Below are positions 1-32,000 of a DNA stretch of 32,000 nt, piece after piece. The notes under the pieces were generated by a model. The model ran no database searches and was not told the origin of the DNA. It worked only from the letters and a program-made list of their open reading frames with translations. Source of the stretch: an uncultured Methylococcaceae bacterium. Its GTDB lineage: Bacteria; Pseudomonadota; Gammaproteobacteria; Methylococcales; Methylomonadaceae. The stretch is taken from the NCBI GenBank assembly GCA_903917345.1, contig CAIXAE010000036.1:43604-75603 (forward strand), given 5' to 3'. Made by a program: the position numbers and the translations under genes. Positions within the stretch are counted from its first letter, which is position 1. Every line of letters starts with the position of its first letter.

Positions 1-1
1 C

Positions 2-766
2 TTTGGTATTGGTTACTATGGTTTTCTATTAAATCTAACGCATTGCATCAATACCCCCATCTGGCCTTTATTCATCCCTGGCATCTCATTAGTAATATCC
101 GCTTGGTTATACAGTTGTTTACTGAGATCAATACTGACAGGATTATGGTTAATGGCCTTATTAGTTTGGTGTGGCACACATCAAATCGGATCTTGTAACT
201 CTATTAACGATAATACGCATTTCGACAATATTACCCAGCCTATTATCAATAGCTTAGATCATGTCGCTGAAAATACCGTTAATTTACTTCCTGACAGTGA
301 CTCTGCACTCATCAATCAAATACCTAACAACAACTCGCACTTAATAACCATCGATCAAGCACTCAATAATCCAGAATTACTGAATGATTGTAAAAACCAT
401 TTATATCTTCCGAGTGCCACTGTATTTAATTTTGATCAAGATACGATTGAAGCTTCAATGGATACCAACTTAGAAAAATTAGTCAAAATTATTGAAAAAT
501 CTCCACCACAAAAAATCATTATTACCGGATATACAGACAGTTCTGGCGATGATACCCAAGAAGGCTTTAATCACAATATTGAATTAAGCCAAAACAGAGC
601 TAATGCTGTTGCAAACTGGTTAATAGAAAAAGGTAAAATAGCTCCCGAAAAAATAGATGCGCGTGGCGCGGGTAGTAAATTTCCACTCACTCATCTTGCT
701 GGGAAACAATCCTTAAATAGACGGGTTGAGATCAAACTAAACTATCCAAATTGCAAACCAGAATAA
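2..766 (+). CDS. OmpA/MotB-family peptidoglycan-binding protein; 5' end probably outside the window
   Basis: C-terminal OmpA_C-type motifs are present (IITGYTDSSGD ... NIELSQNRANAVANWL ... NRRVEIKL). Hand translation shows the frame of the 152-766 ORF stays open back to position 2. That upstream stretch encodes hydrophobic segments (..IWPLFIPGISLVISAWLY.. and ..LTGLWLMALLVW..), so M152 may be internal. There is a possible lipobox-like IGSC. Confidence 0.7.
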   Translation, partial: FGIGYYGFLLNLTHCINTPIWPLFIPGISLVISAWLYSCLLRSILTGLWLMALLVWCGTHQIGSCNSINDNTHFDNITQPIINSLDHVAENTVNLLPDSDSALINQIPNNNSHLITIDQALNNPELLNDCKNHLYLPSATVFNFDQDTIEASMDTNLEKLVKIIEKSPPQKIIITGYTDSSGDDTQEGFNHNIELSQNRANAVANWLIEKGKIAPEKIDARGAGSKFPLTHLAGKQSLNRRVEIKLNYPNCKPE

Positions 767-784
767 ATTATTTAAGACGTCTAT

Positions 785-1447
785 ATGCCTACATTTAAAT
801 ATCTTTTTAGTAAACCCAGTATAGTTTCTTGCAAAACTGAAAATACCGTTGTTTGCCATAATTTAGTGACTGCGATCAATATTGAAACATTAGGCTGGGG
901 ATGGTTAAAGATTAAAGCGAAAACTGAACCCAAGTGGCCAGATATCAAGAAATTTATTTCAGCATCAAATCAACATTTGACTGTAACTATCCCGCAAGAG
1001 AGAGAATTACAAATCACAATGTTTAACTGCTTTGGCATAGCAAAACTGATGATTAGGCCCATTAAAGCCCATAGTGAATTACATGAGATCATTGCACCGC
1101 AATATCCTATTTATAATAAAAATTTATTAAATGATATTAAGCCCCCCCAATATTCATCATTTAATAAAATGCAATTTTCATTACACAAGGTTAATCACAC
1201 ATTTAAAAACGCTAAAATCAGAAACTACGGCTTACCCAAAAACAACGTACTAAAAACAATTCAACTATCTAAGCAGTCAATACAGCTACCAAACAATAGA
1301 ATTAAATTAGGCCAATTAAAACTATTAAACACACCCATTTATCTCTTTAAGCCGCCCTTAAACTATCAGGGATTTACCAATACCTTAAAGCTCAACCCGA
1401 TTAAAATTTCGAATAAAATTGACACCACCTTTATTCAAAATGACTAA
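785..1447 (+). CDS. hypothetical protein (N/K/I-rich, no recognisable domain)
   Basis: 220-aa ORF, same strand as its neighbours, 18 nt after the OmpA-like stop and 44 nt before the next gene. No motif recognised. Confidence 0.4.
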   Translation: MPTFKYLFSKPSIVSCKTENTVVCHNLVTAINIETLGWGWLKIKAKTEPKWPDIKKFISASNQHLTVTIPQERELQITMFNCFGIAKLMIRPIKAHSELHEIIAPQYPIYNKNLLNDIKPPQYSSFNKMQFSLHKVNHTFKNAKIRNYGLPKNNVLKTIQLSKQSIQLPNNRIKLGQLKLLNTPIYLFKPPLNYQGFTNTLKLNPIKISNKIDTTFIQND

Positions 1448-1491
1448 ACCCACTACCTAAATTATTATTACTACTTTACGCGAGAATTATT

Positions 1492-2814
1492 ATGAGTTCA
1501 TTTGAGAATTACGACCCGCTCCACTTAGATCATTATGATTACAAACTAGAGTTACGCGGCATCAGAGGCGTAATTCGCAGAGCATTGTGGTTTGCTGCTG
1601 GCGGTGACATTAAACTCTTAGAACGCTGTCCACATTCAGAGCGAGTCAAATATGAAGGCTTAGGTGGCGTTGTTATGGCGACAGCTATTTTGGCATTTTT
1701 CTCAGGCTTTTTTGCAATGTATACCGTGTTTGGCCCAGTACAAACTTTAGCTAGCGCTCAAGATTTAGATACAAATGCAGCGATTAAATCTGCTGTTGTG
1801 GCGGCAATTTGGGCGTTAATCATTTTTAACCTCGATCGTTTTATTATCACCTCAACCGGTCACGGTGATGGCACTGAAGATATAACGGCTAAAGAACTAG
1901 TTCAAGGGTTACCAAGATTAGTTATGGCTGTAGTAATAGGCTTATCAATTTCAGCGCCTCTTGAAATTAGAGTGCTTAAAACCGAAATTGACGCAGCAAT
2001 AACATCTGAAAGGGATAAACGTGTAGAAGCGGATAAAATAGTAATAAATCAAGAGTTTGATCGTATCAAACAATTCAATGAAGAAAATTTACATAAAGAT
2101 GAAAAAAGACTCCAAGAACTAGACGAACATGAGGAAAAAATTCGACTAGAAATTAAAAAGCAAAGAGAAGAGTTAGATGCCGAAGAATCAGGTAAAGCAG
2201 GAAACAAGAAAAAAGGTAGGGGGAAAGGGTTCAATCAAAAGAAAGAAAATCTAGATAAAATGGAACTTGAAAATGCAGAAACTAAAAATAAATTAGATAT
2301 TCAACGACAAGAATTAAAAGTAAAAATAGAAGCCTCAAAAAATAATCTTGAAAATAATATTACCCTAAGAGATAAAAAAATAGATGATGCGATAATCAAA
2401 GAAAGTAAATTTGATGGGATATCCACAAGAATTAATTTAGCCCATGAAATATCACCCAACGTTTCAATAGCATTAACCTTATTGTTGGTTATTATAGAAA
2501 TCACCCCGATTTTTATAAAAATGATGTTAATTCGGGGGCCTTATGATTACTTAACAGATAACCAAAATAAAATTATATTAGCAAAATACGCTATAGAAAC
2601 ACTCCAAAAAGACCATAACGGTGACAATTCTGGCCACAGCATTGAAGACATTTACCATCAACCAAAGACTATCGAAAGTCATGTTATTGGTAACTTGACT
2701 GTTGAAAACCAACTGGCCGAAGAAGCTCGTGATATTTTTCTAAATACCGTAAAAGCAGATATGAATGCTGATCCAGAAAAATACATGCCAGACCTAAATA
2801 AACCCAAAGCCTAA
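1492..2814 (+). CDS. DUF4407-like membrane protein with a central highly charged coiled coil
   Basis: N-terminal signature WFAAGGDIKLLERCPHSERVKYEGLGG is followed by TM helices and NLDRFIITSTGHGDG. A long K/E-rich heptad region follows, then a C-terminal TM (ISIALTLLLVIIEITPIFIKMML). It is paralogous to 2841-4667 and 4664-5758. Confidence 0.7.
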   Translation: MSSFENYDPLHLDHYDYKLELRGIRGVIRRALWFAAGGDIKLLERCPHSERVKYEGLGGVVMATAILAFFSGFFAMYTVFGPVQTLASAQDLDTNAAIKSAVVAAIWALIIFNLDRFIITSTGHGDGTEDITAKELVQGLPRLVMAVVIGLSISAPLEIRVLKTEIDAAITSERDKRVEADKIVINQEFDRIKQFNEENLHKDEKRLQELDEHEEKIRLEIKKQREELDAEESGKAGNKKKGRGKGFNQKKENLDKMELENAETKNKLDIQRQELKVKIEASKNNLENNITLRDKKIDDAIIKESKFDGISTRINLAHEISPNVSIALTLLLVIIEITPIFIKMMLIRGPYDYLTDNQNKIILAKYAIETLQKDHNGDNSGHSIEDIYHQPKTIESHVIGNLTVENQLAEEARDIFLNTVKADMNADPEKYMPDLNKPKA

Positions 2815-2840
2815 CTTGATTACAACGAATAGGCTGTATC

Positions 2841-4667
2841 ATGTTTTCTGAGTTATGTGGTTTTAAGGCTCGCGAACTCTCTGCGTTGCCCACGGCAATA
2901 AAATACGCACTTGAAATAAAGAATCTATTAATTGTCGGTTCTTTATTATTTTGTGCGTATTCAGCTTTCTATTTATTCCAGCTAACATCACTCAACATAA
3001 CAACAGCTATTATCGTTACGTTATTCACTTTCGTTATATTGTTTAGCTTACAAAACTTGATTATTAGTGCCACTGGAATGGGTTGCGAGAAAGCCTACTC
3101 CACCAATAACTCCATCTGGCGGCCCGCCACCTTACGCCTTTATATTTTCTTTATTATTGCGTTAATTTTTTCACAGCCTTTGCTATTAGCTCTATATTCA
3201 CAAGTTTATAAAAGTGAGATTAATCAATCTTTCGAGGAACAACAAAAACTCAAGCAAGAATTCTTAGAAAACTCACTTAAAGAAAAAGAAGATAACCTCA
3301 GTTCTCAATTAGCCAATCAACATGAGATTTTAGAACGCCTAACAGGCATAAGAAATCCAAGTACAACAATCTTATCACCAGATCAAATTACATCAAACAC
3401 TACAACCCATGAGCTTAATGCTTCGCGTAGAAAAGCTTTATTAATCGGTAATCAAACATATCCAACTGCGCCACTTGTTAATCCAGATAAAGACGCGCAA
3501 GACATGTCTAATGCTCTTAAAGAAATTGGTTTTAGTACCGTATTAATAACCGATGGGACTAAAGCCACTATGGAAATGGAAATCAATAAATACATTGAAT
3601 CCATACATCCGGGTGACATCAGTTATTTTTATTACAGCGGCCATGGGATGCAACATCAGGGACAAAACTACATCATACCGATTGATACCCCACCTAAAAA
3701 CCCCATAGGGATAAATTTAATACTCGAAGGGATTAGCAAGAAAAATCCATCTGCCAGCGTTATTACTATTGATGCTTGTCGAACTTATGCGCAAGGCGAT
3801 AGTGGTGGGTTAGCCACTTTAGAGGCTGGATCCTCTACTTATATCTCATTAGCAGCAAAGCCCGGTCAAACAGCCAGCGATGGCTTCCCTCACACCAATG
3901 GTGTATATACAGGTGCAATATTAAAGCATATCAAAGAACCTACAGATATTGACGCTATATTTAGAAAAGTCATTGATGAGGTTACAAAAGCAACCCATAA
4001 CAAACAAGAGCCATGGGTTAATCACAACTTACACGGCACACTCATTTTATCAGCACCCGAATATAAACCAAACACAACACTTAACAACAGTCTACAAAAC
4101 AAACTATCACAAACTAACAACAATCAATTGCTATCTTGTGATCAAGAAGCTAATAAACTACCCCCCAATACTGTCAATGACTCTTTAATTAATTGTAATG
4201 AAAAAAAATTATTGCAACTTGAAGATCAATTAACCGCTCATAAACTTGCCAACCAAAAAGCCATTGCACAACTCAATGACGATATGCTGTACACCAACCC
4301 AATCGCTTATACACTGACATCTGATATTTATTATTTAAAAAGACATCCAACATTTTTAATATTAGGCACTATCGCCATTACAACTTTATTATTACTTGGT
4401 TTTTTAATGCGTGAAATCAAGTTTGCAGAAATGAGTGCTTATGAACAACTTTTAAATTATCACCATAGAAACTTTGTCTCTGAAAAATTTAGAGAGGCAA
4501 AACACGTAACCAGCCTGTTCCCCTATACACCGGATGAAGCTTTAAGAAACGCTCCATCGTCTTCCTATCAATACCATGATTCTAATGAAAACCACACACA
4601 AGAAGGCTTAGACTCTGCTAATTTTTTCTCTCATTTAAACAGCAAAACCTTTGGTGAAAGTATATGA
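2841..4667 (+). CDS. DUF4407-like membrane/coiled-coil protein with an inserted caspase-like (peptidase C14) domain
   Basis: The N-terminus parallels its neighbours (LCGFKARELSALPTAIKYALEIKN.., LQNLIISATGMG) and is followed by a coiled coil. A C14 core follows, with RKALLIGNQTY, His in YYSGHGMQ (H268) and Cys in TIDACRT (C313). A late TM is present (FLILGTIAITTLLLLGFLM). ATGA overlap with the next gene at 4664-4667. Confidence 0.8.
   Translation: MFSELCGFKARELSALPTAIKYALEIKNLLIVGSLLFCAYSAFYLFQLTSLNITTAIIVTLFTFVILFSLQNLIISATGMGCEKAYSTNNSIWRPATLRLYIFFIIALIFSQPLLLALYSQVYKSEINQSFEEQQKLKQEFLENSLKEKEDNLSSQLANQHEILERLTGIRNPSTTILSPDQITSNTTTHELNASRRKALLIGNQTYPTAPLVNPDKDAQDMSNALKEIGFSTVLITDGTKATMEMEINKYIESIHPGDISYFYYSGHGMQHQGQNYIIPIDTPPKNPIGINLILEGISKKNPSASVITIDACRTYAQGDSGGLATLEAGSSTYISLAAKPGQTASDGFPHTNGVYTGAILKHIKEPTDIDAIFRKVIDEVTKATHNKQEPWVNHNLHGTLILSAPEYKPNTTLNNSLQNKLSQTNNNQLLSCDQEANKLPPNTVNDSLINCNEKKLLQLEDQLTAHKLANQKAIAQLNDDMLYTNPIAYTLTSDIYYLKRHPTFLILGTIAITTLLLLGFLMREIKFAEMSAYEQLLNYHHRNFVSEKFREAKHVTSLFPYTPDEALRNAPSSSYQYHDSNENHTQEGLDSANFFSHLNSKTFGESI
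3423..4040 (+). other. caspase/metacaspase-like C14 catalytic domain within CDS 2841-4667
   Basis: His-Cys dyad motifs SGHG (His codon 3642-3644) and DACR (Cys codon 3777-3779) sit in the canonical order and spacing after the LLIGN strand. Confidence 0.7.
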
Positions 4668-5758
4668 ACACATTCACTCAATTTTTGTGCGAGTTTGGTG
4701 GTGCAGACCCGCAAATATTACGCACCTGCCCACCGCTAGAAATAGCTAAATATAAAAACCAAGGCTTATTAGTCTTTATGCTCGTATTAATTGCTCATGT
4801 CACTAGTATTTACTCTTTAATGCTGATCCATACCAGTTCAGTCGAATCCCCCCTTTCAACATTAAATGTATCCGATATTTTTAGCGCATTTTTTATGGGC
4901 TTTTGTTGGACTTTTATTGTCCATAACAGTTATCGTCTCATTTTAAGTTCAACCGGTTATGGTGATGGAAACTCCAAAATACGGACTAGAGAACTGTTGG
5001 CATCCATTCCTAAATTTTTACTTGCCACCGCAATAGGTCTATGTTCTGGTGCGACGATCACTGTTGTTGCTCTTCATACAGAAATGAATCTAGGACTATC
5101 AACCCAGCAGACATACTTATTAACTACATTAAATAAAAATATAGACCATAAATTTGCATCAAAACTCGATACTGTGTATCAAAAACAAGCAGATAGCATG
5201 GATAAAATAAGATATCTTCAAGCTAAGCAATCACAATATATAAAAAATAAAACCAATACAGAGGAAGAAAAATTAGCTATTACTAATCAAATAGATATCT
5301 TAAATAAAGAAACGGAACACTATACTAACGAACGAAAAAATATCCATGAAGAAATTAACCAGCTAAAATTGGTAAACGAAGCGCAAATAGTTAACTCAAT
5401 AGACTTTATTACGACTGTTGATAAAGCCATGGAGCGGCATTTATTGGCAACATTGTCTATTTTTAGCTTTACCCTATTAATTTATCTAGCCCCTCTTCTC
5501 ATTAGAATGATCTGGGCTAAAAATGCTTATGAATATCTAGTTGATTTCCAGAACTATAAACTACTGTCTAAATGCGGCATAGCCCCGAAAGCACATGAAA
5601 TTAAAATCGGCGATGAAAAAATATGCATCGACCGATTTACCATTGCTGAACAGATACTAGACGAAATGACCAGTCAACACGTCATATACAGAAAATACAA
5701 TGCTGAGAAACAACATCAATATTATTTAAATAAACAAAAATTAAGAAAAAATAATTAA
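4664..5758 (+). CDS. DUF4407-like membrane protein with coiled coil
   Basis: Motifs EFGGADPQILRTCPPLEIAKYKNQGL, TM helices, YRLILSSTGYGDG, a coiled coil, and a C-terminal TM (LSIFSFTLLIYLAPLLIRMIW). Start overlaps the upstream stop (ATGA). Confidence 0.7.
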   Translation: MNTFTQFLCEFGGADPQILRTCPPLEIAKYKNQGLLVFMLVLIAHVTSIYSLMLIHTSSVESPLSTLNVSDIFSAFFMGFCWTFIVHNSYRLILSSTGYGDGNSKIRTRELLASIPKFLLATAIGLCSGATITVVALHTEMNLGLSTQQTYLLTTLNKNIDHKFASKLDTVYQKQADSMDKIRYLQAKQSQYIKNKTNTEEEKLAITNQIDILNKETEHYTNERKNIHEEINQLKLVNEAQIVNSIDFITTVDKAMERHLLATLSIFSFTLLIYLAPLLIRMIWAKNAYEYLVDFQNYKLLSKCGIAPKAHEIKIGDEKICIDRFTIAEQILDEMTSQHVIYRKYNAEKQHQYYLNKQKLRKNN

Positions 5759-6298
5759 TCAAACTCGCTTAATCAAGATATGCTCAAAAACATCAGTATC
5801 ATTTGATTTAGCTTCTTTAAAATACCGAACCACTTGAGAGGTACCACCTGGTTTTTCGGCAGTATCACCGTCCCATAAAGCCATTAAAACATTGGCGTTA
5901 TTTGCCAAATAAATTGCTAGTTGTTGATAACATAAATCCCTATTCTCATCAGTCATTGGGGACAAACTAGGTAATGCTTCAACACTAACGGCATGCTTTA
6001 ATAAATTATAGAACTCATCTAGTGAGCTTTGTGTTTTAAAATCAGCAATATAATCAGACAATGCCATAGGCAATATCGCTTTAAATGGCACACCTAACTC
6101 AAGCGCAATCGCTACAGCTAAGCGATCAGCACCATCAGCAAGACCAGAAAGTAGGCATATTGACTTATCTTTGTATTGGTTTTGTATTTTTAATAATCGA
6201 TTGTTAATGTCGGCTTTTATTACCGGCAAATCATGAATACAAATAGCTCGATGACCTGTAATACCTATTTGTAGATCAAAATCAAATTTTGACTTCAT
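5759..6298 (-). CDS. SLOG-superfamily (LOG/DprA/YpsA-like Rossmannoid) protein
   Basis: Motifs IGITGHR, LSGLADGADRLAVAIA and a LOG-like KPGGTSQVV are present in the order expected for SLOG/LOG-fold proteins. ATGA overlap (6295-6298) with the upstream STAND gene. Confidence 0.6.
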   Translation of the reverse strand: MKSKFDFDLQIGITGHRAICIHDLPVIKADINNRLLKIQNQYKDKSICLLSGLADGADRLAVAIALELGVPFKAILPMALSDYIADFKTQSSLDEFYNLLKHAVSVEALPSLSPMTDENRDLCYQQLAIYLANNANVLMALWDGDTAEKPGGTSQVVRYFKEAKSNDTDVFEHILIKRV

Positions 6299-9200
6299 GT
6301 TAACTGCCTCTTTATCAGATCTTCTAACTTATCAAAGCAATCTATAGTATCCGGATGGACAGCACCCAAAACCTTTTCATGAATTGCTATGGCACGTCGA
6401 TATAGCATTTCCGCCTCAACATAATTCCCTTGATCAGATAACAATAATGCTAAATTTTCGACACTAATAACAGTATCAGGATGTTCATTTCCCAAAACTT
6501 GTTCACGTATTGAAAGCACAATACGACTTAAAGTTAGAGCTTCAGTGTAACTACCTTGTTCATAAAACAAACTAGCTAAATTGTTATAACTGGTTGCTAT
6601 ATCTGGATGACTTGTACCTAAAGAACTTTCATTGATTGCTAATACACGTCGATAAAATGATTCTGCAAGATCATAAGCACCCTGCGCCCATGATATAACC
6701 GCTAATGCATTAAGGCTTTGAACTAAATCTGGGTGATCTATACCAAATACATTTTCATGCATTCCTAACACACGGTTATAGTACATCTCTGCTTTTGCAT
6801 AGTCTTGCAAATAATATGATGCTTCAGCTAATAAATTAAGAGTTGGTGCTATGTGTAAATGATCACTACCTAAAACTCTTTCGTGTATTACCAATATTCG
6901 CTTAAAAAAACTTATTGCACTTTCAAAATCACCTTGATCATAAAATAACCCACCCAAATTATTAAGACTCATAATCGTATCGGGGTGCTCATAACCCAAA
7001 ACTTTTTCCCGTATCGCTAAAGTTTTACGATGCAACTCTTCTGAATCCGAATACATACCCTTATCAAATAACAAACTAGCTAAGTTGTTTAAACTCATAG
7101 CTGTGTGTGGATGCTCAGAACCGAGTACTTTTTCACTTATCAATAATGAACGATGATAAAGATCTTCTGCTTCTAAAAAATTTCCTTTATGGTGCAATAA
7201 AAGACCTAAGTTATTAAGGCTTGTTGAAATTTCAATGTGATCTCTACCCAATACCTTTTCATAAACTGAAATTGCTAGACGATAAAAAGCTTCTGACTCA
7301 TCGTAATTTCCTTGATTAAACATTACTAAAGCTAAGTTATTAAGACTAATAGCAGTCATGGGATCTTCTGGCCCCAATACATCTTGACGTATTTTCAACA
7401 CCTGACGATGAAGTACCTCTGCGTTATCGTAGTTACCTTGATCACGTAGAGTTTCAGCCAGATTATGAAGGCTAATAACCATATCAGGGTTATTAGCCCC
7501 TAATAATTTTTCACGTATATTTAGTGACTGACGATGTATTGACTCAGCATCCCCATAGTTGCCTTGTTTGCGTAACATCTCACCTAAACTGTTAAGACAA
7601 GTAGCAATATCAGCATGATCACCACCTAATATCTCTTCAGTAATTGCCAGCGAACGTCGATAAAGTGTTTCTGCCACTTTTAACCTAACAAATCTATTTG
7701 TAAAAAAATAGCCTAAATTAAAAAGTGTAAATGCTAACAACCCAGTATCTACAATATTTTCTGCCTCCCACTTTTCTAACGCCTCTAGGTAACACTGGCC
7801 TGGATCGTATTGATCACCCATTACCAACCAATAACCCAATAACGCCAAATCATCTTTTTCATATAGAATTGAAAACAGGGGTATAGCACTAATACAATCC
7901 TTTAAGGACTCCCATTGCTCGGCTTGTTGCCATTGCCACGGCAACTCTTCTGCTACACGACTACTTAATTCTTGATTATTAAAGTAGTGAGCTAATTTGA
8001 TATGTGCATTAGATTCCGCCTCTTTATTATTAAAACAATAGTGCTTAACTGCTAGCCTTAAGTATTCATGAAAAAAGTTTAATAAGCTCCCTCGTTTTGC
8101 TAGATGCGTATCAATCGCCATTAAAAATGTAGAAATACTCAATCGACTTAAACCAGTAATGCCGGCTATTTCTGTTTCAGATAGCCCGCGCCTAGCTGCC
8201 CACAGGGCTTGCATAATTTGGATAACGATAGCTTTACCAAAATCTTTCTCTAAGCGCTCTAGCACTAAGACGAATAATTCTTGGGGATTGTTGGCCGTTA
8301 ATAAGGCATCAATGCGCTGATCTAAGTGTTCAAAGTATCCAAAGATACGCAACTCTTCTAATACTGTTTTTAAAAACAGAGGGCTCCCTGTTTGAGGCGC
8401 TTGTGCAATGCATCGTGTTTGTTGAATCGATAAAGCTTTGCGATAAGTCGCCAACCAATCACGGATTAATTGCTCTTTACGTTTTACATCCAGCGCTTCT
8501 AAAGTATGAATAGGCCAGTTTCGTTGACTTAATAACTCTAATTGATCGCCAGGAATAACACTAAAAATAGCCGTTACATTTTCCTGCCAAAAAGTAGGTA
8601 GCCATAGGCACTCTTTGCTTTCTAATTGATTAATGCCATCAATAATCAACAACAAAGGATCTTGCTCACTTACTTTTGCCAACCATAAGGGAAAATCTCT
8701 AATCACATCTTCAGGAGTACTGGGTAAATCTTGCCCATCATTTAAACGATGTTTTATTTCAGACATTATCCGGTACACAATAGCCACTGGATCAACATCA
8801 CCCGATATACCGATATAATGTTCAATGATAAATTGCTTAGGATTTGCAAGGCGTTGTTGACTGACCCAGTAAGCCAGCAAAGCCGACTTACCTGATCCAG
8901 ACTCACCTGTCACTAATAAAGCATGATTTGTTTTAGCCTGTAAAAAAGTATCTAACGCTTCAATATCTCTAGGATTCGCACTATAAGCATGGCAACGCTC
9001 AATTGCATAGCTACGATGAGCATCTTGTGCGGCCTTAAACGGTGTAGGTGTTTGGTCTAGTGGAAACTGCTTATCTAAAACGGCTAATAAATCAACTTTA
9101 ATTAACTCACCTAGTGCTTCTATACTGATGTAATTATCTCTAACAGGTAAACCACTACTGCGTAGCCTTGTTTTAAGCGTTGCTAATTTAGCTTTTAGTG

Positions 9201-9714
9201 GAGACTCTGTTTCAAAGTAATCATTAGACGCATTAAACTGGTCAGCTAATGATTGACTGAGTGCGGCGTCTCTTAAATAAAAGAAGCAGTGTTCAGCCAT
9301 ATCAGGGTTATCTAATACCCCATGTAAGATTTCCATCTCTGTGACACTTAAGCCGGCTTTTAAACTGTCTTCTAAGAAAGGAAATAAGCTGAGTAATTCT
9401 GCTTTATGATCTAAATCGGTATCTAAGGGTGCCCAACCATAGCGATCGCCTAATAAACTAACAAAGTAAGGTCGGCAGCGATTAATCTCTTCAAGACAAA
9501 TCCGAAGCACTTTGCCTTGTTCAGCTTCTTCTTGTGTGACACCCCAGCGCAAATCAATTTCTGTAAACTCTACCTGCCTATCACGACAAGCACGACGAAC
9601 AACAGGAAACACGTGACTCATTAAATAATGCCGCTCCTCTTGCATATCCCGAAAAGTTGAGGAGATAAAGACGCGTATTTCGCGATTAGTGTTGGTTTGA
9701 TGTGTATCTGTCAT
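6295..9714 (-). CDS. DUF4062 (TIR-like)-NACHT/STAND NTPase-TPR protein
   Basis: N-terminus IRVFISSTFRDMQEERHYL...FVSLLGDRYGW is DUF4062-type. Walker A is LLVTGESGSGKSALLAYW. The C-terminus has 11 diverged 42-aa kinesin-light-chain-type TPR units (..LG.xHPDT..SLNNLA..). Confidence 0.85.
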   Translation of the reverse strand: MTDTHQTNTNREIRVFISSTFRDMQEERHYLMSHVFPVVRRACRDRQVEFTEIDLRWGVTQEEAEQGKVLRICLEEINRCRPYFVSLLGDRYGWAPLDTDLDHKAELLSLFPFLEDSLKAGLSVTEMEILHGVLDNPDMAEHCFFYLRDAALSQSLADQFNASNDYFETESPLKAKLATLKTRLRSSGLPVRDNYISIEALGELIKVDLLAVLDKQFPLDQTPTPFKAAQDAHRSYAIERCHAYSANPRDIEALDTFLQAKTNHALLVTGESGSGKSALLAYWVSQQRLANPKQFIIEHYIGISGDVDPVAIVYRIMSEIKHRLNDGQDLPSTPEDVIRDFPLWLAKVSEQDPLLLIIDGINQLESKECLWLPTFWQENVTAIFSVIPGDQLELLSQRNWPIHTLEALDVKRKEQLIRDWLATYRKALSIQQTRCIAQAPQTGSPLFLKTVLEELRIFGYFEHLDQRIDALLTANNPQELFVLVLERLEKDFGKAIVIQIMQALWAARRGLSETEIAGITGLSRLSISTFLMAIDTHLAKRGSLLNFFHEYLRLAVKHYCFNNKEAESNAHIKLAHYFNNQELSSRVAEELPWQWQQAEQWESLKDCISAIPLFSILYEKDDLALLGYWLVMGDQYDPGQCYLEALEKWEAENIVDTGLLAFTLFNLGYFFTNRFVRLKVAETLYRRSLAITEEILGGDHADIATCLNSLGEMLRKQGNYGDAESIHRQSLNIREKLLGANNPDMVISLHNLAETLRDQGNYDNAEVLHRQVLKIRQDVLGPEDPMTAISLNNLALVMFNQGNYDESEAFYRLAISVYEKVLGRDHIEISTSLNNLGLLLHHKGNFLEAEDLYHRSLLISEKVLGSEHPHTAMSLNNLASLLFDKGMYSDSEELHRKTLAIREKVLGYEHPDTIMSLNNLGGLFYDQGDFESAISFFKRILVIHERVLGSDHLHIAPTLNLLAEASYYLQDYAKAEMYYNRVLGMHENVFGIDHPDLVQSLNALAVISWAQGAYDLAESFYRRVLAINESSLGTSHPDIATSYNNLASLFYEQGSYTEALTLSRIVLSIREQVLGNEHPDTVISVENLALLLSDQGNYVEAEMLYRRAIAIHEKVLGAVHPDTIDCFDKLEDLIKRQLT

Positions 9715-9761
9715 GAGGAGAGCTACGGCACTAGAAAGTTTGAATTTTACACCTTGGGTGA

Positions 9762-10013
9762 GTGGCGTTAAAATTTTCTAATAAAGCTTATGACCGAGGC
9801 AGTGAGTACGCCCATTTTCGTAAAATTGCTTCATTACGAGAATATCTATTGGTCGCACAAGACCAGCCTAACATCGAACGCTATGTGCGACAAGGCTACG
9901 TTTGGATATTATCAGAAGTAACGGGAATTGAGGCCACCATGTCATTAGATAGCATCGACTGCATGCTTAGTTTACGTGAGGTTTATGACAAGGTTATGGA
10001 TGATTTTGATTAA
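9762..10013 (+). pseudogene. C-terminal fragment of a Uma2-family (DUF820) endonuclease
   Basis: 83 codons starting at GTG. DRGSEYAHFRKIASLREYLLVAQDQPNIERYVRQ matches the C-terminal half of Uma2 proteins (D..K..Y...EY.LV.Q....E.Y). The N-terminal half is absent. Confidence 0.5.
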
Positions 10014-10175
10014 TAAAACAGTGGTAGATTCCCTATTATTATTTTAAAAAGACTGTGATATGGCTTGAAAACTCATCTCTTTAAATTTAATACCGAAAAT
10101 TAACTAAAAATATCCGTTAAAATTATAAATAATCTCCTATATTAATATTACGTTTCGAAAGTATGGTTTTCTCCT

Positions 10176-10673
10176 ATGAGTTTTCAAGAAAAAATAAATT
10201 TATATATTGCAGATGGTTACAAAAAAACAATAACAAATCAGTCTGGACTTGACACCTATGTTATGTATAAAAACAACATAGTCGTTCGCATTGGGTCAGA
10301 TAGTTCCTATGACCATTATGCAAAGCTTATTAAAAGTAAAATAATTCAATCTAAAAATGCACCTATAATCACTAAACATGAAACTGTTTTGAATGTATTT
10401 GATAACACAAAGTTAGACTATACCTGCACCGAAATGGAACTACTGAATGAACTGAATGATGATGAGGCGACACGTTATAAGGAATGGATTGACAAAGAAA
10501 TAAATAATATTGTAGATAAAAAACTTGGTATAAGTGACCCTTTCAAAATTTTAGATTTAACACGTAAATTAGTTTTATATGCTCAAAAAAACAATCTTTT
10601 TCTTGATTTAGTGCAGTCTAAAAATATCATGAAGAGAGGTGAAACTTTTGTACACATCGATCCTTTCTCTTAA
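10176..10673 (+). CDS. hypothetical protein
   Basis: 165-aa ORF in a very AT-rich context. No secure domain recognised. Confidence 0.4.
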   Translation: MSFQEKINLYIADGYKKTITNQSGLDTYVMYKNNIVVRIGSDSSYDHYAKLIKSKIIQSKNAPIITKHETVLNVFDNTKLDYTCTEMELLNELNDDEATRYKEWIDKEINNIVDKKLGISDPFKILDLTRKLVLYAQKNNLFLDLVQSKNIMKRGETFVHIDPFS

Positions 10674-10834
10674 AACATGTAACAACCATAAAACACGCCT
10701 GCGCTCTATCAACAACTCTAATTTTGATTATCTGTGATTTATTGTGAGATTAGATATTATTTGACCTGTGTATTTAATGTTGATTGATATCTTTTATAAT
10801 ATCTAGAACTGCAATCTACCTAACTTATACATAC

Positions 10835-11431
10835 TTAACCATATATTTCGTCTACATTGCATGATTTGACGATAGAAAAAACTTCGTGTTTTTTATCGTA
10901 AACCACTCTTTGGAACACTCCGTTCAGACATTGAAAAAAATCATAAGCTGGAAAACATGAATATAATTCTTTATCTTCAAGCTCTATTACATTTGTATCA
11001 ATACCAAATTGAATTGGTTTTGTAAAAAACAAACCTAAGACCCAGTATGTATGAACATATATTTCGTTATAAGTCACTCGATTTGTAATAGCATTATAAA
11101 GTTCAAGTGGCGATGCCACATTGCCTGATTTTCGTGCTTGCTCCCTTAATACAGGTGTAGAACCGGTATCGTTAGGTGACGCAAGTGTAATTGATTCTGA
11201 AGTTCTGGGAGCTAAGATTACACCAAAATTTCCAGTGTAATTATTTACCGGCTGATCTCCACAGACAATTGTTGAACAGGAAATGTCATAATTTCCCGTA
11301 ATAACTTTGCAAATTTTTTCAATCGATCCTAATTGATTAGTTTGAGCATTGCCAACCAGTGAAACATAACTTGAACAATGCACTAAAACAGCATTATTTT
11401 TTTTCAATACATCGATATATGAAGTAGGCAT
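10835..11431 (-). CDS. hypothetical protein
   Basis: 198-aa ORF, 58 nt downstream of the Cys-rich ORF on the same strand. No domain recognised. Confidence 0.45.
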   Translation of the reverse strand: MPTSYIDVLKKNNAVLVHCSSYVSLVGNAQTNQLGSIEKICKVITGNYDISCSTIVCGDQPVNNYTGNFGVILAPRTSESITLASPNDTGSTPVLREQARKSGNVASPLELYNAITNRVTYNEIYVHTYWVLGLFFTKPIQFGIDTNVIELEDKELYSCFPAYDFFQCLNGVFQRVVYDKKHEVFSIVKSCNVDEIYG

Positions 11432-11489
11432 GTATTATATTGGAATTGTAACTTGTAATTAATACCGCTAGTTTGAGCGGAAACAACTA

Positions 11490-11675
11490 CTAACAAAAAC
11501 ACTTATTTATTAAATTGCCACAGCAACCACAGTACTTTTCATTGGTTTTATAAGCGCCAGCCACCCGACTACTCTGGACATATCCTTTTGTAAGATGATG
11601 TCCACACATACGGCAATAATTATGACCTTGATTTTTGTATTCGTCGCATTCATTACACTTTTGATTTATACTCAT
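11490..11675 (-). CDS. small Cys-rich double zinc-ribbon protein
   Basis: There are 61 aa with CNEC..CRMC and CGCC..C(x)C pairs (KCNECDEY...YCRMCGH...YCGCCGNLINKCFC). Confidence 0.5.
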   Translation of the reverse strand: MSINQKCNECDEYKNQGHNYCRMCGHHLTKGYVQSSRVAGAYKTNEKYCGCCGNLINKCFC

Positions 11676-11782
11676 CCAAATAGCCTACCTATTCTAATCT
11701 AACGTGATATCAAACAAATTATCTTAAACTAAAAAATTACCCACCCCAAAAGAATTAACAAAAATAACTTAATCGATGAATT

Positions 11783-12046
11783 TTATAAACTAGCAATCCG
11801 TTCACGTATAAGCTCTGTAGTCGGATGATTTTCACCTAATGCTTTAATATTTATCGATAAGGCTTTTTGATAAACACTACTCACCTCTTCTATTTCACTT
11901 TTTTGTGCTAACGTAAAAGCAAGTAAAGATAAACTTTGGGCTGACTCTGCTGAGTTGGCTCCAAGTAACCAACAAACCTTCCGCATAATAATAGACAACT
12001 TATGAATAACCGCCTCCAGATATAAAACTGGCCCTTGGCTCTTTAA
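11783..12046 (-). pseudogene. remnant of the C-terminal TPR units of a STAND-TPR gene
   Basis: The frame is open from the stop at 12047-12049. It encodes ..GPVLYLEAVIHK..SAESAQSLSLLAFTLAQKSEIEEVSSVYQKALSINIKALGENHPTT.., about two KLC-type TPR units with no NTPase part upstream. Confidence 0.5.
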
Positions 12047-12222
12047 CTATATAACCCGTACCTAATAAATTAGGACAGAGGGGCGAAATGGTGTTTGGGG
12101 CCTTGGTGTCTCCCGGTTATTCTTAGCCAGAATAGTTCAAATAATACATTGATGTCAAATTCTAACCGTGAGTTGAATAAACGGTATCGCTTTAACTGCA
12201 CGCGATAATAAAATTAATATCG

Positions 12223-14910
12223 TCAAACGACTCGCATATCTTTTTGAAGATCTCTTAAATTCTCCAAGCAAAGCTTAGTATCAGGATGATCAGGCCCCAA
12301 CCCATGTTCAACAATGGCCAAAGCTCGAAGATAAAGCGGCTCCGCAGCATCATAATCACCTTTATTGTTAAGCAATACTGCGAGATTGTTTAAATAAGTA
12401 CCCGTTTTAGGATGATCAGGCCCCAACGCATTTTCAGTAATCATCAAGGCTCGACGACAGAGGTTTTCTGCTGCAGCATAATCACCTTTATCTTTAAAAA
12501 ATGTTGCGAGATTATTTAAATAAGTACCCGTTTTTGGATGATCGAGCCCTAATGCCTGTTCTGCAATCGCCAAGGCTCTACGAAATAGCGGCTCTGCGAC
12601 ATCATAATCACCTTTTTCATGAAGCAATAATGCGAGATTGTTTAAAGAAGTACCTGTTTCAGGATGATCAGGGCCCAGCGCTTGTTCTGCAATCGCCAAT
12701 GCTCGACGACAGAGGTTTTCTGCTGCAGCATAATCACCTTTTTCATGAAGCAATACTGCGAGATTGCTTAAAGAAGTGCCCGTATCAGGATGATCAGGAC
12801 CCAACGCTTGTTCTGCAATCGCCAAGGCTCGACGATAAAGTGGTTCTGCGACATCATAATCCCCTTGATCTTGAAGCAATGATGCGAGATTGTTTAAACG
12901 AGTACTCATATCAGGATGATCAGTTCCCAAGGCCTGTTCTGTAATCACCAAGGCTCTGCGAAAAAGAGGCTCTGCATTATCATAATCACCTTTTTTAGCA
13001 AAATACTGTAAATATTGCGCTAAGTTACTTAAAGTCACAGCCGTATATTCATGCTCTACCCCATAACATAACTCACTTAACCTGACGCCAAACCATCCCC
13101 AAGACTCTTGTTGCTCATGCTTAAGATAAGGTAATGTTCTTAGGTCTACTAGTTTTTCGATATTCTCACTGTATTTATCAACCGCCTCTTGATCAATGAT
13201 TTTTAAAAGCGCTTCATCCGACCACTGCTTTAATTGCTCTGGCAATTCCAACGCCATAAAGCTATCTAGGCAACTGACTAAATCCTCTGTCTGGGTAAAC
13301 TGCTCCCACAACACTTTACCTAACACCTCATGACCCTTTTCAACTTCTACAAAGTAATCAGCCCCGGCACTCTTCTCATCCAACAACCAATCTTGCAAGC
13401 TCTTATGAAACAGTGCAACGCCTTGCTCAGTAACGGTCAGGTAACTACCCAAGCGCTCAAGCACTTTAGAGCGTTGGCGTTTACTGTAATTTAATAAGGT
13501 TTCTATATCGCTGGTGGGAATAGGACGTGAAGATGCAACTAATATTTCCAATACCGGTAATAACTCTTGCTCATAATTATGGGTATCAGGGTATCGGTAT
13601 TTAAATTCACTTAAATACAAAGCACTCAAGCCTTTGGGCAGATCATTCAACTGTGTTATGTCGATTATATTTTGTTGAATGGCGGCTTGTAATTGCCTTA
13701 CATATAAAAAGTTACCTTGTGCGGCTGTTAATATCTGCTGTTGTGCATGGATTAAATCAGTTTGTTCTAAGCCTAAAGTGGGCAACCAATGTTGGATATA
13801 CGTTTTAACATCTTCTTGATTCCGCGGATCATCCGCGTTAATGTCATGCAGTCCAAATTGTTCTAATTGCCCACGAATTCCGGATTCTGGCCGACTAGTG
13901 ACCACCCACCCTAACCAATCGGGTAACTTGCTTAGCTGTGAGGCTATTAATTCCGTCAGTTCACTTTGACCGTTTTGTAAGGTTTCATCGAGCGCATCAA
14001 TAACAATCAATTGTCTGGGGCGATTGCCATTAATGGCATAGCGTAAAGGATTGGCTAATAAATAATCAAACAGATCCACTGGGTTCTTGCGGTCTAGGTC
14101 TTTTATTTCTGGTTGATTGAGCAGATGCCGACGATAGTCAGGTAAACGAGTCGCTAATTGAAAAGCAATCGAACGAATCACCCGTGTGGGGTCTCTGCGC
14201 TCAGGACTGTTATAACGACAAAATTGTGCCGCGATCACTTGGGCTTTATTGATGTGTGCCAGCCATGCTACCACCGCACTTTTGCCCATGCCTGGGCCAC
14301 CACTTAAACAAAAAATACGTGAACTTCTGTCACCTTCTCGCCAGATATTAATTTCATCCAGTAACCATTGCCGTCCGGTAAAGCCTGGCAAACGACTATT
14401 AATATCAGGGGTACAATCTAAGGGTAACAAGTACTCTTCAAGTTGACTAATCTCTCCAGCAAAACGTTGGTTATCAGGATGATCAATCACCGCACAGATT
14501 TGTGTAAAGCGCTCGGCGTACCAGACTTCAAAAGCATCTGGATCGCTTTGTTGACGCGCTTGCCAGTCGTGCATATCTAACCATTGCAAATGGCTCACCG
14601 ATATCGGCAGACTGACATCGACTTCGGGTTGAACCAGAATCGTAAAGACATAAGCTTTGCCGGCACCTAAGGCGATAGCGATTTCATCCCTACATACACC
14701 AGGATCACGGGTGGAATGCTCTGATAAAAAAGCCAGCACTTGATCACTCTCAATAATTCCTTCGGTGACTTCGCGTCGCCAATCGTCACCAAATTCAATA
14801 CGCTCACGATCTAACCAGACCTCATGACCTAAGTGGGCAAGATCGGTTTTAATCCGTAAGACTAAAGCTTCTGCGGCATTATCATGGCCGTAACTGAGGA
14901 AGATTTTCAT
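12223..14910 (-). CDS. TIR-STAND (NACHT/NB-ARC-like) NTPase-TPR protein
   Basis: The N-terminal TIR reads MKIFLSYGHDN..VWLDRERIEFGDDW..VLAFLS..CRDEIAIAL, with a candidate catalytic Glu. Walker A is FCLSGGPGMGKSAVVAWL and Walker B-like is LIVIDALDE. There are six near-identical 42-aa TPR units at the C-terminus. Confidence 0.9.
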   Translation of the reverse strand: MKIFLSYGHDNAAEALVLRIKTDLAHLGHEVWLDRERIEFGDDWRREVTEGIIESDQVLAFLSEHSTRDPGVCRDEIAIALGAGKAYVFTILVQPEVDVSLPISVSHLQWLDMHDWQARQQSDPDAFEVWYAERFTQICAVIDHPDNQRFAGEISQLEEYLLPLDCTPDINSRLPGFTGRQWLLDEINIWREGDRSSRIFCLSGGPGMGKSAVVAWLAHINKAQVIAAQFCRYNSPERRDPTRVIRSIAFQLATRLPDYRRHLLNQPEIKDLDRKNPVDLFDYLLANPLRYAINGNRPRQLIVIDALDETLQNGQSELTELIASQLSKLPDWLGWVVTSRPESGIRGQLEQFGLHDINADDPRNQEDVKTYIQHWLPTLGLEQTDLIHAQQQILTAAQGNFLYVRQLQAAIQQNIIDITQLNDLPKGLSALYLSEFKYRYPDTHNYEQELLPVLEILVASSRPIPTSDIETLLNYSKRQRSKVLERLGSYLTVTEQGVALFHKSLQDWLLDEKSAGADYFVEVEKGHEVLGKVLWEQFTQTEDLVSCLDSFMALELPEQLKQWSDEALLKIIDQEAVDKYSENIEKLVDLRTLPYLKHEQQESWGWFGVRLSELCYGVEHEYTAVTLSNLAQYLQYFAKKGDYDNAEPLFRRALVITEQALGTDHPDMSTRLNNLASLLQDQGDYDVAEPLYRRALAIAEQALGPDHPDTGTSLSNLAVLLHEKGDYAAAENLCRRALAIAEQALGPDHPETGTSLNNLALLLHEKGDYDVAEPLFRRALAIAEQALGLDHPKTGTYLNNLATFFKDKGDYAAAENLCRRALMITENALGPDHPKTGTYLNNLAVLLNNKGDYDAAEPLYLRALAIVEHGLGPDHPDTKLCLENLRDLQKDMRVV
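12240..13010 (-). repeat. tandem 126-bp (42-codon) TPR-coding repeats with a 252-bp higher-order unit
   Basis: The anchor aggatgatcagg (with variants) recurs at 12283, 12409, 12535, 12661, 12787 and 12913, exactly 126 bp apart. A 41-nt identical block sits at 12449-12489 and 12701-12741. Confidence 0.85.
14506..14910 (-). other. TIR domain of CDS 12223-14910
   Basis: The FLSYGH start strand, the W..E motifs and the conserved Glu in CRDEIAIA fall within the first ~135 residues. Confidence 0.75.
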
Positions 14911-16655
14911 GTGTTTGTGTCGGTTGCTATCATTAAATTAATGGCTTTTAACAAATGCGGAATATTTTGAATACTTTGCCTATCTTTTAGCTTTTCATCA
15001 GCGGGTAAGTCATCAAAATCCACTAAGCACGGATGAAATAACATTTTATTGTTTCTGATGGGAGCATATTTCCACCCAGCCAATCGTTTTTGGGCACACC
15101 ATCGCGCATGTTCTAAACGTTGTAAAATATTTAACTCTAATTCGGAAAAAACAAATGTCGGTGCATCTGGGTTGAGAGGCACTAATTTTCGACCAATCGC
15201 TCTTAATTTAATATCAATATGCGCGGCGGCATAACGATTGGAATCGCGTATAGACTCATCTAAATATGGCCAGGCTTCATTGATAGACGCAGCTGGATTT
15301 TTGTCTAAATAATCTTGATGAATAACTTGCGCCATCTGGTCTTTAGCATATTCAATTAAGCGTAAGACATCTCTATCTTGATCATCACCAACGTTATTCG
15401 CCTTATTTGAAAAGAGTGGGACAACCTGAATTTTCTTGTTATGTTGATTAAATTCTTGAAGTAAACTGCCGCCCGGTGGATCAACGACAACAATATTGTA
15501 AGACAAGCCGGCTTTTGAGCGTGCGATATCAATTTTCTTAGCAGAAATCACGTTACTGATTTCATTTTTAGTACAGATATAAACACAGCTAGGTTGATTA
15601 CTATCCCCAAATAACCTATCAATTTCAGGTTCTGGTAATTGATCAATACTGTTTTCTATTAATTTTATGTCTAACAACTCCAAGAATGCAGGATGGCGTT
15701 TAATTAACTGTTGATATTGCTGTTCAGCGTTAGCGTCAATAACCGTAATTTTTGGTTTATGGCCTCCACGATAATGGCCTAGTTGGGCCAAGTAAAATAA
15801 TACACTTTGGCCAATACTACCTAAGCCGATTAAAACCAAACGTATTTGCACATCATCTTGAGTCGCTATGCCACTATCAGGTGGATAATCATCTAGCATT
15901 TTTCTAGCGGTCAGCTCTATCTGATTAACAAAGCTGACTTTAACGACATCTTCAGGACTAAAGAAATCGACTGTCGATAAATTATGTTTAAGGTTGATAT
16001 CAGGCACATTGCATAAACATCTTAAAGTACTATCTTGCCCAGTGATTTTTAACGCTAACTTACACAGCGAAATATTATGTGCATAATCATCATTAAACGC
16101 TAATAAGCTGTGAGCTTTATTAATATGAGAGACTTCTAGGTTATGACTGTCATCACCCTTAGACAGAATAATAATGACACCATTTTTTCTAAGTAAAGAA
16201 ACATTGGCATCATCTAAAGAACTATCCGCTATTAGCACTACTTTTGTAGTCGACGCTAACACCACAGATGCCGCTACGGCGATATCATTTGAGCCATACA
16301 CAATAATGTGATTATTCAAAAACATTGACATGAAGCGATCTACGGTAAACCCCATTTGTCTTAAATAAACATGAATAATACTGGCCGCGATTGTTATCTG
16401 AATCAGCGCCGCCGACAAATTAACCAGAAAGGGGTCATCGCCATCCAAACTGAGTGTTGTACAAATGATGGTATAGATACTTTTACCTATACTAAAAAAA
16501 ATCGATTCATTTTCTACAGCATCTAGGTTTTTCCAAACAGCCAGAACAAAAACAATACCGGTTAATTTCCATAATCGAGTTACAAAGTTAGAGGCTAACC
16601 ATTCCAAAAGGTTATGTAAAATTGAGGACTTCTTGTTATCTGATACGGTGTGCAT
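14907..16655 (-). CDS. membrane protein: 2-TM channel-like N-terminus, two Rossmann (KTN/RCK-like) domains, C-terminal RyR domain
   Basis: The N-terminus has TM1 (LTGIVFVLAVW), a pore-loop-like SIYTIICTTLSLDGDDPF and TM2 (LSAALIQITIAASIIHVYL). The two Rossmann segments are IIVYGSNDIAVAAS and LVLIGLGSIGQSV. The RyR-domain signature is LEHARWCAQKRLAGWKYAP..FHPCLVDFDDLPADEKLKDRQSIQNIP. ATGA overlap with the TIR-STAND gene. Confidence 0.7.
   Translation of the reverse strand: MHTVSDNKKSSILHNLLEWLASNFVTRLWKLTGIVFVLAVWKNLDAVENESIFFSIGKSIYTIICTTLSLDGDDPFLVNLSAALIQITIAASIIHVYLRQMGFTVDRFMSMFLNNHIIVYGSNDIAVAASVVLASTTKVVLIADSSLDDANVSLLRKNGVIIILSKGDDSHNLEVSHINKAHSLLAFNDDYAHNISLCKLALKITGQDSTLRCLCNVPDINLKHNLSTVDFFSPEDVVKVSFVNQIELTARKMLDDYPPDSGIATQDDVQIRLVLIGLGSIGQSVLFYLAQLGHYRGGHKPKITVIDANAEQQYQQLIKRHPAFLELLDIKLIENSIDQLPEPEIDRLFGDSNQPSCVYICTKNEISNVISAKKIDIARSKAGLSYNIVVVDPPGGSLLQEFNQHNKKIQVVPLFSNKANNVGDDQDRDVLRLIEYAKDQMAQVIHQDYLDKNPAASINEAWPYLDESIRDSNRYAAAHIDIKLRAIGRKLVPLNPDAPTFVFSELELNILQRLEHARWCAQKRLAGWKYAPIRNNKMLFHPCLVDFDDLPADEKLKDRQSIQNIPHLLKAINLMIATDTNT
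14937..15143 (-). other. RyR (ryanodine-receptor repeat, PF02026-like) domain
   Basis: The pattern E-H-x-R-W...GW-x-Y...hP-x-LV-x-[FY]-x-x-LP-x-x-EK-x-x-DR is typical of bacterial RyR domains. Confidence 0.65.
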
Positions 16656-16664
16656 TTATTAATC

Positions 16665-17564
16665 TCAAAGTTTTAGTTCGTTCTGACAAATTAGGACGTC
16701 ACAAACCTGTTTCGCTGTAGGTCGTTGCGCAGGATTGGGGTTTAAACAAGCATTTAATGTATTTTCTAATACCTGAGGTGATTCTATTTCATTGACAGAT
16801 TGTTTGATTTTTATGGGTGAAAAATGCCCCATAAATGCAGCATGTTCATAGCTATCATCTAGATTTTTATGGAATGGATGCTCACCTGCTAACAATTGCC
16901 CTAAGACAATGCCGCAACTAAAAATATCTGATGCATGGGACGGCGTTTTATCATCAATATGCTCTGGAGACATATAGAAACTGGTACCTACATACCCCTG
17001 TAAACCATGCCAAGGCGCTTGCTTATCTGAAAAGAAAGACCAGTCTAAATCAATAATTCTTAATATATAACCACTGTCTACAGTAGTGTCAGGCATCAGT
17101 ATCAAATTATCTGGCTTTATATCGCAATGCACAATTTTATGGTCATGCAGGGCTTTAACTCCTAACATTAAGTCATTAGCAAACGTGAGTCTATCTGACC
17201 AAGTAAACTCATAATAATGCTCAAAACAATAGGCTAACGTTTTACTCCCATTGATAAACTCAAAGACTTGATAGAAATAATTATCTTCAAAGAACTCAAC
17301 AATTTTGTAACAGTGACTCCGTGTTTCACTATTATCTTGTATACATTTTTTTATTTTCTGCTGATGAGTAACATATTCGCCAAACCAGTCAATGATAGGC
17401 GTAGGAAATTTATACTGTTTAAAAAAGACGCGCTCACCTGTTAAGGATTTAGCTTTGTAAGCGATGGCAAAAGCACCACGACTCAGCTCTTCGATAATTT
17501 GATAACCGTTTTTAATAATCCCTTTAGGAAATAGTTCTGGCATAAATATAATTGAATAAGACAA
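16665..17564 (-). CDS. Hanks-type Ser/Thr protein kinase (kinase domain only)
   Basis: Gly-loop-like LSRGAFAIAY, Lys in VFFKQY, catalytic loop HCDIKPDNL, a DLD triplet in place of DFG, and GTSFYMSPE. There are 9 nt between its stop and the next start. Confidence 0.85.
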   Translation of the reverse strand: MSYSIIFMPELFPKGIIKNGYQIIEELSRGAFAIAYKAKSLTGERVFFKQYKFPTPIIDWFGEYVTHQQKIKKCIQDNSETRSHCYKIVEFFEDNYFYQVFEFINGSKTLAYCFEHYYEFTWSDRLTFANDLMLGVKALHDHKIVHCDIKPDNLILMPDTTVDSGYILRIIDLDWSFFSDKQAPWHGLQGYVGTSFYMSPEHIDDKTPSHASDIFSCGIVLGQLLAGEHPFHKNLDDSYEHAAFMGHFSPIKIKQSVNEIESPQVLENTLNACLNPNPAQRPTAKQVCDVLICQNELKL

Positions 17565-17780
17565 ATATAATCAGTGAATACTAATATATAAATCAGTAAC
17601 AATGAAATCTTTCTTCTCTAACCTGCTTTAAGATTTTGCGCTAGTTAGAAAAAACAGTATATATCCTGAAAACGACAACTTATGTCCGTTACAATAAAAA
17701 AAACATGCTTTTCTTTTGATGTGTCTAACTAGACAGGTTAGATCACTAGATTTTGTGGGCATTTCTAGGATTTTGGGTAT

Positions 17781-18360
17781 CTTGCTGAAACTTAGGGTGG
17801 CGTGCTGAAACCTGAGGTTGGGCATTAAAACTTCAGCTTTTGAAATGCGGTACTGGTTTTAATGTTAGAACTTTTAGTGCTGGTTTGGCACTTAGGTTTG
17901 CGTTATTAAACCTAAATTTACTGGCTGGCACATGAGTTTTAATATTAGGCCGCAAGTTTAAACACTGACACAATAACTTGATTGTTAAACCTTAGGTTTA
18001 AGTCCGGGGCTTTTTGCTCGAGTATTGGAACTTACATTTGAATACGGGTACACAAGTTTGGCTACTGGAGCAAAGGGTTGAGTCTTGGTACAAAAGTTTT
18101 AGTGTGGGCATTCAAGTTTTATTCCTACCAAATAGAATTGGAGTTTGGCCCCAAGATTTTAAGAGTGGCACCCTAGTTTAATTGTTGATATTTAGGTTTA
18201 AGCGCCCAACCCTAGAATAAAGGCTTGGACCTCAAGTTTGAATGCTACCCCTCAAGTTTACATACTGGGACAGATAATTGAATGTTAGATCGTGTGTTTA
18301 ACTTTTAGGGCTGTTTTGAATCACGCACTAAAAAAGCTTTAAGTGTTGCACCTAAAGCTT
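17781..18360. repeat. array of 29 degenerate 20-bp tandem units in perfect register (non-coding)
   Basis: Written as 20-mers from 17781, the columns align with no indel. By hand count, col 18 is T in 27/29 units, col 6 is T in 24/29, col 19 is T in 24/29, col 11 is C in 23/29, and cols 7 and 8 are each G in 17/29. The approximate consensus is ArTnyTGGnACytAaGTTTr. Two related but out-of-phase copies may lie at 17741-17780. Confidence 0.85.
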
Positions 18361-18361
18361 T
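18329..18361 (-). terminator. weak candidate intrinsic terminator after the FN3-like gene
   Basis: The minus-strand transcript reads aaagcttta-(11 nt)-taaagcttt-tttt. The 9-bp stem is AT-rich with only 2 GC pairs. It overlaps the last units of the 20-bp array. Confidence 0.3.
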
Positions 18362-18371
18362 AATGCGCTTT

Positions 18372-18986
18372 TTAGTTGACGATTTTTAAAACGGGGACAC
18401 AAAATTCGGTAGTACCTGACGGAGTCACGGCAGCCACTCTGACGGCTATAATGCTACCGGGGTCTAAGCCTTTCATTACATAAGAAGCAGACGTTGTCAT
18501 CTCAACTGTTTTCCAATCTGTCTCTAATGTAGGAATACCTCCATTACCTATCTGCCAAATGTAAACACCAGCTGCGTATATGGCTTTGGTGATAAATTTA
18601 ACCTCACCTGGATGAACTCCATCAACCACAGATAATATTTGCTTGGTTACGGGAGGTAACTCTCTACTAATATTAAAACCACTACTTAAAAGCTTAGTTT
18701 CATCGCCATTTGCCACTTGATTAACATATTGCGCATACACTCTAATTATATTATCTAGCGCCGTTTCTTTATCATGCATTATTGATTTGGCCGTTTGGCT
18801 GCCATCGTCAGCGGCTATAACGGCTGCTTCTAACGCATCAATGGCTAAAGTAAACTCAGCCAAAGGAATATAAGGTTGTGTGTAAAAAGTATTAGCCGTC
18901 ATTTTGACAACAATATTGCGGCTAGCAATGATTTTTTCGCGGATAGGAAACTTAACAATATCGATTAGTGCTCTTAGAATCTTCAT
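18372..18986 (-). CDS. hypothetical protein with a C-terminal fibronectin-type-III-like beta domain
   Basis: 204-aa ORF. The C-terminal ~90 aa (VHPGEVKF..YIWQIG..DWKTV..YVMKGLDPGSIIAVRVAAVTPSG) has the FN3 strand pattern. The N-terminal half is helical and unassigned. Confidence 0.5.
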   Translation of the reverse strand: MKILRALIDIVKFPIREKIIASRNIVVKMTANTFYTQPYIPLAEFTLAIDALEAAVIAADDGSQTAKSIMHDKETALDNIIRVYAQYVNQVANGDETKLLSSGFNISRELPPVTKQILSVVDGVHPGEVKFITKAIYAAGVYIWQIGNGGIPTLETDWKTVEMTTSASYVMKGLDPGSIIAVRVAAVTPSGTTEFCVPVLKIVN

Positions 18987-19140
18987 GATCTTTTCCTGTA
19001 GTTAAATGTTTAAAGTGGTTTGTCACGACACTCACTATAGGCTACTTCCTGAAATATAAACTTTTATTTTCAATAATTTACAAAAAACATCAATGATTAT
19101 GCTGTTATTTTCGGCTATCTTGCTGATAAGTTACAGTTAT

Positions 19141-20277
19141 TTAAATTTCTTCCAAGGAATACCTTTTTTGATTAAGGGAGTATTTGGCGGCTTTAATAGC
19201 CGATAAAGGCACACGCAAAACCGTTTTATCTTCTACTTTTGGATTTAAAGCCGCGTTGGCAATGTTAACCATGTCATCCGCGCTCAGCGTTAAGGCTGTC
19301 GCATCTATAAAACTGACAAACCCTTTATGTACCAGATCTTTATTTTTATTTAACGTAATAATCACACTAGACACATTGCGTCTCCAACTAAACAGATCTG
19401 TTGGCAGTTTAATGACAGATTCAATCCAGTCTTCATCAACGATCATTTTTTTGATTTTTGCATCATAAGACCCTTTATCTAAGAATCTTGTGGGTAATGC
19501 CAATAACACTTTTCCCTGTGCATGCGTATGAAATAAGCCAAACTGTAGCCATAATGATTCCATCGTATATTTAGCATTTTCAACATTCAGCAACTTATAA
19601 TTAACCTGCTCAAGCTTTACTAATTCTTTCGCTGTAAATTTTGGATGATACTCTGGGGTAATCAGCACAAGATCGGCATTTTTGGGTATTTGATCAGGAT
19701 CTAAGAGATCATTCATATAAGAATAGGTTCCTGTTACCCCTTTTATAGCCATTAACTTTTTGCCGATGTCTGCCAGGCTGCGGTAATATTCAGTTAACTC
19801 AAGCTTTTCGGCATTCAACCCCCAACCCAACTGACCCAGACTCGCACAGGGGATAAACACCTGTTTTTTAGTATCGTGTTTAGTTAAGGCAAGCATCAAC
19901 GCCGAGATACGTTGGCCGTCATAAGCAGGGCGAAACAGAGCGCCAAACTGCTCATAATAATCAACCACCTCATCAGCAAATAATGAGAAATCATCAATAT
20001 TAGCCACTTCTTTAAGCAACTTAGCTAAGCCACTTTGAGAGGGTAATCGACTACTATGTTCTGTTCTTAGCACATGATTTTCTTGTTGTTTAAGCACGGC
20101 CAATAATCTAGGCGCCTGCTCTTCAAGTGGTAAATCAACAAGCGCCATAAACGTTTTAGGATCTGCTTTATAAGAACGCACCATGGATAAAAAAGTATTC
20201 ATAGTGCCAGAATGCCACCACCCTCCCGTAAATATAATGGACGGTGAAAAATGCTCTAATGCAGATAATATATTCAT
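19141..20277 (-). CDS. HsdM/N6-adenine-methyltransferase-like protein with degenerate motifs I and IV
   Basis: The C-terminal half matches the N6_Mtase pattern (LLALPTRFLDKGSYDAKIKKMIVDEDWIESVIKLPTDLFSWRRNVSSVIITLNKNK..FIDAT..YSLNQKRY). Motif IV reads DLVLITPEY instead of NPPF/Y (19648-19659). Motif I reads FIPCASLGQLG instead of DP.cGsG. Confidence 0.65.
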   Translation of the reverse strand: MNILSALEHFSPSIIFTGGWWHSGTMNTFLSMVRSYKADPKTFMALVDLPLEEQAPRLLAVLKQQENHVLRTEHSSRLPSQSGLAKLLKEVANIDDFSLFADEVVDYYEQFGALFRPAYDGQRISALMLALTKHDTKKQVFIPCASLGQLGWGLNAEKLELTEYYRSLADIGKKLMAIKGVTGTYSYMNDLLDPDQIPKNADLVLITPEYHPKFTAKELVKLEQVNYKLLNVENAKYTMESLWLQFGLFHTHAQGKVLLALPTRFLDKGSYDAKIKKMIVDEDWIESVIKLPTDLFSWRRNVSSVIITLNKNKDLVHKGFVSFIDATALTLSADDMVNIANAALNPKVEDKTVLRVPLSAIKAAKYSLNQKRYSLEEI

Positions 20278-20291
20278 TAATACTTCCCCTC

Positions 20292-20519
20292 TTAATCGTC
20301 AAACAAAGGAGGAGTCAATACACAACGAGTTCCATTATTTGCCAAGGGCGTCACAATGCCCCGCGCCTCCATCTCCTCCACAATGAGTGCCGCGCGGTTG
20401 TAACCTATTTTAAATTCACGCTGTACCGCAGATATTGAAGCTCTACGTGATCGGGTAACAAATAATACTGCGGCTTCGTATAAAGGATCGTTTTCGGAGT
20501 GAGTTTCAGTTGTTGTCAT
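20292..20519 (-). CDS. stand-alone FtsK-gamma-domain winged-helix protein
   Basis: [48 protein letters not shown] closely parallels the FtsK/SpoIIIE gamma domain (DpLy.eAv.fV......S.S.lQR...IGYNRAAr....mE..GiV.p). It lies 14 nt upstream of the MTase-like gene. Confidence 0.75.
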
Positions 20520-20570
20520 ATCAATGCCTGTTAATTAATTAAAGAAATTGTTCAGACAGCACTATAACAA

Positions 20571-20656
20571 ATCAAAACGACAAATCGCGTCGTCTTTAAC
20601 TCTATTTTCTATGAATTAATTTTTTAGTGTTATTCGACTTAGTTTGTCGTTTTGAT
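20571..20656. promoter_or_regulatory. 14-bp perfect inverted repeat (candidate operator pair) in a divergent promoter region
   Basis: atcaaaacgacaaa at 20571-20584 and its exact reverse complement tttgtcgttttgat at 20643-20656, separated by 58 bp. The pair lies between the divergent FtsK-gamma and phosphatase genes. Confidence 0.5.
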
Positions 20657-20697
20657 CTGGATAATAGGCACTTCTACTTTCATGCGTGAGAATTGAA

Positions 20698-21555
20698 ATG
20701 CCGTCAATAATTAAAAAACTCCCTGCCAATATCCACGGTAAAGATTATGTAATCGGTGATTTGCATGGTTGCCTTGATTTACTTGAACGCCTCTTACAAA
20801 AGGTAAACTTTAATGCTCAGCATGATCGTTTATTTTCTGTTGGAGATTTAATTGATCGCGGCCCCTACCCTTTAAGTTGCTTACAACTTTTGCATAAACC
20901 CTGGTTCTTCGCTGTTAAAGGTAATCATGAAGCCATGTTATTAGATTGCATTACGGAATATCTTCCGACAAACACTCTACCCAATACCACAGATTTTGAA
21001 GACAGCGACTTTATTTACAATGGTGGGGAGTGGATTTATAAATGGATAAATATAGAGAATCAATTCATAGCCACTGAATTGAAAGATGCCTTGAGTGCCG
21101 TATTTAAATTACCCTTAATATATATCGTAGGCACGGGGGAATCGCGATTTCATGTGATTCATGCTGAATTAACTAAACCTAACCCGTTTAATCATGATGA
21201 GATGGTTTGGCTAGATAGTGATATTGACCAATGGTATGCGGAAAACAGCATAACAACCGAAGTTGAACAACGCTTATTGTGGAGTCGTTCACTGATGCGC
21301 TTTGATGCTGCTGGCGATTATCCTGCTAAAGTACAAAAGGGCCTTTCGACAACTTTTTGCGGACACTCCATAACAAAAACACCCAAGCAGTTTTTATCCC
21401 ATGTGTGTCTCGATACTGGGGCATTTATGTCTATGAATGGCAACACTGACTTCGGTCTTTCTCTTTATGATGTCAAAGAATCACAGTGTTTATCGACGGC
21501 TTATCATCAAGAGGAAATATCTGTTACAAATCTTTTCATAGAAAAAATAAATTGA
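20698..21555 (+). CDS. PPP-family metallophosphoesterase (PrpA/PrpB or lambda-phosphatase-like Ser/Thr phosphatase)
   Basis: Motifs GDLHGC, GDLIDRGP and GNHE are present in the canonical order. The ORF track starts at GTG 20686, but ATG 20698 (MPSIIKKL) is equally plausible. Confidence 0.85.
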   Translation: MPSIIKKLPANIHGKDYVIGDLHGCLDLLERLLQKVNFNAQHDRLFSVGDLIDRGPYPLSCLQLLHKPWFFAVKGNHEAMLLDCITEYLPTNTLPNTTDFEDSDFIYNGGEWIYKWINIENQFIATELKDALSAVFKLPLIYIVGTGESRFHVIHAELTKPNPFNHDEMVWLDSDIDQWYAENSITTEVEQRLLWSRSLMRFDAAGDYPAKVQKGLSTTFCGHSITKTPKQFLSHVCLDTGAFMSMNGNTDFGLSLYDVKESQCLSTAYHQEEISVTNLFIEKIN

Positions 21556-21633
21556 TTACTTTTTATTAAACGACACCTACTGTCGTAATGCATAGCTACA
21601 CTACCTATTCAATTTACTAACCCAAAGGTCATT

Positions 21634-23898
21634 ATGTCTACTGCCATTCGTTTAGTGTCACAAAACAACCCAAAGAACTTTCCTCGCGATCCGACTAAAA
21701 CACTCGCTGCGTTAATGAGTTTACGTTTTGCTATGAATTATGATTCAGAGGGTGACTATCAAGAAGATATAAGAACAGCTAATAGCAATTGGTTAAGCGT
21801 GGTCGGCGATTTTATAAACTGGCCTGCTGATTTACTTCAAGGTTTTGAAGCGGCCTCTAATCTCGAACAGTCTATTGAAGAAGAACCTTTAAAATATAGA
21901 TCACGCTCGAAATTAAGAGGGATAAAACATGAAACCACTTATTGGGATAATGTCTTTAATCATTTTACTGACACTTACTTTAAGCAAAAATCCAGACTGG
22001 ATCATTTGTTTTTTGAATCAATCTCCGAATTAGAAAAACATTGGGCCGATGTATGTGCAAATGACACTGCCTCACAAAATATTAGCTTACTGGCTAACAT
22101 GTTGGCGCTGAGTGATGCGGAGCGTGCACTCCTTTGTTATTTAGCGCATCGTCAATCTAAAAACTTTAAAACGTTTAACGCTATCGAGTTTATTTCATAC
22201 CCTGTTGCTACTAAAGTATTGAGCTGCATGTTAGCTATTGAGTTTTCTGACATAACAATGGCTCTACACCCCAAAAGTATCTTAGTTAAAAACAATATCA
22301 TTAATAAAGATTATGTTTATCCCGAATGGCATGATTTTATTAGTCTTTGGGAGCATTTTAGAAACATTATCAATATCCCTAATAATTCGCTAGAAGAATT
22401 AATGGGGCAATTTGTGGCACAAACAACGACGGGGCATTTGACAGTTGCAGACATGCCTCATTTAGAAGATACCATTAAGATACTAATACCTACTTTACAG
22501 AATGCACTTAAAGCAAAAGCGACCGGCGTTAATATTTTACTTTATGGCCCTCCAGGCACGGGTAAAACACAACTAGCTAAACTATTGGCAGAATCTATTA
22601 ATGCCAATCTTTACGAGGTCAGTTCTTCTGATGAGTCTGGCACGCCTATTAACGATAGAGAGCGTTTTATTGCCCATAATATGGCGCAAAGTTTTCTAGG
22701 GAGTAGCGAAGACACGTTGATTTTATTTGACGAGGTCGAAGACGTGCTAAGTCTGTATGACGATCATTCATTTTCTAGAGCGTCTGATAAGAGAAACTCA
22801 AGAGGTTGTTTTAATAAAGCCTGGATCAATGAGCAATTGGAATCAAATATTATTCCTACTATTTGGATTTGCAACAATCATGAGGATATTGATCATGCTT
22901 TTTTAAGACGCTTTATTTATACCCTTGAGATCACCACCCCTCCCCGCTCTATTCGTGAAAATATTGCACGAAACTATTTAAATGAATTTAACTTAGGCGA
23001 CAGCGTATTTAAAAAGATCAGCCAACATGAGTATCTAAGCCCAGCGCAATTAGAGTCTGCTGCTCGTTTAGTTAAATTAAACGGCAGCACTGATCGTGCC
23101 GATATTGAGAAGATTTTAGATAAATCGCTAATCAATAGCATGAATTTAATGGGGCAAAAGCATAATCTCGTGATGCAATCAAGCATTACACCTTACAGTC
23201 TTGATTATTTAAATGTGGATACGTCTGTTCCTTTAGAGCGTTTAATTCGTTCTTTAAAAAAGACCCCTAAAGTTAATCTTTGTTTTTATGGACATCCCGG
23301 TACTGGCAAAACACAATTAGCCGAATATCTAGCGGAGGCGCTTGATAAACCCTTATTAATTAAACGCGCTTCTGATTTGTTAGCGGCTTATGTCGGTGAG
23401 AATGAGAAGAATATTGCTTCTATTTTTGCTGAAGCCACTAAAGAAAATGCGATTTTATTTCTTGATGAGGCGGATTCTTTTTTAAGAAAACGTGAAAACA
23501 TGACTAAAAACTGGGAAGTCAGTCAGGTTAACGAGTTGTTACAACAAATGGAACGTTTTAACGGTATTTTTATCTGTGCGACTAATTTGTTTAATCATCT
23601 TGATCAAGCCGCTTTAAGACGTTTTGTCTTTAAAATTCGTTTTGATTATTTAACCTTACCCCAAAGACAGTCTTTATTTGCCAACAGTTTAGCGATACCT
23701 GAAAGCGAAATACCCACTGCCCATCTTAAGCGTTTAGCCCTATTAACTACGCTTGCGCCAGGTGATTTTGCGACGGTATTAAAGCAAGCGACCCTTTTAG
23801 ATGAAGCGCTCTCTTCAGAGGAGTTGGTGTCTCAATTAGAGAAAGAATGCAGCATTAAACAAGGGAATAAAACCCAACACCCCATTGGTTTTATTTAG
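21634..23898 (+). CDS. tandem AAA+ ATPase with a ~290-aa unassigned N-terminal region
   Basis: There are two Walker A/B sets. The first is ILLYGPPGTGKTQLAKLL with LILFDEVED. The second is LCFYGHPGTGKTQLAEYL with ILFLDEADS. The second module is classical-clade-like (YVGENEKNIASIF). Confidence 0.85.
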   Translation: MSTAIRLVSQNNPKNFPRDPTKTLAALMSLRFAMNYDSEGDYQEDIRTANSNWLSVVGDFINWPADLLQGFEAASNLEQSIEEEPLKYRSRSKLRGIKHETTYWDNVFNHFTDTYFKQKSRLDHLFFESISELEKHWADVCANDTASQNISLLANMLALSDAERALLCYLAHRQSKNFKTFNAIEFISYPVATKVLSCMLAIEFSDITMALHPKSILVKNNIINKDYVYPEWHDFISLWEHFRNIINIPNNSLEELMGQFVAQTTTGHLTVADMPHLEDTIKILIPTLQNALKAKATGVNILLYGPPGTGKTQLAKLLAESINANLYEVSSSDESGTPINDRERFIAHNMAQSFLGSSEDTLILFDEVEDVLSLYDDHSFSRASDKRNSRGCFNKAWINEQLESNIIPTIWICNNHEDIDHAFLRRFIYTLEITTPPRSIRENIARNYLNEFNLGDSVFKKISQHEYLSPAQLESAARLVKLNGSTDRADIEKILDKSLINSMNLMGQKHNLVMQSSITPYSLDYLNVDTSVPLERLIRSLKKTPKVNLCFYGHPGTGKTQLAEYLAEALDKPLLIKRASDLLAAYVGENEKNIASIFAEATKENAILFLDEADSFLRKRENMTKNWEVSQVNELLQQMERFNGIFICATNLFNHLDQAALRRFVFKIRFDYLTLPQRQSLFANSLAIPESEIPTAHLKRLALLTTLAPGDFATVLKQATLLDEALSSEELVSQLEKECSIKQGNKTQHPIGFI

Positions 23899-23908
23899 GA
23901 GAAACAGA

Positions 23909-24295
23909 ATGCCTAACGATCAATATTATTTCCATGAAACACCTAACTTTATGGAATTAGAGGCTATTAAAAGAGGATGTATCAGTTATGCCACTTACAT
24001 GCACCCTAATCCTATATTTTATAAGTATTACTGGTGGATATTCTGGAGTGGAAGTGCTTGTGAAGGTCTTCAATTTAGAAGCAATGAACATCGTTTATCG
24101 ACAAAAGCCGCTTTCGATTTAATGGATTTATTATCTAAAAAAAAAGAACCCCACATAATATACAACATAAGACTCCCTCGCTTAGGCTCTGATTCCCCCT
24201 TTGATACCAACTCTAAAAGATGGGCTGCAGATACCGAATGGGCGCCCGCTTATGATGATGATACCGACCCGGTTTATAAAGTGGGTTATAAATAA
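23909..24295 (+). CDS. hypothetical small protein (W/Y-rich)
   Basis: AGGAGA at 23897-23902 lies 6 nt upstream of ATG 23909. The ORF track's start at 23885 would overlap the AAA+ stop. No domain recognised. Confidence 0.5.
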   Translation: MPNDQYYFHETPNFMELEAIKRGCISYATYMHPNPIFYKYYWWIFWSGSACEGLQFRSNEHRLSTKAAFDLMDLLSKKKEPHIIYNIRLPRLGSDSPFDTNSKRWAADTEWAPAYDDDTDPVYKVGYK

Positions 24296-24317
24296 TTGAA
24301 CTGTCTGAGTGATTTCT

Positions 24318-25502
24318 TTAAAAATCCATCAACAACCCAGGTATGCCTACACTCTGAATATGCTGGGCATTGGCGCCTTCTTCATACGCCAGTAATGTTT
24401 TATCTTTTTGCCACAATCTAAAAGCCAAGGCATAAGACAACACTCTAATAGGATAATCTCGTGGGAGTTGTTGTAAATAAGGTTGAATTGTAAAAAAATC
24501 AGTGGCGCCGTATTGATCCATAATAAAGCGTAAGCCCCCATTAGTAGGGCCTATGTTGTAAGCCAATAAACCCAAAAAAAGATCATCGTGCATTTGGTGC
24601 AAATAATATTTAAAGGTTGCGGCCGCAAGATAGGCATTATGCCGATGATTCTTTTCTGACAGTTCTTTTTCTGCTAACACTTTAGCCACTTCTGCTCTGA
24701 CTGATTTAGGGGCTTGCGTTATCTGAAATAAGCCCTGCCCGCCATCGGCACTGTCTCTAGGTAAAAAAGACGACTCTGTCGCGGCAATGCCCTGCAATAT
24801 ATTAAGATCGATATCAAAAGCAGTCGCCGCCGCTTTAATCTCTGCGTCATACAATGCGGCTCTTGTTAAGATAACTTTAACTTGTGGCACATCAAAGCGT
24901 CGATAAGCCGCATAAACTTGATGTGCTAACGTGACACGACCGGCCTCTTGTTTACCCCCTAATAACGTACGAAGATGCCCTCTCGCTTGGGATGATTGAT
25001 CCTGAAAAGTTATCCATCCAAACAACACCGCTAAACCGACCGCTAATACGGGCGCACCCCAGATAATAGAATGTCGTTGTAACCAGTGACGTAACCACCA
25101 CCAAACAATCAAAAAAAGTGCCGTTATTAAAATAATGCCCAAAACACCTGCGGCAAAAGGTAATAAACTGGTTAAAAAATGCGTCCCAGAGAACCATGTC
25201 GCTGAATAACCTAACACGATAATAATGGCGGCAATGGCGGCTGTTACCAGCCCTACTATTTCTATAAACAATCCGATTAAGCGATGTCGTAACTTAAGCT
25301 TAGCGTCAGGAAGAGTTGATGTTGACGCTTTAGATACTTTGGTTACTTTAGAGGCTTGAGTGACTGTCTTTTTTGCAGAGACCGCTGATTTTTTAGGGGC
25401 TGATGCTGCCTTATCAGCGGCCTTAGGTTTAGCAACCCTAGGTTTGCTCACTCTTGGCTTGGGTGTTTTGATTGGCTTTGAGGGATTATCTGGCGTATTC
25501 AT
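24318..25502 (-). CDS. membrane-anchored lytic transglycosylase (SLT domain) with a Lys/Ala/Pro-rich N-terminal tail
   Basis: SLT catalytic motif GIAATESSF..GGQGLFQIT..AYNIGP. Four predicted TM helices. N-terminal tail KPIKTPKPRVSKPRVAKPKAADKAASAPKK. Confidence 0.8.
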   Translation of the reverse strand: MNTPDNPSKPIKTPKPRVSKPRVAKPKAADKAASAPKKSAVSAKKTVTQASKVTKVSKASTSTLPDAKLKLRHRLIGLFIEIVGLVTAAIAAIIIVLGYSATWFSGTHFLTSLLPFAAGVLGIILITALFLIVWWWLRHWLQRHSIIWGAPVLAVGLAVLFGWITFQDQSSQARGHLRTLLGGKQEAGRVTLAHQVYAAYRRFDVPQVKVILTRAALYDAEIKAAATAFDIDLNILQGIAATESSFLPRDSADGGQGLFQITQAPKSVRAEVAKVLAEKELSEKNHRHNAYLAAATFKYYLHQMHDDLFLGLLAYNIGPTNGGLRFIMDQYGATDFFTIQPYLQQLPRDYPIRVLSYALAFRLWQKDKTLLAYEEGANAQHIQSVGIPGLLMDF

Positions 25503-26567
25503 CTAGCGCTCTATTGAACCTAATGCTAAATAAGCCACTGCGACCGCGGGTGCACAATCAGCCGGCGTTAAGTCTAAGGGGGTTTCGGTTTGCGAGCATA
25601 ACGCAGAGAAATCACAATAAGAAGCACCGAGCTGTTGAGCGATATCTTTAACTAAAAATCGTCCAATACCTGCACCCACTAATGTTAAGGGTTGTGTAAT
25701 CGTTACATCGCTATGCTTAAGACGATATTCACACGCTTGTTTAATTTTTTGCAGCTGTTGAGTCCGTATATTGTGAGCGAATGCTTGCCAACGGGGCAAG
25801 TCAGACTTCGTAAAATCACTGCCGATCATACGTGATAAGCGTCTGGCACTGGCTACAATTGTTTTTTCTGCGCCATCGGCAGTATCCGTTTGATCATGAT
25901 GCTCGTTAAGCTCACCCGTAACGCGATACACATCAGCCATGGTGGCAAAGTATTCCGCCATTACCCCTATATTTTGCCCGTGATCAATAGCCGTTTGGGC
26001 AACGGCCATCACCGCTGATCTAACAATACCGGTATAAATCAGTTCTTGAGAGACTAAGCGTTGATAATCTGAATAACCTTGCGCCAGCACTTGATCGTTG
26101 TGTAATAACAAAATATCCGTTGTGGTACTGCCTATATCCACAAACAGCCCATTGCTGATTTTCTGGGCTGCAAATGAGGCACTGGCTAACCAATTAGCGG
26201 ATGCCACCGCATCATAATCTGATATTTGTATTTGTGTTGCCTGTATAAAACCTAAAGTCCCTGCATAAATAAGGCAGTTATCCTTGGGCAATAAGCGCTG
26301 TAGGGCCGCGGTTATTTGTTGCACCCCCTCGTGTCTATCTGCGAATAAATCAACCAACTCGCCCGTCATAGTGACAGCATGTTTACATTGATTGACGGGA
26401 GCCTGTTGCAAAATAGTTTTTACAGCGGATTCTAAATGATCTAAGCCTTTCCACAACTGACAGGGTTGTTGATAGACAGCCAGCACTTTGCCAGCCTTAT
26501 CAAGCAACGCCGCTTTAAGATGCGCGCCGCCGACATCCCATCCCAGGATATTAATCTGTTGAACCAT
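25503..26567 (-). CDS. ASKHA-fold hydantoinase/oxoprolinase-family protein of the H4MPT-linked C1-transfer cluster
   Basis: Phosphate-1 motif ILGWDVGGAHLKAA and later FVDIGSTTTDI. The position within the fae/mch cluster matches the conserved methylotroph gene set. Confidence 0.7.
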   Translation of the reverse strand: MVQQINILGWDVGGAHLKAALLDKAGKVLAVYQQPCQLWKGLDHLESAVKTILQQAPVNQCKHAVTMTGELVDLFADRHEGVQQITAALQRLLPKDNCLIYAGTLGFIQATQIQISDYDAVASANWLASASFAAQKISNGLFVDIGSTTTDILLLHNDQVLAQGYSDYQRLVSQELIYTGIVRSAVMAVAQTAIDHGQNIGVMAEYFATMADVYRVTGELNEHHDQTDTADGAEKTIVASARRLSRMIGSDFTKSDLPRWQAFAHNIRTQQLQKIKQACEYRLKHSDVTITQPLTLVGAGIGRFLVKDIAQQLGASYCDFSALCSQTETPLDLTPADCAPAVAVAYLALGSIER

Positions 26568-27606
26568 CCCTCACCTTTAATGTAATAGTTTGCTGCTTTG
26601 TCATATTGAGTCTCGGTTGACCGTCTAATAACGCTAGAATATTCTGCACCCCATTGATCCCTAAGGCTGATTGTATACCCACAAAAGAGGTGGTTAAGCG
26701 CGGATTAATTTCTAATACAAAAGTATGCATGGGCGTTTTTATTAAATCTATTCCCACATAGCCCCATAAATCAGGTATTGCTTGAGCAATCTGGCCGATT
26801 AATTTAATAAACTCATTTTGCTCAGACGATACATTAACGCTGATAGCCTCTAAGTGGTACTGCTGATCATATAGCGTAAAGTGTTGCTGATTAACACTGA
26901 GTAACCACGCTTTACCCGCTTTAAACAAACACGACAAACTGAGTTTTTCGCCCTTTATGTGGGGCTGGATAATGTAGTCACCTCGACTTAAACCCATCTG
27001 CTTAAGGCTATCGATCGTAGGTAGAACATAACTATCCATACACCCTACGCCCGCAACGGGTTTAATAATCCATTGTGTGCACGCTTCTGTACTTATTTCC
27101 TGTAACAACGCATTTAACTGCTGAGGTATATCTTCTGCATCGGGTTGATAGGGCCACGTCGGCACCGTGCTTATTTGATGCTTTTTAAAATGCAAATAGC
27201 TATTAAACTTATTACCTGTTAAAGCAACGGCCGTAGCTGGGGAAGTTAATAACTGTTTTTTAGCGTGTTCAACGATTAAACATAATTTATAGAGTATATC
27301 GTCAAACTCAGGTGCCACAGGCCAAACAGCAGCGCATTGCGCAGTATTGCGTATAAATTCCGTATAACAATCCTGCTCTGAATCAATAATCACCGTAGCA
27401 AAACCCGCTGTATTTATGTGCTGTTGCAGTCGTACATCCAACATCACGACTACAGATACATGAGCGTAATGTGGCTGTTGCATTAAGTCTCGGAAACTCT
27501 CTAACAACGCTTCCAACATTAAGCGCCCCTCTTGCAACAACGACTCGGGCAGGGCTTGCTTATTTAAGCCGCCCCCCGTGATATACTCAAATACTAATAC
27601 ATTCAT
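26551..27606 (-). CDS. ATP-grasp family protein (H4MPT/methanofuran-cofactor-biosynthesis type)
   Basis: MNVLVFEYITGGG N-terminus and a C-terminal ATP-grasp core (WGYVGIDLI..VLEINPRLTTS). Overlaps the downstream gene by 17 nt. Confidence 0.7.
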   Translation of the reverse strand: MNVLVFEYITGGGLNKQALPESLLQEGRLMLEALLESFRDLMQQPHYAHVSVVVMLDVRLQQHINTAGFATVIIDSEQDCYTEFIRNTAQCAAVWPVAPEFDDILYKLCLIVEHAKKQLLTSPATAVALTGNKFNSYLHFKKHQISTVPTWPYQPDAEDIPQQLNALLQEISTEACTQWIIKPVAGVGCMDSYVLPTIDSLKQMGLSRGDYIIQPHIKGEKLSLSCLFKAGKAWLLSVNQQHFTLYDQQYHLEAISVNVSSEQNEFIKLIGQIAQAIPDLWGYVGIDLIKTPMHTFVLEINPRLTTSFVGIQSALGINGVQNILALLDGQPRLNMTKQQTITLKVRDGSTD

Positions 27607-27647
27607 GAACGCATTTTATCATCAGAAGTACGCAAGCCATTTTAACG

Positions 27648-28325
27648 ATGAAAATAATTCCAGTCCTTGATTTAAAAAATGGTTTAGTTGTGCACGCTAA
27701 ACAAGGCATGCGAGACGCCTATCAACCTATTAACACCACCTTATGCCAAGACTCCGACATTTATAAAGTCATTGAAGCCTTTTTATCACTTTATAAATTT
27801 GACACTTTTTATATTGCCGATTTAAATGCCATTACTTTACAAGGTGATCATGATGATTTGATTACAGCGGTAGTGACTGCTTATCCCCAACTACAATTCT
27901 GGGTAGACAGGGGTTATCAAAAAACCCGTGATTATCCCCGTAATTATTTACCCGTATTGGGCAGTGAATGTTTTACGGATACCAACATTGAGGAGCTTAG
28001 AGACTTTAATGAACGTTTTATTCTATCTTTAGATTATGCTCAAGCAGGCGCTTTAGGGGCAAGCAGTATTCTGATAAAACCTGAGTTGTGGCCAGAAACA
28101 GTGATTATCATGACCATGTTTCGGGTGGGTAGTCAATTAGGGCCCGATGTGGATAAATTAAGCACATTCTGTACACAATATCCCCATAAAAAATTTGTTG
28201 CCGCGGGTGGAATAAGAAATATTGCTGACTTACAGTCTATAAAAGCATTAGGTGTGCAACACGCTTTACTAGCCAGCGCCCTACATTCTGGCACGATTAA
28301 TAAAGCTGATATCGCTAATCTTTAG
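27648..28325 (+). CDS. HisA/HisF-family (beta/alpha-barrel) protein of the H4MPT cluster
   Basis: MKIIPVLDLKNGLVVHAKQG start and C-terminal AAGGIRNIADL phosphate-binding motif. Confidence 0.75.
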   Translation: MKIIPVLDLKNGLVVHAKQGMRDAYQPINTTLCQDSDIYKVIEAFLSLYKFDTFYIADLNAITLQGDHDDLITAVVTAYPQLQFWVDRGYQKTRDYPRNYLPVLGSECFTDTNIEELRDFNERFILSLDYAQAGALGASSILIKPELWPETVIIMTMFRVGSQLGPDVDKLSTFCTQYPHKKFVAAGGIRNIADLQSIKALGVQHALLASALHSGTINKADIANL

Positions 28326-28327
28326 GC

Positions 28328-28360
28328 AAAAAAATACCCCGGCAAGCCGAGGTATTTTTA
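28328..28360. terminator. bidirectional intrinsic terminator between the convergent HisA/F-like gene and fae
   Basis: Stem ataccccgg (28334-28342) pairs with ccgaggtat (28347-28355) with one mismatch and a loop of caag. An A-run flanks it on the left and a T-run on the right. A second small hairpin gatgcc-ctaa-ggcatc lies at 28374-28389. Confidence 0.55.
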
Positions 28361-28396
28361 ACACTCTTAAGAAGATGCCCTAAGGCATCAACTCAA

Positions 28397-28915
28397 TTAA
28401 CCCGCTACGTTTGCAGCGAATGGGTGTTTTGCAGTACCTTTAGCAGCAACAACTTCAGCAGCAGTTGGAGTACCCGCTACAGCGCGTTGGATAGCTTCTC
28501 TTGTTGCTTGGTAGTTGAATTTTTCGATTAATGAATCGTCTTCAGCTTGCCAGTGAATGAATACACCAACAGAGATGAATAAATCATCAGCTTCGTCAGC
28601 TGGGATAGTACCGTCTTCAACTGAATCAGCAACAGCCATAGCAACTGCACGTTGTGCTGGGCCAAACATTTGAACAGCTTGTTTTGCGCCTTTGATTGTT
28701 ACTTTGTTGAATAAGATTGTAGCTGGTTTAACTAATAAGTTAGGAGCAACAACTGCTAATAAAGTAGAGAAACCATCTTTGTTGTTAGTTAAAGCTGTTG
28801 CGAATGCAGTTTCAGCAGCTGAACCACGTGGGCCAATGATTAAATCGATGTGAGCGATTTCGTTGCCTTCGCCTACTAAAGATTCGCCTACGCGCATGTT
28901 AGTAATTTTTGCCAT
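28397..28915 (-). CDS. fae: formaldehyde-activating enzyme
   Basis: The full-length 172-aa sequence ([32 protein letters not shown]...FIHWQAEDD) is characteristic of Fae. Confidence 0.95.
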
Positions 28916-28997
28916 GTTATAAAATTCCTATTGAAAAAAGTAAAATCGAGATAATTTCGAGCTTTTGTGTGCTACCAACATTATGTTGGAAGATTTT

Positions 28998-29861
28998 TTA
29001 AGAAGAGCTATGTTTAATAGTATCTTCCAAAAATACGGTAAATACGGTTGCAACGGTTAAATCTGCCATCGTACCTGGGTTTAAACCCTGCGATTTAAAC
29101 TCGCTATCGATACTATGCAGCAACGGCAAAGTGAGTTCAGGCCTATCTACTTTAGACAACTCATCTGATAATTGAGTCATCTTAAGCGCTATCATCCCAT
29201 TATACTGACTGCCATATTTTCTTTCGACATGACTATCGGGAAAGCGGCACAATAAACTTACGAATACAACTAATGCAGACCAATCCTGCTTGCACCATTT
29301 CTTATTGGCATTGTAATAGATTGGCAGGGCAAAATCAAAAATATCTTGATAATTTGTAACAAATTGCAAGGCAATTCTATCTCTAAAACTAGCCAAACGC
29401 ATCGCTTCAATTAAATTAATCGATGGCTTTTCAGACACATCAGCTTGATCAGCATTACCTAAACCACCCGGGGACGCCAAACTAATGGCCTTAAACACCC
29501 AATCGGCATCATTTAAAGTCGTGTGACTTAAAACCTGCGCTAAAGCTTGTTGTAGCGACATGTCTGGCGTTTTTATGCCCATCGCTTTAATTAATGGCGC
29601 ACATAACAATAAAATACCTAAATTAGTATTGCACCCTACCGCTTCCCGCGTGGCTTTAACGGCGTAATATATTTTTTCACCTAAGGTGTAATCCGGGTTA
29701 CATAAGGCAAAAGCACTGACTTTAGCACTGATTCTAAAGTCTTCTACCGTCATATCATGACCATCAGCATAAACACTGACATTACCCGGTTTAAAAGCTT
29801 GCAACTCCACTTCGCAGGCTTGTTGATACAAATCACTCATTAAATTTGGAGAAATACTCAT
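28998..29861 (-). CDS. triphosphoribosyl-dephospho-CoA synthase (CitG/MdcB)-like protein, H4MPT-cluster type
   Basis: EVELQAFKPGNVS..GCNTNLGILLL..ASPGGLG motifs. Position between the RimK-like gene and fae, as in methylotroph H4MPT clusters. Confidence 0.8.
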   Translation of the reverse strand: MSISPNLMSDLYQQACEVELQAFKPGNVSVYADGHDMTVEDFRISAKVSAFALCNPDYTLGEKIYYAVKATREAVGCNTNLGILLLCAPLIKAMGIKTPDMSLQQALAQVLSHTTLNDADWVFKAISLASPGGLGNADQADVSEKPSINLIEAMRLASFRDRIALQFVTNYQDIFDFALPIYYNANKKWCKQDWSALVVFVSLLCRFPDSHVERKYGSQYNGMIALKMTQLSDELSKVDRPELTLPLLHSIDSEFKSQGLNPGTMADLTVATVFTVFLEDTIKHSSS

Positions 29862-30748
29862 GCTTGCATATGCCGCTTGACTAAATCATCCGCTAAAAGC
29901 TGTGCGATGTTTACATCACACACACTTTCTAAGCCTTTCCAAGCCGGAATGCTATTCACTTCTATGACGGTATAACGACCGTCCTTATCTTTAATAATAT
30001 CAACGCCTGCATAATCCATAGCCAAAGTAGCTGTAGCTTTAACAGCCAGCTCAGCCAATTCAGTTTCAATCTCTATCAATTCGCAAGTAGCTCCCCTAGC
30101 GACATTATTTAACCAAGATTTGCCCCGTCTACGCATTGCAGCAACAGCCAGTCCATTAATAACGAATACTCGAATATCAGAGAAACCCTCACCGGCGCAA
30201 TGCACAAAGCGCTGTAAATAATACACACCTCGACTACTCGTTAACCACATCAAATCGGTCATTTTCTCAATACGCCTAATCCCTGCACCTTGAGAGCCAA
30301 ACAAGGGTTTACTGATTAACAAATGCCCTGAGCGTAATTCGTTCTCTGCTATCGCTAACGCTTCATCTCGATCTCTTAACACCCAGGTTAAAGGTGTGGG
30401 TAAGCCCGCATTTTGTAATAAAAAGCTAGTCATGCCTTTATCAACACTGCGCTCTACCGCATGACCGTCGTTATACACCGGCACTTTCATTAACTTTAAA
30501 GCATGCAGAAAGTCTAAGTACAACACCACTTCTTCTAAAGATCCCCCAGGCACGCCGCGCACAAAGACGGCATCAGGCAAATCATGCTCAAAGCCAGGTA
30601 TAACTATTGGATTTCTTCCTGCTTTAATAGCAAACCGACACTCGGTTAAAGATACAAAGTCACTTTCGTAGCCGTGATTCGCAAAAGCGGTTCTTAATTG
30701 TCTGCCGTGCCAACCGGGATCATCTGTAAAAATTGCAATTCGACCCAT
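29858..30748 (-). CDS. RimK-family ATP-grasp alpha-L-glutamate ligase (MptN-like)
   Basis: RimK-type motifs (ISKPLFGSQGAGI, YLQRFV, DYAGVDII..VIEVNSIPAWKG). ATGA overlap with the downstream CitG-like gene. Confidence 0.85.
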   Translation of the reverse strand: MGRIAIFTDDPGWHGRQLRTAFANHGYESDFVSLTECRFAIKAGRNPIVIPGFEHDLPDAVFVRGVPGGSLEEVVLYLDFLHALKLMKVPVYNDGHAVERSVDKGMTSFLLQNAGLPTPLTWVLRDRDEALAIAENELRSGHLLISKPLFGSQGAGIRRIEKMTDLMWLTSSRGVYYLQRFVHCAGEGFSDIRVFVINGLAVAAMRRRGKSWLNNVARGATCELIEIETELAELAVKATATLAMDYAGVDIIKDKDGRYTVIEVNSIPAWKGLESVCDVNIAQLLADDLVKRHMQA

Positions 30749-30749
30749 C

Positions 30750-31100
30750 TTAAAACTGAATATCCCAGCGACGAAGTAAAGGCAGCATTAAAAAATAAGC
30801 AACCGCAGTTGCTGTAACAGAAATGCCAAGACTTAACCAAAAAGCTAATCCTTGTTTAATCATTAGAGGAAAAATCAAGAAAAATACCAAAGAAGGTAAC
30901 ACCAACCAAAACACAGCGCTGCATAAACCGGCGATATCTGAGACAGATGAACCATCAAGCCTCATCCACAACATTGCCATTAAGGTCGTTAATGGCAATG
31001 AAGCAATAAGGGCCGCAAAAAGACTATGGCGCTTAGCCAGTTCTGAAATTAAGACGATTAATACCGCAGAAACCAATACCTTGATCGCGTAAAAAAGCAT
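30750..31100 (-). CDS. small 4-TM membrane protein (DUF3147-like)
   Basis: 116 aa, almost entirely hydrophobic helices. Sits tightly between mch and the RimK-like gene. Confidence 0.6.
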   Translation of the reverse strand: MLFYAIKVLVSAVLIVLISELAKRHSLFAALIASLPLTTLMAMLWMRLDGSSVSDIAGLCSAVFWLVLPSLVFFLIFPLMIKQGLAFWLSLGISVTATAVAYFLMLPLLRRWDIQF

Positions 31101-31109
31101 TATTTGGGC

Positions 31110-32000
31110 TTATAGTCCAAATGATTGATCTAATAAAGCATTGTCTAATTGACCGGCTCTAAAACTTTTACCTGATTCCACAGCCGTTACAATCACACTA
31201 GCGGGGCTGAACAACATAGCATCAATCTTAAAGAAGTCGTATTCATATTGTTTAAAAATTTCAGCAAACGGTTTGCCATAATCTTTAGAGGTTGAGCTAG
31301 GTAATTCTTTAGCCAATTTCTCTGCGTCTGCATCGCTACCTTTTACAAACAAATGCACTTGGCCGGCAAATAAAATCGCATCATTTGTACGACCCATGGC
31401 TTTCACAAAGTTGGGGTGTGGAGGACAAATAGGTGCGCTACCGCTACCATCAACAATATTCTCTAATGGAAAATGCAAAGCATGCGCTTTATGCATCGCT
31501 ACTTCTAAGACTCTAGCCACCACTTGCACGCCACCCGCTAAACTAGAAGTCGGCGTGACAATAATCGTTAATTTAGAAGGCTCTATTTGGCAAGCTGCCG
31601 CTACTTTTTCAATAATAGCTAACGGTGGAATCGCATCATTCTCAATCACTAAGGCAGTCGTCTCAAATTTATCCGCATAAGCTAACTCTTTATATAACTC
31701 TTCTACTGGCTCTTCTTGTCCGTCTTTAAGTTTTTTTGCCATCGCTCTAGCGGGGCCAGAACCTAAAGCATAATACTTTTCATGAGATAAGCTCCAGCCC
31801 GCATATTGACTGCCTAAACAACCCAATACGGGGTTACCTGTGTGCACATTAACCGACAAAGGCCAGTTTTGAGTATAAGCACTATGACTGATAGACACTG
31901 TTCCCATACCGCCTAAACAGATCTCAGCAATAATTCGACCCGCTTCAAGACCACCAGGCACATTGATACCGGCATCAATAACCGTACAACCATTTTCCAA
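31110..32000 (-). CDS. mch: methenyl-tetrahydromethanopterin cyclohydrolase (5' end beyond the window)
   Basis: [29 protein letters not shown]... matches Mch. The ORF runs off the right edge, so the N-terminal ~30-40 aa are missing. Confidence 0.9.

Follow-up and report, generated by a model that had tools for sequence, protein, structure and literature searches.

The locus described here raises the question of why a caspase-like protease should be built into a membrane protein and encoded alongside two paralogues of that protein and a peptidoglycan-binding partner. The window analysed is a stretch of 32,000 nucleotides from an uncultured Methylococcaceae bacterium, and at its start (positions 2–5758) lie five plus-strand genes in the order OmpA-unk220-D1-D2-D3. 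They are separated by gaps of 18, 44 and 26 nt, with an ATGA overlap between D2 and D3 at 4664–4667, and the ORF coordinates bear out the arrangement given in a preliminary description made from the sequence. This five-gene cassette is a conserved, previously undescribed unit, and for DUF4407, the family to which three of its products belong, our search of databases and literature found no PADLOC model, no solved structure and no paper.

Pfam matches were judged in bits against the gathering cut-offs (27.2 for OmpA, 31.3 for DUF4407 and 21.4 for Peptidase_C14). D1 (1492–2814, plus strand; 440 aa) is a canonical DUF4407 protein (184 bits; 5.3e-54), D3 (4664–5758, plus strand; 364 aa) is divergent (57.1 bits; 2.4e-15), and D2 (2841–4667, plus strand; 608 aa) matches over its N-terminal half only (41.9 bits; 1e-10). 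BLASTP aligns D1 with D3 over their full length (5e-24), and hhalign matches the D1 and D2 profiles across the TM1-TM3 module with 96% probability (E 2.6e-9). By these profile and sequence comparisons the three are DUF4407 paralogues, as had been proposed, although the shared N-terminal motif (G.D...L..CP) cited in support, easily recognised in D1 and D3, survives in D2 only in degenerate form. D1 has four TM helices and a C-terminal alpha/beta tail, and its AF2 model has a pLDDT of 83. An antiparallel coiled-coil hairpin of ~9–10 nm (residues 163–233 and 245–305) ends in a conserved, Gly/Lys-rich tip, and N113, D115, R116, the STGHGDG motif, P156, E158, E336 and P339 are invariant. D3 lacks the intramembrane Glu residues of D1. 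The last TM helix of the DUF4407 proteins, previously taken to be terminal, is present but is followed by a tail of 85–100 aa.

The Peptidase_C14 domain of D2 (residues 196–397; 3426–4031, plus strand) scores 118.2 bits (6.1e-34), so that both Pfam families named beforehand are found above gathering. The catalytic dyad, noted earlier as intact, consists of His268 (SGHG; codon 3642–3644) and Cys313 (DACR; codon 3777–3779) and is invariant in 12 homologues, down to 24% identity. MALT1 is the best PDB profile match (3.7e-27) and is also found by Foldseek (8e-15; TM 0.79 to 3v4o_A), and the MALT1 S1 residues D365, D462 and E500 align with D218, D311 and D347 of D2, which are (nearly) invariant. 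In every non-caspase C14 member an acidic pocket implies that the P1 residue is basic (PMC5756287), and the acidic triad of D2 thus predicts a MALT1-like protease that cleaves after Arg or Lys. The first description put the domain after the coiled coil and ahead of the last TM helix; in the AF2 model it sits instead between an outgoing stalk helix (124–169) and a returning one (442–484), at the tip of a coiled-coil stalk that runs between TM3 and TM4. A conserved Cys pair (C433/C452) follows just downstream of the domain. D2 relatives form about 70 full-length clusters at 50% identity among the best 150 representatives. They include pseudo-caspase versions (L014/15, L020, L021) and one, at L016/17, in which the catalytic His is replaced by Tyr. 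Proteolysis must be dispensable in these relatives and cannot be the only role of the domain.

The OmpA-domain gene (2–766, plus strand) is open at the window start, its 5′ part falling outside the window. The 254 codons present encode the last TM segments and an OmpA-like peptidoglycan-binding domain (63.6 bits; 2.3e-17) with the motif ITGYTD...NIELSQNRA, and the OmpA-like assignment therefore stands, but for an incomplete gene. Full-length orthologues (~520–661 aa) are polytopic, with a cytoplasmic N-region, 3–5 TM helices and the OmpA domain; in some (L003, L004, L005) the N-region carries Zn-ribbon-like CxxC pairs. The adjacent gene, unk220 (785–1447, plus strand), encodes a basic protein of 220 aa (30 K/R, 11 D/E) with neither TM helix nor signal peptide. 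It has a conserved, beta-rich N-terminal domain of ~100 aa with a GWGW motif and a variable Pro-rich tail, is syntenic in ~25 loci, and is of no known family (no match in Pfam, NCBIfam, PADLOC or PHROGs).

At least 12 independent Gamma- and Betaproteobacterial loci retain the order OmpA-unk-D1-D2(caspase)-D3, with D2 identities of 24–74% (the window, L001/2, L003, L004, L005, L006, L007-9, L016/17, L022, L043, L045, L049 and L051). Conservation of gene order across such distant loci marks the cassette as a selected unit. A search for conservation of the paralogue triplet had been suggested, and it is indeed retained, within the five-gene order; profile and synteny evidence together give related proteins, a C14 fold and genes that travel together rather than independently. 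Such co-travelling is what an OmpA-tethered hetero-oligomeric complex predicts, and from synteny and paralogy we infer that D1, D2, D3 and the OmpA-domain protein assemble. Pairs of a DUF4407 protein with an OmpA or DnaJ (and Hsp70) protein occur widely (>500 metagenomic relatives) and make up a far larger, uncharacterised family. No D1 homologue was found in PLSDB plasmids and hardly any in viral contigs, so that the cassette shows only weakly the mobile-element signature usual for defence genes.

Convergent to the cassette, with its stop codon abutting that of D3 (TAA|TTA), is a gene for a SLOG-like protein of 179 aa (5759–6298, minus strand). Its matches to YAcAr (1.6e-4) and DNA_processg_A (6.7e-4) are both below gathering, and it has the conserved motifs GxTGHR, SGLAxGAD and WDG..GGT. 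An ATGA junction, indicating translational coupling, joins it to the gene upstream, which encodes an NLR-like STAND protein of 1139 aa (6295–9714, minus strand) with a TIR-like NADase head (DUF4062, 7.7e-14), a P-loop NTPase (AAA_22/NACHT) and a TPR sensor (TPR_10/12, TPR_NPHP3). DUF4062 has been shown experimentally to be a TIR-like NADase in phage defence (bioRxiv 10.64898/2026.05.01.722283). SLOG adjoins the cassette in four of nine evaluable caspase-type lineages, with orthologues in L001/2, L004 and L006, and is the gene nearest to it in each, stop-to-stop in the window, L001 and L006 and directly upstream in L004. STAND/NLR genes adjoin six of the nine, against ~3/27 caspase-less DUF4407 loci (hand count; Fisher p ~0.003). 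Counterparts of the window STAND occur in L001/2 (two copies), L004 and L051 (WD40 sensor), and related arrangements in L016/17 (TIR_2-STAND) and L049 (AAA_16-TPR). Their orientation to the cassette may be convergent, co-directional or divergent, and both the head (DUF4062 or TIR_2) and the sensor (TPR or WD40) are swapped between lineages. Among 136 neighbouring proteins, the families that recur most often are TPR-STAND, AAA_16, DUF4062 and TIR_2. The remaining three evaluable lineages (L005, L006 and the L009/L045 clade) have no STAND; L005 and L009/L045 also lack SLOG, which L006 retains together with an M41 peptidase. It follows that the cassette must be capable of acting, or of being triggered, by itself, and the STAND protein is probably a facultative partner. 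Whether the SLOG/STAND pair is the sensor had been left open, and this recurrence of TIR-type STANDs beside the cassette in six lineages moves the answer towards yes.

Our preferred reading, which we hold tentatively and at somewhat less than even confidence, is that the locus encodes a cell-wall-anchored inner-membrane complex acting as a conflict effector, most likely anti-phage and of the abortive-infection type. The 4-TM modules of D1, D2 and D3 would assemble together, each extending a coiled-coil stalk of ~8–10 nm into the periplasm, that of D2 tipped by the MALT1-like, Arg/Lys-specific caspase, and the polytopic OmpA-domain protein would fix the complex to peptidoglycan. Input would come through the cytoplasmic N-region of the OmpA-domain protein, unk220 and those loops and tails of the DUF4407 proteins that lie in the cytoplasm and, in about half of the lineages including the window, from the TIR-type NADase-headed STAND and the small SLOG protein. 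The STAND may detect the invader and consume or convert NAD+; the SLOG protein would bind the nucleotide product and dock on the complex from the cytoplasmic side. Relayed outwards through the membrane, the signal would cluster or unlock an otherwise monomeric caspase, which could cut periplasmic targets such as envelope tethers or the K/R-rich stalks of D1 and D3. More speculatively, the TM bundle, with the invariant intramembrane Glu and Pro of D1, might turn ion-conducting and so collapse either the envelope or the membrane potential in a suicidal response. If correct, the cassette would represent a type of bacterial conflict or anti-phage device not previously described.

Much depends on the side of the membrane that the caspase occupies. 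In the L004 orthologue of D3 (78% identical) a J domain whose HPD motif is intact follows TM4, which places the C-terminus in the cytoplasm and the loop before TM4 on the opposite side. K+R counts for the D1/D2 families are 3.1/3.8 in the N-flank, 1.0/0.25 in the TM1-2 loop and 2.7/3.4 in the TM2-3 loop. The large D2 loop contains exactly three Cys in 12/12 sequences, the catalytic residue and the conserved pair, and the OmpA domain of the partner protein is periplasmic by definition. On this basis (the J domain fused to one orthologue, the K/R statistics and the Cys pattern), the D2 stalk and caspase most likely face the periplasm rather than the cytoplasm, which changes the substrates and triggers that are plausible. 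The earlier interpretation is partly supported: the paralogy and the C14 protease hold and the genes travel together, but the probable periplasmic location and the dead caspases of some relatives alter it, and its pore or suicide output is conjectural. Its picture is close to the same complex with opposite topology, in which stalks and caspase are cytoplasmic, the STAND/SLOG signal activates the caspase directly, as in type IV Thoeris, and the caspase cuts cytoplasmic targets or its paralogues to form a pore. This would spare a transmembrane relay, as the STAND, SLOG and TIR-like proteins are cytoplasmic, it would suit a free catalytic Cys better, the cytoplasm being reducing, and it could draw on the nearly neutral charge right around TM3 and TM4; against the four observations above we nevertheless consider it rather improbable.

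A second alternative, which we think unlikely, treats the cassette and the SLOG/STAND operon as separate systems that merely share a defence island, the STAND being a self-contained NADase effector (Swarozyc/Avs-like) and the cassette sensing its own envelope trigger, for example phage-induced wall or membrane damage. Single-gene defence is possible for DUF4062 proteins, STAND-free cassettes exist, cassette and operon run towards each other in the window, and a second, unrelated TIR-STAND operon within the window indicates that such genes cluster here anyway. However, six lineages show the adjacency even though genes have been rearranged and domains exchanged, it is much rarer beside caspase-less DUF4407 modules, and the gene touching the cassette is always SLOG. 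Least probable in our estimation is a housekeeping or stress envelope machine, with DUF4407/OmpA as a wall-anchored scaffold or ion-driven, stator-like unit and the caspase as a dedicated periplasmic processing protease. The invariant intramembrane Glu and Pro of D1 do resemble those of ion-coupled stators, the widespread DUF4407 pairs have mixed neighbourhoods (caspase-less modules lie near response regulators, DUF350 and metabolic genes and are not clearly defensive), and the L014/15 variant is surrounded by TonB-receptor, MFS and Sox genes. The caspase-type cassette, by contrast, is patchy and rare, has a lower GC content than its flanking genes, and is surrounded by CRISPR, TA, TIR and STAND genes (RT-Cas1/Cas2, Card1 and RAMPs at L005; PIN/PhdYeFM, WYL, Uma2 and TIR on contig P0004), and, as is typical of conflict systems, it includes pseudo-enzymes and exchanges partners.

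Returning to the wall-anchored effector that we favour, several of its elements have counterparts in known systems. In type IV Thoeris a TIR signal reportedly activates a caspase-like protease, and here too the genes for a TIR-type NAD+-processing protein and a C14-type protease are linked in a defence setting, with a SLOG-type nucleotide-binding protein recalling ThsA of type I Thoeris. PADLOC nevertheless found no Thoeris matches; the TIR-like domain here heads a STAND/NLR protein, the SLOG protein is free-standing, and the caspase, probably periplasmic, forms an insert in a 4-TM DUF4407 protein that is accompanied by two paralogues and an OmpA anchor. Bacterial gasdermin operons likewise set a caspase-like protease beside membrane-active partners, making a protease-triggered pore a candidate output, but a gasdermin gene is absent, the proteins that might form a pore are integral to the membrane from the outset, and the protease is membrane-tethered with a predicted basic P1. 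The MotAB-like ZorAB complex of Zorya is peptidoglycan-anchored with a long coiled-coil tail. The cassette shares with it the OmpA/MotB-like anchor (the source of weak PADLOC ZorB matches), the inner-membrane complex, the long coiled coil and conserved intramembrane acidic residues. It lacks a MotA/ZorA-like protein and ZorC/D, however; its coiled coil is a TM3-TM4 hairpin, probably periplasmic rather than cytoplasmic, and the protein that anchors it is polytopic and has a large N-region in the cytoplasm.

A precedent for the inside-out control proposed here is LapD/LapG, in which a cytoplasmic nucleotide reportedly controls a periplasmic cysteine protease via a transmembrane receptor (PMC4359373, PMC5231407), although the proteins are unrelated, LapG being a soluble protease of another fold, and the role is adhesion control rather than conflict. 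Among paracaspases, bacterial orthocaspases and metacaspase-like proteases, MALT1 is the best match in sequence and structure and has the His-Cys dyad and acidic S1 triad in common with D2, but D2 has no death or Ig domains and carries the protease within a membrane-protein stalk. Transmembrane orthocaspases (MaOC6) were noted earlier (PMC5756287), though not within DUF4407 or this cassette. With its DUF4062, P-loop NTPase and TPR regions, the window STAND resembles DUF4062/NIR NADase defence proteins (Swarozyc, Evangelion) and Avs/NLR-like STANDs, and is built like the NPHP3/TEP1-like NLRs, in which DUF4062 has been proven to be an NADase. Swarozyc, Evangelion and Avs-type systems are described as single-gene, whereas the window STAND is ATGA-coupled to SLOG and recurrently adjoins the cassette.

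The cassette consists of five genes on the plus strand, spaced as the preliminary description had it, with gaps of 18, 44 and 26 nt followed by an ATGA stop/start overlap at 4664-4667. An OmpA-domain ORF (2..766, +; PF00691, 63.6 bits against a gathering score of 27.2), open at the window edge, precedes an ORF for a basic 220-aa protein without a Pfam match (unk220; 785..1447, +). Three genes follow whose products all exceed the gathering score for DUF4407 (PF14362, 31.3 bits): D1 (1492..2814, +; 184 bits), D2 (2841..4667, +; 41.9 bits) and D3 (4664..5758, +; 57.1 bits). D2 covers only positions 30-159 of the DUF4407 profile, the N-terminal half, and also carries a Peptidase C14 domain (PF00656, 118.2 bits against 21.4, residues 196-397). 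The expectation of DUF4407 in all three proteins and a caspase domain in the middle one is therefore borne out by Pfam, and the paralogy claimed for the three is upheld by alignment: BLASTP matches D1 to D3 from end to end (5e-24), and the D1-family and D2-family profiles match across the module of the first three transmembrane (TM) helices (hhalign 96%, E 2.6e-9). Judged by these scores, the locus is a bona fide member of the DUF4407 and OmpA-like families. At the DNA level we found no Rfam families, no tRNA, no excess of terminators and no meaningful repeats besides a 126-nt TPR periodicity.

Full-length fusions of DUF4407 to a caspase are rare: a word-index search returned 16, and when 1.84 billion representatives were searched exhaustively with an HMM, about 70 of the best 150 matches were full-length clusters. 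The earlier view that the genes belong together was strengthened by this search for relatives, as all five genes are present, in unchanged order, at every locus with enough flanking DNA. Such loci (L numbers denote homologous loci from other genomes or metagenomes) lie in a Methylococcaceae MAG, the closest relative (L004, D2 70% identical), in Gallionella (L005), Polynucleobacter (L006) and other Betaproteobacteria (L007-9, L022, L045), and on metagenomic contigs (L001/2, L003, L016/17, L043, L049, L051). Synteny is unbroken down to a D2 identity of 24-27%, which argues strongly that the five products act together.

D1-like proteins are far commoner than the caspase fusion: the word-index search found 239, and metagenomes supply over 500 relatives. 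The usual DUF4407 module comprises a D1-like protein, a short paralogue of about 300 aa and a third protein, in which a cytoplasmic N-domain and one or more TM segments precede an OmpA domain; another subset has an N-terminal J domain instead. A motif x-G-x-F-x-G-x-Y/F-x-G in this N-domain is common to the third protein and to the N-region of OmpA proteins of the window type. The window cassette is thus an elaborated 'DUF4407 pair plus anchor' module that gained a caspase-bearing paralogue and a small basic protein. J domains recur with DUF4407 (L004 11905-13332, L066 11207-13120, L014 15866-17185 and the type-B loci), placed either at the D3 C-terminus, with the HPD motif intact, or at the N-terminus of the third gene product in many three-gene modules. 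Hsp70 genes lie near DUF4407 modules in two loci, and the recurrence of J domains points to recruitment of DnaK/Hsp70 at the cytoplasmic face.

The AlphaFold2 model of D1 (pLDDT 83, from a 75-sequence alignment) has four TM helices, an antiparallel coiled-coil hairpin (163-233 and 245-305) of about 9-10 nm, referred to here as the stalk, and a small alpha/beta tail after TM4. The hairpin ends in a conserved, Gly-rich, basic loop in which E231, G242 and G244 are invariant or nearly so, G242 in 75 of 75 sequences. The tip itself (residues 232-251, window 2185-2244) carries the family-wide motif E-A-x-G-K-x-G-S/N-G-K/R-x-G-x-G-P-x-Y/W-R/K, which might serve to contact the wall or a partner, or might be cleaved. 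Other conserved features are N113, D115 and R116 at the end of TM2, an STGHGDG loop, P156-L-E158 in TM3 and E336, P339 and K343 in TM4; both intramembrane Glu are lost in D2 and D3. Foldseek found nothing significant for the D1 model in the PDB (best E 0.06, to TM domains of ABC exporters, F-BAR and AhlC) or in BFVD (best E 0.01, to tape-measure and SMC-like coiled coils), phmmer of D1 against the PDB was empty, and PADLOC, NCBIfam and PHROGs hold no models for D1, D3 or unk220.

The window begins inside the OmpA gene and so excludes the gene's 5′ part and whatever precedes it; orthologues are 521-661 aa at full length. In that of L004, two CxxC...CxxC pairs at the N-terminus are followed by about 200 aa of soluble sequence, and a low-complexity linker then leads to several TM helices and the OmpA domain. 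The peptidoglycan-binding motif TD...NxxLSxxRA is present in the window copy (ITGYTDSSGDD...NIELSQNRANAV), which retains TD...NIELSQNRA. In L004 a gene for a 124-aa predicted lipoprotein (5850-6224, lipobox LTGC) stands immediately upstream of the full-length OmpA gene. The basic protein unk220, with six close homologues in the word-index search, has neither TM helices nor a signal peptide, and its conserved N-terminal domain of about 100 aa carries a GWGW motif.

In the AlphaFold2 model of D2 (pLDDT 74, about 90 in the caspase domain) the TM module is as in D1, followed by an outgoing stalk helix (124-169), a flexible linker, the caspase (197-395), a second linker, a returning helix (442-484), TM4 (503-525) and a helix on the cytoplasmic side. 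The caspase lies between the outgoing and returning helices and therefore at the distal tip of the stalk; the preliminary description was right about the C14 insert and had placed it between the coiled coil and the last TM helix, a position that the model revises. The intact dyad reported there, H268 (SGHG) and C313 (DACR), does not vary across the 12 aligned sequences, and about 20 more D2 proteins have it too. MALT1 heads the Foldseek matches of the domain (E 8e-15, TM score 0.79 to 3v4o_A), with caspases 7, 9 and 11 next, and MALT1 paracaspase domains are also the best solved relatives in a profile search (E 3.7e-27). Furthermore, the acidic S1 residues D365, D462 and E500 of MALT1 pair with D218, D311 and D347 in a HMMER alignment to 3v4o_A, and these three are invariant or at least 90% conserved. 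The characterised non-caspase C14 enzymes with an acidic S1 pocket all cleave after Arg/Lys (PMC5756287), and because D2 shares this pocket we predict a basic P1 specificity (Arg/Lys). By its sequence, then, D2 genuinely belongs to the basic-P1 subgroup of Peptidase C14 and is a predicted protease. A MALT1-type paracaspase proper was rejected: the death and Ig-like domains are missing, Pfam sees only DUF4407 and C14, and in the model coiled-coil helices and TM segments flank the protease.

One D2 subfamily (L014/L015 11327-13063, L020 10318-12066, L021 10320-12041) has lost the catalytic motifs, SGHG being replaced by RGPS and DACR by FSLS, and keeps the entire architecture (hhalign 99.7% over 498 columns). 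In L016/17 (11362-13206 and 2679-4523) Tyr stands in place of the catalytic His (NGYG), and DACR is intact. These pseudo-caspases and the His-to-Tyr version indicate that the caspase domain also has a non-catalytic role. The His-to-Tyr lineage is the one partnered by a canonical TIR_2 STAND, and in L014/15 an SNase-domain gene comes after D3. Variants of 364-501 aa at the D2 position (L018, L026, L033, L044, L047, L054) have other inserts, in which no Pfam domain was found. Extra caspases also occur beside the cassette: in L006 a divergent 568-aa caspase protein (4161-6376, −) together with a 170-aa OmpA protein, and in L051 a separate caspase of 362 aa that comes after the position of D3 (13011-14096).

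Three independent lines make it probable that the stalks and the caspase face the periplasm. The L004 orthologue of D3 (78% identical) has a J domain with an intact HPD motif after TM4; J domains act together with cytoplasmic DnaK, so the C-terminus of D3 should be cytoplasmic and the loop before TM4 should not. Counts of Lys plus Arg in the D1/D2 families (N-flank 3.1/3.8, TM1-2 loop 1.0/0.25, TM2-3 loop 2.7/3.4) follow the positive-inside rule for what would be an N-in, C-in protein of four TM helices. In every sequence the number of Cys in the large D2 loop is exactly three: besides the catalytic residue there is a conserved pair, C433 and C452, which most pseudo-caspases also retain. No Cys occurs in the D1 stalk. 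The OmpA domain carried by the cassette partner is periplasmic by nature. The opposite topology would place the caspase in the cytoplasm; it would carry the J domain away from DnaK and go against the charge distribution, and we think it unlikely.

The stop codon of D3 abuts that of a convergent SLOG-like gene (5759..6298, −; TAA|TTA at 5756-5761), which is translationally coupled (ATGA at 6298-6295) to a gene for a 1139-aa STAND protein of DUF4062-P-loop-TPR type (6295..9714, −). The 179-aa SLOG-like protein gives sub-gathering matches to YAcAr (21.9 bits against 28.2) and DNA_processg_A (19.3 against 29.6) and none to PDB sequences; its GxTGHR, SGLAxGAD and WDG..GGT motifs are conserved. The DUF4062 domain of the STAND (PF13271, 52.1 bits against 24.7, residues 14-98) has acidic residues, including E76 in CLEEI, that are invariant among the four cassette-linked STANDs compared. 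DUF4062 was recently shown to be a TIR-like NADase of anti-phage defence and is found in the NLR-like proteins TEP1, NWD1 and NPHP3 (bioRxiv 10.64898/2026.05.01.722283, 10.64898/2026.06.25.731849). The DUF4062 head (window 9325-9714, −) is 95% identical to its L004 counterpart (534-923), against only 67% for the whole protein; a conserved effector head with a diverged TPR sensor is as expected of a receptor under diversifying selection.

Elsewhere the cassette is flanked by SLOG, M41 peptidase and two DUF4062-TPR STAND genes (L001/2, convergent), by STAND and SLOG upstream on the same strand (L004), by a divergent DUF4062-NACHT-WD40 STAND (L051), by a convergent TIR_2-NPHP3_N-TPR STAND (L016/17), by an AAA_16-TPR STAND directly downstream (L049), or by SLOG and M41 only (L006). 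Of the Pfam families in 136 proteins that neighbour 19 caspase-type loci, TPR-STAND, AAA_16, DUF4062 and TIR_2 recur most often. In a small, hand-curated count of lineages that are only partly independent, a STAND flanks the cassette in six of the nine evaluable lineages of caspase type; for DUF4407 loci that lack a caspase the figure is about 3 of 27 (Fisher p about 0.003). Labels were re-checked by Pfam before this count, as the iterated 'DUF4062' and 'D3' HMMs also caught TPR and D1 sequences, and several type-B candidates that proved to be TPR-HATPase sensor kinases were discarded. No STAND was found in three evaluable lineages (L005, L006, L009/L045), so the coupling is facultative. The M41 gene encodes a 487-aa protein whose sole domain is Peptidase_M41 (FtsH protease); it occurs in two lineages with SLOG (L001 13600-15063, where it separates SLOG from STAND, and L006 13589-15055) and is absent from the window.

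We propose, with confidence a little short of even, a mechanism of five elements, everything in which beyond the co-occurrence of the genes we infer. The three paralogues would come together in one TM assembly whose three stalks extend about equally far into the periplasm, and the OmpA protein would pin it to the wall. With one D2 per complex the caspase would be monomeric and inactive; MALT1 and the initiator caspases are switched on by induced proximity. The loops and tails on the cytoplasmic side would receive an input from the cytoplasm: in loci that have STAND and SLOG genes, the STAND's NAD+-derived product as read by the SLOG protein, and elsewhere perhaps the Zn-ribbon N-region or the basic protein. 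Rearrangement or clustering would then activate the caspase, which would cut periplasmic targets after Arg/Lys, and ions may come to pass through the TM bundle of D1, in which the buried Glu is invariant. That a nucleotide in the cytoplasm can govern a Cys protease in the periplasm via a TM receptor is shown by LapD/LapG (PMC4359373, PMC5231407). A more radical version is an inside-out immune relay, in which a cytosolic NLR-like TIR-type NADase sensor and its SLOG adaptor would signal through the three-DUF4407 hetero-oligomer to a periplasmic Arg-specific caspase, envelope tethers or partners would be cut, and the wall-anchored complex would become a lethal channel; in that full form it seems improbable, and if true it would be the first cell-death pathway with a periplasmic caspase as executioner. 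That the cassette and the STAND operon are two independent neighbouring systems, of which the cassette could still be defensive, sits well with the facultative coupling and less well with the excess of STANDs beside caspase-type cassettes, and we regard it as a doubtful but real possibility. A housekeeping envelope machine would suit the breadth of the DUF4407 family; set against the recurrence of STAND and TIR_2 neighbours, it strikes us as quite improbable.

Comparison of the mechanism we propose with known systems gives partial likenesses. Type IV Thoeris and gasdermin operons share with it a TIR-type signal, a caspase-like executor and a membrane output, but the locus lacks ThsA/ThsB and a gasdermin. 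Thoeris (types I-IV) was rejected, there being no Ths models among the PADLOC matches; the TIR-like domain is part of the STAND, and no effector domain accompanies the SLOG protein, in contrast to Thoeris, with its stand-alone TIR protein ThsB and a ThsA-type effector that binds the ThsB product. A bacterial gasdermin system was likewise rejected, with no gasdermin family in the Pfam or PADLOC matches of the seven proteins. Zorya, which is defined by the MotA-like ZorA with ZorB plus either ZorC/D or ZorE/F/G, resembles the cassette as a wall-anchored membrane complex with a coiled coil, but PADLOC gave only weak ZorB matches (2.5e-8) via the OmpA domain and no ZorA/C/D on any of the seven, and it too was rejected. 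The cassette is not described in the literature found on DUF4407/PF14362 and combinations of caspase, OmpA, STAND and transmembrane, nor mentioned in a 2026 STAND survey (PMC13581612), and no paper, PADLOC model or solved structure that we found covers DUF4407 or the cassette.

Caspase-like proteases are emerging executioners in bacterial immunity, but those characterised so far are, to our knowledge, soluble enzymes of the cytoplasm. In the cassette an integral membrane protein carries a MALT1-like caspase on its coiled-coil stalk, and this caspase most probably lies outside the cytoplasm; the complex would be locked to peptidoglycan and is genetically linked to NLR-like TIR-type sensors. If confirmed, this would extend the NLR-to-caspase death logic of animals to the bacterial envelope and show how a cytoplasmic alarm reaches the periplasm. 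It would also give a first function to DUF4407, a large family of membrane proteins with hundreds of relatives that pair paralogues with OmpA or DnaJ/Hsp70 partners, and make the pseudo-caspase variants natural controls for catalytic and scaffolding roles.

Apart from STAND and SLOG genes, the surroundings of the cassette are the usual cargo of islands. In the Gallionella MAG (L005, 3323-14249) the cassette lies between an RT-Cas1 fusion with two Cas2-like genes and Card1 (CARF nuclease), with RAMP genes nearby, which could reflect island clustering or an accessory role in type III CRISPR. Neighbours on contig P0004 are PIN/PhdYeFM, WYL, Uma2, a C1 peptidase and a TIR protein. D1 had no tblastn match in PLSDB plasmids and only six weak matches in IMG/VR, in very large contigs, so the idea of plasmid or phage cargo was dropped. 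Between the two STAND operons of the window, a low-GC stretch (9762-11431; GC 0.284 at 10001-11000) holds ORFs of 83, 165 and 198 aa, the latter two without a Pfam match. The second NLR-like operon (12223-17564, −), unrelated to the first, encodes an 895-aa TIR_2-NPHP3_N/NACHT-TPR STAND whose gene overlaps that of a 582-aa RyR/TrkA_N-domain protein; a Ser/Thr protein kinase then follows. Together with genes for an N6 methylase, Metallophos and double-AAA proteins at 19141-23898, this operon marks the window as a conflict island.

Follow-up and report, generated by a model that had tools for sequence, protein, structure and literature searches.

A STAND gene and a small SLOG gene are coupled in a defence island

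What might a small SLOG-like protein do when its gene is coupled to that of a STAND sensor with a TIR-like head? The question is raised by a gene pair in a 32-kb window, by which we mean the whole stretch of DNA analysed (32,000 nucleotides), from an uncultured Methylococcaceae bacterium. Both open reading frames of a preliminary description of this DNA were recovered by ORF calling with identical coordinates on the minus strand, namely an 1139-aa STAND gene of NPHP3/TEP1-type architecture (6295..9714), supported by Pfam and by full-length homologues, and a 179-aa gene (5759..6298). The junction reads ...CAG TTA ACA TGA AGT..., in which the TGA stop of the larger gene shares bases with the ATG start of the smaller one. 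This ATGA stop/start overlap at 6295..6298 (minus strand), which had been claimed and was found on reading the sequence, marks translational coupling, and the same overlap occurs in a 98% relative (locus L092). Chance is excluded as the source of the features of both genes, including their domains, motifs, overlap and SLOG fold. The locus lies in a defence island of what is probably a Methylococcales-like methanotroph, and the module of two translationally coupled genes is probably an immune-type one. The same layout had also been ascribed to a second operon at 12223-17564, where an ATGA-coupled partner does stand beside a TIR-STAND; the likeness is loose, however, as the order there is a kinase, then a 582-aa TrkA_N/RyR protein, ATGA-coupled, and then the TIR-STAND, the partner thus lying upstream.

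The STAND protein combines a DUF4062 head, a putative NACHT-type NTPase and eleven TPR units

The DUF4062-type N-terminus, GESGSGKS P-loop and 11 TPR units previously attributed to the 1139-aa protein were all corroborated by Pfam and by motif positions. The P-loop NTPase, probably of NACHT type, covers about aa 251-560 (8035..8964, minus strand); its Walker A motif is GESGSGKS, at aa 270, and a Walker B motif, LLIIDG, follows at aa 355. Its Pfam scores are weak (NACHT, 21.7 bits versus a cut-off of 26.7; AAA_22, 27.6 versus 27.0), and a PDB sequence search with this module returned nothing at E<=0.01; NACHT passes in the L016 orthologue (29.4 bits), in which weak matches to NPHP3_hel and HTH_NWD1 were also seen. 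The TPR array, the presumed sensor, consists of 11 units of 42 aa (6298..7737, minus strand), marked by 11 LGxxHPxT motifs spaced exactly 42 aa from aa 696 to 1116, and is matched by Pfam TPR_10 (E 2.4e-125) and TPR_NPHP3 (E 2.6e-91). Full-length homologues are 64% (L012/L015), 53% (L016), 37% (L074), 31% (L046) and 30% (L032) identical to the window protein.

Human NPHP3 (nephrocystin-3), NWD1 and TEP1 carry DUF4062, a NACHT ATPase and then repeats, as is predicted for the window protein. The likeness is one of shared domain order, and the window protein differs in its bacterial origin and in sharing an operon with a SLOG gene. The JGI annotation of homologues also reads 'nephrocystin-3'. Avs and other bacterial NLR-like STANDs resemble the window protein in its predicted layout of effector head, STAND NTPase and repeat sensor and in the expected activation by oligomerisation, but differ from it in that its head is DUF4062 and a predicted nucleotide-binding partner follows downstream. 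None of the PADLOC Avs or bNACHT models matched the STAND protein.

The head (aa 11-189; 9148..9684, minus strand) is a DUF4062 (NIR) TIR-like domain and a predicted NADase. Pfam DUF4062 (PF13271) matches aa 14-98 with an E-value of 7.7e-14 (52.1 bits versus a gathering cut-off of 24.7), whereas TIR, TIR_2 and ThsB_TIR gave no Pfam match on the STAND protein. Using phmmer, the head was matched to the solved TIR-like NADase domain of human TEP1 (PDB 11gz, chain 11gz_A) with an E-value of 7.1e-24 and 45%-level similarity, and the putative catalytic motif S123-V-T-E126-M-E128 aligns with SVTEME of that chain. The motif of this SxTExE region is retained in seven of eight SLOG-linked homologues, and in characterised members the catalytic Glu lies in the S-x-T-E-x-E region (KpSwz E97, Eva01 E87 and TEP1 E1008; 2026 DUF4062 preprints). 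[quoted passage not shown] By analogy with these members, the window head is probably an NADase as well. Swarozyc KpSwz, Evangelion Eva01 and human TEP1 share with the window protein the head domain and the SxTExE motif, and the setting is again a defence island in bacteria. Swarozyc and Evangelion are each encoded by one gene, whose product ends in a helical or 'AUX' region; in the window, by contrast, the head is part of a putative NACHT-TPR STAND protein whose gene is coupled to that of a SLOG. The text of the DUF4062 NADase preprints makes no mention of SLOG. The earlier proposal of a TIR-like head paired for signalling holds as to the TIR-like head, an NADase in the preprints, while it is solely the gene context that points to a signalling role for DUF4062.

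The 179-aa protein has a YpsA-like SLOG fold

The small protein carries three motifs: GITGHR (aa 12), GLADGADRLA (aa 52) and KPGGTS (aa 149). When both proteins were searched against Pfam, as the preliminary description had proposed, DUF4062 was above its cut-off and the SLOG-family models all fell below theirs on the small protein (YAcAr, 21.9 versus 28.2 bits; DprA, 19.3 versus 29.6). An NCBIfam search of this protein gave no match and PADLOC ShosA only a weak one (E 2e-4), and its family appears to have no curated model of its own. An AlphaFold model was obtained with a pLDDT of 88.5 and a pTM of 0.85, and the best Foldseek match of this model in the PDB was YpsA (2nx2; E 2.6e-8, TM 0.72), with ShosA, DprA, TM1055 and a Moco carrier protein next and TRPM2/8, LOG and ThsA lower and weaker. 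As the model matches YpsA and other SLOG structures, the Rossmannoid SLOG fold is confirmed for the protein, as a SLOG domain of YpsA/DprA type, and its description as SLOG-like was upheld by structure. No second domain was found in the ORF, by Pfam or in the model, nor any toxic output domain or TM segment.

YpsA of Bacillus subtilis and phage YspA/DUF2493 are of similar size to the window SLOG and likewise stand-alone. The GxD/E substrate-binding signature described for the YpsA clade (PMC6459960) is present as G56-A57-D58, which is invariant in the family, and YpsA-type SLOGs have been implicated in NAD/ADPR-related conflict systems (PMC6459960; PMC9503650). YpsA is, however, only about 18% identical in sequence to the window SLOG and acts in cell division with GpsB, and the family of the window SLOG, unlike YpsA, is defined by GxTGHR, GADRL, ALWDG and GGT motifs together with a SLATT fusion.

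The stand-alone SLOG derives from a family of SLOG-4TM fusions

The family comprises 10,163 representative clusters, mostly of 560-620 aa with the SLOG domain N-terminal. Its members are typically SLOG-4TM fusions of about 580 aa, in which the C-terminus is DUF4231/SLATT_1/SLATT_3 with about three to five TM helices. By profile, the window SLOG is a clear member (E 1e-85) that stops at aa 179, three residues past the last conserved SLOG motif, and no SLATT-like sequence or ORF was found anywhere in the 32-kb window. The window lineage has thus lost the pore domain, by a clean cut at the domain boundary. A stand-alone SLOG partner, as had been described, is thus present, although this is not the native form of the family. 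Because the SLOG is fused to a membrane-pore domain in most other bacteria, the window locus is probably a stripped-down variant of a widespread TIR-to-SLOG signalling system. Stand-alone SLOGs have arisen independently at least two to three times, once beside an intact SLOG-SLATT gene (L006/L008).

These relatives resemble Thoeris, in which a TIR-family generator is encoded beside a protein that has a SLOG sensor, a SLATT membrane effector or both. In type I, ThsA is a SIR2-SLOG protein whose SLOG domain senses cADPR isomers, and in type VII a TIR protein is paired with the SLATT effector ThsH, which responds to cADPR. Full-length relatives of the window SLOG also fit the description of the 'SLOG and 4TM' candidate Thoeris effector. 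That candidate is, however, unvalidated and gave no defence in E. coli, which argues against a Thoeris-like reading. Thoeris further combines a canonical TIR, ThsB, with a partner bearing a toxic domain, whereas the window pair has DUF4062 on a STAND and a SLOG without an effector domain. Avs-type TIRs were excluded from the Thoeris survey (Yirmiya et al.).

The SLOG family is linked to TIR-type genes

Conservation of the two-gene module was confirmed in L092, which has the same layout, and in L016, from a Methylococcus MAG, in which the STAND and SLOG proteins are 53% and 47% identical to those of the window and the genes overlap by 4 nt. The L016 pair is orthologous to that of the window, yet its SLOG retains the SLATT tail. 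L016 and L095 each have a further SLATT-type 4TM gene next to the STAND. Across the family, a TIR or DUF4062 gene is directly adjacent to the SLOG at 23 of 80 loci by Pfam, and by local profiles 54 of 80 have a TIR-like gene no more than 5 kb away. Among same-strand adjacent genes, TIR_2 accounts for 9/54 upstream and 11/47 downstream, and DUF4062 for 1 of 54 and 2 of 47, respectively. The family is therefore strongly linked to TIR-type genes. A DUF4062-STAND adjoins it in L012, L015, L016, L032, L046, L074 and L091, and full-length STAND homologues beside it occur in Methylococcaceae, Thiotrichales, Ignavibacteriota and Clostridia, so that the pairing recurs in several phyla. From the STAND side, the sampling counts against such a module: none of four sampled DUF4062-NACHT-TPR relatives has a SLOG neighbour, and one has a SLATT-type neighbour.

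In the SLOG-only clade, the upstream partner interchanges between TIR-TPR and DUF4062-STAND. It carries ThsB_TIR/TIR_2 in sister loci L003 and L093, while the upstream TIR-like gene is deleted in L001/L002 and the TPR array is lost in L094. The SLOG is intact in L001/L002 and in L094 and is therefore not strictly dependent on its cis partner. The upstream border of this variable 'TIR-like sensor' slot is marked in the window by a truncated Uma2 gene (9762..10013, plus strand) with 87% identity to residues 112-192 of its L003 counterpart, which is 192 aa long; in L003, L093 and L094, a divergent Uma2 gene stands upstream of the TIR-like one.

A probable Thoeris-like module that has lost its pore

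With somewhat better than even confidence, we favour a Thoeris-like module composed of a sensor/NADase and a receptor for an ADP-ribose-type ligand, derived by loss of a membrane effector. The 11 TPRs would recognise a trigger, the NACHT-type NTPase would drive STAND oligomerisation, and oligomerisation would gather the N-terminal DUF4062 heads for NAD+ cleavage; we infer that the soluble YpsA-type SLOG would then bind the ADP-ribose-type product. The pair would have descended from a widespread system of Thoeris-like logic in which a TIR-like generator is combined with a SLOG-4TM (SLATT) pore. As the pore domain is deleted in the window lineage, NAD+ depletion by the head would be the sole cis-encoded killing activity. 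The retained SLOG is most likely a ligand-binding regulator, either a buffer that sets a threshold or a relay to some effector whose gene lies elsewhere, and less likely an effector or LOG-type enzyme. Against this reading, the DUF4062 proteins characterised to date are single-gene NAD+ depleters that make plain ADPR, a signalling product having been reported for none of them, and the 95%-conserved Asp that follows the GHR dyad is Ala in the window clade.

More tentatively, DUF4062 heads on STANDs may be second-messenger generators as well as NAD+ depleters, with an ADP-ribose-type product that is read by a dedicated SLOG family that normally gates a SLATT pore. We consider this rather doubtful. 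If true, it would be a bacterial counterpart of plant signalling from TIR-NLR through a small-molecule receptor to a channel, and would hint that the DUF4062 heads of human NPHP3, NWD1 and TEP1 might supply ADPR-sensing SLOG modules like that of TRPM2. The window receptor, freed from its pore, may then be shared by several TIR-like sensors of the island that replace one another.

It is unlikely that the STAND protein is instead a self-contained NADase sensor, which like Avs, Swarozyc and Evangelion would sense, oligomerise and deplete NAD+, and that the SLOG is a functionless remnant of a SLOG-SLATT effector. DUF4062 systems do function as single genes, the SLATT part is gone in the window, L097 and L098, among the relatives sampled, lack a partner, and the island persists in L001 and L094 despite loss of the TIR-like partner (in L094, of its TPR array). 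However, the window SLOG evolves under purifying selection, with a dN/dS of 0.22-0.33 across lineages about 60% identical; its truncation is clean and 33 of 37 conserved SLOG columns are retained; ATGA coupling is preserved in both the window and L092; and the repeated origin of stand-alone forms, once alongside the intact fusion, likewise argues against a remnant.

Less probable still is a SLOG that acts as an enzyme, hydrolysing or remodelling the product of the head, for example by breaking the ribosyl-adenine bond in ADPR or cADPR, and would thereby switch the signal off or modify it, like ring nucleases or as has been proposed for viral SLOGs. The invariant polar residues H16, R17, D58, R59, D86, D143 and T153 lie at typical active-site loops, LOG-clade SLOGs are N-glycosidases, degradation of cADPR-type signals has been predicted for viral YpsA-like SLOGs (PMC9503650), and many stand-alone phage SLOGs structurally resemble the window model by Foldseek. 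The LOG motif PGGxGTxxE with its catalytic Glu is missing, however, neither KPGGTSQVVR of the window nor the family consensus GGTSQVV having the Glu; the same residues are conserved in SLATT-fused forms, in which the domain most plausibly serves as the pore's sensor; and none of the sources consulted describes a catalytic member of the YpsA clade.

We give equally little credence to the SLOG as a constant receptor through which TIR-like sensors, themselves interchangeable, would send ADPR-type signals to the neighbouring lipoprotein/OmpA/DUF4407/DUF4407-caspase genes. This envelope/caspase block (1..5758, plus strand; by Pfam, an OmpA C-terminus of 220 aa, DUF4407 of 440 aa, DUF4407-caspase of 608 aa and DUF4407 of 364 aa) is syntenic with that of L003 at 60-81% identity, inverted relative to the SLOG. 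It adjoins the SLOG in all six contexts of the window clade, with two orientations represented, whereas the upstream sensor is variable or missing, and in type IV Thoeris TIR-made N7-cADPR activates a caspase-like protease (literature). A functional tie of the block to the SLOG gene is possible. All six contexts come from close relatives, however, and the linkage is therefore explained by shared ancestry; 80 distant SLOG loci contain no DUF4407; and the block is convergent with the SLOG in the window, with a 0-nt spacer, and so is not co-transcribed.

A DprA/ShosA-like DNA-binding antitoxin, protecting against harm done by its partner in the way that the type IV antitoxin ShosA (PMC11961720) acts for ShosT, is very improbable: ShosA (8zva) and DprA make up the second to tenth Foldseek matches and weak PADLOC ShosA and Pfam DprA scores were obtained, but ShosA requires a large positive surface and the window protein is acidic (pI 5.5, net charge -4), ShosA combines SAM and DprA domains and the window protein has 179 aa and no SAM domain, the family is fused to membrane SLATT domains and neighbours TIR-type genes rather than PRTases, the window partner being a DUF4062-STAND, and the best structural match is YpsA.

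The STAND protein is NPHP3-like and carries a DUF4062 head

Two overlapping minus-strand ORFs had been proposed from the sequence, and these were confirmed as genes for a STAND protein of 1139 aa (6295-9714) and a small protein of 179 aa (5759-6298), with the STAND stop codon overlapping the start of the small gene at the junction ACA-TGA-AG. The large protein has the DUF4062 N-terminus ascribed to it (Pfam DUF4062, above threshold at E 7.7e-14), the P-loop (Walker A GESGSGKS at aa 270), a Walker B motif (LLIIDG, aa 355) and 11 TPR units, whose LGxxHPxT motifs recur at an exact 42-aa spacing. TPR_10, TPR_12 and TPR_NPHP3 were very strong Pfam matches, and the P-loop NTPase matched AAA_22 just above and NACHT just below threshold; a sequence search of the NTPase module against the PDB gave no match at E<=0.01. 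The order DUF4062, NACHT, TPR is of the NPHP3 type, and the full protein resembles NPHP3 and the NLRs. The best homologues are found in Methylobacter and other Methylococcaceae. A metagenome scan using the STAND N-terminus as query recovered a single locus, the nearest metagenome locus being from a lake hypolimnion. Together with the C1-transfer type of genes towards the right end of the window, this points to a methanotrophic gammaproteobacterium as the probable host. Scanning for promoters and terminators returned fewer sites than in shuffles.

Residues 11-189 of the STAND protein match the TIR-like domain whose structure was solved for human TEP1 (PDB 11gz; E 7e-24), with the catalytic motif SVTEME of the head aligned to SVTEME of TEP1, and the head belongs to the DUF4062/NIR family. 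DUF4062 is a TIR-like NADase whose products are ADP-ribose and nicotinamide and whose catalytic Glu is E97 in KpSwz and E1008 in TEP1; it forms the single-gene abortive-infection system Swarozyc, is adjoined by a NACHT ATPase in human NWD1, NWD2, TEP1 and NPHP3, and occurs in some proteins encoded in operons with other enzymes (Osinski et al., 10.64898/2026.05.01.722283). Evangelion is a further single-gene family, with a putative catalytic Glu in its 'acidic-SYT' region (Ibarra-Chavez et al., 10.64898/2026.06.25.731849). Recognition of DUF4062 as a TIR-like NADase dates from no earlier than 2026 and is limited to its action as a single-gene effector that depletes NAD+; SLOG is mentioned in neither of these two preprints.

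The small protein is a SLOG domain without its membrane region

The motifs noted in the small protein are all present (GITGHR at aa 12, GLADGADRLA at aa 52, KPGGTS at aa 149). The sequence models that it matched (YAcAr, DprA and PADLOC ShosA) were all sub-threshold: NCBIfam has no model for it, PADLOC gave only weak matches to its ShosA and E1-E2 models, and neither the protein nor its family profile retrieved anything meaningful from the PDB by sequence, so that only fold comparison was effective. A confident AlphaFold model (pLDDT 88.5) matched YpsA with a TM of 0.72, followed by ShosA, DprA, a LOG-like protein and a Moco carrier protein and, more weakly, by TRPM channels, LOG and ThsA. As this list consists in essence of members of the SLOG superfamily, the preliminary description of the gene pair is upheld in every element that it observed. 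The small protein belongs to the YpsA branch of the SLOG superfamily and, by its domain, to an unmodelled SLOG-SLATT family; YpsA-clade SLOGs have been tied to NAD/ADPR-related systems (PMC6459960, PMC9503650). Membership of the LOG enzymes was rejected on the missing catalytic Glu, and membership of ShosA/DprA on the pI of 5.5, the absence of a SAM domain and the TIR-type partners of the family.

A word-indexed homologue search returned 19 relatives and falsely suggested rarity, which was corrected by a profile search of 1.84 billion representatives (10,163 matches, 2,216 of them at E<=1e-30) and by a scan of GTDB genomes (477 relatives). [quoted passage not shown] PADLOC has no model for the full-length fusions. 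The analysis defines a family of about 10,000 clusters without a Pfam, NCBIfam or PADLOC model. The window protein ends three residues past the last conserved SLOG motif. Of 37 columns conserved to 90% or more across the SLOG part of 55 fusions it keeps 33, among them all the invariant ones; of the 28 conserved columns in their membrane part it has none. A SLATT-region profile found no match in the 32-kb window, nor was there a SLATT-like ORF. In relatives SLOG is followed by a 124-aa gene, which was considered as a SLATT remnant and rejected, as it encodes a lipoprotein with an LTGC lipobox.

One substitution affects a position conserved in the fused members: the residue after the invariant Gly-His-Arg is Asp in 95% of these and Ala in the window (aa 18, nt 6245-6247), and this position is non-acidic throughout the clade of closest relatives with a stand-alone SLOG. 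The replacement may reflect a change in ligand or activity.

The SLOG family is linked to TIR-type and DUF4062 genes

In the best 80 loci from the genome scan, the gene directly next to SLOG on the same strand carried TIR_2 in 9 of 54 cases upstream and 11 of 47 downstream, and DUF4062 in 1 of 54 and 2 of 47, respectively. Profiles built locally by iteration placed a TIR-like gene within 5 kb in 54 of the 80 loci; the sole check on their specificity was a comparison with the adjacency counts from Pfam (23 adjacent by both). Large DUF4062-bearing proteins lie beside the SLOG family in seven loci: three from Methylococcaceae (L012, L015 and L016; 64%, 64% and 53% identical to the window STAND protein over its full length), and one each from Thiotrichales (L074, 37%), Ignavibacteriota (L046, 31%), the clostridium Natronincola (L032, 30%) and Aminicenantes (L091, similar in the head only). 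The catalytic motif is retained in seven of eight SLOG-linked DUF4062 proteins. In L016, a Methylococcus MAG (Methylococcus sp. UBA6136, contig DIVI01000198.1), the STAND gene runs over the start of a SLOG-SLATT gene, and the SLOG domain of the latter shares 47% identity with that of the window; judged by sequence this is the window pair with the predicted pore still attached. A second SLATT-type 4TM gene lies just upstream of the STAND gene in L016 and in the relative L095.

The proposed pairing of STAND and SLOG genes holds at seven loci when approached from the SLOG side, but the reverse association is weaker. None of four sampled DUF4062-NACHT-TPR relatives had a SLOG neighbour, one had a SLATT-type neighbour and two look solitary, so that the pairing marks a subset of this STAND family. 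What recurs across phyla is a linkage of NPHP3-like DUF4062-NACHT-TPR proteins with a large unannotated SLOG(-SLATT) family, which makes a concrete and testable argument that DUF4062 may in addition supply a receptor, the part played by TIR in Thoeris.

A different three-gene layout recurs in six Gammaproteobacteria MAGs (L021, L025, L041, L050, L068 and L086), consisting of an approximately 800-aa protein without a Pfam match, a SLOG-SLATT protein of about 600 aa and a downstream TIR-TPR protein of 727-741 aa.

Pore-less SLOG is a recurrent state, and the gene upstream of it varies among close relatives

Within the SLOG-only clade, L092 (98%) is laid out like the window. Upstream of SLOG in L003 and L093 are TIR-TPR proteins of 614 and 758 aa, respectively; L094 has a DUF4062-NACHT gene 81% identical to that of the window with the TPR array deleted; and in L001 and L002 only the last 29 codons of a TIR-TPR gene are left. 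The position of the TIR-like gene is thus a variable slot that can hold either a canonical TIR or a DUF4062 head, and this is the strongest argument that the input which SLOG receives from both is of one kind. A Uma2 gene, truncated in the window, is found upstream in divergent orientation in all contexts whose contig reaches that far (L003, L001/L002, L093, L094 and the window). The window copy, an 83-aa ORF at 9762-10013(+), corresponds to the C-terminal 81 residues (87% identical) of a Uma2-family gene of 192 aa, which relatives have intact, and edges the variable slot.

Purifying selection acts on the SLOG gene (dN/dS 0.22-0.33), and a neighbour-joining tree, which carries no support values, sets stand-alone SLOG in at least two to three separate positions among the fused forms. 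L006 and L008 have a stand-alone SLOG gene flanked on one side by a TIR-FGE-sulfatase gene and on the other by a divergent SLOG-SLATT gene. Taken together, these observations indicate that the pore-less SLOG is a recurrent, selected state and not simple decay. As a simple and soluble protein, it would also be a convenient means of finding the ligand for the family as a whole.

In L006 (6559-11351) the stand-alone SLOG is 225 aa and the SLOG-SLATT protein 508 aa, with a patatin gene at the end of the order; L008 is otherwise alike, and in both a pore-less SLOG and a pore-bearing paralogue coexist in one operon. In the Aminicenantes MAG L091 (6998-11638), a stand-alone SLOG of 165 aa, a soluble helical protein of 423 aa and a DUF4062 protein of 965 aa with a different NTPase occur together, which looks like an independent origin of a pore-less SLOG beside a DUF4062 gene.

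A proposed mechanism and its relation to Thoeris

We propose that the TPRs would sense a trigger, upon which the NTPase would oligomerise and the clustered heads cleave NAD+, and that SLOG may bind an ADPR-type product of the head. In the ancestral form, ligand binding by SLOG would open the pore; in the window, NAD+ depletion would be the sole activity left in cis and SLOG a soluble ligand binder. We favour a regulatory role for the window SLOG, as a buffer or threshold or as a relay, over a catalytic one.

In a rival reading, SLOG would relay to the block that adjoins it in every context of the clade, comprising a lipoprotein, OmpA, an approximately 206-aa gene and three DUF4407 genes, one with a caspase domain. 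This is attractive, with type IV Thoeris as precedent, but the linkage is confined to close relatives: a DUF4407 profile found no match in the 80 distant SLOG loci, which makes the link clade-specific. Possible, too, is that SLOG is an enzyme that resets or modifies the signal, although the absence of the LOG catalytic Glu and the identity of its conserved residues with those of the fused sensors both favour regulation over catalysis. Regulation is likewise preferred over a DprA/ShosA-like role, given the acidic protein (pI 5.5), the lack of a SAM domain and the TIR-type family partners. That the STAND gene works alone and SLOG is irrelevant is argued against by purifying selection, the ATGA coupling and recurrence. 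A DNA-binding antitoxin is unlikely. Two observations speak against a strict dependence on the gene in cis: SLOG persists despite loss of the upstream gene (L001) or of its TPR array (L094), and the Asp after the GHR dyad has become Ala in the SLOG-only clade.

The SLOG of ThsA binds 3'cADPR and the SLATT effectors of type VII Thoeris respond to cADPR, as known from the literature; 'SLOG and 4TM' and 'SLOG Patatin' were predicted as Thoeris effectors and gave no defence in E. coli, in a screen that discarded Avs-type TIRs (Yirmiya et al.). The Thoeris-like logic suggested for the locus stands insofar as the SLOG family is linked to TIR-type genes and the inferred mechanism would work as Thoeris does, but the window locus differs in three features that define Thoeris: its head is not a canonical TIR, its partner carries no effector domain, and it has no known signal. 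As earlier work has described or predicted TIR with SLOG, TIR with SLATT and 'SLOG and 4TM', the arrangement is not categorically new.

The neighbouring block and the remainder of the window

In the window the DUF4407 block is inverted and abuts SLOG tail-to-tail, occupying 1-5758(+) with OmpA, the gene of ~206-220 aa and three DUF4407 membrane/coiled-coil proteins, one with a caspase domain. In L001 the block (8891-13863) is followed by a DUF4407-DnaJ fusion and a papain-like peptidase as extras; DUF4407 looks like a constant scaffold with variable effectors, a system of which we found no description in the literature searched. The DUF4407 (+) and SLOG (-) genes converge at 5756-5761 with no spacer, the former ending in TAA at 5758 and the latter in a reverse-strand TGA at 5759-5761, so that any terminator must sit inside the opposite gene and the transcripts would overlap.

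Positions 1 to ~24 kb of the window form a conflict island. A three-gene operon at 12223-17564(-) encodes a Ser/Thr kinase (299 aa), a TrkA_N and RyR protein (582 aa) and a TIR_2-NPHP3_N/NACHT-TPR protein (895 aa), the latter two joined by an ATGA overlap at 14907-14910, and has orthologues near SLOG in L001, L003 and L094 (66-74% identity). A 147-aa ORF antisense to its TPR array (12501-12944(+)), with a repetitive translation, is most likely an artefact of the repeats. ORFs of 165 aa (10176-10673(+)) and 198 aa (10835-11431(-)) have no convincing family match, and their 99% and 92% identity to ORFs of L094 marks them as real conserved genes of the island. Further defence genes may lie at 19141-23898, encoding an N6 DNA methylase (378 aa), a calcineurin-like phosphoesterase (289 aa) and a 754-aa protein with two AAA domains. 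The genes at 25503-30748 (Hydantoinase_A-like, ATP-grasp_3, His_biosynth-like (HisA-like), CitG-like and RimK-like) are of the kind found in methylotroph tetrahydromethanopterin/C1-transfer clusters.

Follow-up and report, generated by a model that had tools for sequence, protein, structure and literature searches.

Two adjoining genes in the methanotroph DNA analysed here (the window, a stretch of 32,000 nucleotides), one encoding a RyR-domain membrane protein and the other a TIR-STAND protein, look, to judge by sequence, like a possibly undescribed bacterial immune module in which a TIR signal would act on a RyR-domain channel. No system combining a TIR-STAND protein with a RyR-channel-like protein was found in PADLOC, NCBIfam or the literature searched. 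The reading of the pair as a signalling system is supported by the domain identities, the coupling of the genes, the co-inheritance of the pair, the recurring linkage with TIR and DUF4062 genes and the conservation of ligand-contact residues.

Gene order and encoded proteins

The first-pass annotation described three same-strand genes, the first two separated by 9 nt and the last two overlapping at an ATGA, and both the ORF list and a direct reading of the junctions bear this out. All three genes lie on the minus strand and encode an accessory Hanks-type Ser/Thr kinase (16665-17564; 299 aa from TTG), a 582-aa protein with a 2-TM module, two RCK domains and a RyR module (14907-16655), which is the candidate effector or receptor, and an 895-aa TIR-NACHT-TPR protein (12223-14910), which is the candidate sensor and signal generator. 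The kinase probably starts at the in-frame ATG at 17543, the 292-aa product being called in a near-identical contig (L031). The TGA stop of the kinase gene is followed by the 9-nt spacer (16656-16664, minus strand; GATTAATAA) and the ATG of the RyR gene, and the stop of the latter overlaps the start of the TIR-STAND gene at 14907-14910 (minus strand; ACATGAAA). Scans of the locus for promoters and terminators gave results no better than those for shuffled sequence; from gene spacing only, we infer that the genes may be co-transcribed.

The Pfam search assigned TIR_2 (8e-20), NPHP3_N (4e-25), NACHT (5e-9) and six stretches each of TPR_10 and TPR_12 to the TIR-STAND protein. The TIR domain occupies about aa 1-122 (14545-14910, minus strand), NACHT/NPHP3_N about aa 177-380 (13771-14382, minus strand) and six TPR units of 42 aa about aa 628-885 (12256-13029, minus strand). 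The features previously pointed out in this protein hold: the catalytic-type glutamate E76 lies in CRDEI, which the alignment places opposite CWDEL of Cat1, and all related and partner TIRs retain it; the Walker A motif GGPGMGKS and the six TPRs are present in the translation. The best PADLOC matches of the TIR domain are effector-type TIRs (TIR-pAgo, SAVED-TIR).

In the middle protein, Pfam detected RyR (PF02026; 1.6e-9, 38.3 bits against a cutoff of 27.4, aa 515-576) and TrkA_N (7e-7, 30 bits against a cutoff of 23.8, aa 117-206). The AF2 model (pLDDT 75) matched the TrkA gating ring (1e-7), GsuK (2e-6), Slo1 and RyR R12 in a Foldseek search, as the first-pass annotation had suggested checking. 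Two Rossmann/RCK (TrkA_N-like) domains are located at aa 114-256 and about 270-415 (15411-16316, minus strand); the second has an intact GxGxxG motif (GLGSIG) with G277 invariant, and Pfam matches it weakly to Sacchrp_dh_NADP over aa 274-314. In GsuK, a 2-TM channel is combined with two RCK domains, and structures of it are available with NAD and with ADP bound. The RyR Repeat12-like nucleotide-binding module (aa 437-576; 14928-15347, minus strand) gave PDB profile matches to R12 of RyR1-3 and to the RyR protein of B. thetaiotaomicron. Structures of RyR R12 exist with ATP, ADP and AMP-PCP bound.

The N-terminal membrane module (aa 12-110; 16326-16622, minus strand) comprises, according to DSSP of the model and hhalign, an outer helix, a short re-entrant pore-helix-like helix, the acidic loop SLDGDD and an inner helix, with the helices at residues 12-42, 54-67 and 76-110. 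The hhalign comparison placed it in register with the pore helix, filter and inner helix of K+ channels. Meanwhile, the pLDDT falls below 50 at residues 42-64, the hydrophobicity of TM1 is only moderate, and SLDGDD, which takes the place of the filter, is poorly conserved and is not a K+ filter. The pore-like module is thus weaker than was implied earlier, although the RyR and Rossmann domains proposed with it stand. Of the profiles suggested for the locus, RyR, TrkA_N, TIR, NACHT, TPR and Pkinase pass the Pfam thresholds, and Ion_trans_2 was not detected in the RyR protein. The claim of an ion channel keeps its RCK-channel-like predicted architecture and lacks the selectivity filter; since the loop at that position is acidic, variable and modelled with low confidence, ion conduction by the predicted module is considered no more than plausible.

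Conservation of the gene pair and its surroundings

The conserved core consists of the RyR protein and the TIR-STAND gene. These two are inherited together and still overlap or almost abut at identities as low as 54% for the RyR protein and 62-70% for the TIR-STAND protein. TIR-STAND orthologues follow the RyR genes in four loci, with an ATGA overlap in L016 and L031, a 4-nt gap in L001 and a 17-nt overlap in L002. None of the three genomic contexts of the pair is related to another; in L002 the pair is on a TrfA/ParAB plasmid, and in L001 it is flanked by Macro and TIR-TPR genes. Many relatives carry an 8.0-kb insert between the two genes, with 109 nt of the TIR 5′ end directly duplicated on either side of it, and keep the full TIR-STAND gene downstream. 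Translational coupling is therefore dispensable, because the insert breaks it and neither gene is lost.

The window protein is a full-length member of a TM-RCK-RyR family of 2,219 clusters (50% identity, E<=1e-30), not all members of which are TIR-linked. The size of this family and the wider recurring neighbourhood were missed by the first-pass annotation. Among distant members (19-29% identity), a TIR-TPR, TIR or DUF4062-STAND gene lies nearby in five of the eight informative loci, a tally drawn up once the data had been seen. In L003 the RyR-family gene has a TIR-TPR gene next to it in divergent orientation, and an orthologue of that TIR-TPR gene (51% identical) lies 3.3 kb from the RyR-family gene of L014. 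L034 has a TIR_2 gene at a distance of 3 kb, and L020 has a DUF4062-STAND gene directly upstream.

The window locus is situated in a defence island; the neighbouring genes encode a caspase-DUF4407 protein, a DUF4062-NACHT-TPR protein, an N6 methyltransferase and an IetA-like AAA protein. The DUF4062-NACHT-TPR gene (6295-9714, minus strand), DUF4062 being reported as a TIR-like NADase, is overlapped by a small SLOG-like gene (5759-6298, minus strand), both assigned by Pfam; the whole pair spans 5759-9714. L036 has the same pair near an RyR-family gene of 29% identity, within a DUF4062-STAND-TPR/SLOG/caspase/DUF4407/OmpA block, and the pair is counted among the recurring neighbours of RyR-family genes.

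The kinase (Pkinase, 1.8e-34) has an intact catalytic lysine and catalytic loop, as previously noted: in the alignment with the solved Ser/Thr kinase chain 9ymt_A, VFFK corresponds to VAIK, HCDIKPDN to HRDIKPQN (a non-RD, HCD kinase) and DLD to DFG, the position of the alpha-C glutamate being ambiguous. The 9-nt spacing from the RyR gene is also found in L006, L009, L010, L015, L016 and L017. The survey of gene neighbourhoods upholds the expected co-occurrence of RyR with TIR-STAND genes; the kinase occurs only in the closest clade, at about 69% identity or above. It was not found in the 66% clade, which has a 484-aa unknown protein at that position, in either 54% clade (L001, L002) or in any distant TIR-linked locus, so the idea of an obligate three-gene unit does not hold. 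A conserved divergent phosphatase escaped earlier notice. This PrpA/PrpB-like Ser/Thr metallophosphatase (20686-21555, plus strand; Metallophos 1.1e-15, with NCBIfam Ser/Thr phosphatase matches below cutoff) directly adjoins the kinase gene in L006, L008, L011 and L016 (56-57% identity); in the window, two inserted genes and a repeat array lie between them. It is probably the counterpart of the kinase, and both are closest-clade accessories outside the core.

Ligand-contact residues and possible functions

Phage RyR-domain proteins bind or hydrolyse 2′/3′cADPR made by TIR proteins (PMC13232231; bioRxiv 10.64898/2026.06.04.730250). The window RyR protein matches 180 phage records, including RyR Tad gp68, to which its aligned region is 46.5% identical. 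The RyR module is collinear with gp68, in which H129/W132, K147/H154 and K170/D171 bind 3′cADPR (10.64898/2026.06.04.730250); all six contact residues are kept, the corresponding predicted ligand residues being H516/W519, R534/H541 and K557/D558. These positions are invariant in the family alignment A1. Together with the conserved coupled pair, they considerably strengthen the earlier suggestion that the TIR-STAND protein may be tied functionally to the RyR protein via a NAD-derived nucleotide. H516 and D558 also correspond to the catalytic dyad H75/D117 of RyDEP (PMC13232231), so hydrolysis instead of sensing might be the function of the module. Moreover, the residues are conserved even in family members with no TIR nearby (L012, L013, L033); given this, the huge family and the nucleotides bound by R12, the ligand may be a general adenine nucleotide and not a dedicated immune signal.

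The preferred explanation, held tentatively and at a little less than even likelihood, is a two-gene Thoeris-like signalling system in which an NLR-type TIR protein would make the signal and a membrane protein gated by its RyR domain would be the effector. The TPR array would recognise a phage cue, the NACHT ATPase would oligomerise, and the clustered TIRs would cleave or cyclise NAD+. As residue conservation suggests, the product, a cADPR isomer or ADP-ribose, would be bound by the C-terminal Repeat12-type RyR module; the architecture is consistent with a signal passing from the ligand through the tandem RCK ring to the 2-TM channel-like module, which would leave the cell depolarised or leaky and the infection aborted. 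The kinase and phosphatase may form a lineage-specific regulatory layer setting, for example, the threshold of the effector or sensor. Against this two-gene signalling stand the weak pore loop, the RyDEP-type H/D pair, the number of distant loci (only eight) and further points that also favour the genes being independent neighbours: STAND-TIR proteins are usually treated in the field as terminal NAD+-depleting effectors, the PADLOC matches are effector-type TIRs, the RyR family is very large, with L012 and L013 members among housekeeping-like genes, and the insert parts the two genes in many relatives. A self-contained Avs/bNACHT-like NAD+-depleting TIR-NACHT-TPR protein would then merely share the island with a nucleotide-regulated (ATP/ADP/NAD) channel or transporter regulator, defensive or physiological, in line with the binding of ordinary nucleotides by RyR R12 and GsuK RCK domains. 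This appears rather unlikely, as the stop/start overlap or near-abutment persists at 54% identity across three contexts unrelated to one another, a plasmid among them, the TIR/DUF4062 linkage recurs independently in clades only 19-29% identical, and the exact cADPR-contact residues are conserved.

It is improbable that the RyR protein serves as a buffer or an immunity factor and not as a killing effector, sequestering or hydrolysing any leaky products of the TIR domain in the manner of RyDEP and RyR Tad and thereby guarding the cell against auto-activation or resetting the signal. The match to the RyDEP dyad, the position of the RyR gene upstream of and overlapping a ‘toxic’ TIR gene, which is the typical antitoxin-toxin order, and the Macro gene in L001 (Macro being the domain with which the effector of type II Thoeris binds His-ADPR) agree with such a role, but two TM helices and a tandem RCK ring are needless for a sponge or hydrolase. 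The phage versions are small soluble dimers, whereas the whole 580-aa architecture is kept over thousands of clusters, and the minimal two-gene loci (L001, L002) contain no other consistent candidate effector. The obligate three-component circuit of the first-pass annotation, in which gating would require phosphorylation of the RyR protein or the STAND sensor by the kinase, much as PKA/CaMKII act on eukaryotic RyR, likewise has little likelihood. The intact lysine and both catalytic aspartates, the spacing kept in all close relatives and the conserved phosphatase speak for it; the distribution of the kinase, described above, speaks against it, and standalone kinases of such type are listed as single-gene defence candidates (PD-T4-6 models). 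The argument from the eukaryotic Repeat3-4 phosphorylation hotspot is not supported either, since the bacterial domain matches the Repeat1-2 (R12) nucleotide-binding module and not the phosphorylated R34 repeat.

Comparison with known systems

A survey of Thoeris types I-XI removed STAND-linked TIRs as terminal NAD+-depleting effectors; type X combines a TIR with the ‘ion channel’ effector ThsK, its signal being unknown, and type V a TIR with the channel-like DUF2270 and 3′cADPR (Yirmiya et al. 2025, 10.64898/2025.12.03.692087). The window locus resembles Thoeris, especially types X and V, in that a TIR gene adjoins a gene joining putative nucleotide-binding and membrane or killing modules, in its defence-island location and in the cADPR-family ligands expected. 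However, its TIR is the N-terminus of an 895-aa NACHT-TPR STAND protein and not a small ThsB, and the putative receptor is RyR R12 and not SLOG, Macro, DUF2270, DUF6650 or SLATT. RyR, TrkA and RCK are mentioned neither in the text of the survey nor in the parts of its supplements that were searched.

RyDEP (PMC13232231) and RyR Tad gp68 of Pectobacterium phage CB1 (10.64898/2026.06.04.730250) belong to the same Pfam family, PF02026, and their two-half module is collinear with that of the window protein, in which the H/W/H/D set of RyDEP is conserved. These small soluble dimers act for the virus by sequestering or cleaving the signal, whereas the window RyR module forms the C-terminal end of a membrane/RCK protein of the host whose gene is coupled to a putative signal-producing gene, and this setting suggests a receptor role.

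With TIR-bearing STAND NTPases of the Avs/AVAST and bNACHT types, the TIR-STAND protein shares the tripartite layout of an N-terminal effector-type domain, a P-loop NACHT/NPHP3_N and a C-terminal TPR array. Those systems are single-gene, unlike the window system with its conserved overlapping partner gene, and there were no Avs/AVAST or NACHT models among the PADLOC matches at E<=1e-3. The likeness of the kinase to PD-T4-6 and to Mad6 of MADS is confined to the generic kinase domain (best PADLOC matches mad6, 2.6e-37, and PD-T4-6, 6e-27; NCBIfam MAD6 score 82.7 against a cutoff of 460), and the MADS gene set is missing at the locus. The RyR protein has the same order of outer, re-entrant and inner helices and two tandem RCK/Rossmann domains as the RCK-gated 2-TM K+ channels GsuK and MthK and the TrkA ring, but it has no TVGYG-type filter and bears an additional C-terminal RyR module.

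A nucleotide derived from NAD, the product of a TIR or cyclase enzyme, is tied to an R12-bearing cation channel in eukaryotic RyR/cADPR signalling and to a Ca2+ channel in plant signalling from TIR-NLRs to helper NLRs. The likeness of the window system to both is conceptual, with an NLR-type TIR protein as the putative source of the signal. The pore and overall architecture of the 582-aa RCK channel-like protein are unrelated to those of the 5,000-aa eukaryotic RyR, and homology between the two lies only in the R12 module.

Gene arrangement and the RyR protein

The locus comprises three minus-strand ORFs, whose positions in the first-pass annotation proved to be exact: a gene of a Hanks-type Ser/Thr kinase (16665-17564), a gene of a 582-aa protein combining a 2-TM module, two RCK/Rossmann domains and a C-terminal RyR module (the RyR protein, of TM-RCK-RyR architecture; 14907-16655) and a gene of an 895-aa TIR-NACHT-TPR protein (TIR-STAND; 12223-14910). 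The 9-nt spacer between the kinase and RyR genes (16656-16664) and the ATGA stop/start overlap of the RyR and TIR-STAND genes (14907-14910), both noticed earlier, were read directly in the sequence. The promoter/terminator scan of the window was no better than that of shuffled sequence and, judging from spacing only, the genes may be transcribed as one operon. The initial domain assignments withstood the HMM check, since each domain exceeded its curated Pfam cutoff: Pkinase in the kinase, TrkA_N and RyR in the middle protein, and TIR_2, NPHP3_N/NACHT, a TANC1-type winged helix and six TPR_10/TPR_12 units in the last. The TIR domain (TIR_2 match 8e-20, Pfam) retains the glutamate pointed out previously: E76 lines up with the CWDEL motif of Cat1, and all relatives keep it. 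Via the ATGA overlap, this TIR gene with its catalytic Glu adjoins the gene of a candidate effector. A plus-strand ORF (12501-12944, 147 aa) lying wholly within the opposite-strand TPR-coding region was rejected as an artefact of near-identical 126-nt TPR units.

The RyR protein matches PF02026 with 38.3 bits against a cutoff of 27.4 (Pfam); PDB profile matches to the RyR Repeat12 domain (R12) ranged from 1e-18 to 1e-20, and Foldseek matches to 6uhi and 9ls7 were obtained. Phage proteins with PF02026 bind or cleave TIR-made 2'cADPR and 3'cADPR (PMC13232231; 10.64898/2026.06.04.730250). The contact residues are H75/W78/H100/D117 in RyDEP, a phage RyR-domain protein (PMC13232231), and H129/W132, K147/H154 and K170/D171 in gp68, the RyR Tad of Pectobacterium phage CB1 (10.64898/2026.06.04.730250). 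The RyR segment of the window matches 180 phage records, including gp68 at 46.5% identity, and both halves of the module are collinear with gp68. Alignment of the translated sequences revealed a one-to-one correspondence of H516/W519 to H129/W132, R534/H541 to K147/H154 and K557/D558 to K170/D171, and all six window residues are invariant in the RyR-protein family alignment. PF02026 and the conserved contact set are shared by RyDEP, RyR Tad and the window RyR module, in which ligand binding is predicted. This conservation of ligand-contact residues is the strongest single reason to think that the RyR protein perceives an ADPR-type nucleotide.

The AlphaFold2 model of the RyR protein, built on an 11-sequence alignment (mean pLDDT 75), has two long helices with a short helix and then a loop between them; two Rossmann/RCK domains follow, and the C-terminal domain is all-helical. 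The Foldseek search against the PDB found the TrkA gating ring (1e-7), GsuK (2e-6), Slo1 and RyR Repeat12 domains (about 1e-4); the alignment with GsuK, which possesses two TM helices and two RCK domains, extends over about 600 columns. As was found by hhalign profile-sequence comparison, the short helix and the loop align with the pore helix and filter of a bona fide K+ channel. MthK/GsuK-type RCK-gated K+ channels share with the RyR protein a 2-TM module followed by RCK/TrkA_N, but their filter signature, T-V/I-G-Y/F-G, is missing from it; the loop is SLDGDD, acidic and variable among relatives, and Ion_trans_2 was not detected by Pfam. The pore-like 2-TM topology proposed in the first-pass annotation agrees with the model, TrkA_N, Foldseek and hhalign; K+ selectivity is unsupported. 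"Channel-like" is the accurate description of the membrane module, itself modelled at low confidence.

The whole TM-RCK-RyR architecture is a very large family: in an exhaustive HMMER search, E<=1e-3 was reached by 13,182 representatives and E<=1e-30 by 2,219, and at least 150 of the matches are full-length; longer members mostly contain extra RyR repeats only. Homologue searches with the RyR domain alone and with a 40-sequence family alignment gave almost nothing further. The tblastn search of plasmids yielded no records with the RyR protein and one record with the family consensus, and scans of viral contigs gave no match. In a locus of one relative (L019:93-2526), two TM-RCK-RyR genes stand in tandem, the first truncated by the contig end, a sign that paralogues have multiplied locally in one metagenomic lineage.

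Related loci and the defence island

The window derives from a methanotroph of Methylococcaceae type, and the loci closest to its own belong to Methylococcaceae MAGs. Relatives that are 84-99% identical demonstrate two layouts. The window arrangement occurs in L016 and L031, and in the second layout the kinase and RyR genes are followed by a 36-codon ORF and a DUF4062-NACHT-WD40 gene. This short ORF duplicates the first codons of the TIR gene and still overlaps the RyR stop codon. L015 contains a 109-nt direct duplication (11743-11851 and 19779-19887, 93% identical) with copies 8,036 bp apart, which indicates that the second layout is an 8-kb insertion. This 8.0-kb insertion lies exactly at the 5' end of TIR-STAND in L015 and also in L006, L007, L009, L010, L017 and L018; in L015 and L010 the block comprises the DUF4062-NACHT-WD40 gene and then a gene of a 338-aa protein with C-terminal TIR_2, and an intact TIR-STAND is located downstream in L015, L017 and L018. 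The insertion, the duplication and the persistence of TIR-STAND downstream refute the replacement of TIR-STAND by DUF4062-NACHT-WD40 in close relatives.

At 54% identity, an orthologous TIR-NACHT(-TPR) gene, 62-70% identical, is found directly 3' of the RyR gene in an unrelated chromosome fragment (L001) and a TrfA/ParAB plasmid (L002), both without the kinase. The RyR gene of the 66%-identity locus is preceded by a gene of a 484-aa protein of no recognised family and followed by an IS element. Among distant members (RyR proteins 19-29% identical), a TIR or DUF4062 gene is close to the RyR-family gene in five of the eight informative loci, a small sample counted after seeing the data. A TIR-TPR gene adjoins the RyR-family gene divergently in L003, and its orthologue (51% identical) lies 3.3 kb off in L014, the two RyR proteins being 71% identical; a DUF4062-STAND gene is located directly upstream in L020, a TIR_2 gene 3 kb away in L034, and L036 carries the same OmpA/DUF4407/caspase/SLOG-like/DUF4062-STAND-TPR block as the left part of the window. 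No TIR or DUF4062 genes occur near the RyR-family gene in L012, L013 and L033. A 2026 report describes DUF4062 as a TIR-like NADase yielding ADPR, and the DUF4062-STAND linkage, with linear ADPR as the reported product, keeps ADPR among the candidate ligands. The conserved unit is the RyR protein together with a TIR (or TIR-like) sensor.

In L001, a Macro-domain gene and a gene of a 947-aa ThsB_TIR-like TIR-TPR protein were also observed 3' of the RyR/TIR-STAND pair (8827-12499), and the TIR of this protein is related to the TIR-TPR proteins of L003 and L014 (phmmer E about 1e-29 to 1e-32). Pfam at E<=1 detected no domains in the upstream genes of L022 and L001 or in the small ORFs of the window.

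The kinase Lys and catalytic Asp, described earlier as intact, as well as the Mg-binding Asp, line up with their counterparts in a solved Ser/Thr kinase. The annotated TTG start is probably wrong by seven codons, since the near-identical contig L031 is called from ATG. The kinase and a divergent PrpA/B-like phosphatase are adjacent in L006, L008, L011 and L016, and the two are an add-on of the Methylococcaceae clade with a probably regulatory role. In the window they are parted by two minus-strand genes (18372-20277), encoding an N6_Mtase-domain protein (378 aa; weak matches to type I MTase and mad2 models) and a 204-aa protein without family, and by a repeat array. Because the phosphatase and kinase genes adjoin in related loci, this looks like an insertion carrying the array. 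The degenerate array (17741-18290, minus strand), located between the 204-aa gene and the kinase, consists of about 26-27 head-to-tail 20-nt copies with the consensus AAACnTAnGTnCCAnnAnTn, in which one A is invariant. At lags 20, 40 and 60 the autocorrelation equals 0.39-0.41, versus about 0.22-0.25 off-period, and the summed information content is 13.0 bits versus 2.7 +/- 0.3 in shuffles. Since its period cannot be divided by 3, the array is non-coding; TRF does not detect it, Rfam gave no match, and related loci lack it in the corresponding intergenic regions.

The locus lies in a defence island that spans about 150-24,300 (PADLOC/Pfam and gene content), and the right flank of the window contains Fae and H4MPT-pathway genes. 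The left part of the island includes an OmpA-like gene and three DUF4407 genes, of which one carries a fused caspase domain, and the island also includes a DUF4062-NACHT-TPR gene overlapped by a SLOG-like one. The kinase, RyR and TIR-STAND genes are accompanied by those of an N6 DNA methyltransferase, a Ser/Thr metallophosphatase and a double-AAA IetA-like ATPase. The latter, a 754-aa protein with two AAA+ domains, strongly matches IetA models of the IetAS system (6e-48), and its plus-strand gene is followed by an overlapping 136-aa ORF without family (21634-24295 together); no IetS-type protease was recognised. No RNA genes were detected in the window by Rfam or tRNA scanning.

A larger gene set recurs near distant RyR-family genes (window 152-9714; L036:617-10398; L034:1-9818). 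Its order is OmpA-like, a gene of about 210-220 aa, DUF4407, caspase (Peptidase_C14) and DUF4407-like, and it ends with a convergent SLOG-like gene overlapping a DUF4062-STAND-TPR gene; in the window the caspase is fused to a DUF4407 region. The phmmer comparison of window proteins with L036 gave 1e-78 for DUF4407, 8e-35 for the caspase, 1e-15 for the SLOG-like protein and 1e-11 for OmpA. The set may constitute a second system pairing a NADase with an effector, or a single large system with several effectors; literature searches returned nothing on it.

Proposed mechanism and alternatives

The most economical mechanism seems to be Thoeris-like, and it is put forward tentatively, at slightly less than an even chance. 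The NLR-type TIR-STAND sensor would oligomerise upon a phage cue, and a cADPR isomer or ADPR would be made from NAD+ by its TIR domain. This product would be bound in the R12 pocket of the RyR protein, the RCK ring would relay the signal to the membrane module, and ion homeostasis would collapse.

It is unlikely that TIR-STAND and the RyR protein are independent neighbours, a reading favoured by the large size of the TM-RCK-RyR family, in which TIR linkage is not universal, and by the view, followed in the Thoeris survey, that STAND-TIRs are usually terminal NADases (10.64898/2025.12.03.692087). If the link is co-location only, the locus remains an ordinary defence island, correctly annotated. 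The presence of the catalytic His/Asp pair of RyDEP in the window RyR module would suit a buffer or hydrolase of TIR products, which is judged quite improbable as the role of the RyR protein. The obligate three-component kinase circuit envisaged in the first-pass annotation is contradicted by the narrow distribution of the kinase and is considered very unlikely; the analogy with RyR phosphorylation (R34) was rejected as evidence, the conserved Ser/Thr of the inter-repeat linker being present also in kinase-lacking relatives.

Should the Thoeris-like mechanism hold, direct ligand gating could be tested by simple genetics and biochemistry in a compact bacterial protein in which an R12 domain is joined to a channel-like module and which is genetically coupled to a TIR enzyme. 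Direct action of cADPR on ryanodine receptors has been disputed for decades. STAND/NLR-embedded bacterial TIRs would be capable of producing a signal for a separate effector, and a function would be found for a very large uncharacterised family (more than 2,000 50%-identity clusters). In plant TNLs, TIR signal production operates with a separate effector. It is rather doubtful, in a broader sense, that TM-RCK-RyR proteins are host receptors for TIR/DUF4062 NAD-derived signals, being widespread cADPR/ADPR-gated bacterial cation channels. If so, one two-gene operon would display the logic ancestral to both animal cADPR-to-RyR signalling and plant TIR-NLR-to-Ca2+-channel immunity, the NLR-type TIR protein of the window would be a second-messenger synthase, not a terminal NADase, and phage RyR-domain sponges and glycosidases would be explained as captured copies of the host receptor module.

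Comparison with known systems

The RyR protein has neither a PADLOC model nor an NCBIfam family, and PADLOC gives only generic TIR and kinase matches for the locus. Full-text literature searches revealed no paper joining RyR and TrkA domains and none on a bacterial RyR-domain effector. The PADLOC match of the kinase to PD-T4-6/MAD6 covers the kinase domain only, and the NCBIfam MAD6 score was 82.7 bits versus a cutoff of 460. Unlike PD-T4-6/MAD6 defence kinases, the window kinase has no full-length match above the curated threshold and is not accompanied by their gene set. The Avs/bNACHT-like layout recognised earlier was confirmed for TIR-STAND, which combines TIR_2, NPHP3_N/NACHT and TPR_10/12 in one polypeptide and possesses the Walker A motif GGPGMGKS. 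However, curated models of these antiphage STAND families do not match it: all five PADLOC matches cover the TIR region (aa 2-115), none being an Avs/AVAST or NACHT model, and no NCBIfam match exceeded the cutoff.

The Thoeris survey lists 29 effector types, including the validated type X "ion channel" ThsK, whose signal is unknown, and removed Avs-type (STAND-fused) TIRs (10.64898/2025.12.03.692087). The signal-binding or effector modules described for Thoeris are SLOG, Macro, caspase-like, DUF2270, DUF6650, SLATT, CMP hydrolase-TPR, TIR-SLOG, ion channel ThsK and HIT; RyR and TrkA are not mentioned in the searched part of the survey (10.64898/2025.12.03.692087). No SLOG, Macro or DUF2270-type domain was found by Pfam in the RyR protein, which also has no PADLOC match. 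The tblastn search of plasmids with the type X TIR gave 10 records; six were inspected, of which H49 is without an annotated TIR or effector gene and the other five are type II, combining TIR with Macro. The full-text search for "ThsK" returned unrelated papers only. If ThsK is a TM-RCK-RyR protein, the novelty falls to a STAND-coupled variant of type X. The locus shares with Thoeris a catalytic-Glu TIR gene beside a candidate effector, but its TIR is not a stand-alone ThsB-type producer, being fused to NACHT-TPR (Pfam), a class that the survey excludes. On present evidence, the locus seems to represent a novel form of TIR-signalling immunity in which the receptor domain is new and the producer is of NLR type.

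Follow-up and report, generated by a model that had tools for sequence, protein, structure and literature searches.

Iterons, such as those of the R6K gamma origin (7 x 22 bp), P1 incA and F incC, are contiguous direct repeats of about 20 bp, 17-22 bp in length and spaced at a period of about 20-22 bp, that serve for cooperative binding or titration by an adjacent protein. Partition centromeres are another type of repeat platform: pSK41/R1 parC, whose 20-bp or 11-bp repeats ParR binds, and F sopC, with 12 x 43 bp and an inverted repeat in each unit, nucleate a superhelical nucleoprotein filament. The window, by which the whole 32-kb stretch of DNA analysed here is meant, carries at one site only an array of 26 degenerate 20-bp units, for which a sequence-only reading had listed a centromere- or iteron-like element among the possible roles. 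The array resembles iterons in its 20-bp period near two helical turns and in its degenerate copies, and a cooperative role is proposed for it as well. It differs from them in having no Rep gene and no plasmid or phage context, in comprising 26 units rather than 3-9, in having as its partner a member of a protein family with a fibronectin type III (FN3) domain, and in that such arrays may lie on either side of the gene. An iteron origin or copy-control element was rejected, as no Rep domain occurs among the neighbours, the context is chromosomal, and tblastn of the 204-aa partner protein against plasmid and phage collections gave no match. The likeness to parC and sopC lies in arrays of 4-12 or more units at 20 or about 43 bp, some of them palindromic, and the 40-42-bp units of relatives are sopC-like. 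A partition centromere was likewise discarded: no ParA, ParM, ParB or ParR domains were found in the window or at the loci of relatives, the N-terminal domain of the partner matches no ribbon-helix-helix or helix-turn-helix (HTH) fold, and the locus is a chromosomal single-gene cassette. The suggestion of a centromere- or iteron-like element is therefore not upheld, no rep or par genes lying nearby.

Type III toxin-antitoxin (TA) systems (ToxI, CptI, TenpI) also place tandem repeats, near-identical and 34-45 nt long, beside the gene for a protein of about 200 aa, sometimes with a terminator between the two, and the 40-42-nt units of relatives fall within the ToxI size range. Membership was rejected for the window on the grounds that its units are 20 nt long, only about 45% identical and downstream of the gene, that the protein consists of a helical bundle plus FN3 and is not ToxN/AbiQ-like, and that copy numbers are far higher. 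Operators of LytTR and OmpR regulators share the 20-21-bp direct-repeat period, and the conserved aAGTTTr of the window fits the LytTR core [AC][CA]GTTN[AG]; however, known operators of this kind consist of 2-3 repeats where the array has 26, the window encodes no such regulator, and the array motif varies between sister lineages. REP/BIME elements, short imperfect palindromes dispersed over many intergenic sites, are comparable in their intergenic position, often 3' of genes, and in their partly palindromic units, whereas the units in the window are strictly phased head-to-tail direct repeats that always lie beside one gene family. A CRISPR array, in which conserved repeats of 23-50 bp alternate with unique spacers, was rejected in view of the contiguous 20-mers without spacers and the lack of cas genes. 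Finally, sigma-54 promoters (TGGCAC-N5-TTGC), defined by GG-N10-GC with a conserved GC at -12, do not explain the units, of which only three match, with two mismatches each, both in the TTGC (-12) element; across the window, the pattern was counted 27 times against an expectation of 26±5.

Periodicity and extent of the array

All local genes lie on the minus strand. In the order of transcription, they encode an FtsK-gamma protein of 75 aa (20292-20519), an N6-methyltransferase (19141-20277) and the 204-aa partner protein (18372-18986), followed, after a gap of 807 bp (17565-18371), by a Ser/Thr kinase (start at 17543/17564), a TrkA_N/RyR protein and a TIR-NACHT-TPR protein. Genes of the H4MPT C1 pathway surround the locus, and the context is chromosomal; with lake metagenomes as the source, a methylotroph is the probable host. 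The gap contains no open reading frame (ORF) of 80 aa or more; the longest, of 65 aa, is left uncalled in every assembly. Together with the absence of spacers and cas genes and of any Rfam match, this bears out the earlier statement that the array is non-coding and is not a CRISPR array.

The core array occupies positions 17781-18300 (minus strand) and comprises 26 head-to-tail 20-bp units with zero register shift, as delineated by autocorrelation, information content and position weight matrix (PWM) scores. An autocorrelation check recommended with the sequence-only reading gave a clear signal: base autocorrelation is 0.43-0.45 at each multiple of 20 from 20 to 120, stays flat with distance over these lags, and is about 0.25 at other lags. 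When 29 consecutive 20-mers are cut from 17781-18360, their column conservation amounts to 10.48 bits, compared with 1.47±0.29 bits (maximum 3.1) in 2000 dinucleotide-preserving shuffles (z=30.8), so that conservation does exceed that of composition-matched sequence; among periods of 5 to 44, only 20 and 40 stand out. The hand counts made at that stage proved exact, with T in column 18 of 27 of the 29 units, T in columns 6 and 19 of 24, C in column 11 of 23, and G in columns 7 and 8 of 17 each. In a leave-one-out PWM, offset 0 ranks first of the 20 offsets in 22 of these 29 units; the units at 17821, 17841, 18001 and 18201 barely match the consensus, and the register is regained after each of them. 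The array had been described as indel-free over 29 units, of which the periodicity and register stand while the extent does not: the last three units (18301-18360) score poorly in register and belong to the terminator hairpin of the partner gene, one base off, an arm of which matches the PWM at the +1 register and scores as an array unit (15.3 bits). Tandem Repeats Finder, the other check that had been recommended, does not report the array even at a score of 30.

On the minus (gene) strand the consensus reads yAAACyTArGTkCCArnAyT, and on the plus strand A r T r y T G G m A C y t A r G T T T r. Two types of unit can be distinguished, one palindromic (TTAAACCTTAGGTTTAA) and one of the form TGGCAC...AGTTT; the two units at 17781-17820 are palindrome-like and can be read as inverted units too. 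Identity between units is only about 45% (a divergence of about 55%), and G+C is 39% as calculated from base frequencies. Since the sequence is identical in three independent assemblies, the array is not an assembly artefact. A distal imperfect hairpin within it (17822-17849, no strand assigned) can pair with either arm of the terminator hairpin, as recorded in the inverted repeats I7 and I8. The stretch from the array to the start of the kinase gene (17544-17780, minus strand) is a non-periodic spacer without similarity to the loci of relatives.

The FN3-family cassette and its pairing with arrays

The partner gene (18372-18986, minus strand) encodes a protein of 204 aa in which a three-helix bundle at the N terminus is followed by an FN3 domain at the C terminus. 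The structural model has a pLDDT of 85 for the whole protein and of 91 for the N-terminal domain alone. Fold searches against PDB and BFVD with the full protein retrieve FN3 domains only, as do PDB sequence profiles, and the N-terminal domain alone yields nothing significant against PDB folds (best E 1.1), including no ribbon-helix-helix or HTH match. In Pfam, NCBIfam and PHROGs, a weak fn3 match is all that was obtained for this protein and for distant members of its family. Its overall charge is near-neutral, and its N-terminal 30 residues are basic. A family hidden Markov model (HMM) searched against 1.84 billion cluster representatives (50% identity) gave 110 matches below 1e-30; the matches listed are nearly all of about 200 aa, and the source labels of family members read only 'fibronectin type III domain-containing' or hypothetical. 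No relatives turned up when viral contigs were scanned with the family alignment.

DNA homology between the window and the lineages L131, L010, L007 and L009 (60-72% protein identity) is confined to positions 19155-18329, and the neighbours differ on both sides. This stretch, a cassette of about 825 bp, consists of a promoter-like region, the gene and a terminator. The conserved promoter-like 5' region (18987-19155, minus strand) carries a palindrome (TTATCAGCAAGATA) at 19116-19129, and homology with relatives begins within it, immediately past the methyltransferase stop codon. The terminator-like hairpin (18324-18366, minus strand; I9) has a 13-bp stem, a 3-nt loop and a subsequent T run, and is kept in L131, L010, L007 and L009, where the upper part of the stem shows compensatory changes. 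The array begins 71 bp past the stop codon of the gene, and in L131 and L010 the arrays likewise lie directly past the terminator. In L131, whose protein is 72% identical, the same gene and terminator are followed by a degenerate 20-bp array and then by a convergent eutC gene.

Very probably, the array accompanies the FN3-family gene and not the kinase operon, and this linkage of gene and array extends across three bacterial phyla. Starting from the protein, lineages were collected by a metagenome scan with the family alignment and by exact-sequence look-ups of relatives and of distant HMM or cluster members, and those with enough flanking DNA, 17 in number, were assessed. An array lies within 650 bp of the gene, upstream or downstream, in 14 of the 17; periods are 20, 21, 40, 41 or 42, the number of units ranges from 4 to 29, and most of the arrays are upstream. 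Examples include 12 x 40 bp at 92% identity (L136), 15 x 41 bp at 99% identity (L142), about 11 x 42 bp (L009), about 26 degenerate units of roughly 21 bp (L149), and about 17 degenerate 21-bp units in a Bacteroidota metagenome-assembled genome (MAG; L146), where the array is miscalled as a 139-aa ORF. In about 125 kb scanned around family genes, no comparable array of these periods was found away from the gene. Array sequences differ from lineage to lineage, and the period stays.

The opposite approach started from the array, with 185,579 species genomes scanned for AAAC at offsets 0, 40, 60, 100 and 120, a search that yielded at least 119 loci and is a lower bound rather than a census. In six of the 119 loci listed, the family HMM identifies a member no more than 250 bp from the array; the AAAC core common to these six is partly imposed by the search pattern. 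Arrays are upstream of the gene in L082 and L089 (Methylococcales), in L075 (Saprospiraceae; 13 x CAAACCAATGGTTTCAAYTC) and in L080 (Geomonas; about 18 x GGACGCCTGCGGTTTGTACG, a GC-rich array), and downstream in L051 (Bacteroidetes; 19 x GATCAGGAAACTTCTGTTCY) and L111 (14 units). MAGs with related loci carry the Methylococcales label. Most of the other loci listed are unrelated near-perfect 20-bp or 10-bp minisatellites, and an all-against-all BLAST of the ORFs beside the other approximately 110 listed 20-bp arrays disclosed no second recurrent partner family.

Not every member has an array. None was found beside the distant members L147, L152 and L154, and the alleles L144/L145 have none while the same gene in L143 has one, which implies that the array is dispensable for the gene. 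FN3-cassette-associated phased arrays are proposed as a class, defined by an array of 20-21 bp (or 40-42 bp) period within about 650 bp of a gene for a three-helix bundle plus FN3 protein of about 200 aa, a definition that includes the window. That an unannotated protein family is paired with phased 20-21-bp arrays across phyla is a well-supported new result. No family database annotates the 204-aa protein, and the literature searched contains no description of this protein, of the arrays or of the gene-array pairing.

A proposed phased DNA platform and its alternatives

The best reading, put forward tentatively, is that the array forms a phased operator-like DNA platform belonging to the gene cassette; with similar caution, it may be regarded as the cis-acting partner of a self-contained cassette made up of promoter region, 204-aa gene and terminator. 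Among the options offered by the sequence-only reading, a cooperative protein-binding platform is the best that remains, although unproven. The array would consist of short, partly palindromic operator-like sites, with a core of AAAC-N4/5-GTTT in the lineage of the window, repeated every 20 bp or about two helical turns and acting as double-stranded DNA. They would be occupied by a protein that recognises their sequence, probably as a dimer, and that polymerises cooperatively into an extended nucleoprotein structure, which would in turn control or exploit the cassette through promoter silencing or activation at a distance, through titration of a regulator, or as a scaffold. The simplest candidate for the binder is the FN3-family protein itself, which might make contact through its helical domain and the basic stretch formed by its first 30 residues; this candidacy follows from the variation of the motif between close lineages and from the fact that its gene is the sole one always linked to the array. 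A global host factor as the binder is argued against by the difference in motif between sister lineages. Action at the DNA level, binding by a protein, which protein this would be, and the effect on regulation are each inferred.

Several features point to action as double-stranded DNA. Periods stay near two or four helical turns (20, 21 and 40-42 bp) though the sequences change completely, and many units contain palindromes of 9-18 bp with little or no loop, such as ATTAAAGCTTTAAT in L142, AAACCAATGGTTT in L075, TGCGWCGCA in L146 and TTAAACCTTAGGTTTAA in the window. Furthermore, the arrays flank the promoter-terminator unit on one side or the other and do not lie within it, and neither a known RNA family nor a shared RNA fold was found for them. 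Nevertheless, other observations fit the DNA platform less well. The partner protein has no recognisable DNA-binding fold; periods from 20.0 to about 21.3 bp would not keep all sites on precisely the same helical face; palindrome arms are 0, 2, 5 or 14 bp apart depending on the lineage, which misfits a single binding geometry; some members have no arrays; many relatives' arrays consist of repeats that are 92-99% identical, as for young slippage products; and folding of the plus-strand RNA is somewhat more favourable than that of shuffles (z=-3.6).

A broader version of this proposal, possible though on balance doubtful, is that the three-helix bundle plus FN3 protein and its flanking 20-21-bp array constitute an unrecognised two-component module, distributed from Gammaproteobacteria to Desulfobacterota and Bacteroidota, in which a new nucleic-acid-binding protein would assemble on, or generate and maintain, its own array as a chromosomal counterpart of iterons and centromeres that serves neither replication nor partition. 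In connection with such a module, it may be mentioned that the cassette often coincides with breakpoints of variable or defence islands. Some loci of the family also have REP-like elements and a Y1 transposase nearby.

An unlikely alternative is that the array acts at the RNA level, being transcribed as a 3' extension, by read-through or from its own promoter into a modular RNA with about 26 motifs that would serve as a CsrB-like sponge or a ToxI-like repeat RNA. The strand that reads AAAC is the gene strand in most lineages, although in L080 it is opposite to the gene. The near-identical 40-42-nt repeats upstream of the protein gene in relatives recall ToxI-toxN in size and layout, and in L111 the array starts about 25 nt past the stop codon with no hairpin between; in the window, however, the terminator hairpin parts the gene from the array, and in the upstream cases a promoter-like region does so. 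Folding energies relative to shuffles (z of -2.1 for the gene strand and -3.6 for the plus strand) would agree with a structured RNA, yet the best matches in Rfam 15 have E values of 1.3-9.4, far under the gathering scores, and RNAalifold applied to the units of seven arrays found no consistent hairpin, several giving 0 kcal/mol, with the limitation that cutting at a fixed period drifts at indels. The units of the window, about 45% identical, are too degenerate for a processed RNA, the 204-aa protein is unlike ToxN/AbiQ, and a period at about two or four helical turns would be left without a reason.

Comparably unlikely is the explanation that the arrays are non-functional minisatellites, which slippage or unequal recombination would seed from the palindromic terminator or operator of the cassette and which would then expand, homogenise and decay, the association with the gene being mutational. 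The resemblance of the terminator arm to an array unit is consistent with such an origin, as is the palindrome TTAAAGCTTTAA shared between the L142 repeat and the terminator of the window. The high homogeneity of relatives' arrays, the polymorphism in unit number among strains, the breaking of contigs within arrays, the coexistence of alleles with and without arrays (L143 and L144/L145) and the degenerate arrays of L149 and L143, which are out of strict phase, also agree with it. Slippage, however, favours no 20-21-bp unit, yet this period recurs in three phyla with unrelated sequences. In addition, the arrays of L131 and L010 have diverged so far from that of the window that BLAST does not align them with it, yet they keep the 20-bp phase and a nearly identical, column-specific logo (aAAAC.tAagTttTAG in L131/L010 compared with.AAac.ta.Gt.ccA in the window). 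Conservation in the window array is concentrated in a few columns, G and C among them, rather than decaying uniformly.

The pattern of change within the array bears on the same question. No 1-3-bp indel occurs across its 520 bp at about 55% divergence, where neutral decay, judging from general indel-to-substitution ratios, should have left many. Length differences between strains come in whole units, amounting to 40 bp for L004 and to 20 bp when L010 is compared with L131, and none of the 18 substitutions observed among strains falls in the four most conserved columns, 6, 11, 18 and 19 (P≈0.02). In agreement with the earlier supposition, the spacing looks constrained, given the phase retained in the unalignable L131 array, the similarity of units regardless of their distance, the whole-unit indels and the substitutions that spare conserved columns.

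Very unlikely is the original idea that the array is a platform that regulates, silences or insulates the kinase/RyR/TIR-NACHT operon, perhaps with the winged HTH of the FtsK-gamma protein as its binder. With the kinase start about 240 bp downstream of it and oriented the same way, the array would be suitably placed for such a role, and the location of the array upstream of a gene in most relatives suggests that it may act on whatever follows. Comparison of neighbourhoods nevertheless shows the array to be independent of the kinase operon. The window cassette is flanked by the methyltransferase gene upstream and the kinase operon downstream; upstream neighbours are an OmpR-type regulator in L131 and a Wzy_C gene in L010, and the cassettes of other relatives adjoin nadB, BrxB, a tRNA or a type I restriction gene. 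Because the L131 array precedes the convergent eutC, the array is not merely the upstream region of a kinase operon; the expectation that 20-bp phasing is conserved in relatives is confirmed by L131 and L010, and that of adjacency to a kinase-RyR-TIR operon fails in L131. Most relatives have the array ahead of the FN3-family gene, on its upstream side, amid unrelated neighbourhoods, linkage is to this gene in every lineage, and no relative pairs the array with a kinase/RyR/TIR operon, which speaks against silencing or insulation of that operon. The FtsK-gamma and methyltransferase genes are both absent from L010 and L131, where the array is present, so that binding by the FtsK-gamma protein is not sustained either. 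The cassette is placed in horizontally variable regions, and LytTR/OmpR-type regulators are close by in L009, L010, L131 and L154.

Least probable of all is that the array is intrinsically curved or AT-tract DNA to which H-NS-like silencers would be drawn independently of any sequence-specific recognition. The T/A tracts phased at 20-21 bp in the L132, L135, L136 and L143 arrays and the horizontally variable setting would be suited to this reading, but it is at odds with a G+C of 39% that is not low, with the GC-rich Geomonas array, with conserved columns that include G and C, and with a wedge-model path (a single implementation of our own) that, contrary to the intrinsic curvature once suggested, is no more bent than shuffles, the end-to-end/contour ratio being 0.80 compared with 0.80±0.11 and the sliding profile unremarkable.

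Implications for the locus and the protein family

For the window itself, the array drops out of the regulatory picture of the kinase/RyR/TIR-NACHT conflict operon. The proposed phased DNA platform lends itself to experiment, for which a single purified protein of 204 aa and a DNA fragment of 520 bp would suffice. If the pairing of gene and array is functional, it would account for recurring intergenic repeats that are easily overlooked, as illustrated by the failure of Tandem Repeats Finder to detect the array of the window and by the 139-aa ORF called over the L146 array. The proteins known to organise DNA or RNA on tandem arrays would then also gain a new fold. In the same case, the FN3-family cassette would represent a new and widespread module of cis-element and protein.

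Array length, integrity and annotation

The array of degenerate 20-bp units downstream of the 204-aa gene encoding a three-helix bundle and an FN3 domain (the family gene) varies between close strains by whole units. A 40-bp difference separates strain variant L004 (7724-7731) from the window (about 18000-18040), and a 20-bp difference separates two relatives carrying the cassette, which comprises the family gene, its promoter-like region and its terminator (L010 8601-8640 versus L131 3260-3300). The interior of the array is also the end point of several contigs from the species of the window, which suggests strain heterogeneity at this site. In L010, about 11 units are followed by unrelated sequence (8777-8826) up to the contig end, whereas the array of L131 runs on to about 22 units; the unrelated stretch may represent an insertion into the array.

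In a Bacteroidota metagenome-assembled genome (MAG), a protein-coding gene of 139 aa has been called over the 21-bp array that precedes the family gene (L146 2462-2881). This call is probably a spurious ORF that a period of 21 bp (3 x 7) makes possible.

Other arrays and flanking elements

A 5.8-kb contig from a Methylococcales MAG carries an array of the same style, composed of 11 units of 40 bp (L059 3870-4320; AAACACACGTTATCAAGTGA / AAACACAAGAAACCCAGTGG), and the family gene is absent from this contig. Two 84-aa ORFs come after the array and, by eye only, resemble a Phd/YefM-YoeB toxin-antitoxin pair. Among the genome matches listed for a 20-bp-spaced AAAC pattern (L012-L130), dozens are near-perfect 20-bp or 10-bp minisatellites, with hosts including Bacillaceae (Oceanobacillus, Fictibacillus, Sporosarcina and Virgibacillus), Nostoc, Lewinellaceae and Metamycoplasmataceae, among others; BLAST revealed no flanking gene family common to these minisatellites among the listed matches.

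GC-rich REP/BIME-like hairpin elements were additionally observed on the flanks of some arrays, with such elements located at 600-900 and 1940-2600 of a further locus (L142), and at 3710-3745 and 4320-4440 of the L059 contig. In L154 (479-1120), a family member that has no array is immediately preceded on its upstream side by a Y1 (IS200/RAYT-type) transposase gene accompanied by 66-bp REP repeats.

Conflict-system genes of the window

Positions 1492-9714 and 12223-17564 of the window constitute a dense conflict-system island. Three DUF4407 proteins are encoded here, one of which carries a fused caspase domain (2841-4667). The island further includes a SLOG/YspA-like protein (5759-6298), a 1139-aa DUF4062-NACHT-TPR protein (6295-9714) and the operon of kinase, TrkA_N-RyR and TIR-NACHT-TPR genes. 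At 6255-7623 and 12172-12995, a tandem periodicity of 126 bp (79-86% identity) lies in coding sequence and reflects the TPR repeats of both NACHT-TPR proteins. The 83-aa ORF at 9762-10013, whose match to the C-terminal region of Uma2, a putative restriction endonuclease, is weak, probably represents a gene fragment.

The neighbours of the FtsK-gamma/methyltransferase pair (20686-24295) are a 754-aa double-AAA ATPase, an ORF of 136 aa and a divergent Metallophos gene. In two strain variants, a WYL/WCX regulator gene is additionally present and separates the ATPase gene from that of the phosphoesterase (L004 3165-4184; L006 937-1956).

Genomic setting of the cassette

Response regulators of the OmpR type (Trans_reg_C) or LytTR type lie a few kb or less from the cassette in several relatives (L131 1463-2140; L010 474-1151, 2205-2933 and 5208-5939; L009 6705-8833; L154 4670-5347); neither type occurs within the window. 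Both bind direct repeats with a period of about 21 bp.

Three loci (L143, L144 and L145) share the same 204-aa gene and a conserved 5' region of about 170-220 bp, and each has its own upstream context: a degenerate array in one locus, a tRNA gene in another and a 624-aa ORF in the third. The sequence downstream of the family gene differs between L133 and L134. The cassette is therefore located at the breakpoints of variable regions.

What the first reader, a model, noticed from the sequence alone, without database searches (positions are those of the whole stretch)
18372..20519. FtsK-gamma wHTH + methyltransferase-fold protein with ablated catalytic motifs + FN3-like protein
Seen: a 75-aa protein is essentially just an FtsK gamma domain (..[29 protein letters not shown]..). 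It sits 14 nt upstream of a 378-aa protein whose C-terminal two-thirds follows the HsdM/N6_Mtase pattern. In that protein motif IV is TPEY (19648-19659) instead of (N/D)PP(Y/F), and motif I is IPCASLG instead of DPxxGxG. A 204-aa FN3-like protein follows after 154 nt.

Established: the FtsK gamma domain is a sequence-specific DNA reader (KOPS), and motifs I and IV are needed for SAM binding and adenine methyl transfer.

Inference: the methyltransferase fold may have been repurposed as a non-catalytic DNA or base-flipping sensor, or it may have a different chemistry, targeted by a detached wHTH. I do not recognise this trio as a described system.
Basis: partly seen in the sequence, partly recalled or inferred. 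Interest (0 to 1): 0.6.

Follow-up and report, generated by a model that had tools for sequence, protein, structure and literature searches.

The report
Orphan dead HsdM with free FtsK-gamma
A two-gene operon in a methanotroph defence island pairs a free-standing FtsK-gamma DNA-reading domain with an orphan type I methyltransferase-subunit look-alike that has lost its catalytic signature; the neighbouring FN3 gene is a separate unit, so this is a rare variant of a known protein kind, not a three-gene system.

Summary
The 75-aa ORF is only an FtsK gamma domain (Pfam 5e-24). The 378-aa ORF has the HsdM fold (pLDDT 89; Foldseek 1e-15) with TPEY and IPCASLG at motifs IV and I. The 204-aa ORF ends in an FN3 domain (Z 12.6).

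The trio does not hold. In 22 metagenome loci, FN3-gene homologues never sit beside either other gene. They sit beside 20/21/40-bp periodic arrays, as an earlier report of this scan on this same window noted.

The 378-aa protein belongs to a four-member clade lacking motif IV. That clade is nested in a rare, unnamed ~425-aa HsdM paralogue family ("M-prime": YDGAAG, [QTES]PPxG[LV]R). In two loci, M-prime follows a half-HsdS ahead of a complete type I R-M plus Ppl. Here it also lacks the C-terminal helix its M-prime relatives keep, and the genome has no HsdS or HsdR.

Independent linkage to the gamma gene rests on one indirect clue: a diverged relative apparently carries both genes on one 19,810-bp contig. 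There the methyltransferase-like gene is broken and the gamma gene intact.

Best reading (about 0.35): a non-methylating DNA-binding or decoy module.

The parts
20292..20519 (-). 75-aa stand-alone FtsK-gamma winged-helix protein (gamma75), first gene of the pair
   Evidence: Pfam PF09397 E 5e-24. 61% identical to the gamma domain of the host's own 772-aa FtsK. It is the only stand-alone gamma ORF among 141 Methylococcales genomes searched. Three other 74-75-aa homologues at 95, 69 and 72% identity occur in metagenomes.
19141..20277 (-). 378-aa orphan HsdM-fold protein (mt378), 14 nt downstream of gamma75 behind an AGAGGGGAAG ribosome-binding site
   Evidence: N6_Mtase E 6e-19, C-terminal two thirds only. 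AF2 pLDDT 89.3, pTM 0.91. Foldseek hits to HsdM 3lkd, PacII M1/M2, EcoKI and EcoR124 M at E 1e-15 to 1e-11 and TMq 0.70-0.77. It lacks the roughly 35-45-residue C-terminal tail that its M-prime relatives P0018, P0019 and P0024 keep.
19648..19659 (-). Motif IV position reading TPEY instead of (N/D)PP(Y/F)
   Evidence: Alignment to 3lkd and to 87 relatives. The fragmented orthologue of the sister lineage has the identical ITPEYHPKF.
19834..19854 (-). Motif I position reading IPCASLG instead of DPxCGSG
   Evidence: Residue C144 is polymorphic (C/S) among 15 population variants.
20571..20656 (.). Perfect 14-bp inverted repeat (ATCAAAACGACAAA) flanking the divergent promoter region between gamma75 and the phosphatase gene; a probable shared operator
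   Evidence: The exact 14-mer occurs only 3 times in the 2.48-Mb genome, all on this contig. The third copy again lies in a divergent intergenic region, with a TTGTCGTTTT partner, next to an operon that encodes a WYL-WCX regulator.
18372..18986 (-). 204-aa helical-bundle + FN3 protein: NOT part of the pair; a separate unit that goes with the array at 17781-18360
   Evidence: None of the 22 homologous loci carries gamma75 or mt378 relatives, and no protein neighbour is conserved. Periodic 20/21/40-bp DNA lies up- or downstream of the homologues.

Best explanation
gamma75 and mt378 form a two-gene operon. gamma75 is a free FtsK-gamma winged helix that keeps the GYNRAA recognition helix and the wing. 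mt378 is an HsdM-derived pseudo-methyltransferase. It keeps the whole HsdM fold and the well-conserved C-terminal half of the catalytic domain (motifs V-VIII, the substrate and DNA face). It has lost the motif IV Asn/Asp and second Pro, the FYTP motif and most of the glycine loop. It also lacks the C-terminal tail that its relatives keep, which by general knowledge of type I enzymes docks HsdM onto HsdS. With no HsdS or HsdR anywhere in the genome, it most likely does not methylate DNA. I propose that it works as a non-catalytic DNA-binding or bait protein in this defence island, with the small wHTH protein as its DNA-reading or released partner. It would be expressed from a promoter under the same operator boxes as neighbouring defence operons. 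Shown: the identities, fold, motif states, orphan status, clade membership and operon layout. Inferred: loss of activity, physical partnership and a defence role.
For: Fold and motifs. The four motif-IV-less proteins (query, P0018, P0027, P0038; 22-33% identical, all intact at 372-412 aa) form one clade (SH-aLRT 98). The clade is sister to a TPPF protein and lies inside the M-prime family, while canonical HsdM forms a separate clade. This suggests long retention after motif loss. Orphan status: no PF01420, no PF04313 and no canonical HsdM in a 99.8%-complete genome. Operon: a 14-nt gap with a strong RBS, and the same layout in L013. All 15 listed population variants are full-length with only 9 variable sites. 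A gamma homologue (69% identical) and fragments of an mt378 orthologue (67-83% identical) all report a longest contig of 19,810 bp. Precedent for methylation-independent use of HsdM as bait: Ronin (bioRxiv 10.1101/2023.04.06.535777). NPPF-to-APPA mutations abolish methylation in type I enzymes (PMC5100572). Island context: TIR-NACHT, kinase, IetA-like AAA and SIR2 genes, with shared operator-like boxes.
Against: In the sister lineage the mt378 orthologue is split into at least two ORFs with an internal replacement and a GKER-repeat indel, while gamma stays intact. The partnership is therefore dispensable there. The pair is very rare: 1 of 36 other same-genus genomes searched, and none of 400 class or 400 phylum genomes carries an mt378-clade gene. 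Window against L013 gives 5 synonymous and 5 non-synonymous changes, which is uninformative. The retained E163 and D190 mean SAM binding, and even some catalysis, cannot be excluded. No gamma gene lies within 9 kb of M-prime in two loci, and no HsdM-like gene lies within 5 kb of 31 viral gamma genes.
Confidence: 0.35

Rival explanations
1. Decaying remnant: mt378 is a relic of an M-prime/type I cassette that lost its partners. It is intact by chance or only recently released from selection, and gamma75 is unrelated cargo.
For: The orthologue in the sister lineage is fragmented on several contigs (P0021 on 8, P0020 on 3). Motifs X, I and IV and the C-terminal tail are all degraded. No HsdS or HsdR is present. 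Distribution is narrow. Synonymous and non-synonymous changes are 5 and 5.
Against: The ORF is intact in all 15 population variants listed, with conservative changes only. The fold prediction is confident. The motif-IV-less state is shared by four intact proteins at 22-33% identity that form one clade. The RBS is strong and the coupling to gamma75 is tight.
Confidence: 0.22
2. Regulator plus cargo: gamma75 is the transcription factor that binds the 14-bp boxes, analogous to an R-M controller protein. mt378 is simply the gene it controls and not a physical partner.
For: It is a small wHTH first gene directly downstream of a perfect inverted repeat that flanks a divergent promoter region. Related boxes lie upstream of the kinase operon and in a second divergent region 24 kb away. 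gamma stays intact where mt378 decays.
Against: A WYL-WCX regulator, of the kind I recall (not checked here) as BrxR/CapW-like inverted-repeat binders in defence loci, is encoded in the operon beside the third box and is the more conventional candidate. From general knowledge, FtsK-gamma reads a non-palindromic 8-mer as a trimer, not palindromes.
Confidence: 0.15
3. Still an enzyme: mt378 binds SAM and methylates, or otherwise modifies, a substrate using a non-canonical site (T-P-E-Y with a carboxylate), targeted by gamma75 in place of HsdS.
For: The motif II acid and motif III Asp are retained, and the residues of the motif I loop are mostly small (C, A, S, G). The parent M-prime family conserves [QTES]PP[FWLM]G[LV]R, which looks selected, not random.
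Against: The motif IV Asn/Asp and aromatic residues are needed in type I enzymes (APPA mutants are dead; PMC5100572). Within the clade the site is not conserved (TPEY, GLSEYY, LTLDNT, LTPNAS), which is unlike an active site. The Pfam match misses the SAM-binding half.
Confidence: 0.1
4. Mobile-element function: free gamma75 activates XerCD or competes with FtsK for an island that integrates at dif. mt378 is unrelated.
For: From general knowledge, an isolated gamma domain can activate XerCD-dif recombination. gamma75 keeps a basic VTRSRRAS patch aligned with the host FtsK's VTESRKAS.
Against: No dif-like site is present in the window. No integrase or Xer gene was seen near the pair.
Confidence: 0.05

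Closest known systems
HsdM, the methyltransferase subunit of type I R-M systems (Pfam PF02384; structures 3lkd, 7vru, 2y7c, 7bst)
   Same: Same overall fold, covering both the N-terminal helical domain and the gamma-class MTase domain (TMq 0.70-0.77). The C-terminal catalytic-domain motifs are conserved (LFRGGYDAK-like, LP, LNKNK, FIDA).
   Different: No (N/D)PP(Y/F), no FYTP and a degenerate glycine loop. It also lacks the C-terminal tail its M-prime relatives keep, has no HsdM_N Pfam match, and has no HsdS or HsdR in the genome.
Unnamed ~425-aa HsdM paralogue family ('M-prime'; examples are Legionella pneumophila 'N-6 DNA methylase' P0028 and Moellerella plasmid WP_277850701)
   Same: Full-length similarity (E down to 3e-44). 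The query clade is nested within this family in the tree. Like the family, it lacks the FYTP motif and the motif IV Asn/Asp.
   Different: The family keeps YDGAAG and xPPxG[LV]R plus the C-terminal tail. In two loci it sits behind a 200-aa half-HsdS and in front of HsdM-HsdS-Ppl/TrlF-HsdR. The query has none of these and has a gamma wHTH upstream instead.
Ronin decoy system (RonA + HsdS + HsdM; Silas et al., bioRxiv 10.1101/2023.04.06.535777)
   Same: A type I methyltransferase component used without its nuclease and independently of methylation, encoded next to a small protein, in genomes that mostly lack type I R-M.
   Different: Ronin HsdM keeps NPPF and needs HsdS, and its small partner is a 61-aa membrane toxin. 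Here there is no HsdS, and the small partner is a soluble FtsK-gamma wHTH.
FtsK gamma domain (PF09397), the KOPS reader and XerD activator at the C-terminus of FtsK
   Same: 56-69% identity to the gamma domains of Methylococcales FtsK proteins, with the GYNRAA helix and NG-R wing conserved.
   Different: It is not attached to a translocase motor. In 140 other Methylococcales genomes every match lies in an FtsK-sized frame or a frame cut by a contig end. In viral contigs, gamma occurs mostly at the end of 360-450-aa proteins or at the start of giant proteins.

Membership tests
FtsK_gamma (PF09397) | Profile match above the curated cut-off | tested here: met
   84.2 bits against a cut-off of 30.6, covering profile positions 2-62 of 63.
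FtsK/SpoIIIE translocase | Gamma domain fused to the alpha/beta motor | tested here: not met
   The open frame is 80 codons, and the host FtsK (772 aa) is encoded elsewhere on contig C10.
Active type I HsdM (m6A MTase) | HsdM fold / N6_Mtase domain | tested here: met
Active type I HsdM (m6A MTase) | Catalytic motif IV (N/D)PP(Y/F/W) | tested here: not met
   TPEY at residues 207-210.
Active type I HsdM (m6A MTase) | SAM-binding motifs X (FYTP) and I (DPxxGxG) | tested here: not met
   A-YDG and IPCASLG occupy these positions. The motif II Glu and motif III Asp are kept, so actual SAM binding is untested.
Active type I HsdM (m6A MTase) | C-terminal helical tail that docks onto HsdS (docking role from general knowledge) | tested here: not met
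   The query ends about 35-45 residues before its relatives P0018, P0019 and P0024. The AF2 model ends after helix 358-363.
Active type I HsdM (m6A MTase) | Cognate HsdS, usually with HsdR, in the genome | tested here: not met
   No PF01420 and no PF04313 match in the 99.8%-complete genome.
M-prime HsdM-paralogue family (unnamed) | Full-length homology and placement in the tree | tested here: met
   (quick ML tree; the query sits on a long branch of 1.51).
M-prime HsdM-paralogue family (unnamed) | Family motifs YDGAAG and [QTES]PP[FWLM]G[LV]R | tested here: not met
M-prime HsdM-paralogue family (unnamed) | Half-HsdS gene upstream and a type I R-M downstream | tested here: not met
   Compare the window with L066 and L074.
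Ronin | hsdS + hsdM + ronA (small transmembrane toxin) | tested here: not met
   No HsdS is present. The upstream small protein is FtsK-gamma, not a membrane peptide, and no other small ORF of note lies in the gaps.
MADS (mad1-mad8) | MAD2 equivalog score and eight-gene operon | tested here: not met
   NF047738 scores 10.9 bits against a cut-off of 720. There are no MAD3/4/5-type genes, and the kinase and AAA hits are at domain level only. System make-up is taken from PMC13662399.
Fibronectin type III fold (204-aa protein) | Seven-strand beta sandwich superposable on FN3 | tested here: met
   Z 12.6, rmsd 1.8 A over 85 residues. There is no Pfam match by sequence.

The most novel reading that the evidence does not exclude
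A Ronin-like decoy in which the dead HsdM look-alike holds the free FtsK-gamma protein. Under this reading, phage anti-restriction proteins that attack type I methyltransferases would bind the bait and release gamma75. Free gamma75 would then occupy KOPS-like sites or XerD and jam the host's FtsK-dependent chromosome segregation and division, aborting the infection. This would be the first use of an FtsK-gamma domain as a defence effector or self-DNA reader.
Probability: 0.06. Interest if true: 0.8.

Novelty: new variant of a known kind. Interest (0 to 1): 0.38.

Why it matters
Databases label proteins like this 'N-6 DNA methylase', and automated annotation would count this one as an orphan methyltransferase. 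The work here separates three layers. The first is canonical HsdM. The second is a rare uncharacterised paralogue family that has replaced the catalytic Asn/Asp and sits with a half-HsdS in front of complete type I systems. The third is a small sub-clade that has lost the motif altogether and, in this genome, all type I partners. If the sub-clade is functional, it would add a case of a restriction-modification subunit recycled as a non-catalytic immune component, as in Ronin, with an unprecedented partner in a free FtsK-gamma domain. If it is merely decaying, it documents how such cassettes erode. Either way, the FN3 gene and its repeat array should be studied as a separate entity.

Tried and rejected
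- **Trio as a system: rejected.** Across 22 FN3-gene loci I found no gamma or HsdM-like neighbour and no conserved protein neighbour.
Alignments A2 and A3 were too diverse for pattern scans. The plasmid tblastn gave only the Moellerella M-prime locus, and phages gave no hit.
- **Profile A2 across 400 class genomes** mostly hit ordinary HsdM proteins. A stricter rerun across 400 phylum genomes found one M-prime locus.
- **Fused gamma-HsdM 'Rosetta stone': none** among the 150 best homologues.
- **dif site: none**.
- **MADS, BREX and Pgl membership:** only domain-level hits.
- **Is the phosphatase/AAA/136-aa operon a conserved partner?** AAA homologues in two other genomes lack all the other genes. 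The question stays unresolved.
- **Protein Atlas:** only generic N6_Mtase clusters.
- **Tandem Repeats Finder:** did not report the degenerate 20-bp array. Autocorrelation did.
- **Literature:** no paper links FtsK gamma with methyltransferases in defence.
- **Unpublished genomes:** the tallies include G355 and G477. No specific claim rests on them.
Full report
**What is there.** They are separated by 14 nt and 154 nt. The window is contig C36:43604-75603 of a 2.48-Mb, 99.8%-complete genome. A near-identical sister contig is titled as an uncultured Methylococcaceae MAG. The neighbours are defence-type genes. Downstream lie a TIR-NACHT-TPR protein, a RyR/TrkA protein and a Hanks kinase. Divergently upstream lie a PPP phosphatase, a tandem-AAA IetA-like ATPase and a 136-aa protein.

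**The 75-aa protein.** It is an FtsK gamma domain and nothing else (PF09397, E 5e-24).
- It is 61% identical to the gamma domain of the host's own 772-aa FtsK.
- It is 51-69% identical to the primary FtsK gamma match of each of the other 134 Methylococcales genomes with a match, so it is not a recent copy of the host gene.
- In those 140 other genomes, every gamma match lies in an FtsK-sized frame or a frame cut by a contig end. The stand-alone form is unique to this genome in that sample.
- A word-index search of 5.8 billion proteins found only four small homologues, all 74-75 aa, at 100, 95, 69 and 72% identity. They keep the GYNRAA helix and the wing, apart from R42H in the 69% form.

**The 378-aa protein.**
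- Pfam sees N6_Mtase only over profile positions 97-303.
- An AlphaFold model built on 38 homologues is confident (pLDDT 89.3, pTM 0.91).
- The whole model superposes on HsdM subunits: 3lkd, PacII M1/M2, EcoKI and EcoR124 (Foldseek 1e-15 to 1e-11, TMq 0.70-0.77).
- Strand order and motif positions are canonical: strand 1 VFIP, strand 2 KLELTE, strand 3, then strand 4 ADLVLI followed by TPEY.

I aligned the protein to 87 relatives. The motif states are:

| Motif | Canonical HsdM | Query |
|---|---|---|
| X | GEFYTP | A-YDG |
| I | YDPxCGSG | FIPCASLG |
| II | GQE | LELTEYY |
| III | GDTL | NDLL |
| IV | NPPY/F | ITPEYH |

Motifs X, I and IV are lost, while the ribose-binding acid (motif II) and the motif III Asp remain. 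The protein also stops about 35-45 residues before its relatives P0018, P0019 and P0024, which continue into a C-terminal tail. From general knowledge, not tested here, the C-terminal helices of HsdM pack against HsdS.

**Its relatives.** An exhaustive HMMER search of 1.84 billion representatives gave 255 hits.
- The full-length hits form a rare family of about 425 aa that I call M-prime. It shows YDGAAG at motif I and no FYTP. Motif IV reads [QTES]PP[FWLM]G[LV]R, so the catalytic Asn/Asp is systematically replaced.
- Members are annotated as 'N-6 DNA methylase' or 'type I restriction enzyme M protein', for example in Legionella pneumophila. No NCBIfam or PADLOC model names the family.
- Two loci could be read: a Moellerella plasmid and genome G776, whose M-prime proteins are 70% identical. 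Both show half-HsdS (200 aa), M-prime, canonical HsdM, HsdS, a Ppl/TrlF ATPase and HsdR.
- In a quick ML tree, the query groups with P0018, P0027 and P0038 (SH-aLRT 98). These four have lost even the PP: TPEY, GLSEYY, LTLDNT and LTPNAS. The clade is sister to P0019 (TPPF) and lies inside M-prime, with canonical HsdM as a separate clade. The query sits on a long branch, so placement is not secure.
- If the placement holds, one origin for the motif loss is not ruled out, and four intact proteins at only 22-33% identity argue for retention after the loss.

**Orphan status.** The genome has no HsdS domain, no HsdR N-domain and no canonical HsdM. Only one of 36 other same-genus genomes carries the gene, at 99% identity. 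One of 400 phylum-level genomes carries an M-prime gene. In the 400 class-level genomes searched, the strongest matches were ordinary HsdM-sized frames.

**Is it a system?**
- The FN3 gene is not part of it. Its 22 metagenomic homologues (37-84% identical) have no gamma or HsdM-like gene nearby and no conserved protein neighbour.
- Many of those homologues, like the window copy, abut DNA with strong 20-, 21- or 40-bp periodicity, either upstream or downstream. This agrees with the earlier report e1-3731630 on this same window.
- For the gamma/mt378 pair, the direct evidence is the 14-nt gap with an AGAGGGGAAG ribosome-binding site and the identical layout in the sister MAG.
- One indirect clue extends this. 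A 75-aa gamma homologue (P0194, 69% identical) and two fragments of an mt378 orthologue (P0195, P0021) all report a longest contig of 19,810 bp.
- In that lineage the orthologue is broken. Residues 156-197 are replaced, a GKER-repeat indel sits at residue 253, and the frame ends at about residue 333. ITPEYHPKF is identical there, and gamma remains intact.
- In the window's own population, all 15 listed alleles are full-length with nine conservative variable sites.
- Elsewhere the two domains do not travel together. I found no gamma within 9 kb of M-prime, no HsdM-like gene within 5 kb of 31 viral gamma genes, and no fusion among the 150 best homologues.

**Regulation.** The exact 14-mer ATCAAAACGACAAA occurs three times in the genome, all on this contig.
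- Two copies form an inverted pair flanking the gamma/phosphatase divergent promoter region.
- The third lies 24 kb away in another divergent region, between a SIR2 gene and an operon encoding a WYL-WCX regulator. It again has a TTGTCGTTTT partner.
- A related box precedes the kinase operon.

This suggests a shared regulon across the island. The WYL protein is the conventional candidate binder, and gamma75 is the alternative.

**Mechanism.** The most likely reading (about 0.35) is a non-methylating HsdM-derived scaffold that works with the free wHTH as a DNA-binding or bait module.
- The precedent is Ronin, where HsdMS acts independently of methylation as a decoy for anti-restriction proteins, in genomes that mostly lack type I R-M.
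- Loss of the motif IV Asn and aromatic residues abolishes methylation in type I enzymes.
- Rivals are a decaying remnant (0.22), regulator plus cargo (0.15), unusual chemistry (0.10) and a Xer/FtsK-related mobile-element role (0.05). No dif site was found.

**Verdict.** The 'ablated methyltransferase' reading is supported at the sequence and fold level. The trio is not supported, and the pair is plausible but thinly supported. I rate it a new variant of a known kind, of moderate interest.

Noticed in passing
window 20571-20584, 20643-20656, 17666-17679; L072 9986-9999 and about 10076-10089 (contig C36:39985): Operator-like boxes that share AAAACGACAA occur as inverted pairs in two divergent intergenic regions 24 kb apart, and singly upstream of the kinase operon. 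The exact 14-mer occurs only three times in the genome. A WYL-WCX regulator (L072:11153-12202) is encoded next to the second pair, beside a SIR2 gene and a DUF6717 gene.
   Followed up: partly
window 17781-18360; L014-L031 flanks of the FN3-gene homologues: Homologues of the 204-aa helical-bundle + FN3 protein are accompanied by DNA with 20-, 21- or 40-bp periodicity. The array lies downstream in L013, L014 and L025-L029, and upstream in L015-L020, L022 and L031. There is no conserved protein neighbour.
   Followed up: partly
L066 (Moellerella plasmid NZ_CP120975, 281435-292011) and L074 (G776:C11): A recurrent six-gene layout: half-HsdS, an M-prime HsdM paralogue with EPPM at motif IV, canonical HsdM, HsdS, a Ppl/TrlF PHP-ATPase and HsdR. 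An uncharacterised accessory methyltransferase-like pair sits in front of a type I R-M that has an embedded Ppl.
   Followed up: partly
proteins P0020, P0195, P0021, P0196 (ENA metagenomes): The sister-lineage orthologue of the 378-aa gene is split into at least two ORFs. A GQGKER(KGKER) repeat expansion sits at the break near residue 253, and residues 156-197 are replaced.
   Followed up: partly
L075-L105 (IMG/VR contigs): Viral gamma-domain relatives are mostly the C-terminus of 360-450-aa proteins. Some lie at the start of open frames of 1,400-2,200 codons (L079, L080, L082, L083), and a few are small proteins of about 135 aa (L093, L094, L099).
   Followed up: no
window 20686-21555 against L013 4062-4931: The phosphatase gene is near-identical to the sister MAG up to residue 166 and then diverges sharply (19 amino-acid changes, different C-terminus). 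The AAA gene is only 88% identical, while the gamma and methyltransferase-like genes are 99-100% identical. This suggests a recombination breakpoint inside the phosphatase gene.
   Followed up: no
L025 2795-9635 against window 24318-29861: In a related metagenome contig the FN3 gene sits immediately upstream of the same six core genes that lie at 24318-29861 in the window, on the other side of that block. The FN3 gene plus its array seems to move around this neighbourhood.
   Followed up: no
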